DNA of 64,000 nucleotides from Lentisphaerota bacterium (GCA_015061525.1 SUWK01000003.1:18395-82394); one strand, 5' to 3'. Shown: positions 1 through 64,000, counted from the stretch's first letter. The notes: generated by a model from the sequence alone, not told the origin. Program-made: numbers and translations.

Positions 1-322
1 CAAAAACATCAGAACGATTTGCAATATCTTCTGCCCATATTTTGAGCATTGCTTTTCTGTAGTATTCGGTCTGAGCCAACGTAGTTTCCCAAAAATTCAG
101 CTTGTAAGACAACAAAGGATTGAATTTAGGGAATCCGAATGCATCAAATCCGGTGGATAAGCTTTGATTTGCAAATACTCTCAAATTACCGCGAGATAAA
201 AATTCGCTGCGAAAAAGTATTGGGCGCAAAAGCGCAGTACTGCCATTGCTGCCATCAAAAACTTCGGCACCAAGCAGCAGGGGGAACATCAGAGTGATAA
301 AAAAGTATTTTTTAAAAGTCAT
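1..322 (-). CDS. hypothetical secreted protein, partial (runs off the window start; not in the ORF track because no stop lies in the window)
   Basis: ATG (rc) at 322-320, then an open frame down to position 2. The N-terminus MTFKKYFFITLMFPLLLGAEVF looks like a Sec signal peptide. The start overlaps the 3' end of the upstream gene (312-899) by 11 nt. Confidence 0.45.
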   Translation of the reverse strand, partial: MTFKKYFFITLMFPLLLGAEVFDGSNGSTALLRPILFRSEFLSRGNLRVFANQSLSTGFDAFGFPKFNPLLSYKLNFWETTLAQTEYYRKAMLKIWAEDIANRSDVF

Positions 323-899
323 CTAAAGTTTTCCGTCTTGGTATATTTGATATGTTTGTCAGGGTATCCCGTTGCTGAAAAATAGCATTTACGCGGACTT
401 TCTTTTTGTTTTCGGGAGTCAGACAATCGTAGATTTCAGCCAATCGTCCCATTATTTCTCTATTCAGCATGCTTTCACGAACAATAGAAATATTTATTTC
501 ACTGAGTTTTCCATATAGCCTCATCAGTCTATGCTGATCGACTGTTGACAATTTTGCATAACAGCCAGTAGTCGATTGTTCCAAACACCCCTCTGCCCAG
601 AGCATGTAGGCAAAAATACGCCGTTCTCTTAAAACTGCTAAAATAGCTAAGCACTTTTCACTCAGCGCAATAGTTTCATCAGTCTGTTCCCGTTTCATAA
701 GTTGTTGACCAATTTGATCTATCTTTGCCATCAAGTTGGTTATTCGTTGCTGAGGAGAACTTGAATGCACTGATAAAGCTATTGCAGTTTCTTCTTTCAG
801 TAGTTGTTTGATTTGTGCATCAAAATCCGCGACAGAAGTCTCTGCGGCACAAACACAAAAGGCATAACAGATACTGATAATAATTGCAAAATATTTCAT
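312..899 (-). CDS. hypothetical secreted protein (signal peptide, probably helical)
   Basis: 195-aa ORF. N-terminus MKYFAIIISICYAFCVCAAE is signal-like. It sits 15 nt downstream of the preceding minus-strand gene. Confidence 0.6.
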   Translation of the reverse strand: MKYFAIIISICYAFCVCAAETSVADFDAQIKQLLKEETAIALSVHSSSPQQRITNLMAKIDQIGQQLMKREQTDETIALSEKCLAILAVLRERRIFAYMLWAEGCLEQSTTGCYAKLSTVDQHRLMRLYGKLSEINISIVRESMLNREIMGRLAEIYDCLTPENKKKVRVNAIFQQRDTLTNISNIPRRKTLDDF

Positions 900-914
900 A
901 ATTAGGGGATGCCT

Positions 915-1523
915 TTATTTTATGATCAAACGCACTTCCTGACCGTCGGTTAAAATGTCATTGCCACAGGATTTTTTATGAGTACCGATGAATTGATCAA
1001 AAGAGGAAAATGCAAACGAAGCAACTTCTCTTGCATCTCGAACTGGAGCCAAAAGAGATGCCCCGGCACCGACACCACCCCCAATAGCGATGCCAATAGC
1101 AGCACCAGCAGGAGCCCCCAACCCTCCAGTACAGAAGCCAGCCAAGCATCCTCCGATAATCCCGCCTACAGTCGCTCCAATGCCACCACCAGCTGCAGCT
1201 CTGGCACCACGCTCCAGATTTTTCTTTTCTCCGACAAAGATTTTTACAACAATCGGAAACTTGTCATCAGCAATAGAGATTTTTTTATTAAAATAAAAGT
1301 CTGCTTTATTTCCGCTGATGCTCTGTCCATCTGTTCTTTCAAGTATTTTATTTTCACCTTGAATAACTTCAACCCAAAGCACAGGTTCTGTGAATGAAAA
1401 ATTATCCCCTTTTGCTTTCAAAACATATTCAGTAGGAGCATGGAACGAGGATATGACATAATCTTTTGCCTGAAGAGTCATTGTTCCGAAGATCAGTGCG
1501 AGTGCGAACATAATTTTTTTCAT
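915..1523 (-). CDS. glycine-zipper-containing secreted/membrane protein
   Basis: Internal start MKKIMFALALIFGTMTLQA (cat at 1521-1523) is preceded by a GGAGGAAAAG RBS. The C-terminal GGGIGATVGGIIGG...GIAIGGGVGAG stretch is a glycine-zipper pattern. The longer 259-aa form in the ORF track has no RBS. Confidence 0.65.
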   Translation of the reverse strand: MKKIMFALALIFGTMTLQAKDYVISSFHAPTEYVLKAKGDNFSFTEPVLWVEVIQGENKILERTDGQSISGNKADFYFNKKISIADDKFPIVVKIFVGEKKNLERGARAAAGGGIGATVGGIIGGCLAGFCTGGLGAPAGAAIGIAIGGGVGAGASLLAPVRDAREVASFAFSSFDQFIGTHKKSCGNDILTDGQEVRLIIK

Positions 1524-1870
1524 CTTTTCCTCCGTGCGTTTGTTGTTTTTGCCATTCCGGGAAGTATGCGGAGGGAGAGAATAAAAAAGCACGTTTCTCC
1601 AACCCGCAGTAACAAGGCACTCGCAAGCCCACCACCACACGGAAGCAGAAACGTGCCAGCTATGCGGATAAACGCACATGGCACGCCTGAACAACCGGTT
1701 TGCGTGGTGGTTATGAAAGTTGCGAGTTTTCTGTTACCCACTTACCGATCAAGCGATCAAAAATAATCAGTCCTTTTCTCCGGACCAATCCGATGGTGTA
1801 ATTTACCATTGAAACAATGATTTTTCAAGTTGAGTTATTCAAAAATTTCCATTTTATCTGTACGAACGGT

Positions 1871-1904
1871 AAAAAAAAGACCGGGGCGGATCACTCCGTC
1901 CCGG
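1871..1904 (-). terminator. rho-independent terminator after the DUF932 operon
   Basis: On the minus strand: CCGGGACGG / CCGCCCCGG stem (one mismatch) followed by TCTTTTTTTT. Confidence 0.8.
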
Positions 1905-1988
1905 GATGCAATGATAACTTTGCCGGGGGCATCACTTCCGGTAAAGTCCCGTGTGAGGGGCGGCATGGTGTTGCGAGTGCCGTGGTCG

Positions 1989-2717
1989 TCAACTCCATAA
2001 CGCAGGGCGGTGTCCATCCAGTCCGAAGCAGCTTGTCAGCTGACGGTAGGAGGTATCCACTCTGCCGGGGGTGTACTTTTTGATCGTTTCGGTGAAAGCG
2101 TTGAGCAGCGAATACCTTGTCGGCTCGGAAAACTCTGGATGTCTGGGATTTTTGAACTCCCTGAAGACCGGCACGATGTCACTGCTGTTGATCGCTCCCA
2201 GTTCTGCGGCTCTGACAATGCGGCTGCGGGCTTCATCATCGTTTTTCAAATAGATGATCTTCAAATCTTCACAGACAGTTTCCAGTATCAGAAACTCATT
2301 TTCAAGTTCGGTCATCGCCACATCCACCAGTTCAGTCAGCTCTATCCGGGAGGTATGGCGGCGTTTGATCACCGCAGTTCCTCCGAAAGCCAGATTACTG
2401 CAGACCGTTACGCTGATACCGGCAGAGAGTCCGACTGCGAAACTTTTATCGTGGCTGTTCCGCAGACCAATGCACCGTGACCAGTCGGTACTGTTGGTTT
2501 TATTGATCCGCATAACGCCGAACATCTTCTGCCCCTCTCTGGCAAGTCCGAAGTTTTCATCAAGTATCTGCCAGTTATGGGCTTTGACCACATCGGTCAC
2601 AGCTTCGATCACCTCCATGTGAGGAACCGGCTTCCAGCTCTCTGTCCCTGCAGGGGTCTGCACCAGAGCGATCTCATCACGGCTGACAAACTTTCCGTCG
2701 CACATCATCAATCCCAT
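1989..2717 (-). CDS. DUF932 domain-containing protein (phage/plasmid-associated family)
   Basis: Start MGLMMCDGKF at 2717 has a GGAGGTG RBS. Motifs WKPVPH, FGVMRI and GLRNSHDKSFA are typical of DUF932. It lies 4 nt after the stop of the upstream nuclease gene. Confidence 0.8.
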   Translation of the reverse strand: MGLMMCDGKFVSRDEIALVQTPAGTESWKPVPHMEVIEAVTDVVKAHNWQILDENFGLAREGQKMFGVMRINKTNSTDWSRCIGLRNSHDKSFAVGLSAGISVTVCSNLAFGGTAVIKRRHTSRIELTELVDVAMTELENEFLILETVCEDLKIIYLKNDDEARSRIVRAAELGAINSSDIVPVFREFKNPRHPEFSEPTRYSLLNAFTETIKKYTPGRVDTSYRQLTSCFGLDGHRPALWS

Positions 2718-2721
2718 GTTA

Positions 2722-3498
2722 TCACCTCCATTTCTTGCAACGGTCAGCGTAAGGGCATTCCCCACAGCTGAATCCGGTTTCATTAGGATAGAAGTTACCG
2801 CTGTTGACGCTTCTTTCGATCTGGTTCGCCAGAGACACAAAGCGGTTCAGCTCATCATCGGTGCGCAGAGTGTAATGGTTGTTGACGGTCGGTGCCTTCG
2901 CCTTGGTAATGACATCAAATCTGAACAGGGGCTTTTCGCCGTGCTTTGCTTTGAAAGCGTAGCAGAACGCTGTCGCCTGCAAGTCTTTATCAGCCTTGCC
3001 AGCCGCCCACTTGGCAGATGATGTTTTCCAGTCCACGATGCAGGTGTCCTTGCCATCCGTCACCACGCAGTCAAACTCTCCGATCAGAGGTTTGCTCAAG
3101 CCCGGCACGTTGACGGAGAAGGATTCAGCGACGCTTTTAACGGCGTAGTCATCCATCCAGTTTTCGCAGACAGCCTCCACCATCCGGAACCCGGTCTGCA
3201 AAAGGGTGTCGTAATCTTCGTTCTGCTTGTAGGTCAGATTCTGGGCGGCATCGCATTCCACCTTGAAAAAATCTTCAAAGACGTCGCAGACCTCACGCTC
3301 GGACATATCAATTCCAATGCGGGCACGTTCAGACAACGCCGCATGGAACGCTCTGCCAAAGGGAAAGCAGGAGCCTGTACGCTCCGGCTCTGCGTTGTCA
3401 ATGTAACGGAATTTGTATTTCAGAGGGCAGGAAAGATAACACTGCAGCGCAGAGTACGACCAGTGGGGCATCTCACGGAGTTTGGCAACAGTTTCCAT
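2722..3498 (-). CDS. PD-(D/E)XK nuclease, Cas4/RecB-like with Fe-S cysteines
   Basis: N-terminal YLSCPLKYKFRY, a D...DWK core (IVDWKTS) and a C-terminal CGECPYADRC cysteine cluster match the Cas4-like exonuclease layout. Confidence 0.8.
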   Translation of the reverse strand: METVAKLREMPHWSYSALQCYLSCPLKYKFRYIDNAEPERTGSCFPFGRAFHAALSERARIGIDMSEREVCDVFEDFFKVECDAAQNLTYKQNEDYDTLLQTGFRMVEAVCENWMDDYAVKSVAESFSVNVPGLSKPLIGEFDCVVTDGKDTCIVDWKTSSAKWAAGKADKDLQATAFCYAFKAKHGEKPLFRFDVITKAKAPTVNNHYTLRTDDELNRFVSLANQIERSVNSGNFYPNETGFSCGECPYADRCKKWR

Positions 3499-3947
3499 TA
3501 CGCTACCACCTTTCCGCTGAACTCATCAATGGCACGGCTGCACTGGGTTCTGGTGAGAGCTTCCAGCACCGCCACGCCGAAGCGGGCTTTGATCTGTTCA
3601 GGAGTTATGCCGCAGTTGCGTGCCAAGTCCAGCAGGAACTTGATCTGCTTCGGGCTTGCCGGAGCATCGTTGTTACTGTTGCCCTTGCGGCTGTGGTTAT
3701 AATTGCCCGTATTGCCGCCTTGCGGGGCCGTTGGCGTGGTGGTAACGGTCACCGCAGGTGTCGCACCGTGCAGCTCCGCTTCAACGCTATTACGCACCAA
3801 TGCGAAGGTTTCGTGGATCTTACCGTTGAGCTGTTCGGAGTTGAGCCCGTCAGGGAGTTCCACTTCAATCGAAGCATGGTAACTCTGACTGGTGTATTCG
3901 CCCTCGGCAGGGACTTTCTTGGAATAACTTGCATTGAGTTTCAACAT
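3498..3947 (-). CDS. hypothetical protein (mobile-element module)
   Basis: 149-aa ORF with an AAGGAGAA RBS. Its stop overlaps the start of the nuclease gene by 1 nt. Confidence 0.6.
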   Translation of the reverse strand: MLKLNASYSKKVPAEGEYTSQSYHASIEVELPDGLNSEQLNGKIHETFALVRNSVEAELHGATPAVTVTTTPTAPQGGNTGNYNHSRKGNSNNDAPASPKQIKFLLDLARNCGITPEQIKARFGVAVLEALTRTQCSRAIDEFSGKVVA

Positions 3948-3965
3948 AATCTTTTCTCCTTAAAA

Positions 3966-3990
3966 TGAAAAAGCCCCGGACTGCCGGGGC
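3966..3990 (-). terminator. intra-operon hairpin / attenuator-like terminator
   Basis: Minus strand: AGCCCCGG cagt CCGGGGCT followed by TTTTTC. It sits between the clamp gene stop (4011) and the next start (3947). Confidence 0.6.
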
Positions 3991-4010
3991 TTCGTGGGGG
4001 TGGTGTCGGT

Positions 4011-5426
4011 TCAGATCGCCATGCGGATACGTTCAATGGCACGGCGGGCTTGGATGAAGTCACGCTCTTTCTGTTTCTGCGAAAGAGCAACCTCTTTAAC
4101 CTTACGGCTCAGTACCGCTGATTCATCCAGCATCGCTTTGATCTTGAGTTTGAATTCCTCAATGGCTGTGCCGAGTTCATCAAGGGGATTGGCGACCGGA
4201 GTTGTGGCACCACTATCAAAAGTTCCAACTTGTCTTTGCGTGCCTTGCGAAAGTACAACGCCGGTTATTTTTCGTTGGTTACCGCAAAGGGTAGCCGCCT
4301 CAAAATTCCCGGCATTGCCTTTTTCGCAATTCATCGCAAATCCGGTGTCGTTACTTTTGACAGTTGCGCCTGTCTGCTCCACGACAGGGGTGTTTTCATG
4401 TTCCATTTTATTTTCTTCCTTATAGTTGGGATTGGTTTTGATTGTTCTGATTGGCATAGCGATGTACTGACCGTCACCGCCACAGCCAAGCACCGGCATC
4501 TGCCCGTCAGAGTTGGCTTTGAAAGTGGTGTAACCCTGCAGCAGCATCCGCAACAGGATTTCACGATCGAGCGTCAGCACTGCCCGGGGAGTAACTCCAC
4601 TAACAGTGGCTGCAGTTGAAAGCTGATAATCTGTCTGAATGCAGGAGACCAGCGTTACACCATGAGGCGTTATGTTTAGTTCCACACCGTTGGTGGTCTT
4701 TTGACTGGGAATATTTTTTACCCAGTCGATAACTGCAGATGGTTCATCCAGCGTGATGCTGTAATTCAATGCTTGAGCTCCGGGGATGACTCCCCGCCAG
4801 TTGGGGTACTGACCTTCCAGAAGTTTACCATGCCACTTGAAATTGCCGATTTCAAGCTGAAAGAGGTTCTGCCACGTGCGGAGTGTTCCCATTTCAGAAG
4901 GCTTTGCCGCCAGTAACGCAGCAGGGAACGGAATTGTTACCTCTTTAGTGAGCGACAGCGGTGTCGGCAGATGAAGCAACTGTTTGCCATCGGTGACGGC
5001 AACTCCGGCACTGGAAAGATTGATGCCTTGCAGAACTCTTCGGAAGTTACTGCGATCAACGATGGGGGCTGCCTGTGAGAGCAGTTCCACAAAGTTGGCA
5101 GGCAGTACCACCGGGACGACCTCGGCAGTCGGTTCCTCCGGTTCAGGAAATGGGATGTATCCCCCTGTAAGCTCCATAAACTCACAGCGGCTGCTGCGGA
5201 TCTGCTCTTTAAGTTCCTTGAAGGGGATGCAGAAGTTGATTGCGCTGTCAGCAAAGGCTTCAAGTTTGACTGAAACAGATTCAACTCCGTCAGTAGCCAT
5301 GGCACGGATGCCGCACTCATCTCCAACAAAGCGGATAGAGCGGTACAGTTCCACAGGGCTGGTCTGACAGACAACTTTGCCCAGAACTTTCAGGGCACGG
5401 GACAATTCATTTTTGGTGATCTTCAT
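4011..5426 (-). CDS. DNA polymerase III beta sliding-clamp homologue with a long C-terminal extension
   Basis: N-terminus MKITKNELSRALKVLGKVV and VAVTDGKQLLHLP resemble the DnaN N-terminal region and its TDGHRLA motif. About 120 extra C-terminal residues end in a coiled-coil-like segment. Confidence 0.65.
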   Translation of the reverse strand: MKITKNELSRALKVLGKVVCQTSPVELYRSIRFVGDECGIRAMATDGVESVSVKLEAFADSAINFCIPFKELKEQIRSSRCEFMELTGGYIPFPEPEEPTAEVVPVVLPANFVELLSQAAPIVDRSNFRRVLQGINLSSAGVAVTDGKQLLHLPTPLSLTKEVTIPFPAALLAAKPSEMGTLRTWQNLFQLEIGNFKWHGKLLEGQYPNWRGVIPGAQALNYSITLDEPSAVIDWVKNIPSQKTTNGVELNITPHGVTLVSCIQTDYQLSTAATVSGVTPRAVLTLDREILLRMLLQGYTTFKANSDGQMPVLGCGGDGQYIAMPIRTIKTNPNYKEENKMEHENTPVVEQTGATVKSNDTGFAMNCEKGNAGNFEAATLCGNQRKITGVVLSQGTQRQVGTFDSGATTPVANPLDELGTAIEEFKLKIKAMLDESAVLSRKVKEVALSQKQKERDFIQARRAIERIRMAI

Positions 5427-5790
5427 TTTTATAACCTTTCGTATTGAGATATTTTGTTATTTTTCTCCAGATGAAATATCCGGAGCAAAGGAGAGCGATC
5501 AAGACCGCCCAGCGGAGCGGCCAGGTGATAAGTGACAGCGAATCAGTGAAGGCTTCAGGCTTTTCTTCAGCCACAGTTTTGAGTCCATCCTCCACGCCGT
5601 CACTGATCTTGTAGGCTGCAATCACAGTTCCGGCAGCCACGCCACTGGCAGCGACCGTCTGCCACGGAACTTTGCGGACAACTTCAATGGTTTTCACCGG
5701 TCGATGCCGTCGTGGGCGATGTACCCGATGTGGAGCAGCCGAAGCAATGATTGAAAGGGCAGAGAGGATAGCCGCAAGGATGAGTTTCAT
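5407..5790 (-). CDS. hypothetical membrane protein (signal peptide plus C-terminal TM)
   Basis: 127-aa ORF. It has an ATGA overlap with the upstream gene at 5787-5790 and overlaps the clamp gene start by 20 nt. Confidence 0.55.
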   Translation of the reverse strand: MKLILAAILSALSIIASAAPHRVHRPRRHRPVKTIEVVRKVPWQTVAASGVAAGTVIAAYKISDGVEDGLKTVAEEKPEAFTDSLSLITWPLRWAVLIALLCSGYFIWRKITKYLNTKGYKNEDHQK

Positions 5791-6536
5791 TCCAGAGCCA
5801 CCTTTCTGCTTGCCTCACGGCAGTTGTCGATGGATTGCAGCAGTACCGCAGTCAGTTCTGAATGAAGTTGAGCCTTCGCCTGCCAGAGATCATAGGCACA
5901 CCACGCTGTACCGCCAGTTGCCAACAGTACGGCAATAGTGTCGCCAATGGGGAATGGACCATCCGCTACCGCACAGGCGGCTCCTGTACCGTAGGCAGCA
6001 GCAAGGCGTGAACTAATTGCACCCAGAACTGAAGTGAACGCCTTTATAGTTGATTTCATAAAGACCGCTTCAAGCATCAGCCCGCTTGCAGCATAAGCAG
6101 AAGCAACAACTGCATCGCTGTTGAGTTCAGCAATGTGTTTTTGGAAGCTTGCAGGGTTCACGTCACAGCCATAGACTTTCGCCCCTTCACGGCAGGGATC
6201 AATGATCCGGGCATTGATGACAGAAGCCAGATATTCCTGCGCCCGATTGCCTCCAGAGAGTTTGTCGCAGTTGGCGAGGTAACAGAATTTAACCATACTG
6301 CTGTAACTGGTCAGCTCTTCCACGACAGCCGGGATGTTCTGCTTTGCCCGGTCGAAGTGTGGTTTGGCTCTGGCATCGAGTTCAGCAATGTCAGGTTTCC
6401 GTGAGGAGACTGTCAGTACCTCTGAAAGTTTTTCTTTGTGCAGCATCCAATAGCCGCCGCCCCCCAGAACAAGGGCAAAAAGAAGTCCGGCGAAGAAATA
6501 TCCTCCACCGGACTTGCTCTGGTAAGTTTTTTGCAT
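5787..6536 (-). CDS. hypothetical membrane protein
   Basis: 249-aa ORF. N-terminal TM GGGYFFAGLLFALVLGGGGYW and C-terminal hydrophobic segments. It is the first gene of the minus-strand module. Confidence 0.6.
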   Translation of the reverse strand: MQKTYQSKSGGGYFFAGLLFALVLGGGGYWMLHKEKLSEVLTVSSRKPDIAELDARAKPHFDRAKQNIPAVVEELTSYSSMVKFCYLANCDKLSGGNRAQEYLASVINARIIDPCREGAKVYGCDVNPASFQKHIAELNSDAVVASAYAASGLMLEAVFMKSTIKAFTSVLGAISSRLAAAYGTGAACAVADGPFPIGDTIAVLLATGGTAWCAYDLWQAKAQLHSELTAVLLQSIDNCREASRKVALE

Positions 6537-6632
6537 AATACCTCCATAGATTGATGTTTTTCAGAACGGGACTATCCCGTCCGGGGTATTATGCCTGAAA
6601 AAGTGGCAGTTTTAAGGGGTTTGCTGTGTGAT

Positions 6633-6700
6633 ATGTTAAAAAAACGGATTTTTTATACATACGGGGCTTGTCATGTTAAGAAAAGTGGATTTTCTTAACA
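6633..6700. promoter_or_regulatory. two related inverted repeats (operator-like) between hipA and the replication/recombination module
   Basis: ATGTTAAAAAAACGGATTTTTTATACAT (6633-6660) and ATGTTAAGAAAAGTGGATTTTCTTAACA (6673-6700). The second has perfect 11-bp arms. The two copies start 40 nt apart. Confidence 0.4.
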
Positions 6701-6733
6701 CGACAACAATCTAAAGAAGATGGTTTGTGCTTT

Positions 6734-7885
6734 TCAGCAAATGTTGTATTGTGTCAATGCCGAGTTTACCTGAGCGATCAGAGTTTTTGTCTCCGCTTCA
6801 GAGATATTAGCCGTGGCTGCTGTTTTTATCAGGTCAGCATCGGTGATATTGCGTCCTTTGCCATTGACCATGCAAGTTTGTTCGCCGTTGATACCTGCAC
6901 TTGGTGTGAGGTCATAGGCAGGAGCAAGCTGCCACTGGTACCGGGAGTTCAGCAGAAATGAAAAGTTCTTACTGTGATCATCCTTATTGCCGCTTTTTAT
7001 ATTGAAGATCATCCGGCGTACCATTTCCACCACATCGGCGTGATTTTTGGTCAGAATCCAAGTGAGCTTCAACAGATTTTCATAATCAAGCGAAGCAAAG
7101 CGGTGCGAAGCGTGGAGCAAACCGCAGGCGGTATGAATATGAACTTTGCCCTCTGGTGTACGGTCAAAACGCTGAACACCGAAACAGCCGCGTCCGTCTT
7201 TCAAGGGAAACAAATGCGTTTCCGGCATGGTGATTCCGGCAGCTTTCGCCGCCAGAGAGTAACGGTATTCCAACTCTCCGGAACTCTGCGGATCATGCTT
7301 TTCTGAAAACTTGATGATCCACGGAGTAAAACCGTCAGGGATACTCTTCCCGCCATGAATGATCTGTTTGCGGTCGCTTGAAACACAGGCAACGATCTTG
7401 GGACGGGCCCCCCCGGATGAACCATTGAGTTTCAGCAGTTCATCAAGAACGGTGCTTTCTTCGCCGTCAAGGATCCGGTCAACCTCACCGGAAAGTGAAT
7501 CAAGTTCAATATCTCCGTAAAGGGCAGAATCCCCGGCTGCCGGTTCGTATTCCAACGCACCCATTGGATTTGCCCCAATAAGCGAAAGCCGGTCAAGTGG
7601 TGTTATTTCGGCGTAAGATTTGCCCAGCTTGCGAAGTTTGCGATCAAGGAGCAAACAACCCCACCCATCAGGCAGACTGTCGTTAAAAAGCCCGAAAAGC
7701 CCATCGAAAACGCGGGATTTTTCTTCAAATACGCCGGCTTTCAAAGGCAGTTTGAAAGGAGACAACTCAATACCGCTCTTCAGAAAATCCGGAGAGTATT
7801 CAAAGAAGATACGCTGTTTGTCTTGAAGCAGCAGCCCGACTTCCTGACGGATGCCGTACATATTCAAAAAGACTTTGAGTTTCAT
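6734..7885 (-). CDS. hipA: type II toxin HipA-family serine/threonine kinase
   Basis: Contains the SSGGARPK P-loop-like motif and NKDDHSKNFSFLL catalytic motif. A 4-nt overlap links it to the upstream HTH gene. Confidence 0.9.
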   Translation of the reverse strand: MKLKVFLNMYGIRQEVGLLLQDKQRIFFEYSPDFLKSGIELSPFKLPLKAGVFEEKSRVFDGLFGLFNDSLPDGWGCLLLDRKLRKLGKSYAEITPLDRLSLIGANPMGALEYEPAAGDSALYGDIELDSLSGEVDRILDGEESTVLDELLKLNGSSGGARPKIVACVSSDRKQIIHGGKSIPDGFTPWIIKFSEKHDPQSSGELEYRYSLAAKAAGITMPETHLFPLKDGRGCFGVQRFDRTPEGKVHIHTACGLLHASHRFASLDYENLLKLTWILTKNHADVVEMVRRMIFNIKSGNKDDHSKNFSFLLNSRYQWQLAPAYDLTPSAGINGEQTCMVNGKGRNITDADLIKTAATANISEAETKTLIAQVNSALTQYNIC

Positions 7886-8184
7886 TTCTTCCTCGCTCTC
7901 TGCCGGACTTTTTCAACTTTAAAATCATAGAGCGAAGTTGGGATATCCTCCGGCGCAAAGAGAGTTTTGAAATCATCCAATCGCCCCAGTACCAGAGCGA
8001 TGCGGAGCAGGTGGTTAAATTGGACTTCTCCGGTCTTTTCAAAACGCTTTACCGTGCCAACTGCGATACCGATCTTGTCGGCAAGCTCCTGTTGGGTGAT
8101 ATTCTGCTCCAAACGCAATGCTTTGGCACGCTGTGCCGTTCTCTGCATCACATCAGACGGAGCGATCAAATCAATATCGGTCAT
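7882..8184 (-). CDS. hipB: XRE-family HTH antitoxin (HipB-like)
   Basis: Start MTDIDLIAPS (cat at 8182-8184). HTH segment ITQQELADKIGIAVGTVKRFE. Overlaps the hipA start. Confidence 0.8.
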   Translation of the reverse strand: MTDIDLIAPSDVMQRTAQRAKALRLEQNITQQELADKIGIAVGTVKRFEKTGEVQFNHLLRIALVLGRLDDFKTLFAPEDIPTSLYDFKVEKVRQRARKK

Positions 8185-8481
8185 TATAATATCCTTTATC
8201 CGTTGTTTACGATATATAATATACAGCATAATATCTGTAATTCAAGTTTTTCCAGAAAAATTATATAACCGTACTGATAGAGACAAAAGGTTATATTGGC
8301 TGACTTGAAAAAGCAACAAAAGTGTGTTATCTTGTAGTGTTGTCAGTGAAAATTTCTGCTCCACAATTATCCCACATCGTAGAGCATGAATTGAAGCTGT
8401 AAGTTGTTCAACATTTACAAGCTGCGAAGAATAAGACGGTTGCGGAAAGTTGAAAAGTTGGTCCATCTTCAGATACCAATT

Positions 8482-8533
8482 AAAAGCAAAGATATTATGA
8501 TAGCCCTTTTGAGACTTTCATAATATCTTTTTT
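8482..8533. terminator. bidirectional-looking intrinsic terminator
   Basis: 12-bp stem AAGATATTATGA / TCATAATATCTT (8489-8529). An A-rich tract lies on the left and TTTT on the right. Confidence 0.55.
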
Positions 8534-8900
8534 GTTGTAAAAAGTTACTTTTTAATATAACTGAACTTGATTTTTCCGGTATTTGGGAGTATCTTATAGA
8601 GTTGCTTTGTACTGCAAAGCAACGGCTAATTGACAACCGTGATATTTTTTCAGCAAGTGCCCATGAAAACCCGCCAAGTTAAATAATGCAATTGCTGTAC
8701 CCTCAGGTGAAATGTGCCGGTAGGATTGTAGCTGTACATCTTATCGGACGCTTCTTTGCGTGGGTACAGTGGGTTCTTGGCGGGACCTTCATGGGCAATG
8801 CCTGGAAGCGTTCGTTTTCCAAGAATCTTTCCAGACATGCTGGTTTCGCACATGAAATCATCGTGAAAGTCTGCAGCATCCCTCAAATTTTCCCGTCTTC

Positions 8901-8942
8901 AACCGCAAGCCAGTTTTTGCTGAGCCTTGCGGTTTTTCTTTT
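8901..8942 (+). terminator. rho-independent terminator (plus strand)
   Basis: AACCGCAAG ... CTTGCGGTT stem followed by TTTTTCTTTT. No T-run follows on the other strand. Confidence 0.65.
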
Positions 8943-9025
8943 ATCGGAAGGGGGGGGAGAAATATGTAAGTATCAGCTAAGCTCAGAAATAGAAAAACTT
9001 TGACAGAACAAAAGGAAAGAGAAAA

Positions 9026-9391
9026 ATGGAAAATCAGAATAATAAACAGGATTTAATCAAAAGCATCATCGACAAAATCCCAAGTAAACTTTTCCCGAAT
9101 ACCAATGAAACCAGCTCAAAAACCATTGGAACTATCGGTTTCGCAATCGGCATTGCGGTGTTGGTATTTTCATTTATTCCGTGCTTGGGAGCATATGCAA
9201 TTTATCTTGCGATTCCCGGAATTTATGTTAATTTGTGGGCGATCCGCCGCAACAGTAAAATGTCAACATTGATGACTTTGGGACTGATATTTTCAATAAT
9301 TGCCACATTGATCGGAATTTATTGGTGTTATGCTGTTGCAAGTGCTGCCAATGAAATGGAAAAAGCATTTTCAGAACTGGAAAAACTTTGA
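9026..9391 (+). CDS. small integral membrane protein
   Basis: 121-aa ORF with an AAGGAAAGAG RBS and three predicted hydrophobic helices. Confidence 0.65.
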   Translation: MENQNNKQDLIKSIIDKIPSKLFPNTNETSSKTIGTIGFAIGIAVLVFSFIPCLGAYAIYLAIPGIYVNLWAIRRNSKMSTLMTLGLIFSIIATLIGIYWCYAVASAANEMEKAFSELEKL

Positions 9392-9761
9392 CATTTTTCC
9401 GGTGAATATAGAACAATACCGCCGATGGAACATCGCTGTCGGCGGTAGTGTCGTTTTTTCATTGTTGATGATTTCGGCTTTGGTGTATTTACTGCAATTA
9501 CCGTGTCCGGAGTTATTGAAAAATAATACCCCATGCATATTATGCGGCTGTACCCGTGATTTCATTTTGATTCTTTCGCGAAAAACAGCTGAACATAATC
9601 CATTGAGTGAATTTCTGTTTACTGCGCTTGCCGTGGAAATATTTTTCCGTATCGCGGCATTGTCCATGGCACGGGCAAGCCGTGTGAGATTATTCGTGAT
9701 ACTTGAAGTTGTTTTTCACCTTATCATGGTGACCATATTTATCGTCAATATTGCCGGGTAA
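9351..9761 (+). CDS. DUF2752-like membrane protein (start uncertain: 9330, 9351 or GTG at 9402)
   Basis: A TM segment followed by LPCPELLKNNTPCILCGCTRDF matches the CP...CPxCGxTR pattern of DUF2752. No clear RBS precedes any of the three candidate starts. Confidence 0.5.
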   Translation: MKWKKHFQNWKNFDIFPVNIEQYRRWNIAVGGSVVFSLLMISALVYLLQLPCPELLKNNTPCILCGCTRDFILILSRKTAEHNPLSEFLFTALAVEIFFRIAALSMARASRVRLFVILEVVFHLIMVTIFIVNIAG

Positions 9762-9913
9762 TTCATTTTCTTTCCGTGTATAACCGGGGAGATTATCAAG
9801 ACAAATCAATAAATTACCGTCAGGGGTTATCTTATTATACTTGATTTTTTCATCTAACCGTTTATGTTGAATTACAGCGCAGAGGCGGTTAAAAATGAGG
9901 AGAATATGAGAAT

Positions 9914-10480
9914 ATGAGAAGTTTGACGACACTGCATTTGCAGTATGCACACCGGTTTTACAACTTCAAAGGTGAGGCGCAGTACCTGCACGGTCATACC
10001 GGAACGTTGACCATTGAAGTGGAAGATTCCATCAACACGGGAGTCAATATGATTTTTCCCTGCAATGAGATCAAAAAGACTGCATGGCATGTCCTGCAGA
10101 ATTTCGATCATGCTCTGATTTTGCGCAAAGATGATCCGCTGCTGCCGGCGATCCTGCAGGTTTATGAAAAACAGAATATCCGCAACGGTACTCCCACCAA
10201 TACCATGACCGGTCCGGCATTTCATACCGGGTTGGCGACAGCTTATCCGGATTGCCGTCTGGTCGTTACCAAAGAGACTATGACCGCGGAAGGTATGATA
10301 AAAATAGTTTATGATCTGTTGAAAGATAAACTCAATATTGTCAAGCTGACTTTTGTCAGCGGCGATAACACTGCATCATGCTGTTTTCCCGTTAACGGCA
10401 GTATGGAACGCTGTCCCTGTTGTGGAATCGCTCTTGACAGCAATGGAGTATGTCCTAAATGCGGTTGTAAAAAAGCTTGA
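9914..10480 (+). CDS. 6-pyruvoyl-tetrahydropterin/6-carboxytetrahydropterin synthase family (QueD-like) with a C-terminal zinc ribbon
   Basis: AHRFYNFKGEAQYLHGHTGTLTIEVE matches the PTPS/QueD active-site region. The C-terminal CPCCGIALDSNGVCPKCGC is a CxxC...CxxC knuckle. RBS is GAGGAGAA. Confidence 0.7.
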   Translation: MRSLTTLHLQYAHRFYNFKGEAQYLHGHTGTLTIEVEDSINTGVNMIFPCNEIKKTAWHVLQNFDHALILRKDDPLLPAILQVYEKQNIRNGTPTNTMTGPAFHTGLATAYPDCRLVVTKETMTAEGMIKIVYDLLKDKLNIVKLTFVSGDNTASCCFPVNGSMERCPCCGIALDSNGVCPKCGCKKA

Positions 10481-10528
10481 ATATCTTATGAAATGCTTCT
10501 GCGCTGAGGATAGTTTTTTTACTGCATG

Positions 10529-10573
10529 AAAAAATGCTTCTGCAAAAACTCAACATTGTCTTTGCAGAAGCAT
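10529..10573 (-). terminator. rho-independent terminator ending the six-gene minus-strand operon
   Basis: 12-bp stem ATGCTTCTGCAA / TTGCAGAAGCAT, followed on the minus strand by TTTTTC. Confidence 0.7.
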
Positions 10574-10592
10574 TACCGGAAATTATAAAAGT

Positions 10593-11036
10593 CTACAGAT
10601 ACTGCAGAAAATCTCTGTTTGCCGGTTTGTCGGCAGATTTTTCAACCGGTTTATCAGCAGGTTTTTCTGTCGGAACTTCAGCGGGTTTCTCTGCCGTATC
10701 AGCTGCGGAGGCTTCTTTTTCCGTATCAGCTGCGGAGGCTTCTTTTTCCGTATCAGCTGCGGGGGGATTATTTTTTTCTTTCGTTTTCTTCAAGGCATTG
10801 ATCGCACCGCTGACAGCACCTTTTTCAACTTCAGCAATACCGGATTTTTCCAGTTCAGCGTGCAGTTTTTCTGCGTTTTCTCTGGTTGCAAAGACCTTGA
10901 AAACGACAAAGATCAGCAATGCGAATAAAATGATTTGAATTGGAATGACCATCCATTTTCCCAGTTTCCACATTCCGATGAAAACGGCGACCATCAAAAA
11001 GATGATCATGACAGCAAAAATAATATTCAGCAGCAT
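10593..11036 (-). CDS. small membrane protein with a charged repeat tail
   Basis: Two N-terminal TM helices, the tandem repeat AADTEKEAS, a Pro/Lys/Glu-rich tail and the C-terminus NRDFLQYL. Confidence 0.65.
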   Translation of the reverse strand: MLLNIIFAVMIIFLMVAVFIGMWKLGKWMVIPIQIILFALLIFVVFKVFATRENAEKLHAELEKSGIAEVEKGAVSGAINALKKTKEKNNPPAADTEKEASAADTEKEASAADTAEKPAEVPTEKPADKPVEKSADKPANRDFLQYL

Positions 11037-11051
11037 TTTTTATCCCTTGAT

Positions 11052-12125
11052 TTATAGAAATTTGAGAAAATCGTTTTTGGTGTTTTCAGTTGCAGGTAAC
11101 TTTTTTTCTGCAGCAGAATTTACTTCCGGAACATTTTTTCCTTCTTCTTCCGGAGCTTTTTTCTGCACCTGGAGTGTTTTTTTATCACTCTTTGCCGCAT
11201 TTTGTTTTGCATCCGGAATCGCATTTTTTTCTTTCTCCGGTTTCACATCCGGAACTGTCTGCGGTTGCGGCTTGACGACCGGAGCCGGTTTTATGACGGT
11301 CAATTTCTGACTTTCGGCGGCACGTCGGGTCATTATCTTTGCGCAGCGCGGCATTTGCATGGCAGTAAATTTTTCTGCCAGCAAATTGCAGATGTGTTGA
11401 TCATACGGTAATAAATTTGCGAATCTGACAAGACGTGTGAAAGGTGTGGCAGAAGTCATTTGGGCACTTGTCTTTTTCAATGCAGTGTATTGTTGGTGAG
11501 TGATCGGCGGGACATCTGCCCCTGCGAACATCGCCGCGAAATTTTTTCCGTAACGGCGGGCAATATTGTTATTGGGTTTACCGGTATAATTTTTCAATTC
11601 CGTTTCCGGAATTATTTCATAAAATACCAATTCATCGCGTTTATCCGGATTGTTCGCCAACGCAGTGTAAATCTGTTCCCATGAAATAGGAGTTTTTATT
11701 TCAAATACGACATCATCAAGTTTGTAAGCTGCGGCAAAATAAGCATATTTTCCACTGATGAAACGTTCAAGTACGATCCGGTTTTTTGCGGTATATTTGA
11801 GTGTTGTGGTTTGCCGCCAGTTGAAAAAAATCGCATCTTGGAGCTTTTCTCCGGGTTTTACCGGAGAGTCGGAAAATCTTATCTCTTTTTTTATCAGATC
11901 AGCCAACCGTACCGCGCAATCGTTTTCTGCCATCTCAAATGCCATACTGTCAGAAGAGATTTTTTCCGCCTGTCCGACTGCATAAATGTATTTTGACGTT
12001 ACGGTAAATTTTTTCCGGACCAGTTCTTCCTGATTATCATCATAAAAATCCATGCAATCTTCAGCACGGATATTTACCGTGAAAAGCGAAAGTATGGAAA
12101 TCAGAGAAAAGAATATCGATTTCAT
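11052..12125 (-). CDS. secreted protein of unknown function with a Lys/Pro-rich C-terminal tail
   Basis: Signal peptide MKSIFFSLISILSLFTVNIRA. The C-terminus KNDFLKFL shares a motif with the downstream gene product. Confidence 0.7.
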   Translation of the reverse strand: MKSIFFSLISILSLFTVNIRAEDCMDFYDDNQEELVRKKFTVTSKYIYAVGQAEKISSDSMAFEMAENDCAVRLADLIKKEIRFSDSPVKPGEKLQDAIFFNWRQTTTLKYTAKNRIVLERFISGKYAYFAAAYKLDDVVFEIKTPISWEQIYTALANNPDKRDELVFYEIIPETELKNYTGKPNNNIARRYGKNFAAMFAGADVPPITHQQYTALKKTSAQMTSATPFTRLVRFANLLPYDQHICNLLAEKFTAMQMPRCAKIMTRRAAESQKLTVIKPAPVVKPQPQTVPDVKPEKEKNAIPDAKQNAAKSDKKTLQVQKKAPEEEGKNVPEVNSAAEKKLPATENTKNDFLKFL

Positions 12126-12195
12126 AAGTTGCCTTCGGTGCGAGGTTTCCTCTGCAATTCCCGGCAGGGGAATTGCAGAGGCATGGTTTCAGAAC

Positions 12196-13461
12196 TTACA
12201 GAATGGGAAGAGTTCCGCCGGAAACTCCATCGGCACCGGCATTGCGGCGTTTCGAGGGTTTGGCAGCGGGTTTGGCAGCGGGTTTGGCAGGTTTGAAGTT
12301 GCCGACACCTTTAGCTTTCAGATTGACACGCTGCTGTTCGCCCTGGGCGTTTGCCTGAGAGGCAGCGGCGGCGGCACGCGGAGTCCAGTATTTGACTGCC
12401 CAGGCAAGTTTGTCACCGGAAGGCAGACGGATGATGCCGCTGTCAAATTCTTCAATACCGGAAAAGTCGATAGCTTCAGCTTCAGCTTTGGCTTCGGCAG
12501 TAACTTTGGCAAAAGCCGTGGCGACAGCTTTGTTGTCAGTGGCATCAACGGGTTCCATGTAAGCCAGAGTACGGCCGGATTCTTCGGATTTTTTCAGCAT
12601 CACGGCGGTACCGACAAATTCACGGATCATTGCAGAAGCAGCATCACCGGCATTTTCTTTGGCGGAACTTTCTGAAGAGAGGATCTCTCTCTGCGCGAAT
12701 GCAATCAGACAGGGTTCGCCGTTTTCGTCGATCATCACGCGGACACCATAGGTATTGGCAAGCTGATCTTCCACGGTTTCAAAATAATCATCCACCGACA
12801 TGCCGGGTGCGTATTTGGGAATGTTGCCATTGACCATACCGGCAGCAATGTCACGCAGAGTTTTGCTGGAATAGGCGAGAACACCAACTTTATCTTTACT
12901 GGAGGCAGAAGCGTAGACAGATACGCCGACCAGATAAGCCTGTGAGGCAATGGTGATCTGTTTCTGGAAACTTTCTTTACCTTTCAACTTCGGCATGGCT
13001 TTTGCCACAGCGGCTTTATCGTTGAGGTCAACGCCCATGCGCTCGAGTTCTTTATCGATTTCTTTGTTGATTGTTTCCGCCAGAGCCGGATCGTTTTCCA
13101 CATCAGAAGCCTTCAGACCGCCGTGGGAAGCGACTTCGCTGGAGGACATTTTGCTGGAGATGGTCTGAACCAGGTTTTTTGCGATCGCCTGTTTGGCTTT
13201 GAAATCAGCCTGATCAAATGCGATACGGCGGTTGATAACGTAATCTCTGGTGGTGGGGTTCGCACCGATATCGCTGGTAGCTACAGCGGTGTAACCGGCT
13301 TTGCGGACTTTTCTTCTGATTTTGCCGAGTTCTTTGTCGACATCAATGACTTTTACCTCTACTTCTGCATCACCGGGCTTTTCTGCCAGGTCGGAAGCCT
13401 CTTGAGCCACACCCACAAGGCAATAGCCAAGTGCCAGCGCGAAGATTGTTTTTTTGAACAT
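12196..13461 (-). CDS. secreted protein, LPP20-like segment (tentative)
   Basis: Signal peptide MFKKTIFALALGYCLVGVAQ. FDQADFKAKQAIAKNLVQTISS resembles the LPP20-type helix. C-terminal KPAAKPAAKP tail. Confidence 0.7.
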   Translation of the reverse strand: MFKKTIFALALGYCLVGVAQEASDLAEKPGDAEVEVKVIDVDKELGKIRRKVRKAGYTAVATSDIGANPTTRDYVINRRIAFDQADFKAKQAIAKNLVQTISSKMSSSEVASHGGLKASDVENDPALAETINKEIDKELERMGVDLNDKAAVAKAMPKLKGKESFQKQITIASQAYLVGVSVYASASSKDKVGVLAYSSKTLRDIAAGMVNGNIPKYAPGMSVDDYFETVEDQLANTYGVRVMIDENGEPCLIAFAQREILSSESSAKENAGDAASAMIREFVGTAVMLKKSEESGRTLAYMEPVDATDNKAVATAFAKVTAEAKAEAEAIDFSGIEEFDSGIIRLPSGDKLAWAVKYWTPRAAAAASQANAQGEQQRVNLKAKGVGNFKPAKPAAKPAAKPSKRRNAGADGVSGGTLPIL

Positions 13462-13489
13462 TGTTTTTTCCTTTCTTTTTTATTGATGG

Positions 13490-15007
13490 TTAAAATGAAA
13501 ACTCAATACCGTTGAGTTCTATTTTTCCGGTTACCGGCAAAACTGTACCTTGCGGCAGATCTTTTGTCATCCGTTCCCGCAGGAACTCCTCAAAATCGGC
13601 ACTGGGACCGACATAGGAGCAATTGAGGGTCAGTGTATTGCCATTGCGTTCTCTGGCAAGGAATTTTGCACAGGGAACATCATTGATCATCGCGGCAAGT
13701 TTTTCATCCAGCTCACCGGCGGGCAGGTTTTTGAAAACGACCTTGACCTCTCTGCCGTTAAGCACCCAGTCCATGACCACTTTGTTGAGCTTTTCATGCA
13801 GCTCCTTTTTTATGCTTTTAAATGCACGTCCGGCTGCCATTTTACGGATTTGCTGCAAATTACCGGAATACGTGGAGCTCAAGCGGGGATTGTTTTGGGC
13901 AAAAAGGAGCTGCTGCCGGTTTTTTACATCCACTATTTTCAATGAAACATCGATTTGGAGACCTTTTCCGTAATGGTCGTCATACACCGGGATGTATTTG
14001 CAGTCCGCATCTACCAGAAACTGGGTGTCTGCCGGATTGGCGGTGACTTTGAAGCCGAGAGTAGCGAAAAAATCACCGAGTGCGGCTTTGACATCCGGAT
14101 CTTGTGCAGTGATGGCAAAACCGGGATTGCCCATGGAGCGCACCATTGCCGCGTAGTTGTCGAGCAGACTTTTTTCATCAACTTTTGCATTGATGATGAT
14201 CTGGTAATTCATCCCGTCTCTGTCCTCTTTGACGATCCGGTACTCTTTGATGTTGCCGGCCGTTTGGGAAATGACTTTGGATTTCGCTTTATCATTGTCC
14301 ATCAACTGACTCTGACCGATAACGGTCGTGCCCATCACTTGTTCGACGGCGTTGCGTCTGGCAGACTGCATCGCCTGACGCTTGGCGGGGGCGATTTTTC
14401 CGTCGGCGATGATGCCGAATCCGACGGCACGCACAACACCCGGGGGCGCGGCTTTCAGCTGCGCCTCCAATTCCGCAGAACGGTCAACGATTTTGCCGGT
14501 CACATAGAAGTAGGCTTCTGTGCCGTCGGCAGTAAATGAGTGAAAGGTCACACCGCGGAGGAACGCTTCAGAATTCACTTTGGTAAGTGAATTGTAGACT
14601 GAGGTGCTTACAACAGTATCACCATTGACTTCCTGATGACTTTGAGAAGCTGATTTTTTGGAGATGGTCGACTGCATCCATTCGCCGATAGACCTTTTTG
14701 CCCGGATCTCCGCCAGAGCCAGAGCCTGTTGTTTATCCTGGGCATTGCCGATATTGACTTTGTAAACTACCCAGACCCCGGCATCTGCGGATGAGCCGCT
14801 GCGCATTCTGCGTCTGCCCATCTTTTTGATGACATCATCGATATTGAATGATGGAGTATCCGTATCGGCATACTGAACACCGCTTTTCACGATGGTTGTA
14901 CTCTGACTGGTGGTATTGTTATTGTTGATGGTGGTGTTATTGGTGGTACATCCGAATAACAGCACGGCAGCAGCACCGCCGGAGAGAGTTATCAGTTGTT
15001 TATTCAT
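13490..15007 (-). CDS. lipoprotein, FlgT_N/LPP20-like segment (tentative)
   Basis: Lipobox LLFGC. AKRQAMQSARRNAVEQVMGTTVIGQSQ...YRIVKEDRDGMNYQIIINAKV resembles FlgT N-terminal-type domains. Confidence 0.75.
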   Translation of the reverse strand: MNKQLITLSGGAAAVLLFGCTTNNTTINNNNTTSQSTTIVKSGVQYADTDTPSFNIDDVIKKMGRRRMRSGSSADAGVWVVYKVNIGNAQDKQQALALAEIRAKRSIGEWMQSTISKKSASQSHQEVNGDTVVSTSVYNSLTKVNSEAFLRGVTFHSFTADGTEAYFYVTGKIVDRSAELEAQLKAAPPGVVRAVGFGIIADGKIAPAKRQAMQSARRNAVEQVMGTTVIGQSQLMDNDKAKSKVISQTAGNIKEYRIVKEDRDGMNYQIIINAKVDEKSLLDNYAAMVRSMGNPGFAITAQDPDVKAALGDFFATLGFKVTANPADTQFLVDADCKYIPVYDDHYGKGLQIDVSLKIVDVKNRQQLLFAQNNPRLSSTYSGNLQQIRKMAAGRAFKSIKKELHEKLNKVVMDWVLNGREVKVVFKNLPAGELDEKLAAMINDVPCAKFLARERNGNTLTLNCSYVGPSADFEEFLRERMTKDLPQGTVLPVTGKIELNGIEFSF

Positions 15008-15010
15008 AAA

Positions 15011-16153
15011 TCATTTTCCACTTTTGGTATTCTGCTGCTGGATGAAATCGGGCCATTCGGCGAATCCGTCGGCGGCGGCGAAAAAGTCATACTCTTCTTT
15101 GGCTTCTTCAAAGTCGGCTTCGACTTGAGCGATGATCTTCAACGCTCTTTTGGTCTCAGCTTTGCGCCAGATCTGCAGCGTGGATTTGCCGGTCTGACTG
15201 AGCATTGTGACAGAAGCATTGTAGAGTGCGACAGGGGCACTTTCACTGCCTTTTTTCTTTGCGAAAATGACACATTCCATATTCTGCTGCAAACCGTCAG
15301 CGCGGCTGCAGGCAAAGACAGCTCTGCCGTCTTCATCAATATCGGATACCATGCCGGCAACGGGGAAGATTTTGTACATGTGGGCGAAGAACTGTACGAT
15401 GATTGCCCGTCCCTGACGAAGCAGAAAATCCTGAAACATCCGGTTGGCTCCGGAACCGGCACGCATGTCATCAAATTTCAAACCGACTTTGGTTCTGCCG
15501 AATCTGTCGGTCAAAGAGTTGATGTCGCTGTTGATCCTGACGGAGAAGGACTGGAAATCTGCAAGAGGAGAATTGTTTTTCGGATCGACCGGCGCACAGG
15601 TCAGTTTGAAAGTGTAGGTGGTGGTACGCTGGTTCCCTTTGGATACCGAAGAGTTTGAAAGCATCGGCACCAGATTGAGGATCACGTCGATCTCTCTCAA
15701 TTCTGAAGGATCGAAATCTGCCGCTTTGGCTGTACCGTTGTGAACTGCTTTACGTAGACTTTTATCGGCAAGTCCGTGTCTGATCTGGGCGGCAAGGAAG
15801 CGGTTGCTGCCGGAAATGGCATTCTCAAATTCACGTGTGAAAGCATTCCATACATCCTTTTGCGGGCCTTCAGGATGCAGTGAAGCATTGGTGTCTTTAT
15901 CTTCGTTGTTGCCCGGTTGGAACTCAAATGCGAACCGGAGTTTTCCGACTTTACTGATATCAGGCACGCGCATGGAGGCTCCGACGGGATGTTTTTTTAT
16001 AAATTCCCGGTTGTGGTACTCTATATCGTTTTCCACATGCGCCAGAGCTTGTTCCAAACTGGTGGTCGGTTCAAAAGAGGAACAGGAGCAGAGGATCAGA
16101 GCCGCAATGGCTCCTCCGAAAAAAAGAGAAAATTTGTTTTTCATGGGTTTCAT
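15011..16153 (-). CDS. lipoprotein of unknown function
   Basis: Start MKPMKNKFSLFFGGAIAALILCSCSS (cat at 16151-16153; alternative at 16144) carries a lipobox. The 446-aa form in the ORF track would overlap the upstream gene and has no signal peptide. Confidence 0.7.
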   Translation of the reverse strand: MKPMKNKFSLFFGGAIAALILCSCSSFEPTTSLEQALAHVENDIEYHNREFIKKHPVGASMRVPDISKVGKLRFAFEFQPGNNEDKDTNASLHPEGPQKDVWNAFTREFENAISGSNRFLAAQIRHGLADKSLRKAVHNGTAKAADFDPSELREIDVILNLVPMLSNSSVSKGNQRTTTYTFKLTCAPVDPKNNSPLADFQSFSVRINSDINSLTDRFGRTKVGLKFDDMRAGSGANRMFQDFLLRQGRAIIVQFFAHMYKIFPVAGMVSDIDEDGRAVFACSRADGLQQNMECVIFAKKKGSESAPVALYNASVTMLSQTGKSTLQIWRKAETKRALKIIAQVEADFEEAKEEYDFFAAADGFAEWPDFIQQQNTKSGK

Positions 16154-16214
16154 TCCATTGTATTGACGGACAACAGGAAAGGATCTGAAAATCCTTTCCT
16201 GTTGCGATTCAGTG

Positions 16215-17333
16215 TTATTCAGCGGCAGCGTCTTTGTAAGCCTGATAGCTTTCAAGCTGCCAACCCCATGCTTTGAGAGTGTAACTGAAGCGTTTTCCGG
16301 CGATTTCCAAAGAGTAATAATACGGACCGAAAGCTTTTTTATTCCAGTCACTCAGACTCTTGGAAACTTCATCGGTATAGCTTCCCATTTTTGCTTTGAT
16401 GTTGAACACGGTGATTCCGGTGGCATCAAATTTCGGCATCTGGAAAGGCGGAATGGCATCGGAGATGACAGTGGTGACCTGCGGCCACTCTTTCGCGGCT
16501 TCTTCCATGTTTTTGACCATTGTGTCGATGAGAGCTTTTTCGATGATCGGAATGGCGATTTTGGCAACGTTGGGGTCAAGAGATTTTTTCAATTCTTCAA
16601 CTCCGATCCGGATGCCGGGGAGTGCCGCTTTGCTGCTGTAGTATTTGATGACCAGTTCGACTTTGCGGTTATCAGCTTCGGCGGCTTTTTTGGCAGCTTC
16701 GACTTTCTTTGCGCGTTCAGCCTGAACTTTGGCTTCTTCAGCGGCTACGCGTTTGACATTTTTGGCACCGAGTTCACACCAGGTTTTGAATTCGGTGAAA
16801 ATTTTCTCATCGGCATCACCTTTTTTCACTGCCTGTTTGTAGTAGATGTAGTCCGCCTGGGCAACCGCGCCGACCACGGAATCGTAAAGACCATCGACGC
16901 TTTTTTTGTTGCGGGTCTTGTAGGTGGCGTAAGCATCGGCGATCACTTTTTTCAGCACTCCGGCGGCTTTATCTGCGGCCGCAGCATCTTTATCCGCGTT
17001 TCTCAAAGCGTTCCATTCGCCGAGGTAGTTCGGGTCGAGAGCGACTTTGGCAACATACAATTCATCGGCTTGACCGTAGCGCAGTTCGATGGAGTCAAGC
17101 GCGGCCCCGGCGACTGCCGTGTAGTGGGCTTTGGTTGAGCTGAGAAGGGCGTTGGGGATGACAAATGCTTCCGGCTGGCGGGTGTGGTTTTCCAGACCTT
17201 GAGCTTTGTCAATAAAAGTATTGAGCTGGTTCAGATATGCGTTGGGAGCCTGCTGTTCAAAGCTGCCGCATCCTGTCATCATGCTTGCTGCCGCAATACA
17301 TGCGGCACCGACTGTGAGGAGAGATTTTTTCAT
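16215..17333 (-). CDS. lipoprotein of unknown function, Ala/Lys-rich helical
   Basis: MKKSLLTVGAACIAAASMMTGCGS carries a lipobox. First gene of the operon. Confidence 0.75.
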   Translation of the reverse strand: MKKSLLTVGAACIAAASMMTGCGSFEQQAPNAYLNQLNTFIDKAQGLENHTRQPEAFVIPNALLSSTKAHYTAVAGAALDSIELRYGQADELYVAKVALDPNYLGEWNALRNADKDAAAADKAAGVLKKVIADAYATYKTRNKKSVDGLYDSVVGAVAQADYIYYKQAVKKGDADEKIFTEFKTWCELGAKNVKRVAAEEAKVQAERAKKVEAAKKAAEADNRKVELVIKYYSSKAALPGIRIGVEELKKSLDPNVAKIAIPIIEKALIDTMVKNMEEAAKEWPQVTTVISDAIPPFQMPKFDATGITVFNIKAKMGSYTDEVSKSLSDWNKKAFGPYYYSLEIAGKRFSYTLKAWGWQLESYQAYKDAAAE

Positions 17334-17708
17334 TTTCTTCTGCCTTCCTTTATGTTTTTTGTTTTCCCCGTTAGAGAGGCTTGATCAAAAAGTGCTGCAA
17401 TTACCAAACCGGTATTAATGCGCGTACGCGGGAGAAACCCTTGTTGTGAAATAATTGTCAGAATAAAATTAATATTGAATTGATTGCCGGATATAACAAG
17501 CGGATTTCTCGCCATTTTTTTTTTTTGAATAAAAATGCAAATGGTGATATTTTGCATGAAAATATTGTTTTTTTATTACAGGGTTGATCGTGTTCAGAAA
17601 AGTGATACCATAAAAATACAAATAATTTTATTTTGAGTTTTGGCAAGTAACTTTCCGGCAGATATTTTGTTGCGGGAAACAAAAAACAGTTTTTTAAGTG
17701 TTTCTGCC

Positions 17709-17737
17709 TTGAAAAAATATTGGCAGAACGTTATATT
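17709..17737 (+). promoter_or_regulatory. sigma70-like promoter candidate for the T1SS operon
   Basis: TTGAAA, 17-nt spacer, TATATT. Lies 56 nt upstream of the ABC gene start. Confidence 0.4.
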
Positions 17738-17792
17738 AAAACATTGAATTATGTTTTGAACACTTGAAGTTTTTTGGTTTCAGATTTTTTTA

Positions 17793-20342
17793 ATGGATAA
17801 TATACAGCGCAGCGGACTTGATTGTCTCAAAGAATTATTGAAGCAGATGCATCTCAACCCGGATTGGGATGGTATCGTTACTCCGGAAATACTGGCCTTG
17901 TACGACCGGGATTCAGTGAATGCTCTGCTTAAAGTCGGCGATGCCATGGAGTATCAGCCCAGCCGGGTTCAGCTTTCAGAGTTGAAAAATTATTCCGGTC
18001 CGGCACTGGCACTGCTCAAAAACAATCACTATGTGGTCGTGGTCAATACTGCGCAGCTCGCCGGAGATAAGGTGGGACTTTTCAACCCCAGAGGTAATAA
18101 CGGTCCTGCCACGGTGATGCTCAATAAAGAGCAGTTCCTGCAGATCGCCGAAGGGACGCTGATCACCTTTTCCAACTTGCGCGACTTCGATTCCCGCCGC
18201 CACTCGTCAGTTTATGCGGTCGTTTCAGTTGCCAATCATCACCGGCTCAATCTGAATTGCCGCCGGATAATGCACGACTATGCCGTTTCCAGCGATGAAT
18301 TGACTCCGCGCCAGATCATCCGTATCGGCAACGATAACTCCCTCAAGATCGCCCGGGTGAAAATGCCGTGGAAAGTTTTCAGCGGCATGGGTAAGGCGTT
18401 CCCCGCCATCGCCGTCCGTAAAGACGGCAAACATGTCATTATCTGCGGCTACCGGGATACTCCGGAAGGCGGTCAACTGGCAGTGATCGACCCGAATTCT
18501 CCGCCTCCGCCTCCCGGGGAACGTTTTTTGCTGTGGGATAAGCAGACCTATTTGAATATGTGTTCCGGCGCCGGATACATGATAAAAAGAGTCTACAAAA
18601 TGTTTGACGAAGAGCGGCCATTCGGTCTGCTCTGGTTCGTTCCTGAATTTCTCAAACTCAAGGGAGTTTTCGGTCATATCGCGTTTGCGGTGCTGATGAT
18701 AAATGTAGTGGCACTGGTGATGCCGCTCTTCTTCCAGATCATTGTGGATAAAGTGCTGGTCAGCCAGAGTTACAATACTTTGAATGTTTTGATCGTGGCG
18801 ATTTGCGTGATACTGATATTCAACGGGATCATGGAGTATTTGCGCGGGTATCTGCTGCTTTTTGCCACCAATAAAATAGATATTGCCACGGCGACCAAAG
18901 TCTTTGACAAACTTATGAAATTGCCGATAGACTTTTTTGACCGGGTTCCTTCCGGAGTGCTGCTCAAACACATGCAGCAGACAGAGAAGATCCGCGGGTT
19001 CCTTTCCGGCAGTCTGTTTTTCACCATTCTGGAGATGACCAGCTTGTTCATTTTTGTACCGTTCCTTTTGATGTACAGTGTGAAACTCACCTGCGTGGTA
19101 CTGGCTTTTGCTGCGGCGATGGCGGTGGTTATCGGGGTTTTGATCAAGCCGTTCCAGCGGAGACTGCAGGATCTTTACGCTGCTGAGGGTAAACGCCAGA
19201 GTATGCTGGTGGAGTCCATTCAGGGTATGCGTACGGTGAAAAGTCTCTCTCTGGAACCGGTTCAGAAAGAGGCATGGGCGGATACGACCGCGTTTACTGT
19301 CAATGCGTATTTCCGGGTCGGTAAAATTTCCATCACAGCCAAGACGTTAAGTCAATATCTGGAGATGATGATGAATGTTACTGTCATCGGTTTGGGTACG
19401 ATGTCGGTATTTGACGGCACGATGTCGGTCGGCGCATTGATCGCGTTTCAGATGATCTCCGGCAGGGTCACAGGACCTCTGGTGAAACTGGTCAGTCTGG
19501 TTCACGAATATCAGCAGATATCCATATCCATACAGATGCTCGGCAATGTGATGAACACCCGTCCGGAACATGCCGGCGGCGGCGTCCGTACTCCGTTCCG
19601 CGGTCAGATTGCCTTTGACCATGTGAATTTCCGCTATACTCCGGATGGGCCGATGATCATTCGCGATCTTTCATTCACCATTGAACCGGGGCAGGTTATC
19701 GGTATCGTCGGGCGTTCCGGTTCGGGAAAGACGACTTTGACCAAACTGCTGCAGGGATTGTATCCGGTTATGAGCGGTCTGGTGAAGATCGACGGTATTG
19801 ATATCCGTGAGATCGACAAGGTGCATTTGCGCAACAGCATCGGTGTGGTGCTGCAGGAAAATTACTTTTTCAGCGGTACGGTACGTGAGAACTTGAGTCT
19901 GACCAAGCGTCACGCAACGCTGGATGAGATCATTGCCGTAACCCGTCTTGCCGGTGCCGATGAATTTGTGCAGAATCTTCCTAAAGGTTACGATACCATG
20001 CTTGAAGAGAACGCCTCCAACCTTTCCGGCGGTCAGAAACAGCGTCTGGCGATCGCCCGTGCGCTGCTGACCAATCCGCGTATTCTGATTTTTGATGAGG
20101 CGACAAGTGCGCTTGATCCGGAAAGCGAAAATGTCATTCAGGAGAATTTGCCCCGAATCGCTTCGGGAAGAACGGTGCTGATCATTTCGCACCGGTTGTC
20201 CATTGTCAGCGGCGCAGATAAGACTATCGTATTGAATAAAGGTGAGTTGGATGATTTTGCTCCGCACCGTGAGCTTTTGAGCCGTCCCGGGATCTATAAG
20301 GACTTCTGGAGTCAGCAGATGGAAAGGAATATCAACCGATGA
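17793..20342 (+). CDS. type I secretion ABC transporter (HlyB family) with two N-terminal C39-like domains
   Basis: Walker A GRSGSGKTT, signature LSGGQKQR, Walker B ILIFDEATSALD, six-TM core. About 285 aa precede the TM domain and align twice to the HlyB C39-like domain pattern. Confidence 0.9.
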   Translation: MDNIQRSGLDCLKELLKQMHLNPDWDGIVTPEILALYDRDSVNALLKVGDAMEYQPSRVQLSELKNYSGPALALLKNNHYVVVVNTAQLAGDKVGLFNPRGNNGPATVMLNKEQFLQIAEGTLITFSNLRDFDSRRHSSVYAVVSVANHHRLNLNCRRIMHDYAVSSDELTPRQIIRIGNDNSLKIARVKMPWKVFSGMGKAFPAIAVRKDGKHVIICGYRDTPEGGQLAVIDPNSPPPPPGERFLLWDKQTYLNMCSGAGYMIKRVYKMFDEERPFGLLWFVPEFLKLKGVFGHIAFAVLMINVVALVMPLFFQIIVDKVLVSQSYNTLNVLIVAICVILIFNGIMEYLRGYLLLFATNKIDIATATKVFDKLMKLPIDFFDRVPSGVLLKHMQQTEKIRGFLSGSLFFTILEMTSLFIFVPFLLMYSVKLTCVVLAFAAAMAVVIGVLIKPFQRRLQDLYAAEGKRQSMLVESIQGMRTVKSLSLEPVQKEAWADTTAFTVNAYFRVGKISITAKTLSQYLEMMMNVTVIGLGTMSVFDGTMSVGALIAFQMISGRVTGPLVKLVSLVHEYQQISISIQMLGNVMNTRPEHAGGGVRTPFRGQIAFDHVNFRYTPDGPMIIRDLSFTIEPGQVIGIVGRSGSGKTTLTKLLQGLYPVMSGLVKIDGIDIREIDKVHLRNSIGVVLQENYFFSGTVRENLSLTKRHATLDEIIAVTRLAGADEFVQNLPKGYDTMLEENASNLSGGQKQRLAIARALLTNPRILIFDEATSALDPESENVIQENLPRIASGRTVLIISHRLSIVSGADKTIVLNKGELDDFAPHRELLSRPGIYKDFWSQQMERNINR

Positions 20343-21775
20343 GCAGAAAAGAAAAACTCAACAACGTGGCAGTGGATTTTCAGCCTGATGCTGTGGAAAT
20401 CGCCATGCGTCCGGTTCCGTTCGCTGCTAAATTGGGGGTGTGGATCGGGGTCGTGTTCTTTTTCGGTTCGCTGATAGCATCGTATTTCTGCAGAGTGGAT
20501 GTGATCGTGGACTGCAAAGGCAAATTGGTATCGGTGAATCAGAATATCGTGATGAAACCGCTTGACCGTACTGTGATCAAAAGTATAGATGTCCATGTCG
20601 GCGATGTGGTCAAAGAGGGACAGCTGCTCATGACTTTCGACCCAACGATCAATAAAGCCGAAGAGGAACGTCTCACCAGCGAGTATAAGAGCATCAAAGC
20701 GCAGTATGAGCGGTGGCATGCCGAGTATATCGGTAAAGAGTATGATCCGGGGATCCGCTGGATCTGTACGCAATGCAGTTTTGATATTTCCGGAACCGCT
20801 GCTCCGGATATCTGCCCTGCCTGCCGGAAATCGGAGGATTTCCGCATGGAATCCAGCAAAGACGAACGGCATCAGCGGGATATTTTTCTGAAACGGCAGC
20901 TTTACTATCAGGAAAAGATCCGTTATTTTGATGAGTCGATCCGCCAGATCGAAACCAATATCGCTGCCACACGCGACCAGCTTGCCAAACAGCGCGAACG
21001 GCTCGGCAACATGAAAGAACTGGTGGAAATGCAGGAAAAACTTGCCAAAAACAAAGCCGGTACCAAGGTCGAATTGCTCCAATACCGTTTGAGTTATCAG
21101 CAGCAGGAAGCGGAAATTTCCAAACTGGAAAACTCTCTTCGCGAGGGCAGTCATCAGATAGAATCCAACAAAGCGCAGAAACAAACCTTTGTCAACGAGT
21201 GGAAAAAGGATGTGGTGGAGAATCTTGTCGCTGCCGAGCAGTCACAGACCACCATCAAGAAAAGTCTGGATAAAGTTCTGCAGCTCAATCAGTATATTCT
21301 GCTGCGCGCGCCTTGTGATGCTATCGTGCATGAGATCGCCAACTTCCCGGTCGGTTCTGCTGTGCGCGAAGCGGAAGCCCTCATCACGCTGGTACCGATC
21401 AACTGTGAGATCGAAGTCGAGGCGGAGATACCCTCGCAGGATATCGGTAAAGTAAAAAGCGATTTCCCGGTGCGTATCAAACTTAACGCTTTTCCCTTTC
21501 AGAAACACGGTACATTATCCGGCAAAATCCGCACGATCAGTGAAGATACCTTTCAGAAGCAGGCAAATGAGATGGAGATGGATTCCGCCCGTACCTACTA
21601 CCGTTCACGGGTAAAACTTGATCCGGAAAGCAAATTGCGCAATGTCCACGGCAATTTCCGGTTGATCCCCGGTATGGAAGTGCAGGCGGAGATCAAAGTC
21701 GGAACCCGCAGTGTGCTTGAATATGTTGTTCACCCGCTGATCAAATCGCTGGATGAGGCGATCAGAGAACCATAA
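20339..21775 (+). CDS. HlyD-family type I secretion membrane fusion protein
   Basis: ATGA overlap with the ABC gene. N-terminal TM, long coiled coil, LRAPCDAIV lipoyl motif, and a C-terminal RSVLEYVVHPL tail typical of HlyD. Confidence 0.9.
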   Translation: MSRKEKLNNVAVDFQPDAVEIAMRPVPFAAKLGVWIGVVFFFGSLIASYFCRVDVIVDCKGKLVSVNQNIVMKPLDRTVIKSIDVHVGDVVKEGQLLMTFDPTINKAEEERLTSEYKSIKAQYERWHAEYIGKEYDPGIRWICTQCSFDISGTAAPDICPACRKSEDFRMESSKDERHQRDIFLKRQLYYQEKIRYFDESIRQIETNIAATRDQLAKQRERLGNMKELVEMQEKLAKNKAGTKVELLQYRLSYQQQEAEISKLENSLREGSHQIESNKAQKQTFVNEWKKDVVENLVAAEQSQTTIKKSLDKVLQLNQYILLRAPCDAIVHEIANFPVGSAVREAEALITLVPINCEIEVEAEIPSQDIGKVKSDFPVRIKLNAFPFQKHGTLSGKIRTISEDTFQKQANEMEMDSARTYYRSRVKLDPESKLRNVHGNFRLIPGMEVQAEIKVGTRSVLEYVVHPLIKSLDEAIREP

Positions 21776-21815
21776 AGTTTTTCCAAACAACTATATATCA
21801 TAAAGGAGCAGAAAA

Positions 21816-23765
21816 ATGAAAATCAGTCAGCAGTTGTTAACCGCCGTGATCGGCATGGGTGTCCTCGTTCTTGCCGGATGCAAATCGTTCGATGACTATC
21901 AGGCAGAGCGTCTTGCCAAAACTGTAGCTCACTTTGAAAAAGCGAAGTACAGCAACATCCCTGAAGGCAAAGTTTTGACGCTCAATGAGTGTTTTGCTCT
22001 GGCGCGGGCAAACAATCTTGATCTGAAAGTTGCCGGTCTTGAGGAGAAAGTTTCCAAAGAAATGCGTACTTTTGAGATCCTCGGTATGCTTCCGGAACTC
22101 AATATTTCCAACAATCTTAATCATCGTGACAATACTCCGGCGTCCAGCAGCCGTCAGCTGCAGGGATACGGTCCCGGAACATACTCCTACAGCCAGAGTC
22201 AGGATCGTACGGTCAACTATCTGAATATCGATCTTGCTTTGAGCGTGGTGGACTTCGGTCTGGCGTTTTTCAACACCTGTCAGGCGAATGACCGGATGCT
22301 GCTGCGTCAGCAGTATACCCGCCGTGCGGAACAGAATCTGGTGCTGGACACTGTCCGGGTATACTTCCAGGTTGCTGCTTCCCAACGGGCGATCAGCATC
22401 ACCAAAAAACTGCTTGAAGAGTGCAAAAACCGTTATCAGCTTATCGAAAAAATGGGAGCAGCCGGTGAGATCACCCCATTCCGTGCATTTGACGAAGCAA
22501 AACGTTTTGTGGAGATGGAAAAACGCCTGACCAACTATATCCGTTCCTATGAGAACAGCTGTGTTGAACTGCGTTCTCTGCTCGGTCTTTATCCCAATGC
22601 CAAAATCAAAGTTGATGATACTCTGCTGGATAAGATTCCGGATTTCACCTTCCCCGAAATGGAACTTATGGAGCAGATCGCTCTGATGAAACGCCCGGAA
22701 CTTTTTGAGATCGACATGCAGAAGCACATCAACGTTCTTGAGTGCCGCAAGACGATCGTATCCATGTTCCCCAACGTGCGGATGTTTATTGATTTTACCA
22801 ACAGCAACAACAGTTTCCTCTATCATAACAGCTGGATTGAACTTGGCATTCGTGCTGCATATAATCTGTTGACTCTGCCGCGGCAGATCTCCCGTTATAT
22901 GGCGTTCAGCGCGCAGGTCGATGCGGAAGAGTACCGCAGTTATGCCCAGGCGATCGCAGTTATGGCGCAGGTGCGTATCGCCCACGGAAATCTGGTGGCG
23001 ACCAGAGAGCGTTTGGATATTGATCTGCGTGCCAACAATGTTTACCGCAAACACCTTGCCAAAGCTGAAGAAAGCAGTAAGATTTCCGGTGAATTGTCCC
23101 AGTTGGAGTTGGCGCACATGCGTCTTGCAACGGCGGAAACTGAGATCGAAAAGTATCTTTCCATCGGTAACTACTATGTTTCCTATTACCGGGTGCTGAA
23201 TACTCTGGGTATTGAAAATCTTCACAAGGTCACCGTGGATGAGTTGAAAGCAAAACTTGCTTCTGAACGCAGCCGCGCCGCTGAAGAGCTCGCTGCTGCC
23301 AAAGCGGAATTTGAAAACAGTAAAAAAGAAAAAGTTGCCGAAAAAGCTCCTGCGGCCCCGGTTGCCAAACCCGCTGTGAAATCTCCTGCGGCCCCGGTTG
23401 CCAAACCTGCCGTGAAAGCTCCTGCGGCCCCGGTTGCCAAACCCGCCGTGAAAGCTCCTGCGGCCCCGGCAGTCAAACCCGCCGTGAAATCTCCTGCGGC
23501 CCCGGCAGTCAAACCTGCCGTGAAATCTCCTGCGGCCCCGGCGGTCAAACCCGCTGTAAAAGCTCCTGCGGTCCCGGTTGCCAAACCCGCCGTGAAAGCT
23601 CCTGCGGCCCCGGTTGCCAAACCCGCCGTGAAAGCTCCTGCGGCCCCGGTTGTCAAACCTGCCGTGAAGGCTCCTGCGGTCAAAGTTGCAGAGAAAGCGT
23701 CTGTGAAAAACGATCCCAATGTTCCGGTGATTCCGGTCGATCCCACGGTGAAGTCTGTCAAGTGA
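21816..23765 (+). CDS. TolC-family outer membrane factor lipoprotein with a C-terminal Pro/Ala/Lys repeat tail
   Basis: RBS AAAGGAGCAG, lipobox VLAGC and two OEP-like helical repeats. The last ~130 aa are repeats. Confidence 0.85.
   Translation: MKISQQLLTAVIGMGVLVLAGCKSFDDYQAERLAKTVAHFEKAKYSNIPEGKVLTLNECFALARANNLDLKVAGLEEKVSKEMRTFEILGMLPELNISNNLNHRDNTPASSSRQLQGYGPGTYSYSQSQDRTVNYLNIDLALSVVDFGLAFFNTCQANDRMLLRQQYTRRAEQNLVLDTVRVYFQVAASQRAISITKKLLEECKNRYQLIEKMGAAGEITPFRAFDEAKRFVEMEKRLTNYIRSYENSCVELRSLLGLYPNAKIKVDDTLLDKIPDFTFPEMELMEQIALMKRPELFEIDMQKHINVLECRKTIVSMFPNVRMFIDFTNSNNSFLYHNSWIELGIRAAYNLLTLPRQISRYMAFSAQVDAEEYRSYAQAIAVMAQVRIAHGNLVATRERLDIDLRANNVYRKHLAKAEESSKISGELSQLELAHMRLATAETEIEKYLSIGNYYVSYYRVLNTLGIENLHKVTVDELKAKLASERSRAAEELAAAKAEFENSKKEKVAEKAPAAPVAKPAVKSPAAPVAKPAVKAPAAPVAKPAVKAPAAPAVKPAVKSPAAPAVKPAVKSPAAPAVKPAVKAPAVPVAKPAVKAPAAPVAKPAVKAPAAPVVKPAVKAPAVKVAEKASVKNDPNVPVIPVDPTVKSVK
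23346..23669 (+). repeat. nine tandem 36-nt (12-aa) in-frame repeats, consensus (A/S)PAAPVAKPAVK
   Basis: Read directly from the sequence. The copies differ by a few substitutions. Confidence 0.9.
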
Positions 23766-23780
23766 GGAGTTCATTGAGTT

Positions 23781-26700
23781 ATGAAAGAACTTGAAATATT
23801 CAAACTTGAGGATCGCGTGCTGTTTGAAGCAGCAGCGGCGGCAGAGATCATCGACGCCGCAGATGCATCGCAGTACGATCCCAATGCTGCGGTCAGTGAA
23901 AACGACCGTCAGGCGCAAATGGAGCGGGATGCCCTGAAAAATGCTCCTCCGGAAAATCCGGCAGATGTCGTTACGGAAATGACACAGAATGTTTCTCCGG
24001 AAGATATTGCCGGTGTGAATGCTGAAATCGATGCTCTGATCAACGGCGGAATGCCTGCTGCCAAAGAATTGGTGATCATCAACGGTTCTGTCGTTGATAA
24101 GGATGCCGTCATTGACAGTTTGCAGCCGGGACAGGATGTGTTGGTTTTGCAGAATGGTACCGGTCTGGCGGAAATCAATGAATATTTGGATCAAAGCGGT
24201 ACGGAATATTCCGCCATCCATTTGCTCACTCACGGCAATGAAGGGTACATTTCAGTCAATGGTGAACGCATTGATTCGGGAAATTTTGATGCTGAAGCGT
24301 GGCAGGAGATCGGTGAACATCTTACTGAAAATGGTGATATCCTGCTCTACTCATGCAATACTGCTTCCGGTGTCGCCGGCAAAGCTCTGGTCAATATGAT
24401 TTCCGATGCCAGCGGCGCGGATGTGGCAGCGAGCTGTGATATTAGTGGAATATCAGGCAACTGGGTTCTGGAATATAATTCCGGGATCGTTGAAACCGGA
24501 GAAGTCGGAGTTGACGGATTCACCCACAATCTGACCAGTTATACCGTCGATACAGCAGAAGATACTGTCGATGATACCGATGGTGTCACCAGTTTGCGCG
24601 AAGCGATCGAAGCTGCCAATGCCAATGACGGTCAGGATGAGATCATCTTTGATTCCGCACTGAACGGGCAGATCATCAAACTGGATAATGGCGTGCTGGA
24701 TATTGAAGAGTCGCTTACGATCATCGGCAATGGTACGGTCAATACCATCATCGACGGTCAGGGCAGTGATTCAATATTCAGTGTCAGTACTTTTGATGAC
24801 ATTCAGCTTGAGATCGCCGGGGTGACTTTGCAGAATGGTTCTGCCGGCGGTAACGGCGGCGCGATAGATATTACCGCCATCGGTGATGTTTCATTGAGTC
24901 TGGAAAATGTTACCATTACCGGCAGTGAAGCTCTCTACGGCAATGGCGGAGCGGTCAGTATTTATGCGCACGGTGCGGTGGAGCTGGATATAGTTAACTC
25001 CACTGTTACCGGCAACTACGCGCTGGATGATGGCGGAGCGGTTTATCTGCAGGCAGATTCTTTCACCGTTAATGTGGTCAACTCCACTGTTACCGGCAAC
25101 AGCAGTAATTCGCTCAATACCCATACCGGTGCCGGACTTTATTTGCAGCACAGTGAAAATTCCACGCTGAACATTCTCAACAGTATCGTCTACGGCAATA
25201 CCAATACCGCTTCCGGCAGTGCTGCTGATATTTATGTTGACAATCAGGCGGATACCGAAGTGGCACTGAATGTGATCCATTCAATTTACGGTGAGATCAC
25301 CGATGGTGCCGACGGGGAAACATTTGAACCTGCTGTCACGACCGGTTCAACGCAGCTGGATTACTCAAGTGACAATACCCTGCGGGTATTCGGAACAAAT
25401 TCTCCGCGTTTACAAAATGGTGTCATTCAGGTGAACAATCAGGATATTGCCGGGTACTCCGGTACATTGACAGCCAGAGACAATGGCGGGGAGTACCTTT
25501 TCTTCGATCACTCCGGCAGTTGGAAAGATCTTGGGGGCAACTCCGTTTCCGCACCCTATGCCACGGATATCATCATTGACGATCAGACCGGCAGTCACCG
25601 GGCATCCGCAAAAGAAATTCTGGGTGTGAATGAGTTTTTTGTCGGAGCTGTTTCCGGAAAGGTTTATCTTGACGTGGCTCCGCAAAGTGCATCGTACAAA
25701 TATGACGGTGAGGTAAAGACCGCAGAGGTGGTGTACACCACAGCCAAAGGTACGGTGATCACTCCGGCTGCAGTCGCTGCTTTCAATACGGTGATCTCCA
25801 CCGCCGGAATAACCACATCTTCAAAAGATGTCGGGGTCTACAAATTTGATTCCGTTACCACGGCGATCACTCATAACGGCAGCGATGTCACCGGTAAATT
25901 TGATTTGGATATCGATCAGAACGCATCCATCGAAATCACCAAACGTGCCGTTTCTCTGATTTCAGATGGTGATTACAAGGTCTACGACGGTACGGCATTG
26001 ACCAACAGTACCGTTACTGTCGGCGGTGATGGGTTCGCGGCCGGTGAGGGTGCGGTATTTACCGTTACGGGTACACAGACCAATGCCGGAACCAGTTTGA
26101 ATACCTTTACTTATACGCTGAATGCCGGAACACTTGCCGGAAACTATGATATTTCCACGTATTTCGGTACGTTGGAAGTCGGTAAACGTTCAGTTACTGT
26201 AACTGCAGAGCCCATGCAGCACATGACTTACGGTGATGCGGTTCCGGTATTTACCTATACTGCGTTGAATGTGGTGACGGGGGAAACGCTTGCCGGTGAA
26301 CTGCAGCTGATCTCTCCGGAATTCAGTTCCTCCGGTAATCTGGCGGCAGGAACGTATGTCATCGGGCAGGGAACGTTGACCAATGCCAACAATGCCAACT
26401 ACGACATTGAGTACCGGGGGGCGAATTTCCAGGTCAATACCCTTGATCTTGAGGTGAGCTTCACGGTTGCCGATAAAATTTATGACGGCAATGATACCGC
26501 CACTCTTACCGGCGCTGTTGCCGGTAACATGGTTTCCGGAGATGATCTGAGTGTTGATGTGAGCGGCGCGGATGCTCATTTTGCCGACAAAAATGCGGGG
26601 AACGGCAAAGTCGTCACCGTGTATGACGGATTGTCTTTGCTTGGAGCTGATGCCGGGAACTACAATCTGGTTTACAACTACACCGGAACCGGCAATATCA

Positions 26701-28313
26701 GCCGCCTTGATCTTGAGGTGAGCTTCACGGTTGCCGATAAAATTTATGACGGCAATGATACCGCCACTCTTACCGGTGCCGTTGCCGGTAACATGGTTTC
26801 CGGAGATGATCTGAGTGTGGATGTGAGCGGCGCGGATGCTCATTTTGCCGACAAAAATGCGGGGAACGGCAAAGTCGTCACCGTGTATGACGGATTGTCA
26901 TTGCTTGGAGCTGATGCCGGGAACTACAATCTGGTTTACAACTACACCGGAACCGGCAATATCAGCCGCCTTGATCTTGAGGTGAGCTTCACGGTTGCCG
27001 ATAAAATTTATGACGGCAATGATACCGCCACTCTTACCGGTGCCGTTGCCGGTAACATGGTTTCCGGAGATGATCTGAGTGTGGATGTGAATGGCGCGGA
27101 TGCTCATTTTGCCGATAAAAATGCGGGGAACGGCAAAGTCGTCACCGTGTATGACGGATTGTCATTGCTTGGAGCTGATGCCGGGAACTACAATCTGGTT
27201 TACAACTACACCGGAACCGGCAATATCACTCCGAAAATTCTTGATGTGACTGTCGATCTTCCGACGGATAAGATCTACGACGGAACCGTTGATGTCGATG
27301 CAAATATCACGGTGAACGGTATCGTCGCCGGTGATGATGTTCAAATCAACGCCCAGTGGCAGTATAATTCACCTGATGTTGAGGATGCTGACACCATTAA
27401 TAATACCCGTTGGGATATTACCGGGGAGGATATGGGCAACTACCAGCTGCCTGATGTGCCGTATAACGGAACAGACGCTCAAATCTCTGCTGCGGATGTA
27501 CTTATCACATATGTGACCGATTCTCCGTACTATTATGACGGCAGCGACCAGAGTGGTACTGTAAGCGCGTATTATACTGATATTCACGGCAACAGAGTCG
27601 ATGTTCCTGTGAACTGGAACGGTCAGGTCTTTGCCGCTGTCGGCAAGTACGATATTACGGTCACGTTGAGCGACAGCAATTATCAGGCGACTAATGATTC
27701 CGCCGTATTGTATATGCTGCCGAACAATCCGGCAGGCGGTATTTATTCAGACGGATTGAATCCGGAGTTTACCGGGATCGTTCCGGCGATTCAGGGCGGC
27801 TTGCTCATCAATGGTACGTCACCGGTTTACGGTGATATCTATACGATGAGTTATCCGGAATTGGTTGTTCATTCAATGCTGCATCCGGGCAGGGGCATGA
27901 TGGATGGCATGGCGGGAACAGAGAGTTTTCAATTAACTTTTGCTTCCGGCGCGGTTCAATCGGATGTGCTGAAATATCTGCCGATGACCATTGATGATCC
28001 GGTGCGTGAAAGCTCGGTTGCTGACTTCGGCTGGGTTATAAATCCGGCGGCGTTGAGTTCCGGAGATGAGCTGTCAGACAGCAGCAGTGATGCTCTTATC
28101 CAAGTGCGCGGAGATGCACCTTTGACCGTACCGGAATCGCTTTACATCGACGGTGATGCCGGAGCTGAGAGGCTGCCGTGGTATGAAGATCCGGCGCAGG
28201 AACAGGCGTTGAACGCGGTCTCTGAGTTGCCGCTGCCTGAAGATCTGCCGGTCAAAAGTGAAGCGTTCCGCAGTGAATTTGAAAAACTTCTGGAGGAGCT
28301 GGTTCAGGCATGA
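23781..28313 (+). CDS. large T1SS-type adhesin: N-terminal LEDRVLF motif, DUF4347, Pmp-like beta-helix repeats, multiple YDG domains
   Basis: 1510 aa with no Sec signal. MKELEIFKLEDRVLFEAAAAAE is followed by IHLLTHGNEGYISV...LLYSCNTASG (DUF4347-like). GGAI/GGAV repeats follow, then repeated KIYDG(N/T) units and an acidic amphipathic C-terminus. Confidence 0.9.
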   Translation: MKELEIFKLEDRVLFEAAAAAEIIDAADASQYDPNAAVSENDRQAQMERDALKNAPPENPADVVTEMTQNVSPEDIAGVNAEIDALINGGMPAAKELVIINGSVVDKDAVIDSLQPGQDVLVLQNGTGLAEINEYLDQSGTEYSAIHLLTHGNEGYISVNGERIDSGNFDAEAWQEIGEHLTENGDILLYSCNTASGVAGKALVNMISDASGADVAASCDISGISGNWVLEYNSGIVETGEVGVDGFTHNLTSYTVDTAEDTVDDTDGVTSLREAIEAANANDGQDEIIFDSALNGQIIKLDNGVLDIEESLTIIGNGTVNTIIDGQGSDSIFSVSTFDDIQLEIAGVTLQNGSAGGNGGAIDITAIGDVSLSLENVTITGSEALYGNGGAVSIYAHGAVELDIVNSTVTGNYALDDGGAVYLQADSFTVNVVNSTVTGNSSNSLNTHTGAGLYLQHSENSTLNILNSIVYGNTNTASGSAADIYVDNQADTEVALNVIHSIYGEITDGADGETFEPAVTTGSTQLDYSSDNTLRVFGTNSPRLQNGVIQVNNQDIAGYSGTLTARDNGGEYLFFDHSGSWKDLGGNSVSAPYATDIIIDDQTGSHRASAKEILGVNEFFVGAVSGKVYLDVAPQSASYKYDGEVKTAEVVYTTAKGTVITPAAVAAFNTVISTAGITTSSKDVGVYKFDSVTTAITHNGSDVTGKFDLDIDQNASIEITKRAVSLISDGDYKVYDGTALTNSTVTVGGDGFAAGEGAVFTVTGTQTNAGTSLNTFTYTLNAGTLAGNYDISTYFGTLEVGKRSVTVTAEPMQHMTYGDAVPVFTYTALNVVTGETLAGELQLISPEFSSSGNLAAGTYVIGQGTLTNANNANYDIEYRGANFQVNTLDLEVSFTVADKIYDGNDTATLTGAVAGNMVSGDDLSVDVSGADAHFADKNAGNGKVVTVYDGLSLLGADAGNYNLVYNYTGTGNISRLDLEVSFTVADKIYDGNDTATLTGAVAGNMVSGDDLSVDVSGADAHFADKNAGNGKVVTVYDGLSLLGADAGNYNLVYNYTGTGNISRLDLEVSFTVADKIYDGNDTATLTGAVAGNMVSGDDLSVDVNGADAHFADKNAGNGKVVTVYDGLSLLGADAGNYNLVYNYTGTGNITPKILDVTVDLPTDKIYDGTVDVDANITVNGIVAGDDVQINAQWQYNSPDVEDADTINNTRWDITGEDMGNYQLPDVPYNGTDAQISAADVLITYVTDSPYYYDGSDQSGTVSAYYTDIHGNRVDVPVNWNGQVFAAVGKYDITVTLSDSNYQATNDSAVLYMLPNNPAGGIYSDGLNPEFTGIVPAIQGGLLINGTSPVYGDIYTMSYPELVVHSMLHPGRGMMDGMAGTESFQLTFASGAVQSDVLKYLPMTIDDPVRESSVADFGWVINPAALSSGDELSDSSSDALIQVRGDAPLTVPESLYIDGDAGAERLPWYEDPAQEQALNAVSELPLPEDLPVKSEAFRSEFEKLLEELVQA
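26442..27233 (+). repeat. three near-identical tandem 264-nt (88-aa) in-frame repeats
   Basis: Copies start at 26442, 26706 and 26970. Only a handful of substitutions separate them, mostly synonymous; one gives S to N. Confidence 0.95.
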
Positions 28314-29017
28314 AGCTGGGGGCATTGCTCGGATTATTGTTGACGGTTCTGCCGCTTGTTGCGGAAGTTCCGGTGCGGACGGTGTTGTTTCCGTTCCGTG
28401 AAACGGTGATCTCTTCGCAGGTCGATTCCCGGCTTGAACCTTACGCTTTTTTGATCGGTCAGCAGTTTAAGAAGGGAACAGTGCTGGTCAAGCTGGATTC
28501 CGGGCGGTTTGCTCTGGAGTACAAACGTGCGCAGGACACGTACGAATTCAGCAAAGCATCTTTTGAGAATAAAAAGAAGCTGCGCGAACGGAATTTTACC
28601 AGTGATTACGAGTTGAAAAAAGCCGAATTTGAGAAAAATATGGCATTGAATGCTCTCAATGAAGCCAAACTCCATCTGGATCACTGCACTGTGACTGCGC
28701 CGTTTGATGGAAAAATTCAGGAGATAATGACCCGGGAGTATGAAACGGTACGGCCCGGGCAGCCTTTGTGCAGGATCATTGATGACAGTGTTCTGCTGGC
28801 GGTGATGAATGTGCCGATGGATGATCGTAAACTGACACGCCCCGGCGGCACGCTCCGGATCCGGTTGAGTAATTCAAATGTGATCAAAGGAGTTATTTAT
28901 GAGGTTTCTCCGCAAGCCGATCCCCGGACAGGTACAGTGCGTATAAGAGTGAAAATAAACAATGCCGAAGGGATATTGACCGCTGGAGCAACAGGGGAAC
29001 TGTGCGATGGCGATTGA
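28310..29017 (+). CDS. periplasmic membrane-fusion (HlyD/RND adaptor)-like protein
   Basis: ATGA overlap with the adhesin stop. Signal peptide MKLGALLGLLLTVLPLVA, coiled-coil segment and the VTAPFDGKIQEI lipoyl-type motif. Confidence 0.75.
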   Translation: MKLGALLGLLLTVLPLVAEVPVRTVLFPFRETVISSQVDSRLEPYAFLIGQQFKKGTVLVKLDSGRFALEYKRAQDTYEFSKASFENKKKLRERNFTSDYELKKAEFEKNMALNALNEAKLHLDHCTVTAPFDGKIQEIMTREYETVRPGQPLCRIIDDSVLLAVMNVPMDDRKLTRPGGTLRIRLSNSNVIKGVIYEVSPQADPRTGTVRIRVKINNAEGILTAGATGELCDGD

Positions 29018-30341
29018 AGATGCTGCTGCCAAACTGCGGGCATTTGCCCGGATATTGAAACTGGGGCATGATCTTTTCAATGCCGCAGATTTTGCCGATG
29101 CTGCGGTGCGGGCGGTCAACGACTCCAAAGTGGTGATAAATTACCGCAGTGCCGCATTGTTTGAGTATGACGGTAAAGATTTTGAACTTCTTGCCCAATC
29201 CGGTATTCCTGAAAAAAATCCCCGGTCGAAACTGGTTCTTGACCAGATAGAGATGTTGAAAACGCTGGATGTATCACTGCCGTTATCTGTCATTGATCGC
29301 GGGTTGCCGGGGGAGGCGGAAAAGGAGCGGACGGTTTATCTGGCGGCGAATTTACCGTGTCCGGAGGTGCTTGATGGAACGGTGGTCAGGTTTATCTGGC
29401 TGCTGGAATTTTCCGGTGAGGTTTCCGGGAATGTGGAAAATCTGGTGAAAGTGGTTGCCGGAAGTGTCGGAGAAGCGTTGTATTTTCACCGGTTTTGCGG
29501 CAGGGGAAAACGTTTGCGTAAACGGGGAACCGGCAGGAAGATTTTCTGGCTGACGGTGTTGCTGATTTTTATTGCTTCAATGTTCATCCGGGTTCCGGAG
29601 AGTGCCACGGCAGAGTTTACGCTGCGTCCGCAGGACAGTTCTGTGATCTATGCACCGTTTGATGGGACGATCCTTCACTGTCTGCGTCAGGATGGTGAAA
29701 GCGTTGCCAAAGGTGATATTATTGCCAAATATGATACGGCGGTACTGCAGTACCGTCTGGATCAGGCGCGCAGTCAGCTTGCGGAATTGGAAACCGAGAT
29801 CGCTCTTGAAGAACGCAGTGCCTTTTTCGATCCGGAAAAACTCGGCAAAGTCCGTCTGCTTGCTGCCAGACGCAAGATCATTGAAGTGACGGTCGCTGAA
29901 GCCGAATGGTTCATCGGACACTCAACTGTTACGGCTCCGGCAGACGGTGTGCTGGTACTTGCCGACGGCAGAGCAGAAAAACTTGCCGGCAAGGCGGTGC
30001 GTTCAGGGGAGAGGATCGCGGAAATATACGGCGGCAGCGGTGTGATTGCCGAGATACCGGTGGACGAAAAGCAGTCTTCGATCCTGCAGAATGATTTTTC
30101 AGTGTCGCTTTATTTGCATACCGCTCCGGAAAATGCGATCCCGGTGACAGTTGATAAGGTTGCGGCATATCCGGAATTTACAGAACAGAAAACCTGGTGT
30201 TATACAGTTCGCTGCGCGTTGCCGGATAATTCTGAAACTTTGCGTTACGGAATGCGCGGGGTAGCCAAATTATCCGGCGGCAAGGTGTTTCTGGGATACC
30301 GGCTGATAAAGAGTGCCATCCTCTATTTCCGGGGGCTGTGA
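29007..30341 (+). CDS. GAF-like N-terminal domain, one TM, HlyD-like periplasmic domain
   Basis: Overlaps the upstream gene by 11 nt. About 170 soluble residues precede the TM IFWLTVLLIFIASMF. IYAPFDGTI and VTAPADGVL motifs flank a coiled coil. Confidence 0.7.
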   Translation: MAIEDAAAKLRAFARILKLGHDLFNAADFADAAVRAVNDSKVVINYRSAALFEYDGKDFELLAQSGIPEKNPRSKLVLDQIEMLKTLDVSLPLSVIDRGLPGEAEKERTVYLAANLPCPEVLDGTVVRFIWLLEFSGEVSGNVENLVKVVAGSVGEALYFHRFCGRGKRLRKRGTGRKIFWLTVLLIFIASMFIRVPESATAEFTLRPQDSSVIYAPFDGTILHCLRQDGESVAKGDIIAKYDTAVLQYRLDQARSQLAELETEIALEERSAFFDPEKLGKVRLLAARRKIIEVTVAEAEWFIGHSTVTAPADGVLVLADGRAEKLAGKAVRSGERIAEIYGGSGVIAEIPVDEKQSSILQNDFSVSLYLHTAPENAIPVTVDKVAAYPEFTEQKTWCYTVRCALPDNSETLRYGMRGVAKLSGGKVFLGYRLIKSAILYFRGL

Positions 30342-32413
30342 TGGAAACAAAACCGGTAAAAGTCGGGGTGCTGCGCAAAGATATCGCCGTTATCCGCCGG
30401 GATCAACTGATGTTTTTTGATCCGCAGGCGGATGCTTATTTCCGGGTGTCGGAAAAAGCTGCGGAGATCGCCGCATATTTGAATGAACCTGTTGAATTGG
30501 ACGAATTTTGTGTAAAACTTTCCCGTGCCGGTATTGATGTTTCGCGTGAGGAAGTTTCCGCGCTGCTGCTTTTCCTGCAGCAGAATAATCTGCTGGAGCC
30601 GGAGTATTCGCAGATGTCTTTCAAATGCCGTCAGCTTGAAGATGCCAGAAAAAAGAGCCGTTACATACGCTGGGGGGCGGCATATATGTATTTCCGTCTG
30701 CCGCCGTGGCATCCGGAAAAGTTTTTTAAGAAGATCGCCCCGGCAGTGTCGTTTCTTGCCTCCTCATGGTTCATACTGCTGCTTGCGATCCCTGCATTAT
30801 GGGGGTTCGTGCTGGTTGCAAAGGAGTTTTACCATGTGCGGTCGGTTTTTTCCGATACGTTGTCATGGGCAGGAGCAGCGAAATATTTTGCTGCAATAGT
30901 ACTGCTGAAAGTCATCCATGAGGCGGCACATTCTCTGGCGGCGATCCGTTTCGGCTGCCGGGTGCGTGGTATCGGTATCGGATTTATGATCTTTTATCCG
31001 AGATTGTATACCGATACGACTGACAGTTGGCTGTTGCCCCGGAAAGAACGTCTGCTGATCGATGCCGCCGGGATCATTGCTGAAGTGCTGGCCGGCGGAA
31101 TCGCGGCATTGTGTTACTTTTATCTGCCGCCCGGAGCGTGGAAGTCTACGATGTTTTATATTTTTGCCGTCAGTACTATTTCCACGCTGCTGGTAAACGG
31201 CAACCCTTGTATCCGTTACGACGGATATTATATTTTGTGTGATTTGACCGGTATGGATAATCTGATGACCCGATCCGGAGAGTATATGAAAGCGTGCTGG
31301 CGGTATTGGCTGCTTAAACTGGGTAAAAAACCGCAGGAAAAGGCAGGATGGTTTCTCTTTTTATTTGGAACGGCATCTTTTGTGTACCGGATATTTCTGT
31401 ACACAGCGATCATACTGGTGATCTATCATAAATTTATCAAAGTTCTTGCTGCAGTGCTGTTGTTATTTGAGGTGCTGACGGTTTTTATTCTGCCGTGTGT
31501 CAGAGAGATACGCACGATATGGATGCTCTCGAAAAAGTCTGCTGTTAAAGCGCGGCTGATACTTTTTCCCGTGGTGGGAGCGGTTATATGCGGATTTCTT
31601 TTTCTGCCGTTGAAATGGGATATGGAGCTGCCGGGTATTGTTGTCCCTGAAAAACAGCTGCAGATCCCGCTTGCCGAGGGCGGATATCTTGAAAATGACA
31701 TGCCGCAGTTCCCGGTGAGGGTTTCTGCCGGTGATACATTGGCTGTGCTGAAATCAGATTCCCTTGATCTTGCCGGGAAAAAGCTGGCTGCGTTGCTGGC
31801 GGTCGACCGTTGCCAATACGCATTGGAAAGTGTGGATGAAAAAGATTTTGCCCGCAGTCAGGTGACACTGGAAAAGATCTCATCCGATGAAAAATCACTT
31901 GCGGAACTGGAAAGACGTATTGCCAATTTGACTGTAACCGCTCCGGAAAGCGGCGTATTCAAGGCGGAAAAAGCATCGGAATTGCGCAAAGGAAAGTATC
32001 TGCCCCGGGGAATGGTAATAGGTGAAATATATTCCGGGAAAATGGTGATTTACGCATACGGCGGTGACCGGGATATCGCCAAACTGAAGAAGGGTGACCG
32101 GGCGCGGGTATATGCCGCAGATGACATTGCCGGGTATCCGGCGGCTGTTTCGGCGGTCGATCAGGTGGCAGTGCCGCTGAAAGATTCTCCATTGCTGCAG
32201 ATTTACGGCGGAACAGTTCCCATGTACCAGAACGGAAACGGTTCCGGGGGGTTTCATTCGGTGCAGTTGTATTGCCGGGTCGAACTGGCATTTGAAAGTG
32301 CGCAACCACCTTTTGCTGTCGGACGCCGGGTACGCTGTGAGATCGCCCATACGGAACGGCTGTGGAATATTTTGGCGCGCAGTGTGATCTCAGTATTTCG
32401 CCGTGAGTTGTAA
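30341..32413 (+). CDS. fusion protein: PqqD/RRE-like N-terminal domain, M50-type membrane metalloprotease core, HlyD-like C-terminal domain
   Basis: The ATG at 30341 overlaps the upstream TGA by 1 nt (a GTG at 30338 is also possible). HEAAH lies at 30917-30931 inside a polytopic region. A PqqD-like FRVSEKAAEIAAYLNEPVELDEF segment is present. The C-terminal part has VTAPESGVF and a beta-barrel-like region. Confidence 0.75.
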   Translation: METKPVKVGVLRKDIAVIRRDQLMFFDPQADAYFRVSEKAAEIAAYLNEPVELDEFCVKLSRAGIDVSREEVSALLLFLQQNNLLEPEYSQMSFKCRQLEDARKKSRYIRWGAAYMYFRLPPWHPEKFFKKIAPAVSFLASSWFILLLAIPALWGFVLVAKEFYHVRSVFSDTLSWAGAAKYFAAIVLLKVIHEAAHSLAAIRFGCRVRGIGIGFMIFYPRLYTDTTDSWLLPRKERLLIDAAGIIAEVLAGGIAALCYFYLPPGAWKSTMFYIFAVSTISTLLVNGNPCIRYDGYYILCDLTGMDNLMTRSGEYMKACWRYWLLKLGKKPQEKAGWFLFLFGTASFVYRIFLYTAIILVIYHKFIKVLAAVLLLFEVLTVFILPCVREIRTIWMLSKKSAVKARLILFPVVGAVICGFLFLPLKWDMELPGIVVPEKQLQIPLAEGGYLENDMPQFPVRVSAGDTLAVLKSDSLDLAGKKLAALLAVDRCQYALESVDEKDFARSQVTLEKISSDEKSLAELERRIANLTVTAPESGVFKAEKASELRKGKYLPRGMVIGEIYSGKMVIYAYGGDRDIAKLKKGDRARVYAADDIAGYPAAVSAVDQVAVPLKDSPLLQIYGGTVPMYQNGNGSGGFHSVQLYCRVELAFESAQPPFAVGRRVRCEIAHTERLWNILARSVISVFRREL

Positions 32414-32425
32414 AATCCGCTAAAA

Positions 32426-32461
32426 ACTCATCCTTGCAGGTTGAAAAAATTAAGGATGAGT
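32426..32461 (+). terminator. hairpin at the end of the T1SS operon (weak terminator)
   Basis: 10-bp stem ACTCATCCTT / AAGGATGAGT with a 16-nt loop, followed by an AT-rich tract without a clean T-run. Confidence 0.45.
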
Positions 32462-32529
32462 GATATATTTAATATAATTATATATGCAATAGGGTATTTT
32501 GTGTACATTTTTTAATTGAAAGGTTTGAT

Positions 32530-34056
32530 ATGAAACAGATTGCAGAAAGTTTGACTGCGTACCTCGGCAAGGATGAGGCGCAACTCAAAAGTCAGGTGCT
32601 GAAAAGCTCCGGAAACGTAACGGTGTATGCTGATTCCGTGCATGCACTTGGCAAGGCTGCTGTGCTGATGTGCCGCGATGATGAGAAAAAATATCTTCTG
32701 ATCGTTGCCGCCGGAGAAAAGGATATCCCTGCCGGTTTTGAAGGTGAAAAGATCGCTCTCAACGCCGGGTGCATCGCACTGAAATGTGAACTTTCAGAAG
32801 CCAATGCGGCGGCACTGCGTAAATATTTCCCGTGGACTGCTCCCAAAAGTCTGCGCAATGTCCGCACCACCGTCGGCTGCGGCGACCGTCTCGGTCTGGC
32901 GACTGTCGGTCATGTCCGGGCTGCCAAAAAAGTTCAGATCTCTCCGGTGCTTGCCCAGCAGTCCATCCGTGAATTGACCATGACCAAACGTACTTTCCGC
33001 AATGTGGTCGATGATGCGTGTTTCCTGGTTTTTGCAGAGGATTACCGCGATGGTTACGGTGCTGACGGTGACCATCTCAAAACGATCAAAGACATCGACA
33101 CCGCGCTTGCCGCCGGAATGCCGATGATCACACTTGACCTTTCCGATGTGATGAATGCCGCCGCCGGTGACTGGGAAGCTGCGCAGATCGCTGAAGCTTT
33201 CGGCAAACTGCCCGCCGATCTTCAGGCTCTGGTCGCTTCTGAATATGCCGGTAAAAAATTCGTTCTCGGTGATGATGTCGCTGTTGAACTGGATGAGCTG
33301 ACAGCCAAACGCTGTGCGGTGATGTATACTGCCGCACTGGATTTTGCCTTCCAGGTCTACGAACATTTGAAAGCTGCCCGCGGAGATGAATTTGATCTGG
33401 AAATCAGTATCGACGAAACCAGCAGTCCGACTCTGCCGAGCCACCATTTGTTCATTGTGCGTGAACTGCGCCGCCGCGGGGTCGAGTTCAGCTCACTGGC
33501 TCCCCGGTTCATCGGTGAATTTCAGAAAGCGATCGACTATATCGGCGATCTTGACGAGTTCGACCGTCAGTTCAAAGTTCACGCGCTGATTGCCCAGAAC
33601 TATGGAAATTACAAAATTTCAGTCCACAGCGGCAGTGACAAATTTGCGGTCTATCCCACCGTCGGCAGAGAGACCCGTCACTATCTGCACCTCAAAACTG
33701 CCGGAACCAGCTGGCTGGAGGCGGTCACGGTCATCTCCCGCAAAGATCCTCAGCTCTACCGCGATATGCATCAGTGCGCGCTGGACAACGTTGCGGATAT
33801 GCTCAAACTTTACCACATCACGGCTGATTTCAACAAGATCCCGGCTCTGGATACGTTGAGCGATGCCGAGCTGCCCGCATTGATGACCATGCCGGAAGCC
33901 CGTCAGCTGCTGCACATCAACTACGGTCCGATTCTTACCGGAAATCTGCGTGAACGTTTCTTCAAGGCGATGCACAAATTTGAAGCTGATTACGATGCCC
34001 AGATCGAGGCGCACTTTGACAAGCACCTCACTCTGCTTGGTGTTCCGGCAAAATAA
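32530..34056 (+). CDS. uxaE: tagaturonate/fructuronate epimerase (UxaE family)
   Basis: GCGDRLGLATVGHVRA, PVLAQQSIRE, GADGDHLKT, SIDETSSPT, RRRGVEFSSLAPRFIGEF, SVHSGSDKF and LKTAGTSWLEAV match the UxaE sequence as I recall it from Thermotoga. Confidence 0.75.
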   Translation: MKQIAESLTAYLGKDEAQLKSQVLKSSGNVTVYADSVHALGKAAVLMCRDDEKKYLLIVAAGEKDIPAGFEGEKIALNAGCIALKCELSEANAAALRKYFPWTAPKSLRNVRTTVGCGDRLGLATVGHVRAAKKVQISPVLAQQSIRELTMTKRTFRNVVDDACFLVFAEDYRDGYGADGDHLKTIKDIDTALAAGMPMITLDLSDVMNAAAGDWEAAQIAEAFGKLPADLQALVASEYAGKKFVLGDDVAVELDELTAKRCAVMYTAALDFAFQVYEHLKAARGDEFDLEISIDETSSPTLPSHHLFIVRELRRRGVEFSSLAPRFIGEFQKAIDYIGDLDEFDRQFKVHALIAQNYGNYKISVHSGSDKFAVYPTVGRETRHYLHLKTAGTSWLEAVTVISRKDPQLYRDMHQCALDNVADMLKLYHITADFNKIPALDTLSDAELPALMTMPEARQLLHINYGPILTGNLRERFFKAMHKFEADYDAQIEAHFDKHLTLLGVPAK

Positions 34057-34152
34057 TTGAAAATATGATATAAAAAACTACAGACCGGTGAAATTTTCCG
34101 CCGGAACGGAAAATTTCACCGCAACAGGAAAGAAAAGAGCAGGTGCTTTAAT

Positions 34153-34416
34153 ATGGCAAATATGTTCCCTTTATTGATTATTGTGGTGATGATCTTTATT
34201 TTGTTCCGTGCGAACAAAAAACAGCAGCGTCAGCGTCAGGAGATGCTCAATAAGATCGTCAAAGGTTCCAAAGTCATGCTCAACAGCGGTGTGATGGGCA
34301 AAGTTTCCGAAGTCCGGGAACATGAATTTCTCGTTGAGATCGCAGAAAATGTCAAAGTGCTGGTCATCCGTGACGGGGTTACTTTGATCGAAGAAAAGAA
34401 TGAGGAAAAGAAATAA
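34153..34416 (+). CDS. yajC: preprotein translocase subunit YajC
   Basis: 87 aa. A TM helix is followed by KKQQRQRQEMLNKIVKGSKVMLNSGVMGKV, typical of YajC. It lies directly upstream of secDF. Confidence 0.85.
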   Translation: MANMFPLLIIVVMIFILFRANKKQQRQRQEMLNKIVKGSKVMLNSGVMGKVSEVREHEFLVEIAENVKVLVIRDGVTLIEEKNEEKK

Positions 34417-36920
34417 TGAACAAAAAACCGTTGCTTTTGCGTTCTTTGCTGGTGCTGGTCGTGGTCGCGGTTTTTGCCGCTGCCATGTATCCGCTGTCAG
34501 AGAAGGACTACTATGAAGTCTTTCAGGAGATGCTGAAAGATCCTGATGATGCCAATGCCAAAAAGTTGATCGAAACTGCGAAGGCAAAAGAGGCGAAGGA
34601 TCGTAATCTTTTCCAGTCGGAAGCATTGCTCAGTGCCGCTGATGAGAGCGGAATCAACCTTAAAGAGATTGTCAAGGAACCCGGGTTGCAGCACAATCGT
34701 GACGTAATCAGTGCGATCCGTAAAAAAGCCGCCAGCTCCATCCGTCTGGGATTGGATCTTAACGGCGGTGTTGAGTTCTACATGGATCTCGTGCCTGATG
34801 AAAATCAGAATGAAGAGATGAAAAAGAGTATGGAAGAAGACTTTAACCGTTACCGTGATGTGGCGGTGGAAACTCTTCGCAAACGTTTGGAAGGCAAAGG
34901 TATTTACGAAGCGGAAATCGCTCCTTCCGGCGATCATGGTATTGTGCTGCGTGCGCCGATCGTTTCCAAAACAGAAAAGGCTTCTTTGCGTGATTTGATC
35001 CAGATGAGTGCCAAACTGGAGTTCCGTCTGGTCAACAAAATTATTTCAGAGCATGAGCGGGAAATTTACCGCAACCATCAGGAGTATTTGGAATACACTG
35101 AAATGGAAAACGGCAAACCGCTGGTTCGCAGCTATCTGGTCAAACTGGTTCCTGAGATGACCGGCCGCGATATTGTCAGAGCGCAGGCGCACCGCAATGA
35201 AACTACCGGTCAATTGGAGATCGCTCTGCAGTTCAACTCCAAGGGCGCGGAAGACTTTAAACGGGTCACTGAAGCCAACGTCGGCAAGCAGTTGGCGATC
35301 GTGTTGGATGGTAAACTTTATTGCGCTCCGCAGATCAAAGATGCCATTGCCGGCGGTAATGCCAGTATTTCCGGCAGCTTTACTGAAGAAGAAGCCAAAA
35401 GCATCGCCGATGCGTTGGTTTCCGGCAGTTTCCCGTTCAAGATCGAAGTTCAGGCGACCTTTGACACTGACCCGACTCTCGGCCGTGCCAGCGTGCAGAA
35501 TGGTATCTACGTCGGTATTATTTCTCTGATCATTGTTGCGATCTTTATGCTGGTTTATTACCGGTTCAGCGGATTGATCTCGGTTGTCGCGCTGGTTATC
35601 AACGTATTGCTGATTCTCGGAGCGATGGCGGCGTTTGATTCTACGCTTACACTGCCGGGCATCGCCGGTATCGTGCTGACTATCGGTATGGCGGTGGATG
35701 CCAACGTGCTGATTTTTGAACGTATCCGTGAAGAGTTGAAGAGCGGCAAATCTCTGCAGAATGCGGTGAATGTCGGTTATGACCGGGCATTGAGCGCAGT
35801 GGTTGACTCCAATATCACCACGTTGATCACCGCGTTTATCCTGATGTATGTCGGAACCGGTGCGATCAAAGGTTTTGCAGTGACGCTGTGTATCGGTATT
35901 CTTTCCACGTTGTTCTCTGCGGTGTTCGTCACCCGTTTGATCTATGATTATCTTTTCCGCTTCTTCAATTTGAAAAAATTGTCCATGATGCAGCTGGTGA
36001 AAGCATCCAACTTTGATTTCGTCAAAATTTGGAAATATTCTCTCTGTGTAAGTGCTGTCTTGCTGCTGACGTTGATCGGAGACTTCGCTGTTCGCGGCAA
36101 GGGGATTTTGGGTATTGACTTCACCGGCGGCTCAGCGATTACTTTCAATTATGGCAAGAAAGGTGATACCTCCAAGATGGCGGCAATGTTGAAGCGTGCC
36201 GGTTACGATGAGCCGAGTGTCACCTACAAGACCAATATTGCTTCAGAAGACGGCAACGGTGAATTTCTGGAGATCCGTTTGCGCGGTTCAAAAGATGATG
36301 CCGAAACAACCAAGAGCAAGGTCGGCGGGTTGCTGCAGAAGAATTTCCCGGAGTGTCAGGTCGTTATGGATGGATCCAATATCCAGCAGCTTGACGGTCT
36401 GATCGGCAGGGAGTTCACCAAAGCCGCGGTTTGGGCTGTTGTGCTGGCTCTGATTGGTATCGGAGCGTACATTGTCTTCCGTTACGAATTGTCCTACGCG
36501 ATTGCGTCAGTGCTTGCACTGCTCCACGACGTGATGGCGGTGCTGGCGATTTATCTGCTCAGCGGCAGAACCATCGGTTTGACTACCGTTGCGGCATTTT
36601 TGACGGTTATCGGTTACTCCATCAACGATACGGTGGTCATCTTTGACCGTGTGCGTGAAAACTTGCAGCTGAACAAGGGCAAAAATCTTGCTGAAATTGT
36701 CAATCTCTCGATCAACCAGACCATGAGTCGTACATTGATCACCAGTTTGACGACCTTTATTGTGGTTTTCATCATGTGGATTTTCGGCGGTCCGGAAATC
36801 AGCGACTTCGTTTTCGTGATGATGTGGGGTATCATTCTGGGTACGTTCTCTTCAGTCTTCCTTTCCGGTCCGTTTGTGGTGTGGAGATCGGCGCGCAAAG
36901 CCGCCAAAGGAGGTAACTGA
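34416..36920 (+). CDS. secDF: protein translocase subunit SecDF (fused)
   Basis: 834 aa. TAATG overlap with yajC. SecD periplasmic domain followed by two six-TM blocks (DANVLIFERIREE and NDTVVIFDRVREN). Confidence 0.9.
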   Translation: MNKKPLLLRSLLVLVVVAVFAAAMYPLSEKDYYEVFQEMLKDPDDANAKKLIETAKAKEAKDRNLFQSEALLSAADESGINLKEIVKEPGLQHNRDVISAIRKKAASSIRLGLDLNGGVEFYMDLVPDENQNEEMKKSMEEDFNRYRDVAVETLRKRLEGKGIYEAEIAPSGDHGIVLRAPIVSKTEKASLRDLIQMSAKLEFRLVNKIISEHEREIYRNHQEYLEYTEMENGKPLVRSYLVKLVPEMTGRDIVRAQAHRNETTGQLEIALQFNSKGAEDFKRVTEANVGKQLAIVLDGKLYCAPQIKDAIAGGNASISGSFTEEEAKSIADALVSGSFPFKIEVQATFDTDPTLGRASVQNGIYVGIISLIIVAIFMLVYYRFSGLISVVALVINVLLILGAMAAFDSTLTLPGIAGIVLTIGMAVDANVLIFERIREELKSGKSLQNAVNVGYDRALSAVVDSNITTLITAFILMYVGTGAIKGFAVTLCIGILSTLFSAVFVTRLIYDYLFRFFNLKKLSMMQLVKASNFDFVKIWKYSLCVSAVLLLTLIGDFAVRGKGILGIDFTGGSAITFNYGKKGDTSKMAAMLKRAGYDEPSVTYKTNIASEDGNGEFLEIRLRGSKDDAETTKSKVGGLLQKNFPECQVVMDGSNIQQLDGLIGREFTKAAVWAVVLALIGIGAYIVFRYELSYAIASVLALLHDVMAVLAIYLLSGRTIGLTTVAAFLTVIGYSINDTVVIFDRVRENLQLNKGKNLAEIVNLSINQTMSRTLITSLTTFIVVFIMWIFGGPEISDFVFVMMWGIILGTFSSVFLSGPFVVWRSARKAAKGGN

Positions 36921-37237
36921 TGGCTGGTTTCGGCGATTTGATGAAAATTATGTCTCACGCTAAAGAGTTGCAGGCGAATGCGGCAAAGCTCAAGGAAGAG
37001 CTGCCGAAAATGGAGTTTTCCAGCTCCACTGCCAATGGCGGCGTGAGTGTGACTGTGGGCGGTGATTTCACCGTCCGCAATATTACGATCGCTCCGGAAA
37101 TGCTGGGCGATAAGGAGTATCTGGAGCGTGCGTTATCAGAGGCACTCAACAGTGCTTTTGCTTCAGCCAGAACTGCCATGCAGGAGCAGATGAAAGCGGT
37201 CACCGGTTCTCTTGGTATCGACCTGCCGGCATTTTGA
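36920..37237 (+). CDS. ybaB: YbaB/EbfC family nucleoid-associated protein
   Basis: 105 aa. N-terminal MKIMSHAKELQANAAKLKEEL followed by GGVSVTVGGDFTVRNITI, typical of YbaB. Confidence 0.85.
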   Translation: MAGFGDLMKIMSHAKELQANAAKLKEELPKMEFSSSTANGGVSVTVGGDFTVRNITIAPEMLGDKEYLERALSEALNSAFASARTAMQEQMKAVTGSLGIDLPAF

Positions 37238-37258
37238 ATTGTTCATAAACAGTTGTCA

Positions 37259-37294
37259 ACGGAGACGGTGCAGAAGCTGTCTCCGTTTTTTTTT
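37259..37294 (+). terminator. rho-independent terminator
   Basis: ACGGAGAC / GTCTCCGT stem followed by T9. Confidence 0.85.
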
Positions 37295-37305
37295 GAGGTG
37301 AAAAT

Positions 37306-38472
37306 ATGGTGGATGTTTATTACGCATCAGCGGCGGATTACGGAGCGGAAAATCTTGTTCCGACATTGAATGCGGTAGTGCTTCCGGTTCTGTCGCAATA
37401 TGGCGGTGTTTCCGGAAAACGGGTGATGATCAAGCCGAATTTGCTGGAATACCGCATGAAAAATGATCCGGCGACGGTTCATCCGCAATTACTTCTGGAG
37501 TTGTGCCGTCTGCTTTGCAGCCAGGGCGCAGCAGCGGTCGCCGTGATTGAAAATCCGGCGGTACGTACAGCGGAAGCAGTTGTCACTTCCATGGGGATCA
37601 TGCCGGAGTTGGAAAAACTGGGCGTGACAGTCAGAAATTGTGCCGCATACACCAAAGTTTCCATGCCGTCTGAGTGCCGTTATCATCAACTGGAAGCGGC
37701 GCAGGAGTTCCGGAATTATGACTTGGTGATCGACTTTGCCAAAGCGAAGACCCATGCGATGATGACGTTGACGCTGGGGGTGAAAAACCTTTTCGGTCTG
37801 ATACGCGGCAGTGAAAGACTGGCATGGCATCTGGCTGCCGGGCAGAATTTTGATGATTTTGCTGATATGCTGCTGGATATATATTTGCTGGTCAAGCCGC
37901 AGATCACGCTGTTGGATGCTGTTACCGGAATGGAGGGCAATGGTCCCGGCAGCGGTGAGGCGGTACAGTTGGGATTTCTGTGTGCTTCCGGTGATGCGCT
38001 GGCATTGGATGCTTCAGTATCGCAGGTGTTGGGGGTGACAGATATGCCGGTATTGAAACAGGCGAAGAACCGTCAGATTATTCCGGAATTCTGCAATTGC
38101 GGCGATGTTCCGGAAGTACGACGGATCCGGTTGCCGGAGCCTCCGGAAAAAACTTTGGAATGGGGGGTATATTTTCCCGTATCCATGCGGCAGATGCTGA
38201 GGAAACTTCTTTTATCCCGTCCGGTAGTTGACGGCAAAAAGTGTATTTCCTGCGGTTTGTGTGCCGCCAAGTGTCCGCCGCAGACGTTGAAAATGCAGAA
38301 TAAAGTGCCGAAATTTGATTATTCCGGCTGTATACGCTGCTACTGCTGTCAGGAGTTTTGTCCGAAAGGCGCGATAACCGTTGCACCGAGCCGGTGGCTC
38401 AAGGTGGTGTCGGCGGTGGAAAAATTGGTCAGAAAATTGAATATTATCCCGAAAAGAAGAGAGAAAAAATGA
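37306..38472 (+). CDS. DUF362 domain protein with a C-terminal 2x[4Fe-4S] ferredoxin domain
   Basis: RBS GAGGTGA. KPNLL...[16 protein letters not shown]...MEGNGP matches the DUF362 pattern. [12 protein letters not shown] and [12 protein letters not shown] are ferredoxin motifs. Confidence 0.8.
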
Positions 38473-39140
38473 AAAAAGCGATAGTTCTGTTGAGCGGCGG
38501 ATTGGATTCCGCCACCTGTCTGGCGATGGCGAAAGCTGAAGGTTTTGAGTGTTATACCATGAGCTTTGATTACGGTCAGCGGCATCGGAATGAGCTGCTG
38601 GCATCGGAAAGGATCTCGGCGGCGATGGGAGCAAAAGAACACCGGACATTCAAACTTGACCTGCGGCAATGGGGCGGTTCGGCATTGACCGATGATACGC
38701 TTGATGTCCCCAAAGGCGGCGTGGGTGAAAGCGTGCCGGTAACTTACGTTCCTGCCCGGAATCTGGTATTTCTTTCGCTGGCAGCTTCATGGGGAGAGGT
38801 CATAGGGGCACATGATATATTCATCGGAGTGAACAGTGTGGATTACTCCAACTATCCCGATTGCCGTGCGCCGTTTATCTCCTCATTTGCCGAAACGGTG
38901 CGGCTCGGTACCTGCGCTGTTGATGAGGGGTGGAAATGGGCCATCCATTCCCCGCTGCAGAATCTCTCAAAGGCGGAGATCATCCGGCAGGGAACCGCAT
39001 TGCAGGTCGACTACAGTTTGACCACCAGCTGCTACGATCCTGATGATATGGGCCGTTCCTGCGGCAAATGCGACAGCTGCCGTCTGCGCCATCAGGGGTT
39101 TGTCGATGCCGGAGTAGCTGATCCGACTGTTTATCACTGA
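38469..39140 (+). CDS. queC: 7-cyano-7-deazaguanine synthase QueC
   Basis: Start [14 protein letters not shown] (PP-loop) is in an ATGA overlap with the DUF362 gene. C-terminal [10 protein letters not shown] zinc motif. Confidence 0.9.
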
Positions 39141-39184
39141 TTTCCGGTCGGTGAACCAAAAATAATTGATAAACTGTTTTTTGA

Positions 39185-39224
39185 AAGCACAAAATACCCC
39201 TCTGCCGCATTTGCCGCAGAGGGG
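39185..39224 (-). terminator. terminator for the minus-strand glycan operon
   Basis: Stem CCCCTCTGC / GCAGAGGGG (39197-39224), followed on the minus strand by TATTTTGTGCTTT. Confidence 0.55.
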
Positions 39225-39241
39225 AAATATACCGGGAATAC

Positions 39242-42200
39242 TTATCGCCCGGAAAGTTTTACCCGGTAACGGAATACTGCACTGCCGCCGGGGGGAATAT
39301 TGACAATTTCCGGAAGCAATTCAACGGTATTGCTGTCGGTGCCGAACCAATACATGACGCCATTAAAAGATTGATCCGGTTGAAATTCCAGTTGATCTTT
39401 CATATTTCCTGATTCAGCGGACATTACCAATGCTCCGCCATCCCATAACTCCGGCTTACGGCTGCCGAAAAACGGGATGGATGCGCCTTTTCTGGCGAAA
39501 ATATTGCTGGCTGCAGAGACGTTGATTTCCCGATTGCTGCTGCGCAGAATATTCCGGCAGCCGCGAGCGCCGAAACGTTTACCCGGGAATGGATAATTAT
39601 TCAGCCGGAATTTCGGGCTGATTGTTTTTTCCGTAGGATTGCGGAACGTAAATTCGATATCCACAGTATCGCCATTCAGCAGAAATTTCCGGTAAATTTC
39701 CATCCCCTGCAACGGATTCGGTATCGGGTTGGCACCGGCATAGGGGCCGACAACACCTTTCAATACCACTTCGGGGGAATCATTTTTCAGACGCATGGAA
39801 TGAATTTTTGAAAAAACTTTCGGCTGGAGTGAATCATCGAAGATCAATCGCGCCAGAAAACCGCCTTGCAGAAGTTCATTTCCTGCCGGACTCAGAAAAC
39901 TCGTGATCCCGGCATCACCGAGAAGATCTATCCCGATGGAAGAAACCCGGTTTTTCAACCGGAAATACGGCACCCCTCTGTCATCCGCCGTCCACTCCAG
40001 TGCGATATCTCCTTTCCGCAATTCCGGAATTTTTTTTGTTGAGACTCTTGCCTTGAAATCCTCAAGTTTTTTCAACAGTGCCGGATCCTGCTTTTGAGAA
40101 AGCCGGTATTGCACCACGCCTTGAGGTGGAATTTCAATCAGACGGTTTCCGCCACGCCCGCGGATAGAGAGCAGCATGGCTTGAGTGTCGTGATAATTAA
40201 AGCAGGTAAAAAGGTAATCTGACCCCAGTTGGTGTACAGTTTTTCGTAAGAATCTCGGAAAATCCGGGAAGTAGAGTTTTACTTTTCTGCCATTGGTGTT
40301 TTCAACCTCCTTCACCATGGAGTTTACCGGTTCAAAGATAAAATCATTATCGCAGCGTTTGCCGGAAAAATAGAATTCTTCTGCCTTTGAAACCATGGCA
40401 TAAGCCTCTGATATCGCTTTGAGGTAATTTGCCGACAGCGCATCATTCGGCCAGAAACCGAGCCCTTGCGCCCCCAATGCCGCAGCCGCCAATATATTCT
40501 GTTTCACCTTGGCGGGATTGTACTGCTGATAAAAACTTATCAGATTCTCCGCCGGATCTATCATCGGGAAAAATGGCTTTTTCAGGTTGGCAATATTATA
40601 TTCCACATCATCAAAGAATCTGGTGCCGCTGTAATACGGCATATGCATATGACCGTCTGCAGCATCATCTGAAAGCCGCACATCCACGCCGCACCAACTG
40701 GAAATATGATTACCGGATGCATAGAGATTATCAGAACAGAACCAGAATTTGATATCCGGATTTTCTTCCTTGAATATTTTCATCACCCGGTTGGCATACT
40801 TCGCGTGCAGATCGACCATATAACGGAACCACTGCGAACGGTACTTATCGTTTATTTCGGCGATAGAAGGTATATGATCAAGTTTCAACGCCTCTGCGAA
40901 ACGTTTCCGTCCGCCCTCATCATATCCGTACGGATGCGGCTCAAAGTCCCAAACCACATTACGGACTTCCGGATAACGGCGGGCAATCTCTTTGGCAGCC
41001 AGCCGGTAAAACGCTTCAACTTTGCCGGTTTTATCGTCAAGTTTGCTCCAGTTGGCAAATCCGATACCTACCCGCCCTTTGTCCGTAATATTCCGCGGCA
41101 GAATTCTGGATAATTCGGTTATCTTTGCCCGCAGCGGGGGCAATACCGACCATGCAATACCCCCAACGGTAACGATCGGGGTGAATCCGTCAAGCGGAGC
41201 ATCGCAAGACCTGACCCAGTTGTAACGCTTTGTTGACATACCGCGCCAAAAACGGTTATTTTCCTGCTGATCATTCCGCCCGGAAGCCTGCAGAAACGGA
41301 GAACGCCCCAGCAAAAAGGCGAACTTTTTGCACGGCTTGGCGGTATGAACGACCGGTGACATGATTCTCAATTGTCCGCGGCCTTCCGGAGAACTCTCGC
41401 TGCCCAACTTCAGCCGGTAATAGAAATAACCTGATTTGCCGACACTGTCTTTTTCCGCTTTCAGAAAAATTGCCTGCGCATACCATTGCGCATTTATCAA
41501 TCTCGTAAAATCCCGGTCAAATGTAATTTTGAAGCGGCGATACGGTGCACCGTTGCAGTTAATTCTGCCGATTTCCTCCGTCCGGTAAGACCGGAGTTGG
41601 CGACGGGCATCATTCTCTTCACCGGAGCCGAGCGAAAGTATCGGCGCGCCGCCAACAACTTTCACAAATTCGGGAACATCCAGTGTCATCTCTGCGATCT
41701 CTTTCAAGCCTTTCAGCGGCGTACTGGTTCCGATAATCATTGTTCCGGTCAGATTTTCCGCCAGCAAAAAAGGCTCATTTTTCATGAATTCTATCGGATA
41801 GAGTTTCAAATTTATCCGATGTTTGACTGCCGTATCTCCGGATGCTCTGGTAATTTTAACGCCATCGATCCAAATCGTTCCGGAAGCATTGCGCAACTGA
41901 AACCCAACCGCTGCCTCGGTATCTTCCTTGCCGGTCTTGAATGTATAAGATACCTTTTGCCAACCGCCGGGGGCAGTATCCAGTTTCCACGGACCACGGC
42001 TGCCCCGCAAAGGCGTATTTTTTTTCATGGAGATCCACGAGGCCGCACCGGCAAATCTGGCATTTTTATCCGGAACGATATTTTCGCATTTTACGAAATA
42101 TTCCAGTTGATAAACAGTTGACGGCTCAACTTTGAAAGATTGAAACAAACGCAGCCATGCGGATTTTTCCAGACTTATACGCAGAGATGCTTTGCCGAAT

Positions 42201-42361
42201 GCACTCTCGGTCGTGTCAACAGACATCCCGCGCCCTTTCAGCGTCCAGCCGTCTGTCCCCGACTCAAAGCCCCCATTGCGGATTTCTGTACCGCTCAATA
42301 CTCCTGCGGTCAGTCCGCAGATCAGCAATACAACAATTCGTGAAAACATCATTGCCCTCAT
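39242..42361 (-). CDS. large secreted protein with an N-terminal CBM-like module; putative glycan-active enzyme (family not recognised)
   Basis: 1039 aa. A signal peptide is followed by [15 protein letters not shown], typical of CBM4_9-like modules. ATGA overlap with the upstream DUF1559 gene. Confidence 0.7.
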
Positions 42362-43062
42362 TTGAAATCTTTACCGCAGTAATCGCAGCCGAAGTGGAAT
42401 CCATAACGGAGCAGTCCGAAATACTTATCGCCGCTGTTGCCTTCATACAGCATCCCGTTTTCATCCCGGGGAGATACATTGCCGCCATAAAACAGCACAT
42501 TGGTATTCTGATTGTGCCGGAATGCCCAGTAGCTCGGTTCACGGAGCGCTCCGCCCACCCCGCGTTTATTCTCCATGATCATCATGGCTTTGGAAGGAGT
42601 CCTGATGGAGGTTTCTTTCGTAAGAATATAATTGCCGGAGGGATTGCAGTTTCCGCGGTAATAATGCTCGTATGAGATCATCCAGGAATTGATACCGTAA
42701 AAGTATTGATTGGTCAGATCAGCTTCATCCGTTTGATTCGGGCAGTAAAAGAGGTCTTTTTTGTTGGGATAAGCTGGCTGATTCAGATGGGTTTCACGCA
42801 TATAACCGACCCAGTTGGTCGTATTTGCCCCGGAAAACAGACGGCAGGGATACGCTCCGATACCCACAAGATAACCGTCAAAATCCTGAGTATAGGAAGC
42901 GGTAAATGTATGTATTTGCTTCAGATTGTTTACACAGGTGATGGCTTTGCCCCTTTCCCGCGCCTGATTCAATGCCGGAAGCAATATGGCTGCCAGAATA
43001 GCAATAATGGCAATGACCACCAGCAATTCTATGAGAGTAAAAGATTGCGTTTTCTTAAACAT
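42358..43062 (-). CDS. prepilin-type N-terminal cleavage/methylation protein, DUF1559 family
   Basis: [32 protein letters not shown]-terminus. The C-terminal region has the DUF1559-like motifs NVLFYGGNV and H-rich segments. Confidence 0.85.
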
Positions 43063-43102
43063 TCCAAATCCTCCTGTTTTAATTTGTTTGGCTTATACTG
43101 TA

Positions 43103-44710
43103 TCAGTCCAGTTTCAATACCAGATACCCATGTTTACCATTCACATCCAGCAAGATGCCCTCTGCCGGGACGACGGATTGCGAATGAAGAACCAGCGACG
43201 GAGTCTTCTCTACAATGGAGATCTTTTTGCCGGTGAATTTTTTCGGCAAACGGATCAGTTTGTTTTTCAACTCTTTATGAAAATCCATGTACACCAGCAT
43301 CGAGTCCCCTTCCCGGTGCCAGTAAAGACTGGTGGCGTCCGGTTCAAGACGGGGATTGAAATACTGCTTGTAAGCGATAGTTTCCATGGTTTTCCCGGGT
43401 TTTATTTCATTGAGAATGTAAGAATAGGGATACATCTTTTTGGTGTACCAGAAGTAATAATACGATTCACGCTCTGCCCCCTTGCGGGATTTGGCGGTAC
43501 AGCCATTGAGCAGAGAGTAGCCGAGGGCGATACCGAATTCCGGAGTACGGTCGCCGGTGATCCGGATGAAACGATCCGGCAGATCCTCCGGATCAAGAGC
43601 ATCCTGACGGCTGAAAACAGTACTCAGATTCATTTTTTCCGGCATAAGGTAATTACCGGAAAAATCACAGGCAAGTATCGGATCAGCCTTGGTACGGCCT
43701 CTCAATTTAAGCGGTTTCATTTTGGGAATATAGAAATACTGTTTCTTTTTCCGGGCGATCTCTCCGAACCAGCCGTACATAACATCCATGGATTTCACTC
43801 CAGCCAAACGGGAATGGTAGACAGTTTTGCGGTAAAGAACTGAAGCACCACGCGCCTCGAAACGGTAGAGATTGTGGAATGTTGCCATTGCGGCGATTTT
43901 CATATATTCCGGATATTTTTTCCGGAGTTCCGGCGTGTTGACCATCCCCATATCCCCGCGTCTTGTTGACCACTCCGGGGAAGGCTTTTTGCCGGGATTA
44001 TTCATGACCGAGCGAACCAACGCATTGGGGGAAATCAAATCGTGAACAAATACAAGGTCAACATAATCACAAACCACATCGGTATTCTCTGGAACCGGTC
44101 TCTTACCGTCGGCAAGAAGACGGTAATCCGTAACGCGGTTCAAGTTGTAGATCGCCGTAGAAACGGATTCCTGAAACGCCAGAGGTTTATTCCGGTAAAA
44201 AAGCGGTGCTTTGCTGTGATAACGCATCCGCGGAGTATGATCGTCACCGGAACCGAGGGGATGGATAAGAATATTATCCTTGTCCGGGATCCGGATGATT
44301 ATATAAGTATAACCATCCTTTTCCGTGATCTTGCCGCCGATATCAGCCGTGGTCAATCCGTGGTTCGGCACCAGAAGCGTCCTGCCGAAAGGTGAACCGT
44401 GATTACCGCCGAGAAATCCCCAGCCGGTAAACGATGACGGCGGATATTCATCCCGGTTTGAGTGGATCTGCCGACCTTTACGGAAATCTTTCAGCGGGAC
44501 ATTTTTCGGCAGCAGGTATGCCGCTTCATTTGCGTAATCAAAGTTCAGGATGACCAGATCATGACTGGGTGAAAATTCACTCCTGACCACAAACTTGTCC
44601 CCCATTTTACGCACAGTGATTTTTTCTTCTGCACCGGCAAGAGAACCGATCACCAGAAACAAAAATGCCAGTACGCACCAAGAAAATTTACGATACAAAA
44701 TACTATTCAT
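43103..44710 (-). CDS. secreted protein of unknown function
   Basis: Start MNSILYRKFSWCVLAFLFLVIGSLAGA (cat at 44708-44710) gives a signal peptide and removes the overlap with the upstream gene. Confidence 0.7.
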   Translation of the reverse strand: MNSILYRKFSWCVLAFLFLVIGSLAGAEEKITVRKMGDKFVVRSEFSPSHDLVILNFDYANEAAYLLPKNVPLKDFRKGRQIHSNRDEYPPSSFTGWGFLGGNHGSPFGRTLLVPNHGLTTADIGGKITEKDGYTYIIIRIPDKDNILIHPLGSGDDHTPRMRYHSKAPLFYRNKPLAFQESVSTAIYNLNRVTDYRLLADGKRPVPENTDVVCDYVDLVFVHDLISPNALVRSVMNNPGKKPSPEWSTRRGDMGMVNTPELRKKYPEYMKIAAMATFHNLYRFEARGASVLYRKTVYHSRLAGVKSMDVMYGWFGEIARKKKQYFYIPKMKPLKLRGRTKADPILACDFSGNYLMPEKMNLSTVFSRQDALDPEDLPDRFIRITGDRTPEFGIALGYSLLNGCTAKSRKGAERESYYYFWYTKKMYPYSYILNEIKPGKTMETIAYKQYFNPRLEPDATSLYWHREGDSMLVYMDFHKELKNKLIRLPKKFTGKKISIVEKTPSLVLHSQSVVPAEGILLDVNGKHGYLVLKLD

Positions 44711-44760
44711 GTTGTCAGTCTTTCCTGTTATTGTCCCAACTGCAATCAAATTCATCAAAA

Positions 44761-45741
44761 TCAACGCGCCGGAGGAAGAACCGCCGCCGGAGCATCTCCA
44801 TGCTGCCACTCCAGATACCTTTCCCGCAGCCTTCCTGCAGACGGCCACATGGAGTAAGGACTCATAAAGTGTGAGTATTCAAAGGTTATTCCTTCTTCAA
44901 TTCCGACTTTGGAGGCGGTTTCCAGTTTGTAGCGCAGTGTACGCCAGTTGATGGGCGGGAAGCGGAACGGCATATCCCGGTCAAAGGATTCAAAATTTAT
45001 CCAAACCTTGATCCCGTGCTTTTCCCCCTCACTTTTCATGATCCGGCAGATTTCCTCAAAATAGGGGTAGGGGATCAAGCCATCCTGGAAAGCCACGATA
45101 TCAACTGCCCCGGCAAGTTTGCTGAACATTTCTTCCCAATCTTTCCGGAAAAGTTCAAAATCCATGGGCTGCAGTTCCCAATCCGCAATATGCCCCCCTG
45201 CCATCCGCGGAGCATCCGGCAGAATGGAAAGCCACGGAGAGAGCATGATCGGTTTATTCCCGGATATCTCTTTGCAGTGTTTGGCAAGTTTCACAAAAAC
45301 ATCAGTTACTGCATCCACATTTTTACCGATCTCTTTAGAAAAATACCATCCTCCGAATGCCGGTGAATTTTTTCCGTAATGTTCCCAGATCTCATCTGCT
45401 ATGCGTTTGTCGAACTCAAGATCGTTGACATAATGGCCGTCATTACCGATTTTTACATAATTGCCGGGCCAGAATTCCATATCGTACTTTCCGGCAAGTT
45501 TGAGAAATTGTCCGATTTTATCCTCATAAACAGGATAGGTATTTTCCCTTTCCGCAATGACCCGTGAGGGATATGCCAGAGTCCGGTTGAATCCGGCGCG
45601 GATCATAAAAAGGCGTTTGATCCCGGTTTCTTTCATGGATGCAAATTCAGCATCCCACTCTGCTTCGCTCCAATTATTGCCGGGAATATCGGCGGTGATC
45701 TCATCCAGAAATGTACCGGTGATCGCTATTTTCTTATTCAT
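44761..45741 (-). CDS. DUF4434 domain protein (TIM-barrel glycosidase-like)
   Basis: ITGTFLDEITADIPGNNWSEAEWDAEFASMKETGIKRLFM matches the DUF4434 N-terminal pattern. Confidence 0.7.
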   Translation of the reverse strand: MNKKIAITGTFLDEITADIPGNNWSEAEWDAEFASMKETGIKRLFMIRAGFNRTLAYPSRVIAERENTYPVYEDKIGQFLKLAGKYDMEFWPGNYVKIGNDGHYVNDLEFDKRIADEIWEHYGKNSPAFGGWYFSKEIGKNVDAVTDVFVKLAKHCKEISGNKPIMLSPWLSILPDAPRMAGGHIADWELQPMDFELFRKDWEEMFSKLAGAVDIVAFQDGLIPYPYFEEICRIMKSEGEKHGIKVWINFESFDRDMPFRFPPINWRTLRYKLETASKVGIEEGITFEYSHFMSPYSMWPSAGRLRERYLEWQHGDAPAAVLPPAR

Positions 45742-45765
45742 TTTTCTTCTTTCCTGTGTTTATAT

Positions 45766-46929
45766 TTATTTTACATCATCAATGTGGATAATTACCCCGT
45801 TTTTGCGCAGTTCCCGCTGTAAATCTGTAATTGGAATATCTTTAGGATCAATATTTTGCTCTGAAGCCATCGTTGCGGCGATTCCGGCAGCTTCACCGGT
45901 CATGGCGGCGGCCGGAATCACCCGGAAAACTTCCCAGGCATCTCCGGAAGAATTGATACATCGTCCAGCTGCCAAAGCCCCTCTTAATGTTTTGGGGAGC
46001 AATGCTCCATAGGGTGTCTCCCAGGCAGTTGCGGCTTTGCGCCAGTCGGCGGCGATCCCCACTGAATCCGCACAAAATTTTCCGGCTTCTCCCGGTTTGA
46101 TTTCCGCCATTGCATCAATGCGCGCGATTTTCCGCAATTGCGGCATTCCCGGCAAATGAACCGGATAACAGATCTTACGCTCTTTGGCACTCATCGCATC
46201 GTAATAACGCCGTATTTCCCGGTATTGACGGCGGAGGAACTCTTGTATTTCGGCTGGCGAAAGTACCTGCTCCATCGAACCTTCCTCCGCCGGAGCCGGC
46301 AGCGGCTGGATGTGCAGATCACCGGAAAAATAATAAGAACTTCCGGAATTACGGTTTATTTCCATAAACCATGGGGTAGTGTAATTGGTTTCCGGGAATA
46401 CCCGCGCTCCTGCCATACGCAAAAGAAATGCTCCACCGGTAGCATCAATAAAACAGTCAGCGGAAATACTTTCCCTTTCCGTTCCGCAGAAAAGTTCCGC
46501 TTCAGTCAGGCGTTTTTTTCCATCACAGCGCACACCGGTAATGACCGTATCCAGATACAACTCCACCCCGGATTCCCGCAGCATTTTTTCCAGCGTCAAC
46601 CCATATCCTGCCGGAGAAAAACAGCAGCAGTAACGATCCCCGGCATCTCCACTGTCGGCACCGGGAATACCGCTCCACTTCTCTTTTACAGTAAATGGAC
46701 CGTAATCCTGACACCGCAGCAGCAGTTCTTCTGTTAATCCGCCTGCGATCTTTACATCCCGGTTATCGCTGACAGGCAGATAAATGTAAATCAATCCGGC
46801 AGTTGCCAAACCTCCCAAAATGCACTGTTTTTCCACCAGTATGACTTTTTTTCCGCGCCGGGAGGCGGCAAGTGCGGCAGCAACACCGGCGATCCCCCCT
46901 CCGCAAACGGCAACATCAAAATATTTCAT
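45766..46929 (-). CDS. FAD-dependent oxidoreductase
   Basis: The FDVAVCGGGIAGVAAA...VILVEK dinucleotide-binding motif followed by ILGGLATAG is typical of the FAD_oxidored family. Confidence 0.8.
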   Translation of the reverse strand: MKYFDVAVCGGGIAGVAAALAASRRGKKVILVEKQCILGGLATAGLIYIYLPVSDNRDVKIAGGLTEELLLRCQDYGPFTVKEKWSGIPGADSGDAGDRYCCCFSPAGYGLTLEKMLRESGVELYLDTVITGVRCDGKKRLTEAELFCGTERESISADCFIDATGGAFLLRMAGARVFPETNYTTPWFMEINRNSGSSYYFSGDLHIQPLPAPAEEGSMEQVLSPAEIQEFLRRQYREIRRYYDAMSAKERKICYPVHLPGMPQLRKIARIDAMAEIKPGEAGKFCADSVGIAADWRKAATAWETPYGALLPKTLRGALAAGRCINSSGDAWEVFRVIPAAAMTGEAAGIAATMASEQNIDPKDIPITDLQRELRKNGVIIHIDDVK

Positions 46930-47096
46930 GGTTCAAACATCCCTCCTTTTATACATAATATAGCATGGATGCCTTATCCCGACAATGACGTATTGTATCA
47001 TAAATAGTGTCGTATTGTATCAAAAATAAAGATTTACGACTTGAAATAAGGGGTTTTCAGTGTCATATTATAGAAAAATATCTCGGGAGGGATCTT

Positions 47097-47972
47097 ATGG
47101 CATGGCACAATTCATCTATTTGGAAAATTCGCAGGATCGGAAATTTTCCTCTGAAAATCGGTGGAATTTATTATTGTAATAATTGCGTTTTTCCCTTTAC
47201 GGGGCAGGAAAATGTCTGTCGGCTGCTGGAAGTCAGTTTGCGACTCCGTTCTGCAGCTAAACGATGTGAAGACCGGATTGATGGTATTCCAATGAATATT
47301 TCGTTCCCAAATGTGATTTTTAAAACTCCGGGCATGAAGATCGCAGTAGCCGGTGATCTTCCACGTGACACTATCGCTTTTTATTTTCAGCCGGCAGATG
47401 AAATTTTGCTGCGGGAGTGGGGATTGATTCCGGATGAACCTTTCTGGCCTATCCAGTTAAACGAAAATTTATTGCATTTGATTGCTGAATTCCGTCATTT
47501 ACTGGGGCGTTTTACCGTTCGGGGAATTGTGGATCAATTAGATTGGGTTTGCCTGCAAATCATCCGGGAGGTTTGTTTCCAGCGTATTTCCGATGAACAC
47601 CAATCGGATCCGGAAAGCCGGATACTGGAGGCGGCACTATATTTGCAGCATCACTTTGAACAAAAAATTTCCTGTGACACAGTTGCTGCCCGCTTCGGTT
47701 TTTCTCATGCGGGATTTTTCCGGGAATGGCGGCGGCACTTTGATTGTTCACCACAACATTACATTCTGAATTTCCGCTTGAAAGTTGCCGCTCTCCGGTT
47801 GATCCAGACCGATCTGCCTATTGCCGCAATTGCTGCGGAAGTGCATTTTTCCAGTTTGACAGCTTTTTATCGGAAATTCAGAGAAATGTACGGGTGTTCA
47901 CCACAGCATTTCAGAGTTAATGCCGAATATTGGAAGTGTGAATTTCCCGATTTTAATATCCCGCAAAAATAA
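47097..47972 (+). CDS. AraC-family transcriptional regulator
   Basis: The ATG at 47097 has a GGGAGGGA RBS. The C-terminal dual HTH (VAARFGFSHAGFFREWRRHF ... AAIAAEVHFSSLTAFYRKFREMYGCSP) is present. It is divergent from the glycan operon. Confidence 0.85.
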   Translation: MAWHNSSIWKIRRIGNFPLKIGGIYYCNNCVFPFTGQENVCRLLEVSLRLRSAAKRCEDRIDGIPMNISFPNVIFKTPGMKIAVAGDLPRDTIAFYFQPADEILLREWGLIPDEPFWPIQLNENLLHLIAEFRHLLGRFTVRGIVDQLDWVCLQIIREVCFQRISDEHQSDPESRILEAALYLQHHFEQKISCDTVAARFGFSHAGFFREWRRHFDCSPQHYILNFRLKVAALRLIQTDLPIAAIAAEVHFSSLTAFYRKFREMYGCSPQHFRVNAEYWKCEFPDFNIPQK

Positions 47973-48033
47973 ATGCGGCAAGACCGGGCGGTGCATATCG
48001 CGTGCTTGCAATATCCCCGCCCGGAAAAATCTG

Positions 48034-48561
48034 TTACGAGATGCTGTTGTGGTTTTCCACCACCACGATTGCCAGATGACAGCTCAAACGGAAACACCAC
48101 TTCAGTGCTTCAAACAACAGCAGCAGCGGGTCACATCCGGCGATATCTCCGGCAAAATCTTCGGTAAACTGCAGATAATTTTCCGCGCAGAGAAATGGAA
48201 ACCGTGAACTTTTGAACTCGGCTGTGACGGAGTCATCCGCGTAGAGCGGGATCCTGCCGTCAAACATTCCGGTCAGGTCGAAGGTCTGCTCCTTATGGTT
48301 GAACATATTGGTTACCGCTTCGGCAGCTTTGGCAAAGACGAATGTGAAGAGCGAGCTTATTTCATCCGGCTGCAACTCTTCTCCGTGTTTTTTTATATGT
48401 TCGTCCATGTGCTGGAACATTTTTACGATCAGAGCTTTTTCAGCATTGGCAAGCTCATCAGATACGGCGATCGGCTGGTCGAGCATATTCAACGATCGGG
48501 CTGTTTCTATGATACAGCGGGCGACTGCCTGTGCCGGAACGGAGGTGACAAAATCACTCAT
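48034..48561 (-). CDS. hypothetical protein
   Basis: 175-aa ORF, 21 nt downstream of the esterase gene on the same strand. Confidence 0.55.
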   Translation of the reverse strand: MSDFVTSVPAQAVARCIIETARSLNMLDQPIAVSDELANAEKALIVKMFQHMDEHIKKHGEELQPDEISSLFTFVFAKAAEAVTNMFNHKEQTFDLTGMFDGRIPLYADDSVTAEFKSSRFPFLCAENYLQFTEDFAGDIAGCDPLLLLFEALKWCFRLSCHLAIVVVENHNSIS

Positions 48562-48582
48562 TGGTTTTTCTCCATGAATTGT

Positions 48583-49545
48583 TCAAAGCATTTCTGCCAT
48601 GAATTTGAAAACGATATCCGCCATATCCGGCAGCGTTTCATGGGCGAAATCAGGATAGAGAATGTAATCTTTTTCCGCAGTGATCGCATTGAACGCTGCA
48701 AACTGGGTCGACGGCGGACAGGTGGTATCCATCATGCCGGTGAACAGCAGGGTTTTAGCTTTGATACGGGGCGCAAGATTGTGGATATCAATGTATCCGA
48801 GTCGGTTGAAAATTTCCTCCTGGCGTTCATGTCGGGGATCAAAACGACGGAAATAATCCTTGAGTTCTGCGTAAGCACCTTGCGCCAGATCCATTTCCCA
48901 TACCCGCTGATAATCGGTCAGAAACGGGTATACCGGAGCGATCCGGTTGATTTCCGGAACCAGTGAGGCGCAGGCGAGAGTCAGTCCGCCGCCCTGTGAA
49001 ATGCCGTGGACACCGACCCGCGTACGGTCGACTTCAGGCATATCCATGACGATATTGGCAAGTTGGGCGGCATCCAGCATGATGTGACGGAAAAGGAGAT
49101 CGTCCGGAGTATCATTATCCAGTCCGCGGATGATCTGACCGTGGAAGGTGTTGATTTTGTGACCGCCGGTATCTTCAGATTTACCGCCCTGACCGCGGCA
49201 ATCCATGTAGACCGTAACGAATCCGGCGGCTGCATATGCAACAGAAGTCATCCAGTCGTGATTGTTGCCGGTATAACCGTGAAAGAAAATGACTGCCGGA
49301 GCAGGGGCGGTCAACGCGGCAGGTTTCATCAGTTTTGCGTAGATTCTGGCATTGCGCACCCCGGTAAAGTAGAGATCAAAACACTCCACATTGGGGAACT
49401 GGAACTCAGATGGAGTCATCTTTATTTGCGGGTCAAGGCTTTTCATTTCAGAAACCGCCCGTTCCCAGTAAGCATCAAAATCTGCAGGACGGGGATTTCT
49501 GCCGGTGTACCGGAGCAATTCCTGAATCGGTTTATCTACTAACAT
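48583..49545 (-). CDS. acetylxylan esterase / cephalosporin-C deacetylase (CE7, AXE1 family)
   Basis: N-terminal DFDAYWE, HGYTGN, GISQGGG nucleophile elbow and a C-terminal HE pair. Confidence 0.85.
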   Translation of the reverse strand: MLVDKPIQELLRYTGRNPRPADFDAYWERAVSEMKSLDPQIKMTPSEFQFPNVECFDLYFTGVRNARIYAKLMKPAALTAPAPAVIFFHGYTGNNHDWMTSVAYAAAGFVTVYMDCRGQGGKSEDTGGHKINTFHGQIIRGLDNDTPDDLLFRHIMLDAAQLANIVMDMPEVDRTRVGVHGISQGGGLTLACASLVPEINRIAPVYPFLTDYQRVWEMDLAQGAYAELKDYFRRFDPRHERQEEIFNRLGYIDIHNLAPRIKAKTLLFTGMMDTTCPPSTQFAAFNAITAEKDYILYPDFAHETLPDMADIVFKFMAEML

Positions 49546-49564
49546 AATGTAATGATTCCTTTTG

Positions 49565-49747
49565 TTAAAATATTACAAAAAACATTCCGGTGAGCAAAAA
49601 GGCAAGTCCACCGATCACCAACATGGTGCGCCAACGCCAAAATGAGTGTTCCGGACGCCAGCTCCCCGGGGCGGTGGGGCGTCCGGCCAGACGGTTGAAA
49701 CCGCCGGTATGAACGTAGTTTTCAAGACCTTTAACTCTGGATTTCAT
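49565..49747 (-). CDS. possible small tail-anchored membrane protein
   Basis: 60-aa ORF that fills the gap between two genes. C-terminal TM MLVIGGLAFLLTGMFFVIF. No RBS seen. Confidence 0.35.
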   Translation of the reverse strand: MKSRVKGLENYVHTGGFNRLAGRPTAPGSWRPEHSFWRWRTMLVIGGLAFLLTGMFFVIF

Positions 49748-49749
49748 AA

Positions 49750-50817
49750 TCAGTCAACCGGACAGAATGATTCATTACCGGTGAAAGAAGCGATGGTTTC
49801 GGTCAGAAGTTTTACTGCGGCCTCTGCATCGCGCAGATCGCACATTTCCACCTGGCTGTGCATGTAGCGGTTGGGGATACTGAAAAGAGCTGTGGCAACA
49901 CCGCCGCGTGCCAGTTGGATGGCGGCAGTGTCAGTTCCGCCGGTGGCACGGTGGGCAACCGATTCCTGATAGGGAATTTTATTTGCTTTGGCTGTGGCAC
50001 GGAGGATCTTGCCCAGAACCACGTTGTTATCGCAGCTGCGGCTCAAAGCAGGACCTTTGCCAAGCGTGATATCGCCGTACTGTTTTTTGGGGATATCCGG
50101 CAGGTCGGTGGCGAAACCGACGTCAATACCAAAGCCGATGTGGGGATTGACTGCGTATGCTCCGGCAGTTGCTCCGCGCAGACCGACCTCCTCCTGAACT
50201 GTTCCCAGACCGTAAACGGCAACATTGAGTTTACGTTTTGCCAGAGCACGCATGGTTTCTGCAACGATGAATGCACCGATCTTGTCATCAGTACCTTTGG
50301 AAATGAAGCGGTGTTTGTTGAGCATACGGAAGTTTTCGCGCATGACAACCGGATCGCCGACAGAAACGAGTTTTTCGGCATCTTTGCGGGATTCCGCACC
50401 GATATCGATCCACATATCTTTGAGTTCAACTGATTTACTGCGTTCTGCTTCAGTAAGCAGGTGGATGGGCTTTTTGCCGATCACACCGGGAACGATACCG
50501 TTTTCTGTGAGGATATCGACTTCGCTGGAGGGTACGTTGAGTTTATCGATGCCGCCATTGGGACGGAAATAGAGCAGACCTTCATCGGAAATATGGACGA
50601 TCTGGAAACCGATTTCATCGTAATGTCCGGCAAGCATCACCCGCACGGGAGCTGTGGTATTGAGGGCGGCAATGGTATTGCCCATGACATCGCATTTTAC
50701 TTCACAGCACTCCGCAAGGTAGTCACGGAAAATTTTTGCCGCATTGGCTTCGTATCCGGTGGGACTGGCAGAACGCATCAAACGTTCCAAAAAATTCATG
50801 CTGGTTTTGTTGAACAT
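49750..50817 (-). CDS. M42 family metallopeptidase (FrvX/glutamyl aminopeptidase-like)
   Basis: Start MFNKTSMNFLERL with an AGGAGA RBS. Motifs SPTGYE, AGHYDEIGF, DDKIGA and QEEVGLRGA. Confidence 0.85.
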   Translation of the reverse strand: MFNKTSMNFLERLMRSASPTGYEANAAKIFRDYLAECCEVKCDVMGNTIAALNTTAPVRVMLAGHYDEIGFQIVHISDEGLLYFRPNGGIDKLNVPSSEVDILTENGIVPGVIGKKPIHLLTEAERSKSVELKDMWIDIGAESRKDAEKLVSVGDPVVMRENFRMLNKHRFISKGTDDKIGAFIVAETMRALAKRKLNVAVYGLGTVQEEVGLRGATAGAYAVNPHIGFGIDVGFATDLPDIPKKQYGDITLGKGPALSRSCDNNVVLGKILRATAKANKIPYQESVAHRATGGTDTAAIQLARGGVATALFSIPNRYMHSQVEMCDLRDAEAAVKLLTETIASFTGNESFCPVD

Positions 50818-50886
50818 ATTTTTTTCTCCTGAAAAATGTTTTGTGTATAAGGTATCGTCAAAGTGGGATTTTTTCAAGTATAAAAA

Positions 50887-50915
50887 TTGCAAAAAGATGT
50901 CCGGAATGCTATATT
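50887..50915 (+). promoter_or_regulatory. sigma70-like promoter candidate upstream of the riboswitch
   Basis: TTGCAA (50887-50892), 17-nt spacer, TATATT (50910-50915). Confidence 0.5.
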
Positions 50916-50924
50916 ATATGACAA

Positions 50925-51045
50925 TCTTCACGGAATAATGAGTGAATCCCGTGTGAATCGGGAGCTGTCGCGCAACTGTGATGCCGGAAACGGCAGAGCC
51001 AGATTCCTCACCGTGGTACAAAGTGCGCGTAACATGAAAGGATTA
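50925..51045 (+). promoter_or_regulatory. cobalamin riboswitch (compact variant lacking the large P6 extension)
   Basis: GUGUGAAUCGGGAGCUGUCGCGCAACUGUGAUG matches the conserved GGUGAGAAUCC..GC.G.CCCGC.ACUGU.A core. GAGCCAGAUUCCUCACC resembles the B12 box. The P1 pair is CACGG (50929-50933) with CCGUG (51011-51015). An AAAGGA RBS follows. Confidence 0.7.
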
Positions 51046-51050
51046 GACCA

Positions 51051-51839
51051 ATGCACAACTGTACACTTTTCAAGGGGAAGTTCACACTTATCGAACTTCT
51101 GGTAGTGATCGCCATCATCGCGATTCTAGCGGCAATTTTACTGCCCGCTTTGAATCAGGCACGAGAACGCGGACGCGTTGCAAGCTGCCAGAGCAATATC
51201 CGTCAGTTGGGAATGGCAAATTTGCTCTATGCCGAAAGCAATAATGATTTTTTCATTTATGATGCGGATTGGGGACCGCGGAAAACGTATTGGTGCGGCA
51301 AATTCAATCCCTCCAGTTACGGCGATGTGAAAGCTGAAGGGGGCCTGAATGATTATATGGGCAACGATGAAAATATCCGCAGTTGTCCGAGCTTTGTTTC
51401 CATACGGGAAGGCGGCAATAACGGAACCGGAGGTTACGGTTATTCATCGTGTATCGGCGAATGGAACATGCAGGATTGGAGCGGTATGAATCATCCGGCG
51501 AAACTGTCGCAGTTTGACCGTCCGACGCAGACGATTATGTTCGCTGATAATGCGTATCTGTCCGGCGGTCAGCTGGTGGAAAATATTTCCATTGAACCGC
51601 CGACTTGGAATTGGTTTTACGGTCAAAGCGGCGGCTCGATGCCGGATTCATTGATGCACTTCCGGCATAATGACAAGACCAGCGTGGCGTGGGCGGATGG
51701 TCACGTTTCCAGTGAAGGGCCGATCACCATTGAATCAGGCGGTAAGGGGTCCGGTTTCGGATGGTTCGGCGGTAAGGAACAAAGTGCGGTGATGGAATAT
51801 TTCTGGGTCAACCGCAGCCGTATCGCTTCAAATAACTGA
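51051..51839 (+). CDS. prepilin-type N-terminal cleavage/methylation protein, DUF1559 family
   Basis: [32 protein letters not shown]-terminus. C-terminal [17 protein letters not shown] is typical of DUF1559. Confidence 0.85.
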
Positions 51840-51857
51840 CAGATATCAAGGCGGATC

Positions 51858-52670
51858 GTGCCAAAAAACAAAATGAAAAGATTGATATTTGCATTACTGT
51901 TTCTACCGCTGTTGATAAGTGCGGCGGAAAAAATCGTGTCACTGTCACCAACGGTGACACAGCTGATATTGTATTTGGATGGGGGTGACCGGCTTTGCGG
52001 CAGAAGCAGTGCGTGCAGTTTTCCGCAAACAGCATCATTGCCGGTGGCCGGTGATTTGGGCAGACCGTTTCCGGAAGCGGTATTGAGTACCGGGGGAAAA
52101 ACGGTGATCAGTGATATTGCCCATCCGGAAGCGAATTGGGATATTTTACGCCGGTACAAAGTGCAAGTGCAATTATTGGATACGTCCTCAATTTCCCGGT
52201 TGCCGGAAAATATCCGGATCATCGGACGTCTTCTGGGAAATCCCGATGCCGGGAAAATTGCCGGTATGCTTGAACAGAAAATTACCCGGATGCGCAAAGC
52301 AATTCCGGAAAAAACAGTAAAAGGGGTTATCCTTTTCGGTACTGCACCATTGATCACTTGCGGCAGAAAATCATTCATCACCGATGCAATGAAACTTGCC
52401 GGAATTGAGAACGTCGCCGGAAATGCCGGAAACGGCTATTTTATCATCACTCCGGAGTACCTTTACCGGAGTGAGCCGGAAGTTATCATTATCATTGGCG
52501 TTCCCCGGGAAGTTGCCGGACACGATTTGAAACACGGATTACTGCGTTCTTTACCGGCGGTGAAAAAGAGCAGAATAATTTTTGCCGATCCGGAAAAATG
52601 GAGCAGACTTACTCCGGATATCCTTGATGCCGCTGAAAATCTGCATCGGGAACTGAAAAGGATACTTTGA
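51858..52670 (+). CDS. periplasmic binding protein, BtuF/cobalamin-binding-like (start at 51858 GTG or 51873 ATG)
   Basis: A signal peptide is followed by EKIVSLSPTVTQLILYLDGGDRLCGRS...FPEAVLSTGGKTVISD, the PBP type-8 (BtuF/FhuD) pattern. It lies downstream of the B12 riboswitch. Confidence 0.65.
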   Translation: MPKNKMKRLIFALLFLPLLISAAEKIVSLSPTVTQLILYLDGGDRLCGRSSACSFPQTASLPVAGDLGRPFPEAVLSTGGKTVISDIAHPEANWDILRRYKVQVQLLDTSSISRLPENIRIIGRLLGNPDAGKIAGMLEQKITRMRKAIPEKTVKGVILFGTAPLITCGRKSFITDAMKLAGIENVAGNAGNGYFIITPEYLYRSEPEVIIIIGVPREVAGHDLKHGLLRSLPAVKKSRIIFADPEKWSRLTPDILDAAENLHRELKRIL

Positions 52671-52710
52671 CACTCCGCACAGTAAGTGGAATATTCCGCA
52701 GATCGGATTA

Positions 52711-53613
52711 TTATTTACCGCGGATGGAGTTCCACAGATTACCGGCACCGTCGGAGATTTTTTTCGCGGTATCACCGGTTGTTTCGGAAATATTGCTGCC
52801 CAGGTCTTTAGCTCCTTTTACCAGATCATCCGTCAATTTCAAGCCTTGGTCAGAAAGAGTCCGGTAAATTTCTTTGCTTGAGTTTTTCACGCTCTGCACA
52901 ATATCATCCAGCAGTTCAGTAAACAGTTCCACAGCGATGTCCGGACCGGGAGTTCCCTCCGGTTCTGTTCCAACCGGACCGAGTTCGGGGAGAGTCACGA
53001 TCAAAGGCACTCCGAATTCCGGATGACCTTTCGGGATGACCACCAGACGGACATTGTCGATAATCAACTTGTCAAGCTGCAGATTTTTCTGCGGTGTATC
53101 GGCAGTTTTTTCCGGTGCAGGTTCGGTGTTTTTCTGCTGCGGAGCAACTTTTTTGACATTTTCAAGGATCGTATTCAAATTGCTGTCAGTGGAAAGTGGA
53201 AATGCCGTTTCATAATTGACCGTGATATCCTTCAATCTGATCTCCCTGATGATCGCTTTTCCGCTGCCGATCCATGACAGCAAATCGGTCTGCACTGCGA
53301 CATCACCGAGTTTTACTGCGTACTCGGCTCCGTACCCTTCCGGATTGCCGATGAGCAGGTTTTTGATTTCCACCCGTCCCCGGAGCAGACTTACAGAAAT
53401 GTCTTCCAATTCAAAGGGGACTCCGGCAATCTGGGGACCGATATTGGTGACCGCTGTTTTGATGACCGGTTCGATAAAGAGGATAAGCAAGGTCAGTACA
53501 ATCAGCAGAAAAAGGAAGATCCCGGCAAAAATTTTGAGCAGTTTTTTCTTCAGAGATGCCGGTGATTTTGGTTTTTTTTCAGGTTCGTTTGAAGTATTTT
53601 TTGTATTATCCAT
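52711..53613 (-). CDS. membrane-anchored AsmA-like/DUF748-like protein (alternative start at 53649)
   Basis: An N-terminal TM is followed by VTNIGPQIAGVPFELEDISVSLLRGRVEIKNLLIGNPEG, which resembles AsmA/DUF748 N-termini. Confidence 0.55.
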   Translation of the reverse strand: MDNTKNTSNEPEKKPKSPASLKKKLLKIFAGIFLFLLIVLTLLILFIEPVIKTAVTNIGPQIAGVPFELEDISVSLLRGRVEIKNLLIGNPEGYGAEYAVKLGDVAVQTDLLSWIGSGKAIIREIRLKDITVNYETAFPLSTDSNLNTILENVKKVAPQQKNTEPAPEKTADTPQKNLQLDKLIIDNVRLVVIPKGHPEFGVPLIVTLPELGPVGTEPEGTPGPDIAVELFTELLDDIVQSVKNSSKEIYRTLSDQGLKLTDDLVKGAKDLGSNISETTGDTAKKISDGAGNLWNSIRGK

Positions 53614-53702
53614 AGTTGTATTCCCTGTTAAATTGTTTGTAATGTGCATAAAATGTAATACGAAAATGCTGTAAATGCAAATAAAATCCGTTGTTTTTTG
53701 GT

Positions 53703-53730
53703 AAAAAAAATCCCGCCTGGTGCAGCGGGA
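53703..53730 (-). terminator. rho-independent terminator after pepD
   Basis: Minus strand: TCCCGC / GCGGGA stem followed by T8. Confidence 0.7.
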
Positions 53731-53748
53731 TCGCGATCAACAGAACAT

Positions 53749-55170
53749 TTATTTTGCCAATTCCAGCAGCAGATCACGCAAAAAGCGGTCTGCTTCGCCG
53801 ACAGACTTGATGCGCAGCTGCTCATTCGGCGTGTGGTAATTGTCGTGGTCGGGACCGCAGGAAATGATTTCCAAATCAGGATTTTTCATCGAGAACCAAC
53901 CTGATTCCAAACCGGCATGGATGGCGTAGGCAACAGATCGTTTCCCAAGTTTATCTGCACATTTTTGAGCGGTTTTCAGTAAAAGAGAATCCGTTTTCGG
54001 TGGAGTGGCCGGGTAGGTGTCACCCATGGTACTGACTCCGTGGAAAAGTTCAAAGTGCGCGATGATCGCATTGGTGATCGCTTCACGGTCACTATCCGCC
54101 AGACTGCGCTGGGTGCTGCGGATCACGACTTTATCCGCAAGAGTTCTGACGGTGGCAAGATTGCTGCTGGTTTTGACGATGTTCAACGTGTCAGCAAAAT
54201 CCATGACCTCATTGGGAACAAGGATCATTGCACTTAACAACTCTTTGGTGAATTTTGCGGTCCAGACTTTTTCAGGCGCGGCAATGGATTCAACCTTGAT
54301 GACCATATCTTTGGCATTGGAACAATCGGCTTTGATCAGCATGGTATACGCATCGGCAAGCTGCTGCAATTCACCTGCTGACACGGCTGCGATACCTTCG
54401 GCTGCTGCAAAATATGGGATAGCATTATCCGCAGTACCGCCGGTAAATGAATTCAGGCGCAAACCATTCTGTTGATCCAGAAATTCCGCCAGAAATTTAA
54501 GAGCATTGCCCCGATTTTCGTGAATGCATAATCCGGAGTGACCTCCGGGCAGACCGCTGAGGGTCACTTTGACCGCATGTCCTGACACTGAAGTGTCGTA
54601 CTCCGGGGTAAATACCGTTTCCAACCGGGCTCCTCCGGCACAGCCGATACAAAAACCGTTATCGCTGCCGTCCAGATTTACAAGATATTTGCCCTGCAAA
54701 TATTCCGGAGCCAGTGCTGCGGCACCGGACATGCCGGCTTCCTCATCTACGGTCAGAATCACGGTTAAAGCTCCGCAGCGGAACTCTTTATCCATAATGA
54801 CCGACAGTGCCAATGCCACGCCGATACCGTCATCTGAACCGAGCGTCGTACCTCTGGCTTTGACCCATTCTCCATCAATATACGGAGTGATCGGGGTATT
54901 GATAAAATCAAATTCACCCTCGCTTGCCGGAACCATATCCATGTGCGCCTGCATGATCACCGGTTCCGCATTTTCCATTCCGGAGGAGGCCGGACGATGG
55001 ATAATCAAGTTGCCGGTTTCATCCTGAATTACTTTCAAACCGGCATCAGCAGCTTTCTCTGCCAGAGCTGCGGCAACGGCGGCTTCGTGTTTGGATATGT
55101 GGGGAATGGAGCAGATCAGGTCGAAAATCTCCCATACACTCTGCGGGGTAAGTTTGCTGATTTCACTCAT
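53749..55170 (-). CDS. pepD: aminoacyl-histidine dipeptidase PepD (M20C)
   Basis: MSEISKLTPQSVWEIFDLICSIPHISKHE...GNLIIHRPASSGMENAEPVIMQAHMDMVP closely parallels the E. coli PepD N-terminus. Confidence 0.9.
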   Translation of the reverse strand: MSEISKLTPQSVWEIFDLICSIPHISKHEAAVAAALAEKAADAGLKVIQDETGNLIIHRPASSGMENAEPVIMQAHMDMVPASEGEFDFINTPITPYIDGEWVKARGTTLGSDDGIGVALALSVIMDKEFRCGALTVILTVDEEAGMSGAAALAPEYLQGKYLVNLDGSDNGFCIGCAGGARLETVFTPEYDTSVSGHAVKVTLSGLPGGHSGLCIHENRGNALKFLAEFLDQQNGLRLNSFTGGTADNAIPYFAAAEGIAAVSAGELQQLADAYTMLIKADCSNAKDMVIKVESIAAPEKVWTAKFTKELLSAMILVPNEVMDFADTLNIVKTSSNLATVRTLADKVVIRSTQRSLADSDREAITNAIIAHFELFHGVSTMGDTYPATPPKTDSLLLKTAQKCADKLGKRSVAYAIHAGLESGWFSMKNPDLEIISCGPDHDNYHTPNEQLRIKSVGEADRFLRDLLLELAK

Positions 55171-55196
55171 AAGTACAACCTTTCAAAACATTATCA

Positions 55197-55234
55197 ATAA
55201 AAAAGGCAGATCCACGTTTTACGGTGGATCTGCC
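55197..55234 (-). terminator. rho-independent terminator after rplQ
   Basis: 11-bp stem GGCAGATCCAC / GTGGATCTGCC with TTTTTTATT on the minus strand. A T-run is also present on the plus side. Confidence 0.8.
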
Positions 55235-55259
55235 GGGATTTTTTTGCAAGCGTTACAGC

Positions 55260-55622
55260 TTACTTCTCATCTTTGACCAGACGGATCAGGCACATTTCAG
55301 CGGCATCACCGCGACGGAAACCCAATTTGAAGATCTGGGTGTAACCACCGTTGCGCTCTGCATACGCCGGAGCAACCACGTCAAAAAGGTTTTTGACAGC
55401 ATCACGGCTGCGGAGTTTGGCGAAAGCCAGACGGCGGCTGTGAAGATCACCTTTTTTACCGGTGGTGATGAGCTTTTCCGCGAAACGGCGAAGCTCTTTG
55501 GCCTTGACGATAGTGGTCTCGATCTGACCGTTGATAAACAGACTGTTCGCCATGTTGGCGAGCATCGCCCGGCGATGGGCACCGGAACGACCGATTTTGA
55601 AAGTGGCGACTTTATGACGCAT
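55260..55622 (-). CDS. rplQ: 50S ribosomal protein L17
   Basis: The [25 protein letters not shown]...[15 protein letters not shown] pattern is canonical L17. Confidence 0.95.
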
Positions 55623-55624
55623 GA

Positions 55625-56641
55625 TTAATTACTCTCCTCTGCATCGGCTCTCACCTTGGCAGCTTCCGCCTCAAGGGCGGCGAGCAACCGGTCGCTGAGA
55701 GTCATTCCCAGCTCCAGACCGTGCTTTTCAATTTTTTCTTTGATCTCATCCAGTGACTTTTTACCGAAGTTGCGGTATTTCAGCATCCGGCTTTCAGTCT
55801 TGTTGCACAGCTCAAACACCAGTTTGATGTTCGCACTGTTGAGGCAGTTCATAGCGCGGACGGAAAGGTCAAGGACTTCCACATCCTGCGACAGCATCTT
55901 GAACTGTTTCTCTTCTTCTTCTGTCAGAACCACGTTCTTTTCCTGAACCTGTGAACCCATGAAGGGCTGCAGATGATCACGCAGGATGCGGGCAGCTTCT
56001 TCCAGCGCGTTGCGCGGGGAGATTCTGCCGTCGGTCCAGATTTCCAGTTCCAGACTGTCCATTTCAGTTTCTTCACCGACACGTGCTGCGCCGACCTGAT
56101 AGTTGACGCGGGTGACGGGAGAAAAGAGGCAGTCGACCGGAATGGTACCGATGGTACGCGGGGCGGTGTTTTCCTCGGCGGGGAGGTAACCGCGGCCGTT
56201 GACCACTTCAATGACGGCGTGGAACTTCTTATCTTTATCCAGCGTGCAGATCAACTGCTCGGGATTCAGCACTTCAACAGTGCTGTCGCAGACGATATCG
56301 GCGGCAGTGACTGCACCGGCTTTGTCTTTGACGATCTCAAGAGTTTTGGGACCTTCGGCGTGGATATTGAGTTTGACGCACTTCAGATTGAGTACGATTT
56401 CGGTGATATCCTCAACAACGTTGTCAAGGGAATCAAATTCATGTTTCGCATTATCGATCCGCACAGATGAGATAGCCGCACCATCGAGAGACGACAGCAG
56501 CACCCGGCGCAAAGAGTTGCCCAGGGTATGACCGAAACCGCGCTGAAGCGGCTGGGCGGTAAACTTTGCATAAGTCGGGGTCTCTGTCGTTTCGTCAACG
56601 ATGAGCGACTTGGGCATCGGGAAACCGATTGATGAACTCAT
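55625..56641 (-). CDS. rpoA: DNA-directed RNA polymerase alpha subunit
   Basis: The start at 56641 has a GGAGGA RBS. Motifs [21 protein letters not shown] and the C-terminal domain [14 protein letters not shown]...[10 protein letters not shown]. Confidence 0.95.
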
Positions 56642-56748
56642 AACTCTATCCTCCAAAAATTGCTTGTGCCGCAGCGGACACTTATTCAACTAAACTTGCT
56701 GCATCATCATGCGGCGCGGTTCATAACGGTTGAACCGCACCGTACTCG

Positions 56749-57186
56749 TCAGACGCGGCGGCGTTTCGGGGGACGGCAGCCGTTGTGCGGAACCGGCGTG
56801 GTATCTTTGATCACGCTGATCTCCATACCGGCAGCGGCGATACCGCGGACGGCGGATTCACGACCGGCACCGGGGCCTTTGATGCGGACTTCGACTTCTT
56901 TCATGCCGAGGAGCATCGCTTTTTTGGCGGCATCGCCGGCGATGACCTGAGCGGCATAAGCGGTACTCTTACGGGAGCCCTTGAAGCCGTTTTTACCGCC
57001 GGTGGACCAGCTGATCACATTGCCGTGGAGGTCGGTAAAGGTTACTTTGGTATTGTTGAAGGTAGCCAGAATGTAGGCAATACCACTGGGAATATAGCGA
57101 CCGCTTTTGCTGCGCTGTCTCTGGGCGGGAGCGGTGACTTCCGCCTCCGGAGCGGTGACTTCCGCAACTTTCACTTCTTCAGCCAT
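56749..57186 (-). CDS. rpsK: 30S ribosomal protein S11 (with a short repeat-containing N-terminal extension)
   Basis: [22 protein letters not shown]...[12 protein letters not shown]...[16 protein letters not shown]. Confidence 0.95.
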
Positions 57187-57251
57187 TTTTCTATACTTTC
57201 CAAATTGAATTGTTTATTGAACTTTTCTTCTTAACTCAAGCGGCTGACTTA

Positions 57252-57650
57252 TCAGCCTTTTGCAGCCAAACGACGCTGAGTTTTGTCACGGATAGCACCG
57301 ATTGTAACCTTTTTGCCTTTACGGGTACGGGCGTTGGTTTTGGTACGCTGACCGCGGCAGGGCAGATTGCGGCGGTGACGGATGCCGCGATAACAGTTGA
57401 TCTGCTGAAGACGGCGGATGTCAGCGGCAACGGCACGGCGGAGGTCACCTTCGACGAGGAGGTCGTCCTGAAGCATTTTGGTGATGGCAGCGATCTGATC
57501 CTGAGTCAGGTCTTTTGCCATGAGGTCGCGATCGATACCGACTTTTTCGATGATTTCCAACGCTTTAGCCGGACCGATGCCGTAGAGGTAGCGCAGAGAA
57601 TATTCGATGCGCTTGTTTCCGGGGATGTCCACACCAATGATACGGGGCAT
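57252..57650 (-). CDS. rpsM: 30S ribosomal protein S13
   Basis: MPRIIGVDIPGNKRIEYSLRYLYGIG...YRGIRHRRNLPCRGQRTKTNARTRKG. Confidence 0.95.
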   Translation of the reverse strand: MPRIIGVDIPGNKRIEYSLRYLYGIGPAKALEIIEKVGIDRDLMAKDLTQDQIAAITKMLQDDLLVEGDLRRAVAADIRRLQQINCYRGIRHRRNLPCRGQRTKTNARTRKGKKVTIGAIRDKTQRRLAAKG

Positions 57651-57711
57651 GATTTTAATCCTTTATAATTAACCTTTTATGAATGAATGATCCATCCGTT
57701 TCGCCCGGGGT

Positions 57712-57828
57712 TCAGCCCTGGCACTGTTTGTGGCGCGCATCGCGGGAGCAGATGACCCGGATCTTGCCGTTACGTTTGATGATCTGGCAGAATTCGCATC
57801 TGCGTTTCACCGACGCTCTGACTTTCAT
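57712..57828 (-). CDS. rpmJ: 50S ribosomal protein L36 (38 aa; below the ORF-track length cutoff)
   Basis: Hand translation gives [38 protein letters not shown], preceded by an AAGGAGA RBS. Confidence 0.9.
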
Positions 57829-58084
57829 TTTACTTTCTCCTTAAGCTCGTTAAAAGTCTTTACTTTTCAGCAACCAGCGTTTCCTTTGCCGTGTTGTTCC
57901 CTGAAACGGGGACACGAAAAAGGCGCGTAACCATCCTTCCCTTCCGTAAACGGTCGGGACGAGGTGACGCTGCACAAACTAAGCTTGTCGTTGTCCTCCG
58001 GAAGCTGCCGGATCAAGTGCGGGCGGTGGAATGATGCCGCACGAAATCTGCAAAATACTTCCAGCGTTGTATATAATTTACACC

Positions 58085-58113
58085 TTTTGCTCTCTTTTTT
58101 CAAGGCTCGGATC
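58085..58113 (-). promoter_or_regulatory. sigma70-like promoter candidate for the rpmJ-rplQ operon
   Basis: Minus strand: TTGAAA, 17-nt spacer, TAAATT. This implies a leader of roughly 250 nt before rpmJ. Confidence 0.4.
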
Positions 58114-58174
58114 AAAAAAATAACGTTTTTTTTGTTTGTGGAATAATTTTTATTGTAAAAATGTTTTTGTATGC

Positions 58175-58202
58175 TTGAAATCTGCCGAAATGGTGTTATA
58201 TT
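58175..58202 (+). promoter_or_regulatory. sigma70-like promoter candidate for the giant-adhesin operon
   Basis: TTGAAA (58175-58180), 16-nt spacer, TATATT (58197-58202). Confidence 0.4.
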
Positions 58203-58283
58203 TTCCTTTAGTGTTTGCTTGTTGAGCTACGCGCGCGTATGCGTATGTACTTTAGGAAAACCCAAAAAAAGGCGGTTCCAAAA

Positions 58284-58616
58284 ATGTCAGAGAACAAAGA
58301 GAAGCTTTACGATTACTGTGAGCCGATGGAAGAGGCGAGTTTTTCCGTTACTCCGTCCGTCGAGTGCAGCAGTGCTGACGCGCTTGATGTTCCGGCGGTT
58401 CCGCTGAATCCGGGACAAACCATCTCTGTTTCTGCAAAAGAGGACTCCCGTTACTGTTGGCTGGCTCCTTCAAGCAGTTATTTTGCTCAAATATTCATTA
58501 CCGCTACGGTCGCCGTCCGCAATGTTTTCCGGCGGGCGCATCGCTTTGTGCGCCGGATGGTGAAAAATATCCCGATGTCACTGGTTATCCGTAAAACTGT
58601 TATTTTGAGGCTATGA
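58284..58616 (+). CDS. hypothetical protein (110 aa)
   Basis: The ATG at 58284 follows AAGGCGG. The stop is in an ATGA overlap with the next ORF. A C-terminal hydrophobic/basic segment is present. Confidence 0.4.
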   Translation: MSENKEKLYDYCEPMEEASFSVTPSVECSSADALDVPAVPLNPGQTISVSAKEDSRYCWLAPSSSYFAQIFITATVAVRNVFRRAHRFVRRMVKNIPMSLVIRKTVILRL

Positions 58617-58816
58617 AAAAAGTGTCTTTTGCTGTAAATTATTCAAAATTAAAAAGATCACTTACGGAATATGGAGCATATCCATACGCCGCAGGTGATC
58701 TTTTTGCTTTTGATGGCAAAAAGCAGCTCCCTTTAAACAATAATATAAATATATGTGTTTCTTATAATTCACCAAAAACAACCAATAACCAACAAAAAGA
58801 AAGGAAATGTTCATGA
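58613..58816 (+). CDS. hypothetical small protein (67 aa), doubtful
   Basis: It has ATGA overlaps at both ends (58613-58616 and 58813-58816). The 3' half is AT-rich and low-complexity. Confidence 0.25.
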   Translation: MKKVSFAVNYSKLKRSLTEYGAYPYAAGDLFAFDGKKQLPLNNNINICVSYNSPKTTNNQQKERKCS

Positions 58817-61800
58817 GCATGTACAAAAACATCTTCGTGAATGAAGACTGGGATGCCGGTTCTTCACAGATCCAGGGGATCAATGGTGAGATCCTCGTTT
58901 TCGGCGAGACAGCATTCAGTTCTGTCGAGCAGGCAATTGCAGCTGTCGGTGACAGCAATGCGATCGTCATCAAAGTCGCCAGCGGCAAATACGACGGTTT
59001 TACCGTGGTTACCGATGGTGTTGCTGCGACCCCTGACAAGGTGATCGCTGTTGACTTCGATGGCGGTGAAATGGTCAGCGCGACCGGAACAGTGTCGGTG
59101 GCTTCTGCCAACTTTGAAATGGGAACCCAGCTTGACATTATCGCTGATCTCAATGCGAACAACGCTGCCAACGGTACTGTTTATGTGCTTGGCGACTCCT
59201 CTGTCGGTGCGGATACCACTATTTTGGTCGGTGCCGGTGTGGCGGACTATGTTGCCGGTGTTGATGCTGCGGCAGTTTACGGCAGTACTGCCTCCGATAT
59301 CGTGACGATGATCACCGGAGTTAATCAGGAGCAGAACATCTCATTGAATTCCGAGGTCGAAAGTAATGCTTCCGCAACGACCATCACGGTGGGTGAAGGC
59401 GGACAATATGCCACATTCGCGGAGGCGATGGCGGCGGTGATGGCAGACTCAACTATCACCCGGATTGAATTGACCAGTGATGTCAATGTCGGTGATCCTG
59501 ATACTGACAATTACTATGACATCAGCCAGGATCTTTCCATCGGTTCGGTTGACGGCGGCAATTTCACTGTCATCAAAAACGGTGCCACGATTGCCATCCG
59601 GGCACAGGATGGTCATACCGTGACTGTTGACGATGATGTGACCGTTGAGGGGCTGGATGTCGTTGCCAACGGTTTTGCCACCAGTAACGACAATCTCTAT
59701 ATCAATGGCGAAATCAGTGCCGTGAGTCTGAAACAGTGGACGAATAACGGTGAGATCGTTGTGGGCGAAACCGGTAAAGTCACCCTCGGCTATGGCGACG
59801 GACAGTTTGACATGGCTTACGGTAACGGCAGTGTGACGGTCAATGGTACGGGCGACAAGACATCTGCCCAGTTCAAGGCCGGTTACTCCGGTACCCGCGG
59901 CAGCGGCAATACGTTGAATTTGAATGACACTTACTTTGAAGCCGGTGCGTGGTTCAACGTCAATGGTTCCAATGGTACGATCAATGCGGATAACTCACTG
60001 CTGAAAGTTTCCGGCGGTGATGGTGCCGGTTCTCTGAACGTCAGCAGTACCGGAAACGTGATCAATATGACGAACGGCAGTGAATTGAACGTTGCCAATA
60101 TCACTCTCGGCGCAGGTAATACGATCGCGATCGAAGATTCCAGTTTGAAATCCACCACTTTGACCAACAACGGTTCTGTCACTGTTGCCGGTGAGAGTAC
60201 TTTGAATGTCGGAACTTTGAGCGGTGAAGAGACCATCGACTTCCTTGACGGTGCAGTTATTAACGATTCCACCGTCGGCGGCGGAGTTTTTGTTGCCGGT
60301 GATGTTACTTTCCGCGGGGACAATACTTTCGGTATGCTTTATGACTACGGCACTTTGACTGATTACTACGGTACTTCTGCCAATATGCAGTGGACAGTTG
60401 AAGCCGGAGCATCTCTGACTTTGACCGATAAAGGCCGTTATGGTCTGGGATACGGCGACAATGTTACCATCAACGGTAATATCGCTGCCGGCGGTGCCGA
60501 TGCTGCCCGTGCAACTTTGAGCGATGATGATGATTCCAATAATGTCAGCTCCAGCTTGTTCATGCACGGTTTGGTTGCGCAGGAGAGCACAGGCTGGGAT
60601 CAGACCAGTTACCTGACGGTGAAAAATGCTTATGTGACCATCGGCAGCAACAACAGTTTCGGTAATAAACCCGGCAATTACGGCGGCAATTATATCATCA
60701 ACTTCAATAATGCCGTTTTGGACAGCAGCCGTATCACTTTCTACGAAGCTCTGTCAACGACCGAGTTCAATTTCAAAGATACCAATGTCAACACCGGTAC
60801 ATTCATGACCAGAGATAAAGATTCTGTCTTTACTTTGGAAAATACCAAACTGGTCAGCAACACCGCTACCAACGGTACTGATGAGGGCAACTACAATGCC
60901 GGTACGCTGAATATCACTGCCGGTTCTGAATTGACCTACACTGCCCAGCTGAAAAACGAAAGCGACGGTGTTGTCAATGTTTCCGACTCATCTCTGACTG
61001 CCAATGGCGGAATTGACAATCAGGGTACGATCAATGTTTCCGGCGGTACACTTTCAGCAACGACGATCACCAACAACAGTGATAACTTCACTGTCAATAA
61101 TGGTACGCTCAAGGCTGATAAATTTGAAAATGATGCCAAAATGTATATTGGCGGAGAAAGTACCATTCAGGTGGAAGATGCTACCGGTTCCGGTTACGCT
61201 ATCCGCGTAAATGACGGTGCTGTTTTGAATGATTCTTATATCAAAGCCGGAGACAATGCCACAACCCGTTTCCTGGGAAGTGTCACTCTCAATGGCGGAT
61301 TCAGCACTGCATATTTCGAAACAAAGCCTTCTGAAGCAGGAGAAGAAGCCGCTGCAGCTGAGCATACGCTTACTATTGAAGACGGTACCGTAGTCAATGT
61401 TTCTTACGGTGCTGATTTCAAGGGAAATTATACGATCAGCGGTGGCACGATTGTTCTTTCCGGCGGAAATGCTTCAGGTAGTACTTGGGGTTTTGTATTC
61501 CAGAATGGTACATTCGATATTGACACAGATATCGTGGTCGATGGCATGGTCAACGGAAGTGCTGTTGCTACACCGATCCACTTTACCAATGTTAACGCGA
61601 CAGTCCATTCTGACATTACTCACAAAAACAGCGGCGGCGAAGTTATTTACATCAGCAATAGTTCTGTGGAAATGGTTGACGGCAGTACCTGGACTGCAAA
61701 TGCCGGAGTGCATGTCAATGGTACTTCTTCACTGTCTGTTGTTGACAGCTCCATCGTTGCCGGCTCTGTTGTGGTTGCCTCCACAGCCTCACTTTCTCTG

Positions 61801-64000
61801 ACGGTCACGGATGAAAAACTTTCTTCACTTGGTGCAGATGCTTATGTGATGATCAATCAGACCGGTAACGGTTCTGCGTTGGATCTCAGCGTTTCCTACA
61901 ATGGAACTGCTTACGCCATCGGTGAAAGTTTCAAAGTCGGTGATGTCGTTTACACTGTTACCAATGGTGACGGTAATGATATCGCTATTCAGGCGGAATC
62001 TGCAACAGTGGTCATTGATTCCACTCTCACGACCAACGGTTTTGATAAATTTGCCCAGGCCGGTGAGTTCTTTGAACTGCACGATTCTTACGAAGAACGC
62101 ATTCAGAATGTCCCCGAAATGATCGTGGTCAACGGAACCAATACGCTGGATACTGACAAATCCAAATACTTTGTCTATACGGATAGCGACCTGAGCATTT
62201 CCGGCGGCACTCTCGATGTGAGCAATGCCGGAAGATTCTACTTCATGGATACGGTCGCGCCCAATGGTACGGCTGCGGCTGATGCCGATTTGAGCAATAT
62301 CGCCACGATCACTATCGAAGAAGGTGCCACTCTCAAAGGTTACATCAACCTCGGTCAGGCGATCGACAACAGCGATGTCGAAAACGGCAATGTCACCCGT
62401 GACGGCGGCGCGATCAATCTGGTGGTCGATGGAACTCTTGATCATAAAAATCTGTATGTGGCAAGCGGTTCGACCCTGACCGTTTCTGAAACCGGTAAAG
62501 TCACCCACTACGGCAGCGGCGGCGATAACCATATCCGCGCCAATGCCAAAGTGGTGGTCAACGGTACCGGTAAAGATGGCGATGTGCAGTTCACCAGCGA
62601 CTGGTGGAGTATCCGCGGCGGCGAAATGGAATTCAACAACACCAACGCCAAAACCGGTACTCTGCGGCTGAATGCGGATAATGACAACGCGCTGATCACT
62701 GGCGACAGCACCGCTTCACTGACGGTGAATAATTCCAGACTTGATGCTTATGCCATCGAGATCGACAACGCGGATTCTTCATTCACCGCCAAAGATTCGA
62801 TCATCGAAACCACCTTGCTGGAAAACTACGGTGATATATCCATCAATGATTCGACCCTGACAGCTAACAGTGTCAAAAACTACGGCTCACGGACTGAATT
62901 GAACAACATCGATCTCAATGTAAAGAATTTTGTCAACGGCAATGGCAATGGAGATGCCTACGCCATTATTGGCGGAATCAGTAAAGTCCAGATCGATAAC
63001 CTTTCCGGTTACTATGCTCTGCGTCTTGCTGATGATACCACCCTCAAAGGCGGGACTTCCATCAAAGGAACTACTTCTGTCAGAGCTTTGGGTGATGTCA
63101 CTTTCGGTGAGGCTGAAACTGATTTCGTCCATATCGACAGTTTTGACAACAATAATGCTGCTGGCAATACCATTACAGTTAACGGTACTTTGAGTATTTC
63201 TGAAACTGGAAAAGGTTTTTCGACCTACTGGCTGGGTATCAACGGCGGTGATAATGCGACGACATTGACTGGTAACGGTACGATCAACTCCAATACTGCT
63301 ACGATTTTCCAATACGGCAAGATCGTTCTGGATGAAGGTGTGACGGTCAATGTTACCGATCAGTATGCTGCTGATCTGCGTTTCACCCTTACGGATATGA
63401 CGGTCAACGGTGTGATCAACGGAATCGGAAACAACAACAAGTTGTCTGCATTGCAGTCTGCCAATGTCACTGTCAGCGGCGAAAATGCTGCGTTGACCCT
63501 TGACAGCTATTTGCTGGTCGGTTATAATACCTACAAAGGTAATAACGACACGACCAATGCCTATAAGAGTACGCTGACCATTGAAAACGGTGCGACTTTT
63601 GAGGCAACTGATGTTTACATCAACCTCGACAGCAAAGTCAGTGTCGATGATGCTTCCTCCTTCTCTGCTGCGAATGTTATCAACTATGGTAAATTCAACA
63701 GCGATGTGAATGGTCAGGCAGTGATCGGCAGTGAGATCAATGTTACCGGCAACTTTGCCACCAGCGATCTGGTCATCAATGCCGGTGGTTCACTGACCGC
63801 TGGCAGCATTACGGTCGACAACCTGACGCTTGCCATCGGCAGCAATCTGACGCTGACCGGCAGCGGTTCCAGCGTGAGTGCCGACTTTGTCACCGTCACC
63901 GGAACGATCTCCAGTGCCGAGTATGGTTTGGTGCTTCAGGGCTGGACCGGCGATCTGCTTGGCAAAGAGATCCGTTTTGATGCCAACGGCGACGGTACGA
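58813..64000 (+). CDS. giant repetitive beta-helix-like surface protein/adhesin, partial (continues beyond the window end)
   Basis: I read the frame codon by codon from 58801 to 63999 and saw no stop. Candidate ATGs are at 58807, 58813 and 58819; the GAAAGGAA RBS favours 58813. The sequence is rich in Gly/Asn/Thr/Val and has no Sec signal. It is absent from the ORF track because no stop lies in the window. Confidence 0.85.
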   Translation, partial: MSMYKNIFVNEDWDAGSSQIQGINGEILVFGETAFSSVEQAIAAVGDSNAIVIKVASGKYDGFTVVTDGVAATPDKVIAVDFDGGEMVSATGTVSVASANFEMGTQLDIIADLNANNAANGTVYVLGDSSVGADTTILVGAGVADYVAGVDAAAVYGSTASDIVTMITGVNQEQNISLNSEVESNASATTITVGEGGQYATFAEAMAAVMADSTITRIELTSDVNVGDPDTDNYYDISQDLSIGSVDGGNFTVIKNGATIAIRAQDGHTVTVDDDVTVEGLDVVANGFATSNDNLYINGEISAVSLKQWTNNGEIVVGETGKVTLGYGDGQFDMAYGNGSVTVNGTGDKTSAQFKAGYSGTRGSGNTLNLNDTYFEAGAWFNVNGSNGTINADNSLLKVSGGDGAGSLNVSSTGNVINMTNGSELNVANITLGAGNTIAIEDSSLKSTTLTNNGSVTVAGESTLNVGTLSGEETIDFLDGAVINDSTVGGGVFVAGDVTFRGDNTFGMLYDYGTLTDYYGTSANMQWTVEAGASLTLTDKGRYGLGYGDNVTINGNIAAGGADAARATLSDDDDSNNVSSSLFMHGLVAQESTGWDQTSYLTVKNAYVTIGSNNSFGNKPGNYGGNYIINFNNAVLDSSRITFYEALSTTEFNFKDTNVNTGTFMTRDKDSVFTLENTKLVSNTATNGTDEGNYNAGTLNITAGSELTYTAQLKNESDGVVNVSDSSLTANGGIDNQGTINVSGGTLSATTITNNSDNFTVNNGTLKADKFENDAKMYIGGESTIQVEDATGSGYAIRVNDGAVLNDSYIKAGDNATTRFLGSVTLNGGFSTAYFETKPSEAGEEAAAAEHTLTIEDGTVVNVSYGADFKGNYTISGGTIVLSGGNASGSTWGFVFQNGTFDIDTDIVVDGMVNGSAVATPIHFTNVNATVHSDITHKNSGGEVIYISNSSVEMVDGSTWTANAGVHVNGTSSLSVVDSSIVAGSVVVASTASLSLTVTDEKLSSLGADAYVMINQTGNGSALDLSVSYNGTAYAIGESFKVGDVVYTVTNGDGNDIAIQAESATVVIDSTLTTNGFDKFAQAGEFFELHDSYEERIQNVPEMIVVNGTNTLDTDKSKYFVYTDSDLSISGGTLDVSNAGRFYFMDTVAPNGTAAADADLSNIATITIEEGATLKGYINLGQAIDNSDVENGNVTRDGGAINLVVDGTLDHKNLYVASGSTLTVSETGKVTHYGSGGDNHIRANAKVVVNGTGKDGDVQFTSDWWSIRGGEMEFNNTNAKTGTLRLNADNDNALITGDSTASLTVNNSRLDAYAIEIDNADSSFTAKDSIIETTLLENYGDISINDSTLTANSVKNYGSRTELNNIDLNVKNFVNGNGNGDAYAIIGGISKVQIDNLSGYYALRLADDTTLKGGTSIKGTTSVRALGDVTFGEAETDFVHIDSFDNNNAAGNTITVNGTLSISETGKGFSTYWLGINGGDNATTLTGNGTINSNTATIFQYGKIVLDEGVTVNVTDQYAADLRFTLTDMTVNGVINGIGNNNKLSALQSANVTVSGENAALTLDSYLLVGYNTYKGNNDTTNAYKSTLTIENGATFEATDVYINLDSKVSVDDASSFSAANVINYGKFNSDVNGQAVIGSEINVTGNFATSDLVINAGGSLTAGSITVDNLTLAIGSNLTLTGSGSSVSADFVTVTGTISSAEYGLVLQGWTGDLLGKEIRFDANGDGT

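Follow-up and report, generated by a model that had tools for sequence, protein, structure and literature searches.

The genes g1, g2 and g3 of a Lentisphaerota genome make up the core of a family that is both very large and unnamed, and are not an appendage of a T1SS. The recurrent unit comprises a TolC-like outer-membrane factor (OEP), g1, g2 and g3, encoded beside a giant protein whose N-terminus carries a LEPR-XLL-type box and, after an acidic linker, a DUF4347 domain. The cassette is probably tied in function to these LEPR/DUF4347 giant proteins, and may represent an unrecognized route by which LEPR-tagged giant surface proteins are exported or released in several phyla. As the original prediction had supposed, this is not a characterized system: no description of the cassette was found in the searchable literature.

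The window, by which we mean the whole 64 000 nt stretch that was analysed, carries the triad and its neighbours on the plus strand (Table 1). Re-reading of the sequence found the three coupled ORFs and their overlaps exactly where they had been predicted, with an ATGA at the adhesin/g1 junction (28310-28313), an 11 nt overlap between g1 and g2 (29007-29017) and a TGATG at the g2/g3 junction (30339-30343); the g3 ORF can start at 30338 or 30341, giving 691 or 690 aa. Translation likewise returned every motif of the original prediction in place, including VTAPFDGKI at aa 128 of g1, IYAPFDGTI and VTAPADGVL at aa 214 and 308 of g2, and VTAPESGVF at aa 532 of g3.

Table 1. The cassette, its presumed substrate and adjoining genes in the window
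Feature	Position	Strand	Description or evidence
HlyB-type ABC exporter, clade-specific partner, candidate energiser	17793..20342	+	TIGR01846, 598 bits
T1SS-type HlyD adaptor, clade-specific partner	20339..21775	+	TIGR01843, 294.9 bits (cutoff 208.65, exceeded)
TolC-like outer-membrane factor (OEP), fourth cassette member	21816..23765	+	Pfam OEP, 64.6 bits
Giant adhesin, presumed substrate	23781..28313	+	1510 aa; DUF4347 (106.4 bits), YDG x4, MBG_2
LEPR-XLL-type box KLEDRVLFEAAAAAE, proposed recognition leader	23802..23846	+	Box pattern near adhesin N-terminus
DUF4347 domain of adhesin	24069..24497	+	PF14252, residues 97-239; H-G (aa 151-152) and S/G-C (aa 191-192) conserved
C-terminal amphipathic acidic motif AFRSEFEKLLEELVQA, extreme end of adhesin	28263..28310	+	Loose-pattern scan
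g1	28310..29017	+	235 aa; small secreted periplasmic adaptor (MFP); TIGR01730 and HlyD_D23, hydrophobic N-terminus
g2	29007..30341	+	444 aa; predicted GAF-like cytoplasmic domain (aa 1-165), TM (aa 176-194), periplasmic adaptor with alpha-hairpin
g3	30341..32413	+	690 aa; predicted RRE/PqqD-like cytoplasmic domain, polytopic M50 core, periplasmic adaptor domain
HEAAH, zinc-binding/catalytic motif of g3	30917..30931	+	Translation and alignments
NGNPCIRYDG, second M50 signature (NxxPxxxxDG, third zinc ligand Asp)	31196..31225	+	Translation and alignments

Each of the three proteins bears a periplasmic-adaptor (HlyD/MFP) module, and both these HlyD assignments and the M50 assignment of g3 were upheld by profile searches and predicted folds. 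The g1 protein, which has a single predicted N-terminal hydrophobic segment (aa 4-22) and no lipobox Cys, scored 135.9 bits against TIGR01730 (cutoff 94.9) and 67 bits against HlyD_D23. It was found in 27 of 30 diverse loci that were 12 kb or longer and, among Lentisphaerota loci, in 59 of 61. The g2 protein, with one predicted membrane segment, scored 46 bits against HlyD_3, and its AF2 model (pLDDT 85.5) gave MacA as the best Foldseek match (probability 1.0). Its N-terminus is predicted to be a GAF-like α/β domain, weak by sequence. The GAF call of the original prediction is made plausible by the predicted fold and by distant orthologues with Pfam GAF domains at the corresponding position, but the g2 N-terminus itself gave no Pfam match to GAF even at E ≤ 10 and none with PDB profiles; hhalign aligned it in register with the GAF region of the orthologues at an E value of 0.002 and a probability of just 14 %.

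The M50 active site of g3 is intact and invariant across the family. The protein exceeded the Peptidase_M50 cutoff (32.6 bits against 27.2), and 27 of 27 diverse family members matched this profile. The H, E and H of HEAAH are invariant in alignments of 18 sequences (A1) and of 27 diverse sequences (A3), in which the N, P, D and G of NGNPCIRYDG are invariant or almost so. This second signature had not been picked up in the original prediction. Scores against two profiles of RiPP maturation proteases fell below their cutoffs, at 151 bits for NF041824 daptide_HExxH (cutoff 300; matched in 27/27 family members) and 40.7 bits for YydH/LiaK (cutoff 225; 22/27). The AF2 model of g3 (pLDDT 79) places strands beta1-3 and helices alpha1-3 at aa 17-82, and its C-terminal adaptor fold matches MacA, MexA and ZneB (probability 1.0); together with membrane prediction, the model indicates an N-in, C-out topology. 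For the N-terminus the predicted fold is a PqqD/RRE-type β3-α3 domain, again weak by sequence: the proposed PqqD resemblance gains plausibility from this fold and from distant orthologues with PqqD matches, but PqqD was detectable by sequence in just 1 of 27 family members, and the domain itself had no Pfam match to PqqD even at E ≤ 10.

Conservation across genomes separates the cassette from the T1SS genes next to it. The g3 architecture is represented by approximately 2,411 clusters at 50 % identity (E ≤ 1e-30), mostly some 700 aa long and aligning over their full length, and the order g1-g2-g3 is kept in essentially all 80 Lentisphaerota loci. Of the 35 diverse metagenomic loci whose flanks were usable, 23 have an OEP gene adjoining the triad, as do 26 of 67 Lentisphaerota loci. 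The original prediction had allowed that the link to the adhesin might be incidental; the linkage recurs and is not incidental, since a DUF4347 or giant ORF neighbours the cassette in 29 of the 35 diverse loci, made up of 15 with DUF4347 and 14 more with an ORF of 900 aa or longer, the latter mostly extending past the locus edge and some, in GC-rich loci, perhaps spurious. The flanks of the other six diverse loci, and of 28/67 Lentisphaerota loci, hold no giant or DUF4347 neighbour. The co-occurrence with T1SS genes proposed alongside that with DUF4347 did not extend beyond the clade: ABC exporter, T1SS-HlyD and SecA-like genes were absent (0/30) from the diverse loci of at least 12 kb.

The HlyB and HlyD genes of the window are genuine (the top PDB match of HlyB is E. 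coli HlyB, 7SGR, from residue 139 onwards), and their adjacency to the triad is restricted to this Lentisphaerota clade, where HlyB adjoins it in 6 of 61 loci and T1SS-type HlyD in 7 of 61. Another locus (L010) has the layout TolC-adhesin-g1-g2-g3 with no HlyB/HlyD upstream and a TolC orthologue of 78 % identity, which argues that the TolC gene of the window goes with the triad and that HlyB/HlyD are a clade-specific addition. The description of the triad as welded onto a T1SS-adhesin operon is accordingly revised: its conserved partners across phyla are the OEP and the LEPR-box/DUF4347 proteins. The same unit is seen in a Magnetococcales locus (DUF4347 protein, OEP, g1, g2, g3), flanked by a CHASE2-guanylate cyclase and a cyclic-nucleotide-phosphodiesterase-like gene, and on a 3-Mb contig in which a DUF4347-cadherin giant gene is divergent to the four-gene cassette. 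A Roseateles locus encodes a 14,271-aa giant protein, an OEP, a GAF-adaptor, a g3-like protein, a SecA-like ATPase and a g1-like protein, the ATPase replacing HlyB/HlyD in this subfamily. In three loci (L131, L136 and L155) the substrate gene lies between g1 and g2.

The presumed substrates share features of their own. The window adhesin lacks a Sec signal, TM segments and RTX repeats, RTX-like motifs are absent from its close Lentisphaerota orthologues, and the cassette-adjacent substrates have none of the three. The box L-E-x-R-x-x-[FL]-D/E-[AG]-A is present in 38 of 43 DUF4347 proteins adjoining the cassette; four of five non-Lentisphaerota examples reach or exceed the cutoff of NF012209 (LEPR-XLL), a profile against which the variant in the window, KLEDRVLFEAAAAAE, gave no score. 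Between box and DUF4347 lies an acidic linker of 24-270 aa (median 53) with almost no K/R, and the H, G, C and D columns of DUF4347 are invariant (alignment A6). At the other end of the protein, a loose pattern for AFRSEFEKLLEELVQA-type motifs was matched by 21 of 991 ORFs in 80 loci, all directly upstream of the triad and only once in the window; in other phyla, looser tails of the form F/Y...LL..L are seen. Among independently sampled DUF4347 proteins that lack the box, which often carry RTX repeats, none had a cassette within 10 kb (0/5); this contrast is confounded with phylum, since cyanobacteria or Chlorobi account for at least three of these samples and unassigned metagenomic contigs for the remaining two.

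Our best reading, which we place just short of probable, is that the cassette is a TolC-linked, envelope-spanning apparatus of four proteins for leader-guided docking, cleavage and export of LEPR/DUF4347 giant proteins, energized here by HlyB. On the evidence of folds and gene linkage, g1, g2 and the g3 C-terminus would assemble into a periplasmic duct docked on TolC. The RRE-like domain of g3 may grip the N-terminal LEPR box of the substrate, as RREs grip leader peptides, and the M50 core could then cut the Ala-rich stretch just past the box; box binding and substrate cleavage are both putative, and it is with some hesitation that we propose them as the mode of action. As in peptidase-containing exporters, cleavage would be coupled to the substrate passing, or being released, through the duct, with regulatory input possibly given by the GAF-like domain of g2. 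The triad contains no pump, as had been predicted, and the cassette no motor of its own; the co-operonic HlyB/HlyD may provide ATP-driven translocation, sharing TolC, a role that the SecA-like ATPase would take in the Roseateles-type subfamily, most other lineages having no local motor. That the cassette is the export conduit itself, rather than a gate or switch alone, is an idea on which the balance tilts slightly to the negative. The M50 RiPP protease EpeP is thought both to cleave and to export its peptide (PMC10885120). Against our best reading, the majority of cassettes encode no energy source, and the complete co-operonic T1SS of the window could be the sole exporter, the acidic C-terminal tail of the adhesin resembling a T1SS-type signal. 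To our knowledge, M50 proteases are not established as translocators.

Known systems resemble the proposed apparatus in part. T1SSs (HlyB-HlyD-TolC, or LapBCE for giant adhesins) share a TolC-family outer-membrane factor, periplasmic adaptors and giant repeat-rich cargo with acidic C-terminal tails and no Sec signal, and the window has a real HlyB/HlyD pair. However, the cassette lacks an ABC transporter, and the one polytopic inner-membrane part that it has is an M50 metalloprotease joined to an adaptor domain; its adaptor modules are of three distinct kinds where a T1SS has one, and its substrates bear a conserved N-terminal tag in place of RTX repeats. PCATs (ComA, PCAT1; with adaptor and TolC in Gram-negatives) also fuse a leader-recognizing protease to an exporter and couple leader cleavage to transport, but they use a C39 cysteine peptidase and an ABC motor on small peptides, whereas the cassette has an RRE-like domain and M50 metalloprotease, no motor, and proteins of 1,000 to >14,000 aa as presumed cargo. 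TriABC-OpmH, with two different adaptors, and MacAB-TolC make heteromeric adaptor rings an established possibility, and in structure the adaptor domains of g2 and g3 match MacA best; these tripartite assemblies have an RND or ABC pump for small molecules, and the cassette encodes no such pump.

The strongest alternative, although in our judgement unlikely, is a retention and release switch analogous to LapD/LapG, an idea already raised in the original prediction. A T1SS, here HlyB/HlyD/TolC and in other genomes one encoded away from the cassette, would export the adhesin C-terminus first, the g3 RRE would hold the LEPR box at the inner membrane while the acidic linker threads the duct as a tether, and an M50 cut gated by g2 would release the protein. 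The operon does hold a whole T1SS and an adhesin with a conserved acidic C-terminal tail; in such export a tag at the N-terminus would leave last, and the acidic, nearly K/R-free linker would suit a tether. A sensor-type cytoplasmic domain in g2, genuine GAF domains in its orthologues and the cyclase and phosphodiesterase-like genes beside the Magnetococcales cassette also fit, as does a Vibrio giant protein that pairs an N-terminal LEPR-XLL with C-terminal RTX domains (PMC10868602). The LapA-LapG-LapD system likewise has a giant adhesin whose N-terminal module is specialized, a protease dedicated to it, and an inner-membrane protein that senses in the cytoplasm and has its output in the periplasm. 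None of its parts is related to those of the cassette, however: the protease LapG is a BTLCP cysteine enzyme of the periplasm and LapD a GGDEF/EAL c-di-GMP receptor, whereas the cassette protease is intramembrane and zinc-dependent, with a cytoplasmic recognition domain. Against a switch stand the lack of adjacent ABC/T1SS-HlyD genes outside the clade, the substrates free of RTX repeats, and an OEP and three adaptor modules that would be excessive for a mere switch. The SecA-like motor of some cassettes points to translocation, and a linker of about 53 aa (median), even extended, is too short to cross the whole envelope.

It is very improbable that g3 is a site-2-type protease acting on a membrane regulator, or the cassette an accessory of small-molecule efflux, with the adhesin mechanistically unrelated. 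M50 proteases are classically signalling enzymes and adaptors classically serve efflux pumps, and RseP and MJ0392 do match g3, weakly and at the HExxH helix. Yet g3 has an RRE-like domain in place of a PDZ domain; the genes that recur beside the cassette include neither an anti-sigma/sigma pair nor an RND, MFS or ABC pump, and the arrangement of the genes is closely tied to the giant protein, whose gene even lies within the cassette in the three loci noted above.

In sequence, the N-domain and core of g3 are closest to the RiPP M50 proteases (EpeP/YydH-LiaK, the daptide HExxH protease, TglG/TmoG), with which g3 shares the HExxH/NxxPxxxxDG active site and a logic of cytoplasmic peptide recognition, but g3 adds a C-terminal periplasmic adaptor domain and is partnered by two more adaptors and an OEP. 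That the cassette is of RiPP or bacteriocin type, cleaving the leader of a small peptide and exporting it, with the giant-gene adjacency incidental or secondary, is the least probable reading, despite this kinship and an RRE-like domain typical of RiPP enzymes, since the profile scores lie well under their cutoffs, the overlaps and the 116-nt spacer after g3 hold no short precursor ORF (only junk ORFs), which speaks against the peptide processing or export once suggested, and across 160 loci no RiPP-modifying enzymes, tailoring genes or conserved small ORFs recur, the sole recurrent neighbours being the OEP and the giant proteins.

The three adaptor folds encoded by the triad (g1, g2 and g3, the genes 3′ of the giant adhesin gene) and a TolC-like OEP are genetically locked together. 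The resulting four-gene cassette contains no pump and stands in strong synteny with giant proteins that combine a LEPR box with a DUF4347 domain, represented in the window by the adhesin. The three plus-strand ORFs, their overlaps and the motifs quoted in the original prediction all lie at the positions implied there: the adhesin stop and the g1 start share ATGA, g1 and g2 overlap by 11 nt, and the g2 stop and g3 start share TGATG. The ATG start of g3 is the one used by an identical database protein (P0001); the organism behind the window is a Lentisphaerota MAG. A promoter and terminator scan gave the same counts as shuffled sequences and was uninformative.

Positions of the features discussed, in the window and in compared loci
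Sequence	Feature	Position (nt)	Strand	Description
Window	HlyB gene	17793-20342	+	
Window	C39-like module of HlyB	17793-18205	+	residues 1-137
Window	T1SS-type HlyD gene	20339-21775	+	
Window	CxxC...CxxC insert of HlyD	20765-20824	+	residues 143-162
Window	TolC-like OEP gene	21816-23765	+	
Window	giant adhesin gene	23781-28313	+	
Window	invariant motifs of DUF4347	24213-24371	+	adhesin aa 145-197
Window	CSLREA_Nterm match	24540-24620	+	adhesin aa 254-280
Window	tandem units of adhesin gene	26441-27228	+	three units of 264 nt
Window	C-terminal motif of adhesin	28263-28310	+	
Window	g1	28310-29017	+	ORF, 235 aa
Window	g2	29007-30341	+	ORF, 444 aa
Window	g3	30338/30341-32413	+	ORF, 691 aa from GTG, 690 aa from ATG
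Window	HEAAH of g3	30917-30931	+	aa 193-197
Window	NGNPCIRYDG of g3		+	aa 286-295
L081	truncated SecA paralogue	13979-15973		
L082	truncated SecA paralogue	14018-16009		
L085	CHASE2 cyclase and phosphodiesterase genes	13206-16063		
L175	weak c14 homologues	3833-4135, 9633-10001		

In g3, the M50 active site is intact and conserved, and the fusion protein has a small domain on its N-terminal side and an adaptor domain on its C-terminal side; from the helix count and the positive-inside rule, these two are predicted to be cytoplasmic and periplasmic, respectively. The M50 assignment was upheld: PF02163 matches g3 above its gathering threshold (32.6 bits; cutoff, 27.2) and matches 27/27 diverse family members. 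Both the HExxH motif, which lies inside a predicted helix (aa 177-204), and the second M50 signature, NxxPxxxxDG, the source of the third zinc ligand in this family, are invariant in 18 close (alignment A1) and 27 distant (alignment A3) homologues. The polytopic core has at least five strong hydrophobic segments, and the AF2 model (pLDDT 79) shows a β1-β2-β3/α1-α2-α3 module at aa 17-82, the core and a C-terminal adaptor domain. By sequence, the core is nearest to intramembrane proteases of RiPP maturation, daptide_HExxH (NF041824) and YydH/LiaK (NF058609), but it scores well under their curated equivalog cutoffs (151 versus 300 bits and 40.7 versus 225 bits).

The HlyD-like modules proposed for all three proteins are borne out by profile scores above cutoff for g1 and g2, and by Foldseek matches for the C-termini of g2 and g3. 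The g1 protein is a small secreted periplasmic adaptor with a single N-terminal hydrophobic segment (TIGR01730, 135.9 bits; cutoff, 94.9), and g2 scores 46 bits against HlyD_3 (cutoff, 22.2). The C-terminal domains of the g2 and g3 AF2 models match MacA, MexA, ZneB and EmrA with a probability of 1.0, MacA being the top match of g2.

The original reading of the N-terminal domains, GAF-like in g2 and PqqD-like in g3, survived in part. Searched in isolation against Pfam at E <= 10, the two domains gave neither a GAF nor a PqqD match, and the g2 domain returned noise alone against PDB profiles; whole-chain Foldseek searches were swamped by the adaptor fold and are uninformative on the RRE, GAF and M50 domains. 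However, the AF2 model of g2 (pLDDT 85.5) places an N-terminal alpha/beta domain (aa 1-165) ahead of a TM helix (aa 176-194) and an adaptor whose hairpin consists of two helices, and the topology of this domain (pLDDT about 88) is compatible with a GAF alpha/beta sandwich. In distant orthologues of g2, the equivalent position is occupied by genuine Pfam GAF domains, to which the g2 domain aligns in register, albeit weakly (hhalign E 0.002, probability 14%). Where a PqqD/RRE fold has a sheet of three beta-strands and then a winged-helix bundle of three helices, the g3 domain is modelled as strands at aa 17-20, 24-28 and 33-37 and helices at aa 39-45, 54-63 and 70-82 (pLDDT about 70-85). Only one of 27 g3 family members, the Roseateles orthologue, matches PF05402/TIGR03859 (PqqD/RRE) end to end, below threshold (Pfam E 6.9e-5; TIGR03859, 22.5 bits versus a cutoff of 46). 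On these models and comparisons, both calls are plausible but unproven.

The triad had been seen as the end of a T1SS operon. HlyB and HlyD, encoded upstream of it, are genuine T1SS components, yet among Lentisphaerota loci of at least 12 kb they adjoin the cassette in only 6-7 of 61 (ABC in 6 of 61), all of them the closest relatives, and far more loci have a TolC-like gene and a giant ORF running in the same direction. At L010 the order is TolC-adhesin-g1-g2-g3, preceded by unrelated genes; hence the window TolC is orthologous to the OEP that belongs to the cassette, and HlyB/HlyD have been added to it. The genome scan returned 209 relatives, and 80 loci, nearly all from Lentisphaerota, were kept; the order g1-g2-g3 is maintained almost everywhere among them. 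The g3 architecture is a very large family: an exhaustive HMMER search gave 10,718 clusters at E <= 1e-3, of which 2,411 remain at E <= 1e-30, and most are close to 700 aa and align over their full length. Public records call the members either 'HlyD family efflux transporter periplasmic adaptor subunit' or 'putative peptide zinc metalloprotease protein' and give them no other name.

A metagenome scan with a diverse alignment gave a further 80 loci. In the 30 of at least 12 kb, home-built component HMMs, made from few sequences, detected g2 in 29, g1 in 27, OEP in 20 and DUF4347 in 16. ABC, T1SS-HlyD or SecA-like components were found in 0/30 of these loci and the window triad contains no ABC, in agreement with the predicted lack of a pump. 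A DUF4347 match or an ORF of 900 aa or more, which in most cases begins at the locus edge, was present at 29 of the 35 loci with at least 4 kb of flank on one side. No giant neighbour was seen within the 10-kb flanks of 28/67 Lentisphaerota loci, a limit that often hid the N-termini of giant genes and whatever lay beyond. The position of the substrate gene varies: it can lie upstream or downstream, be divergent, or interrupt the cassette between g1 and g2 (L131, L136 and L155). A Magnetococcales locus encodes a DUF4347-caspase protein, OEP and g1-, g2- and g3-like proteins; on a 3-Mb contig the four-gene cassette is divergent from a DUF4347-cadherin giant gene; and Roseateles violae encodes, in order, a 14,271-aa protein, OEP, a GAF-adaptor, a g3-like protein, a SecA-like ATPase and a g1-like protein. 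No further neighbour family recurred beside the cassette in the loci compared, where ORF calls at GC-rich loci may include artefacts.

Several individual loci carry additional genes. A truncated SecA paralogue of about 664 aa, with the DEAD motor and preprotein-binding domain (TIGR00963, 545 bits versus a cutoff of 800), lies inside the cassette at L081, L082, L083 and L089, and in this subfamily (Roseateles violae and metagenomes) g2 has real GAF domains. SecA-like proteins had no tblastn match in the window or the 80 genome-scan loci (L001-L080), and three Lentisphaerota protein clusters considered as downstream partners (c8, c22 and c44) were rejected: by eye, they resemble glutamine synthetase, a protein with zinc-ribbon repeats and a kinase, respectively, and are not SecA-like. 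A conserved protein of about 85-90 aa ending ...FLNAFNSMQ-LIDKLL-AG (cluster c14), absent from the window, is encoded between OEP and g1 in eight distant Lentisphaerota loci (L055, L059, L064, L066, L067, L069, L070 and L075); in the unrelated metagenomic L175, genes for weak homologues immediately precede DUF4347 genes, and the protein may be a chaperone or accessory factor. At the Magnetococcales locus L085, genes for a CHASE2-guanylate/adenylate cyclase and a metallo-beta-lactamase-fold, Apyc1-like cyclic-nucleotide phosphodiesterase are found about 1 kb downstream of the cassette, with one ORF between, and this single case suggests a cyclic-nucleotide input to the GAF-like domain of g2.

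In the window, the HlyB protein aligns to Escherichia coli HlyB only from residue 139 onward, a region that holds a CLD-type domain without the catalytic Cys. The preceding residues form an extra C39-like module in which Q5, C11 and H79 are spaced as in an active C39 peptidase, and in which NHYVVVV has Asn in place of Asp in the 'NP' position; by sequence, HlyB may thus have a tandem C39-like/CLD arrangement. The T1SS-type HlyD contains a rubredoxin-like zinc ribbon (Pfam RUBY_RBDX, 23.8 bits, sub-threshold) in its expected periplasmic part, which is unusual for an adaptor.

The cassette-adjacent DUF4347 proteins share a distinctive N-terminus. By regular expression, 38 of 43 begin with a box, L-E-[P/D/Q/S]-R-x-x-[F/L]-D/E-[A/G]-A, three of the five exceptions starting at a locus edge; the box is followed by an acidic linker nearly devoid of K and R (24-270 aa, median 53) and then by DUF4347. 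It is the counterpart of NCBIfam NF012209 'LEPR-XLL', which reaches its cutoff (17 bits) in 4/5 non-Lentisphaerota examples, with equivalent boxes scoring 17.5-24.5 bits; the box of the window adhesin, KLEDRVLFEAAAAAE (LEDRVLFEAA), is too divergent to score. DUF4347 (PF14252) is clear in the adhesin (residues 97-239; 106.4 bits versus a cutoff of 24.6). Sec signals, TM segments and RTX repeats were sought in the cassette-adjacent proteins and not found. Of 21 DUF4347 proteins sampled independently of the cassette, all from contigs no shorter than about 5 kb, 18 start directly with the domain and lack the box. None of five box-less loci (Leptolyngbya, Planktothrix, Prosthecochloris and two metagenomic) has a cassette within 10 kb, and four of the five have RTX repeats in or beside the DUF4347 gene. 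Box-positive genes in this reverse sampling were uninformative, their contigs being short or IS-disrupted. Because the box-less loci lack the cassette, it seems to go with the LEPR extension and not with DUF4347 as such, a contrast confounded with phylum.

At its extreme C-terminus the window adhesin ends in AFRSEFEKLLEELVQA, a motif common to Lentisphaerota members that occurs, among 991 ORFs, solely in proteins encoded just upstream of the triad; other phyla have looser amphipathic C-terminal tails. Its rough consensus, F-K-x-D-x-E-x-L-L-x-E-x-x-x-x-COOH, is found in giant proteins of several unrelated sequence clusters (L001-L054 and L041/L042/L072), and it may be a lineage-specific secretion signal. 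In the DUF4347 alignment (A6), invariant H-G and G/S-C motifs after beta-strands and invariant Asp residues resemble the His-Cys dyad of clan-CD (caspase/CPD-like) proteases, and an independent DUF4347 protein (P0445) is co-annotated Peptidase_C80; from these residues, DUF4347 might be an autoprotease. PDB 9QPE chain G ('DUF4347 domain-containing protein') is a weak match at most. Elsewhere in the adhesin, a CSLREA_Nterm match (TIGR04214) follows DUF4347 at 23.2 bits versus a cutoff of 25, and three tandem units, each coding an 88-aa YDG-domain repeat, are 98% identical, which indicates recent repeat expansion.

Our model of the cassette draws every functional step from synteny, motifs and predicted structures. 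The g1, g2 and g3 adaptors would form a duct onto TolC, the N-terminal box would be bound in the cytoplasm by the RRE-like domain of g3, and the M50 site would cut the Ala-rich segment after the box (just after LEDRVLFEAAAAA), with processing coupled to passage. The motor would be modular: HlyB in the window, the SecA-like paralogue in the Roseateles-type subfamily, and none assigned elsewhere. Peptidase-containing exporters and the RiPP M50 protease EpeP, which is thought both to cleave and to export (PMC10885120), offer an analogy for such coupling. We favour this reading as a whole, with confidence that falls somewhat short of even. A bolder version is possible though doubtful: that the cassette is a secretion system for proteins, widespread in Gram-negative bacteria, of a class that has gone unrecognised. 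In it, an RRE-guided intramembrane M50 protease-adaptor fusion would replace the T1SS ABC transporter, the LEPR-XLL leader of giant proteins would be recognised and cleaved, cargo would leave via the hetero-adaptor/TolC duct, and a SecA-like paralogue, HlyB or housekeeping SecA would act as interchangeable motors.

The main rival to the coupled-passage model is a retention and release switch: export of the adhesin would fall to a T1SS, and g3 would hold the adhesin N-terminus and later let it go under GAF control. We consider it a serious, if unlikely, explanation. The cassette has no parts in common with LapD/LapG, and when g1-g3 and the neighbouring genes were scanned with Pfam and NCBIfam, neither a BTLCP (LapG-type) cysteine protease nor a GGDEF/EAL LapD receptor was found. 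Export of a RiPP would suit the nearest relatives of the g3 core, but the short precursor peptide once envisaged did not materialize (no plausible small ORF follows g3 and none recurs among the compared loci) and no precursor or tailoring genes were found near the triad; this absence makes the reading very improbable. A signalling or efflux role, to which the M50 core and the adaptors might point, is about as improbable because no regulators or pumps recur beside the cassette.

We classify the cassette as a variant of the TolC/adaptor envelope machines. It is similar in outline to T1SS/PCAT systems, but the dedicated ABC exporter that defines a T1SS is not part of it. The earlier view that the triad is uncharacterized agrees with our searches: no description was found in the searchable literature, a scope that subscription-only papers fall outside; neither a preprint on the Chlorochromatium giant protein nor a 2021 Chem Rev review of tripartite systems mentions the cassette; and in the PDB, generic adaptors and S2P are the only matches to g2 and g3.

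Bacteria make few proteins as long as the giant LEPR-XLL/DUF4347 proteins, and we know of no established route for their export, anchoring or release. Protein clusters of the cassette run into the thousands and come from Lentisphaerota, from Proteobacteria and from many lineages sampled in the environment. A TolC protein and three adaptors paired with a leader-recognition/protease fusion, not a pump, would widen the tripartite catalogue (ABC, RND and MFS), would attach a function to LEPR-XLL and DUF4347, both listed as 'unknown' signatures, and would make adhesin display accessible to experiment. The way in which RiPP systems recognise and cleave their peptides may have been adopted for proteins of between 1,000 and >14,000 residues. 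Victivallis vadensis DSM 14823 is a practical experimental system because it is a cultured type strain with at least three paralogous cassettes, three copies (L013, L017 and L049) having been recovered in the genome scan. At L017, the substrate is a LEPR-box and DUF4347 protein of just 203 aa, encoded between TolC and g1.
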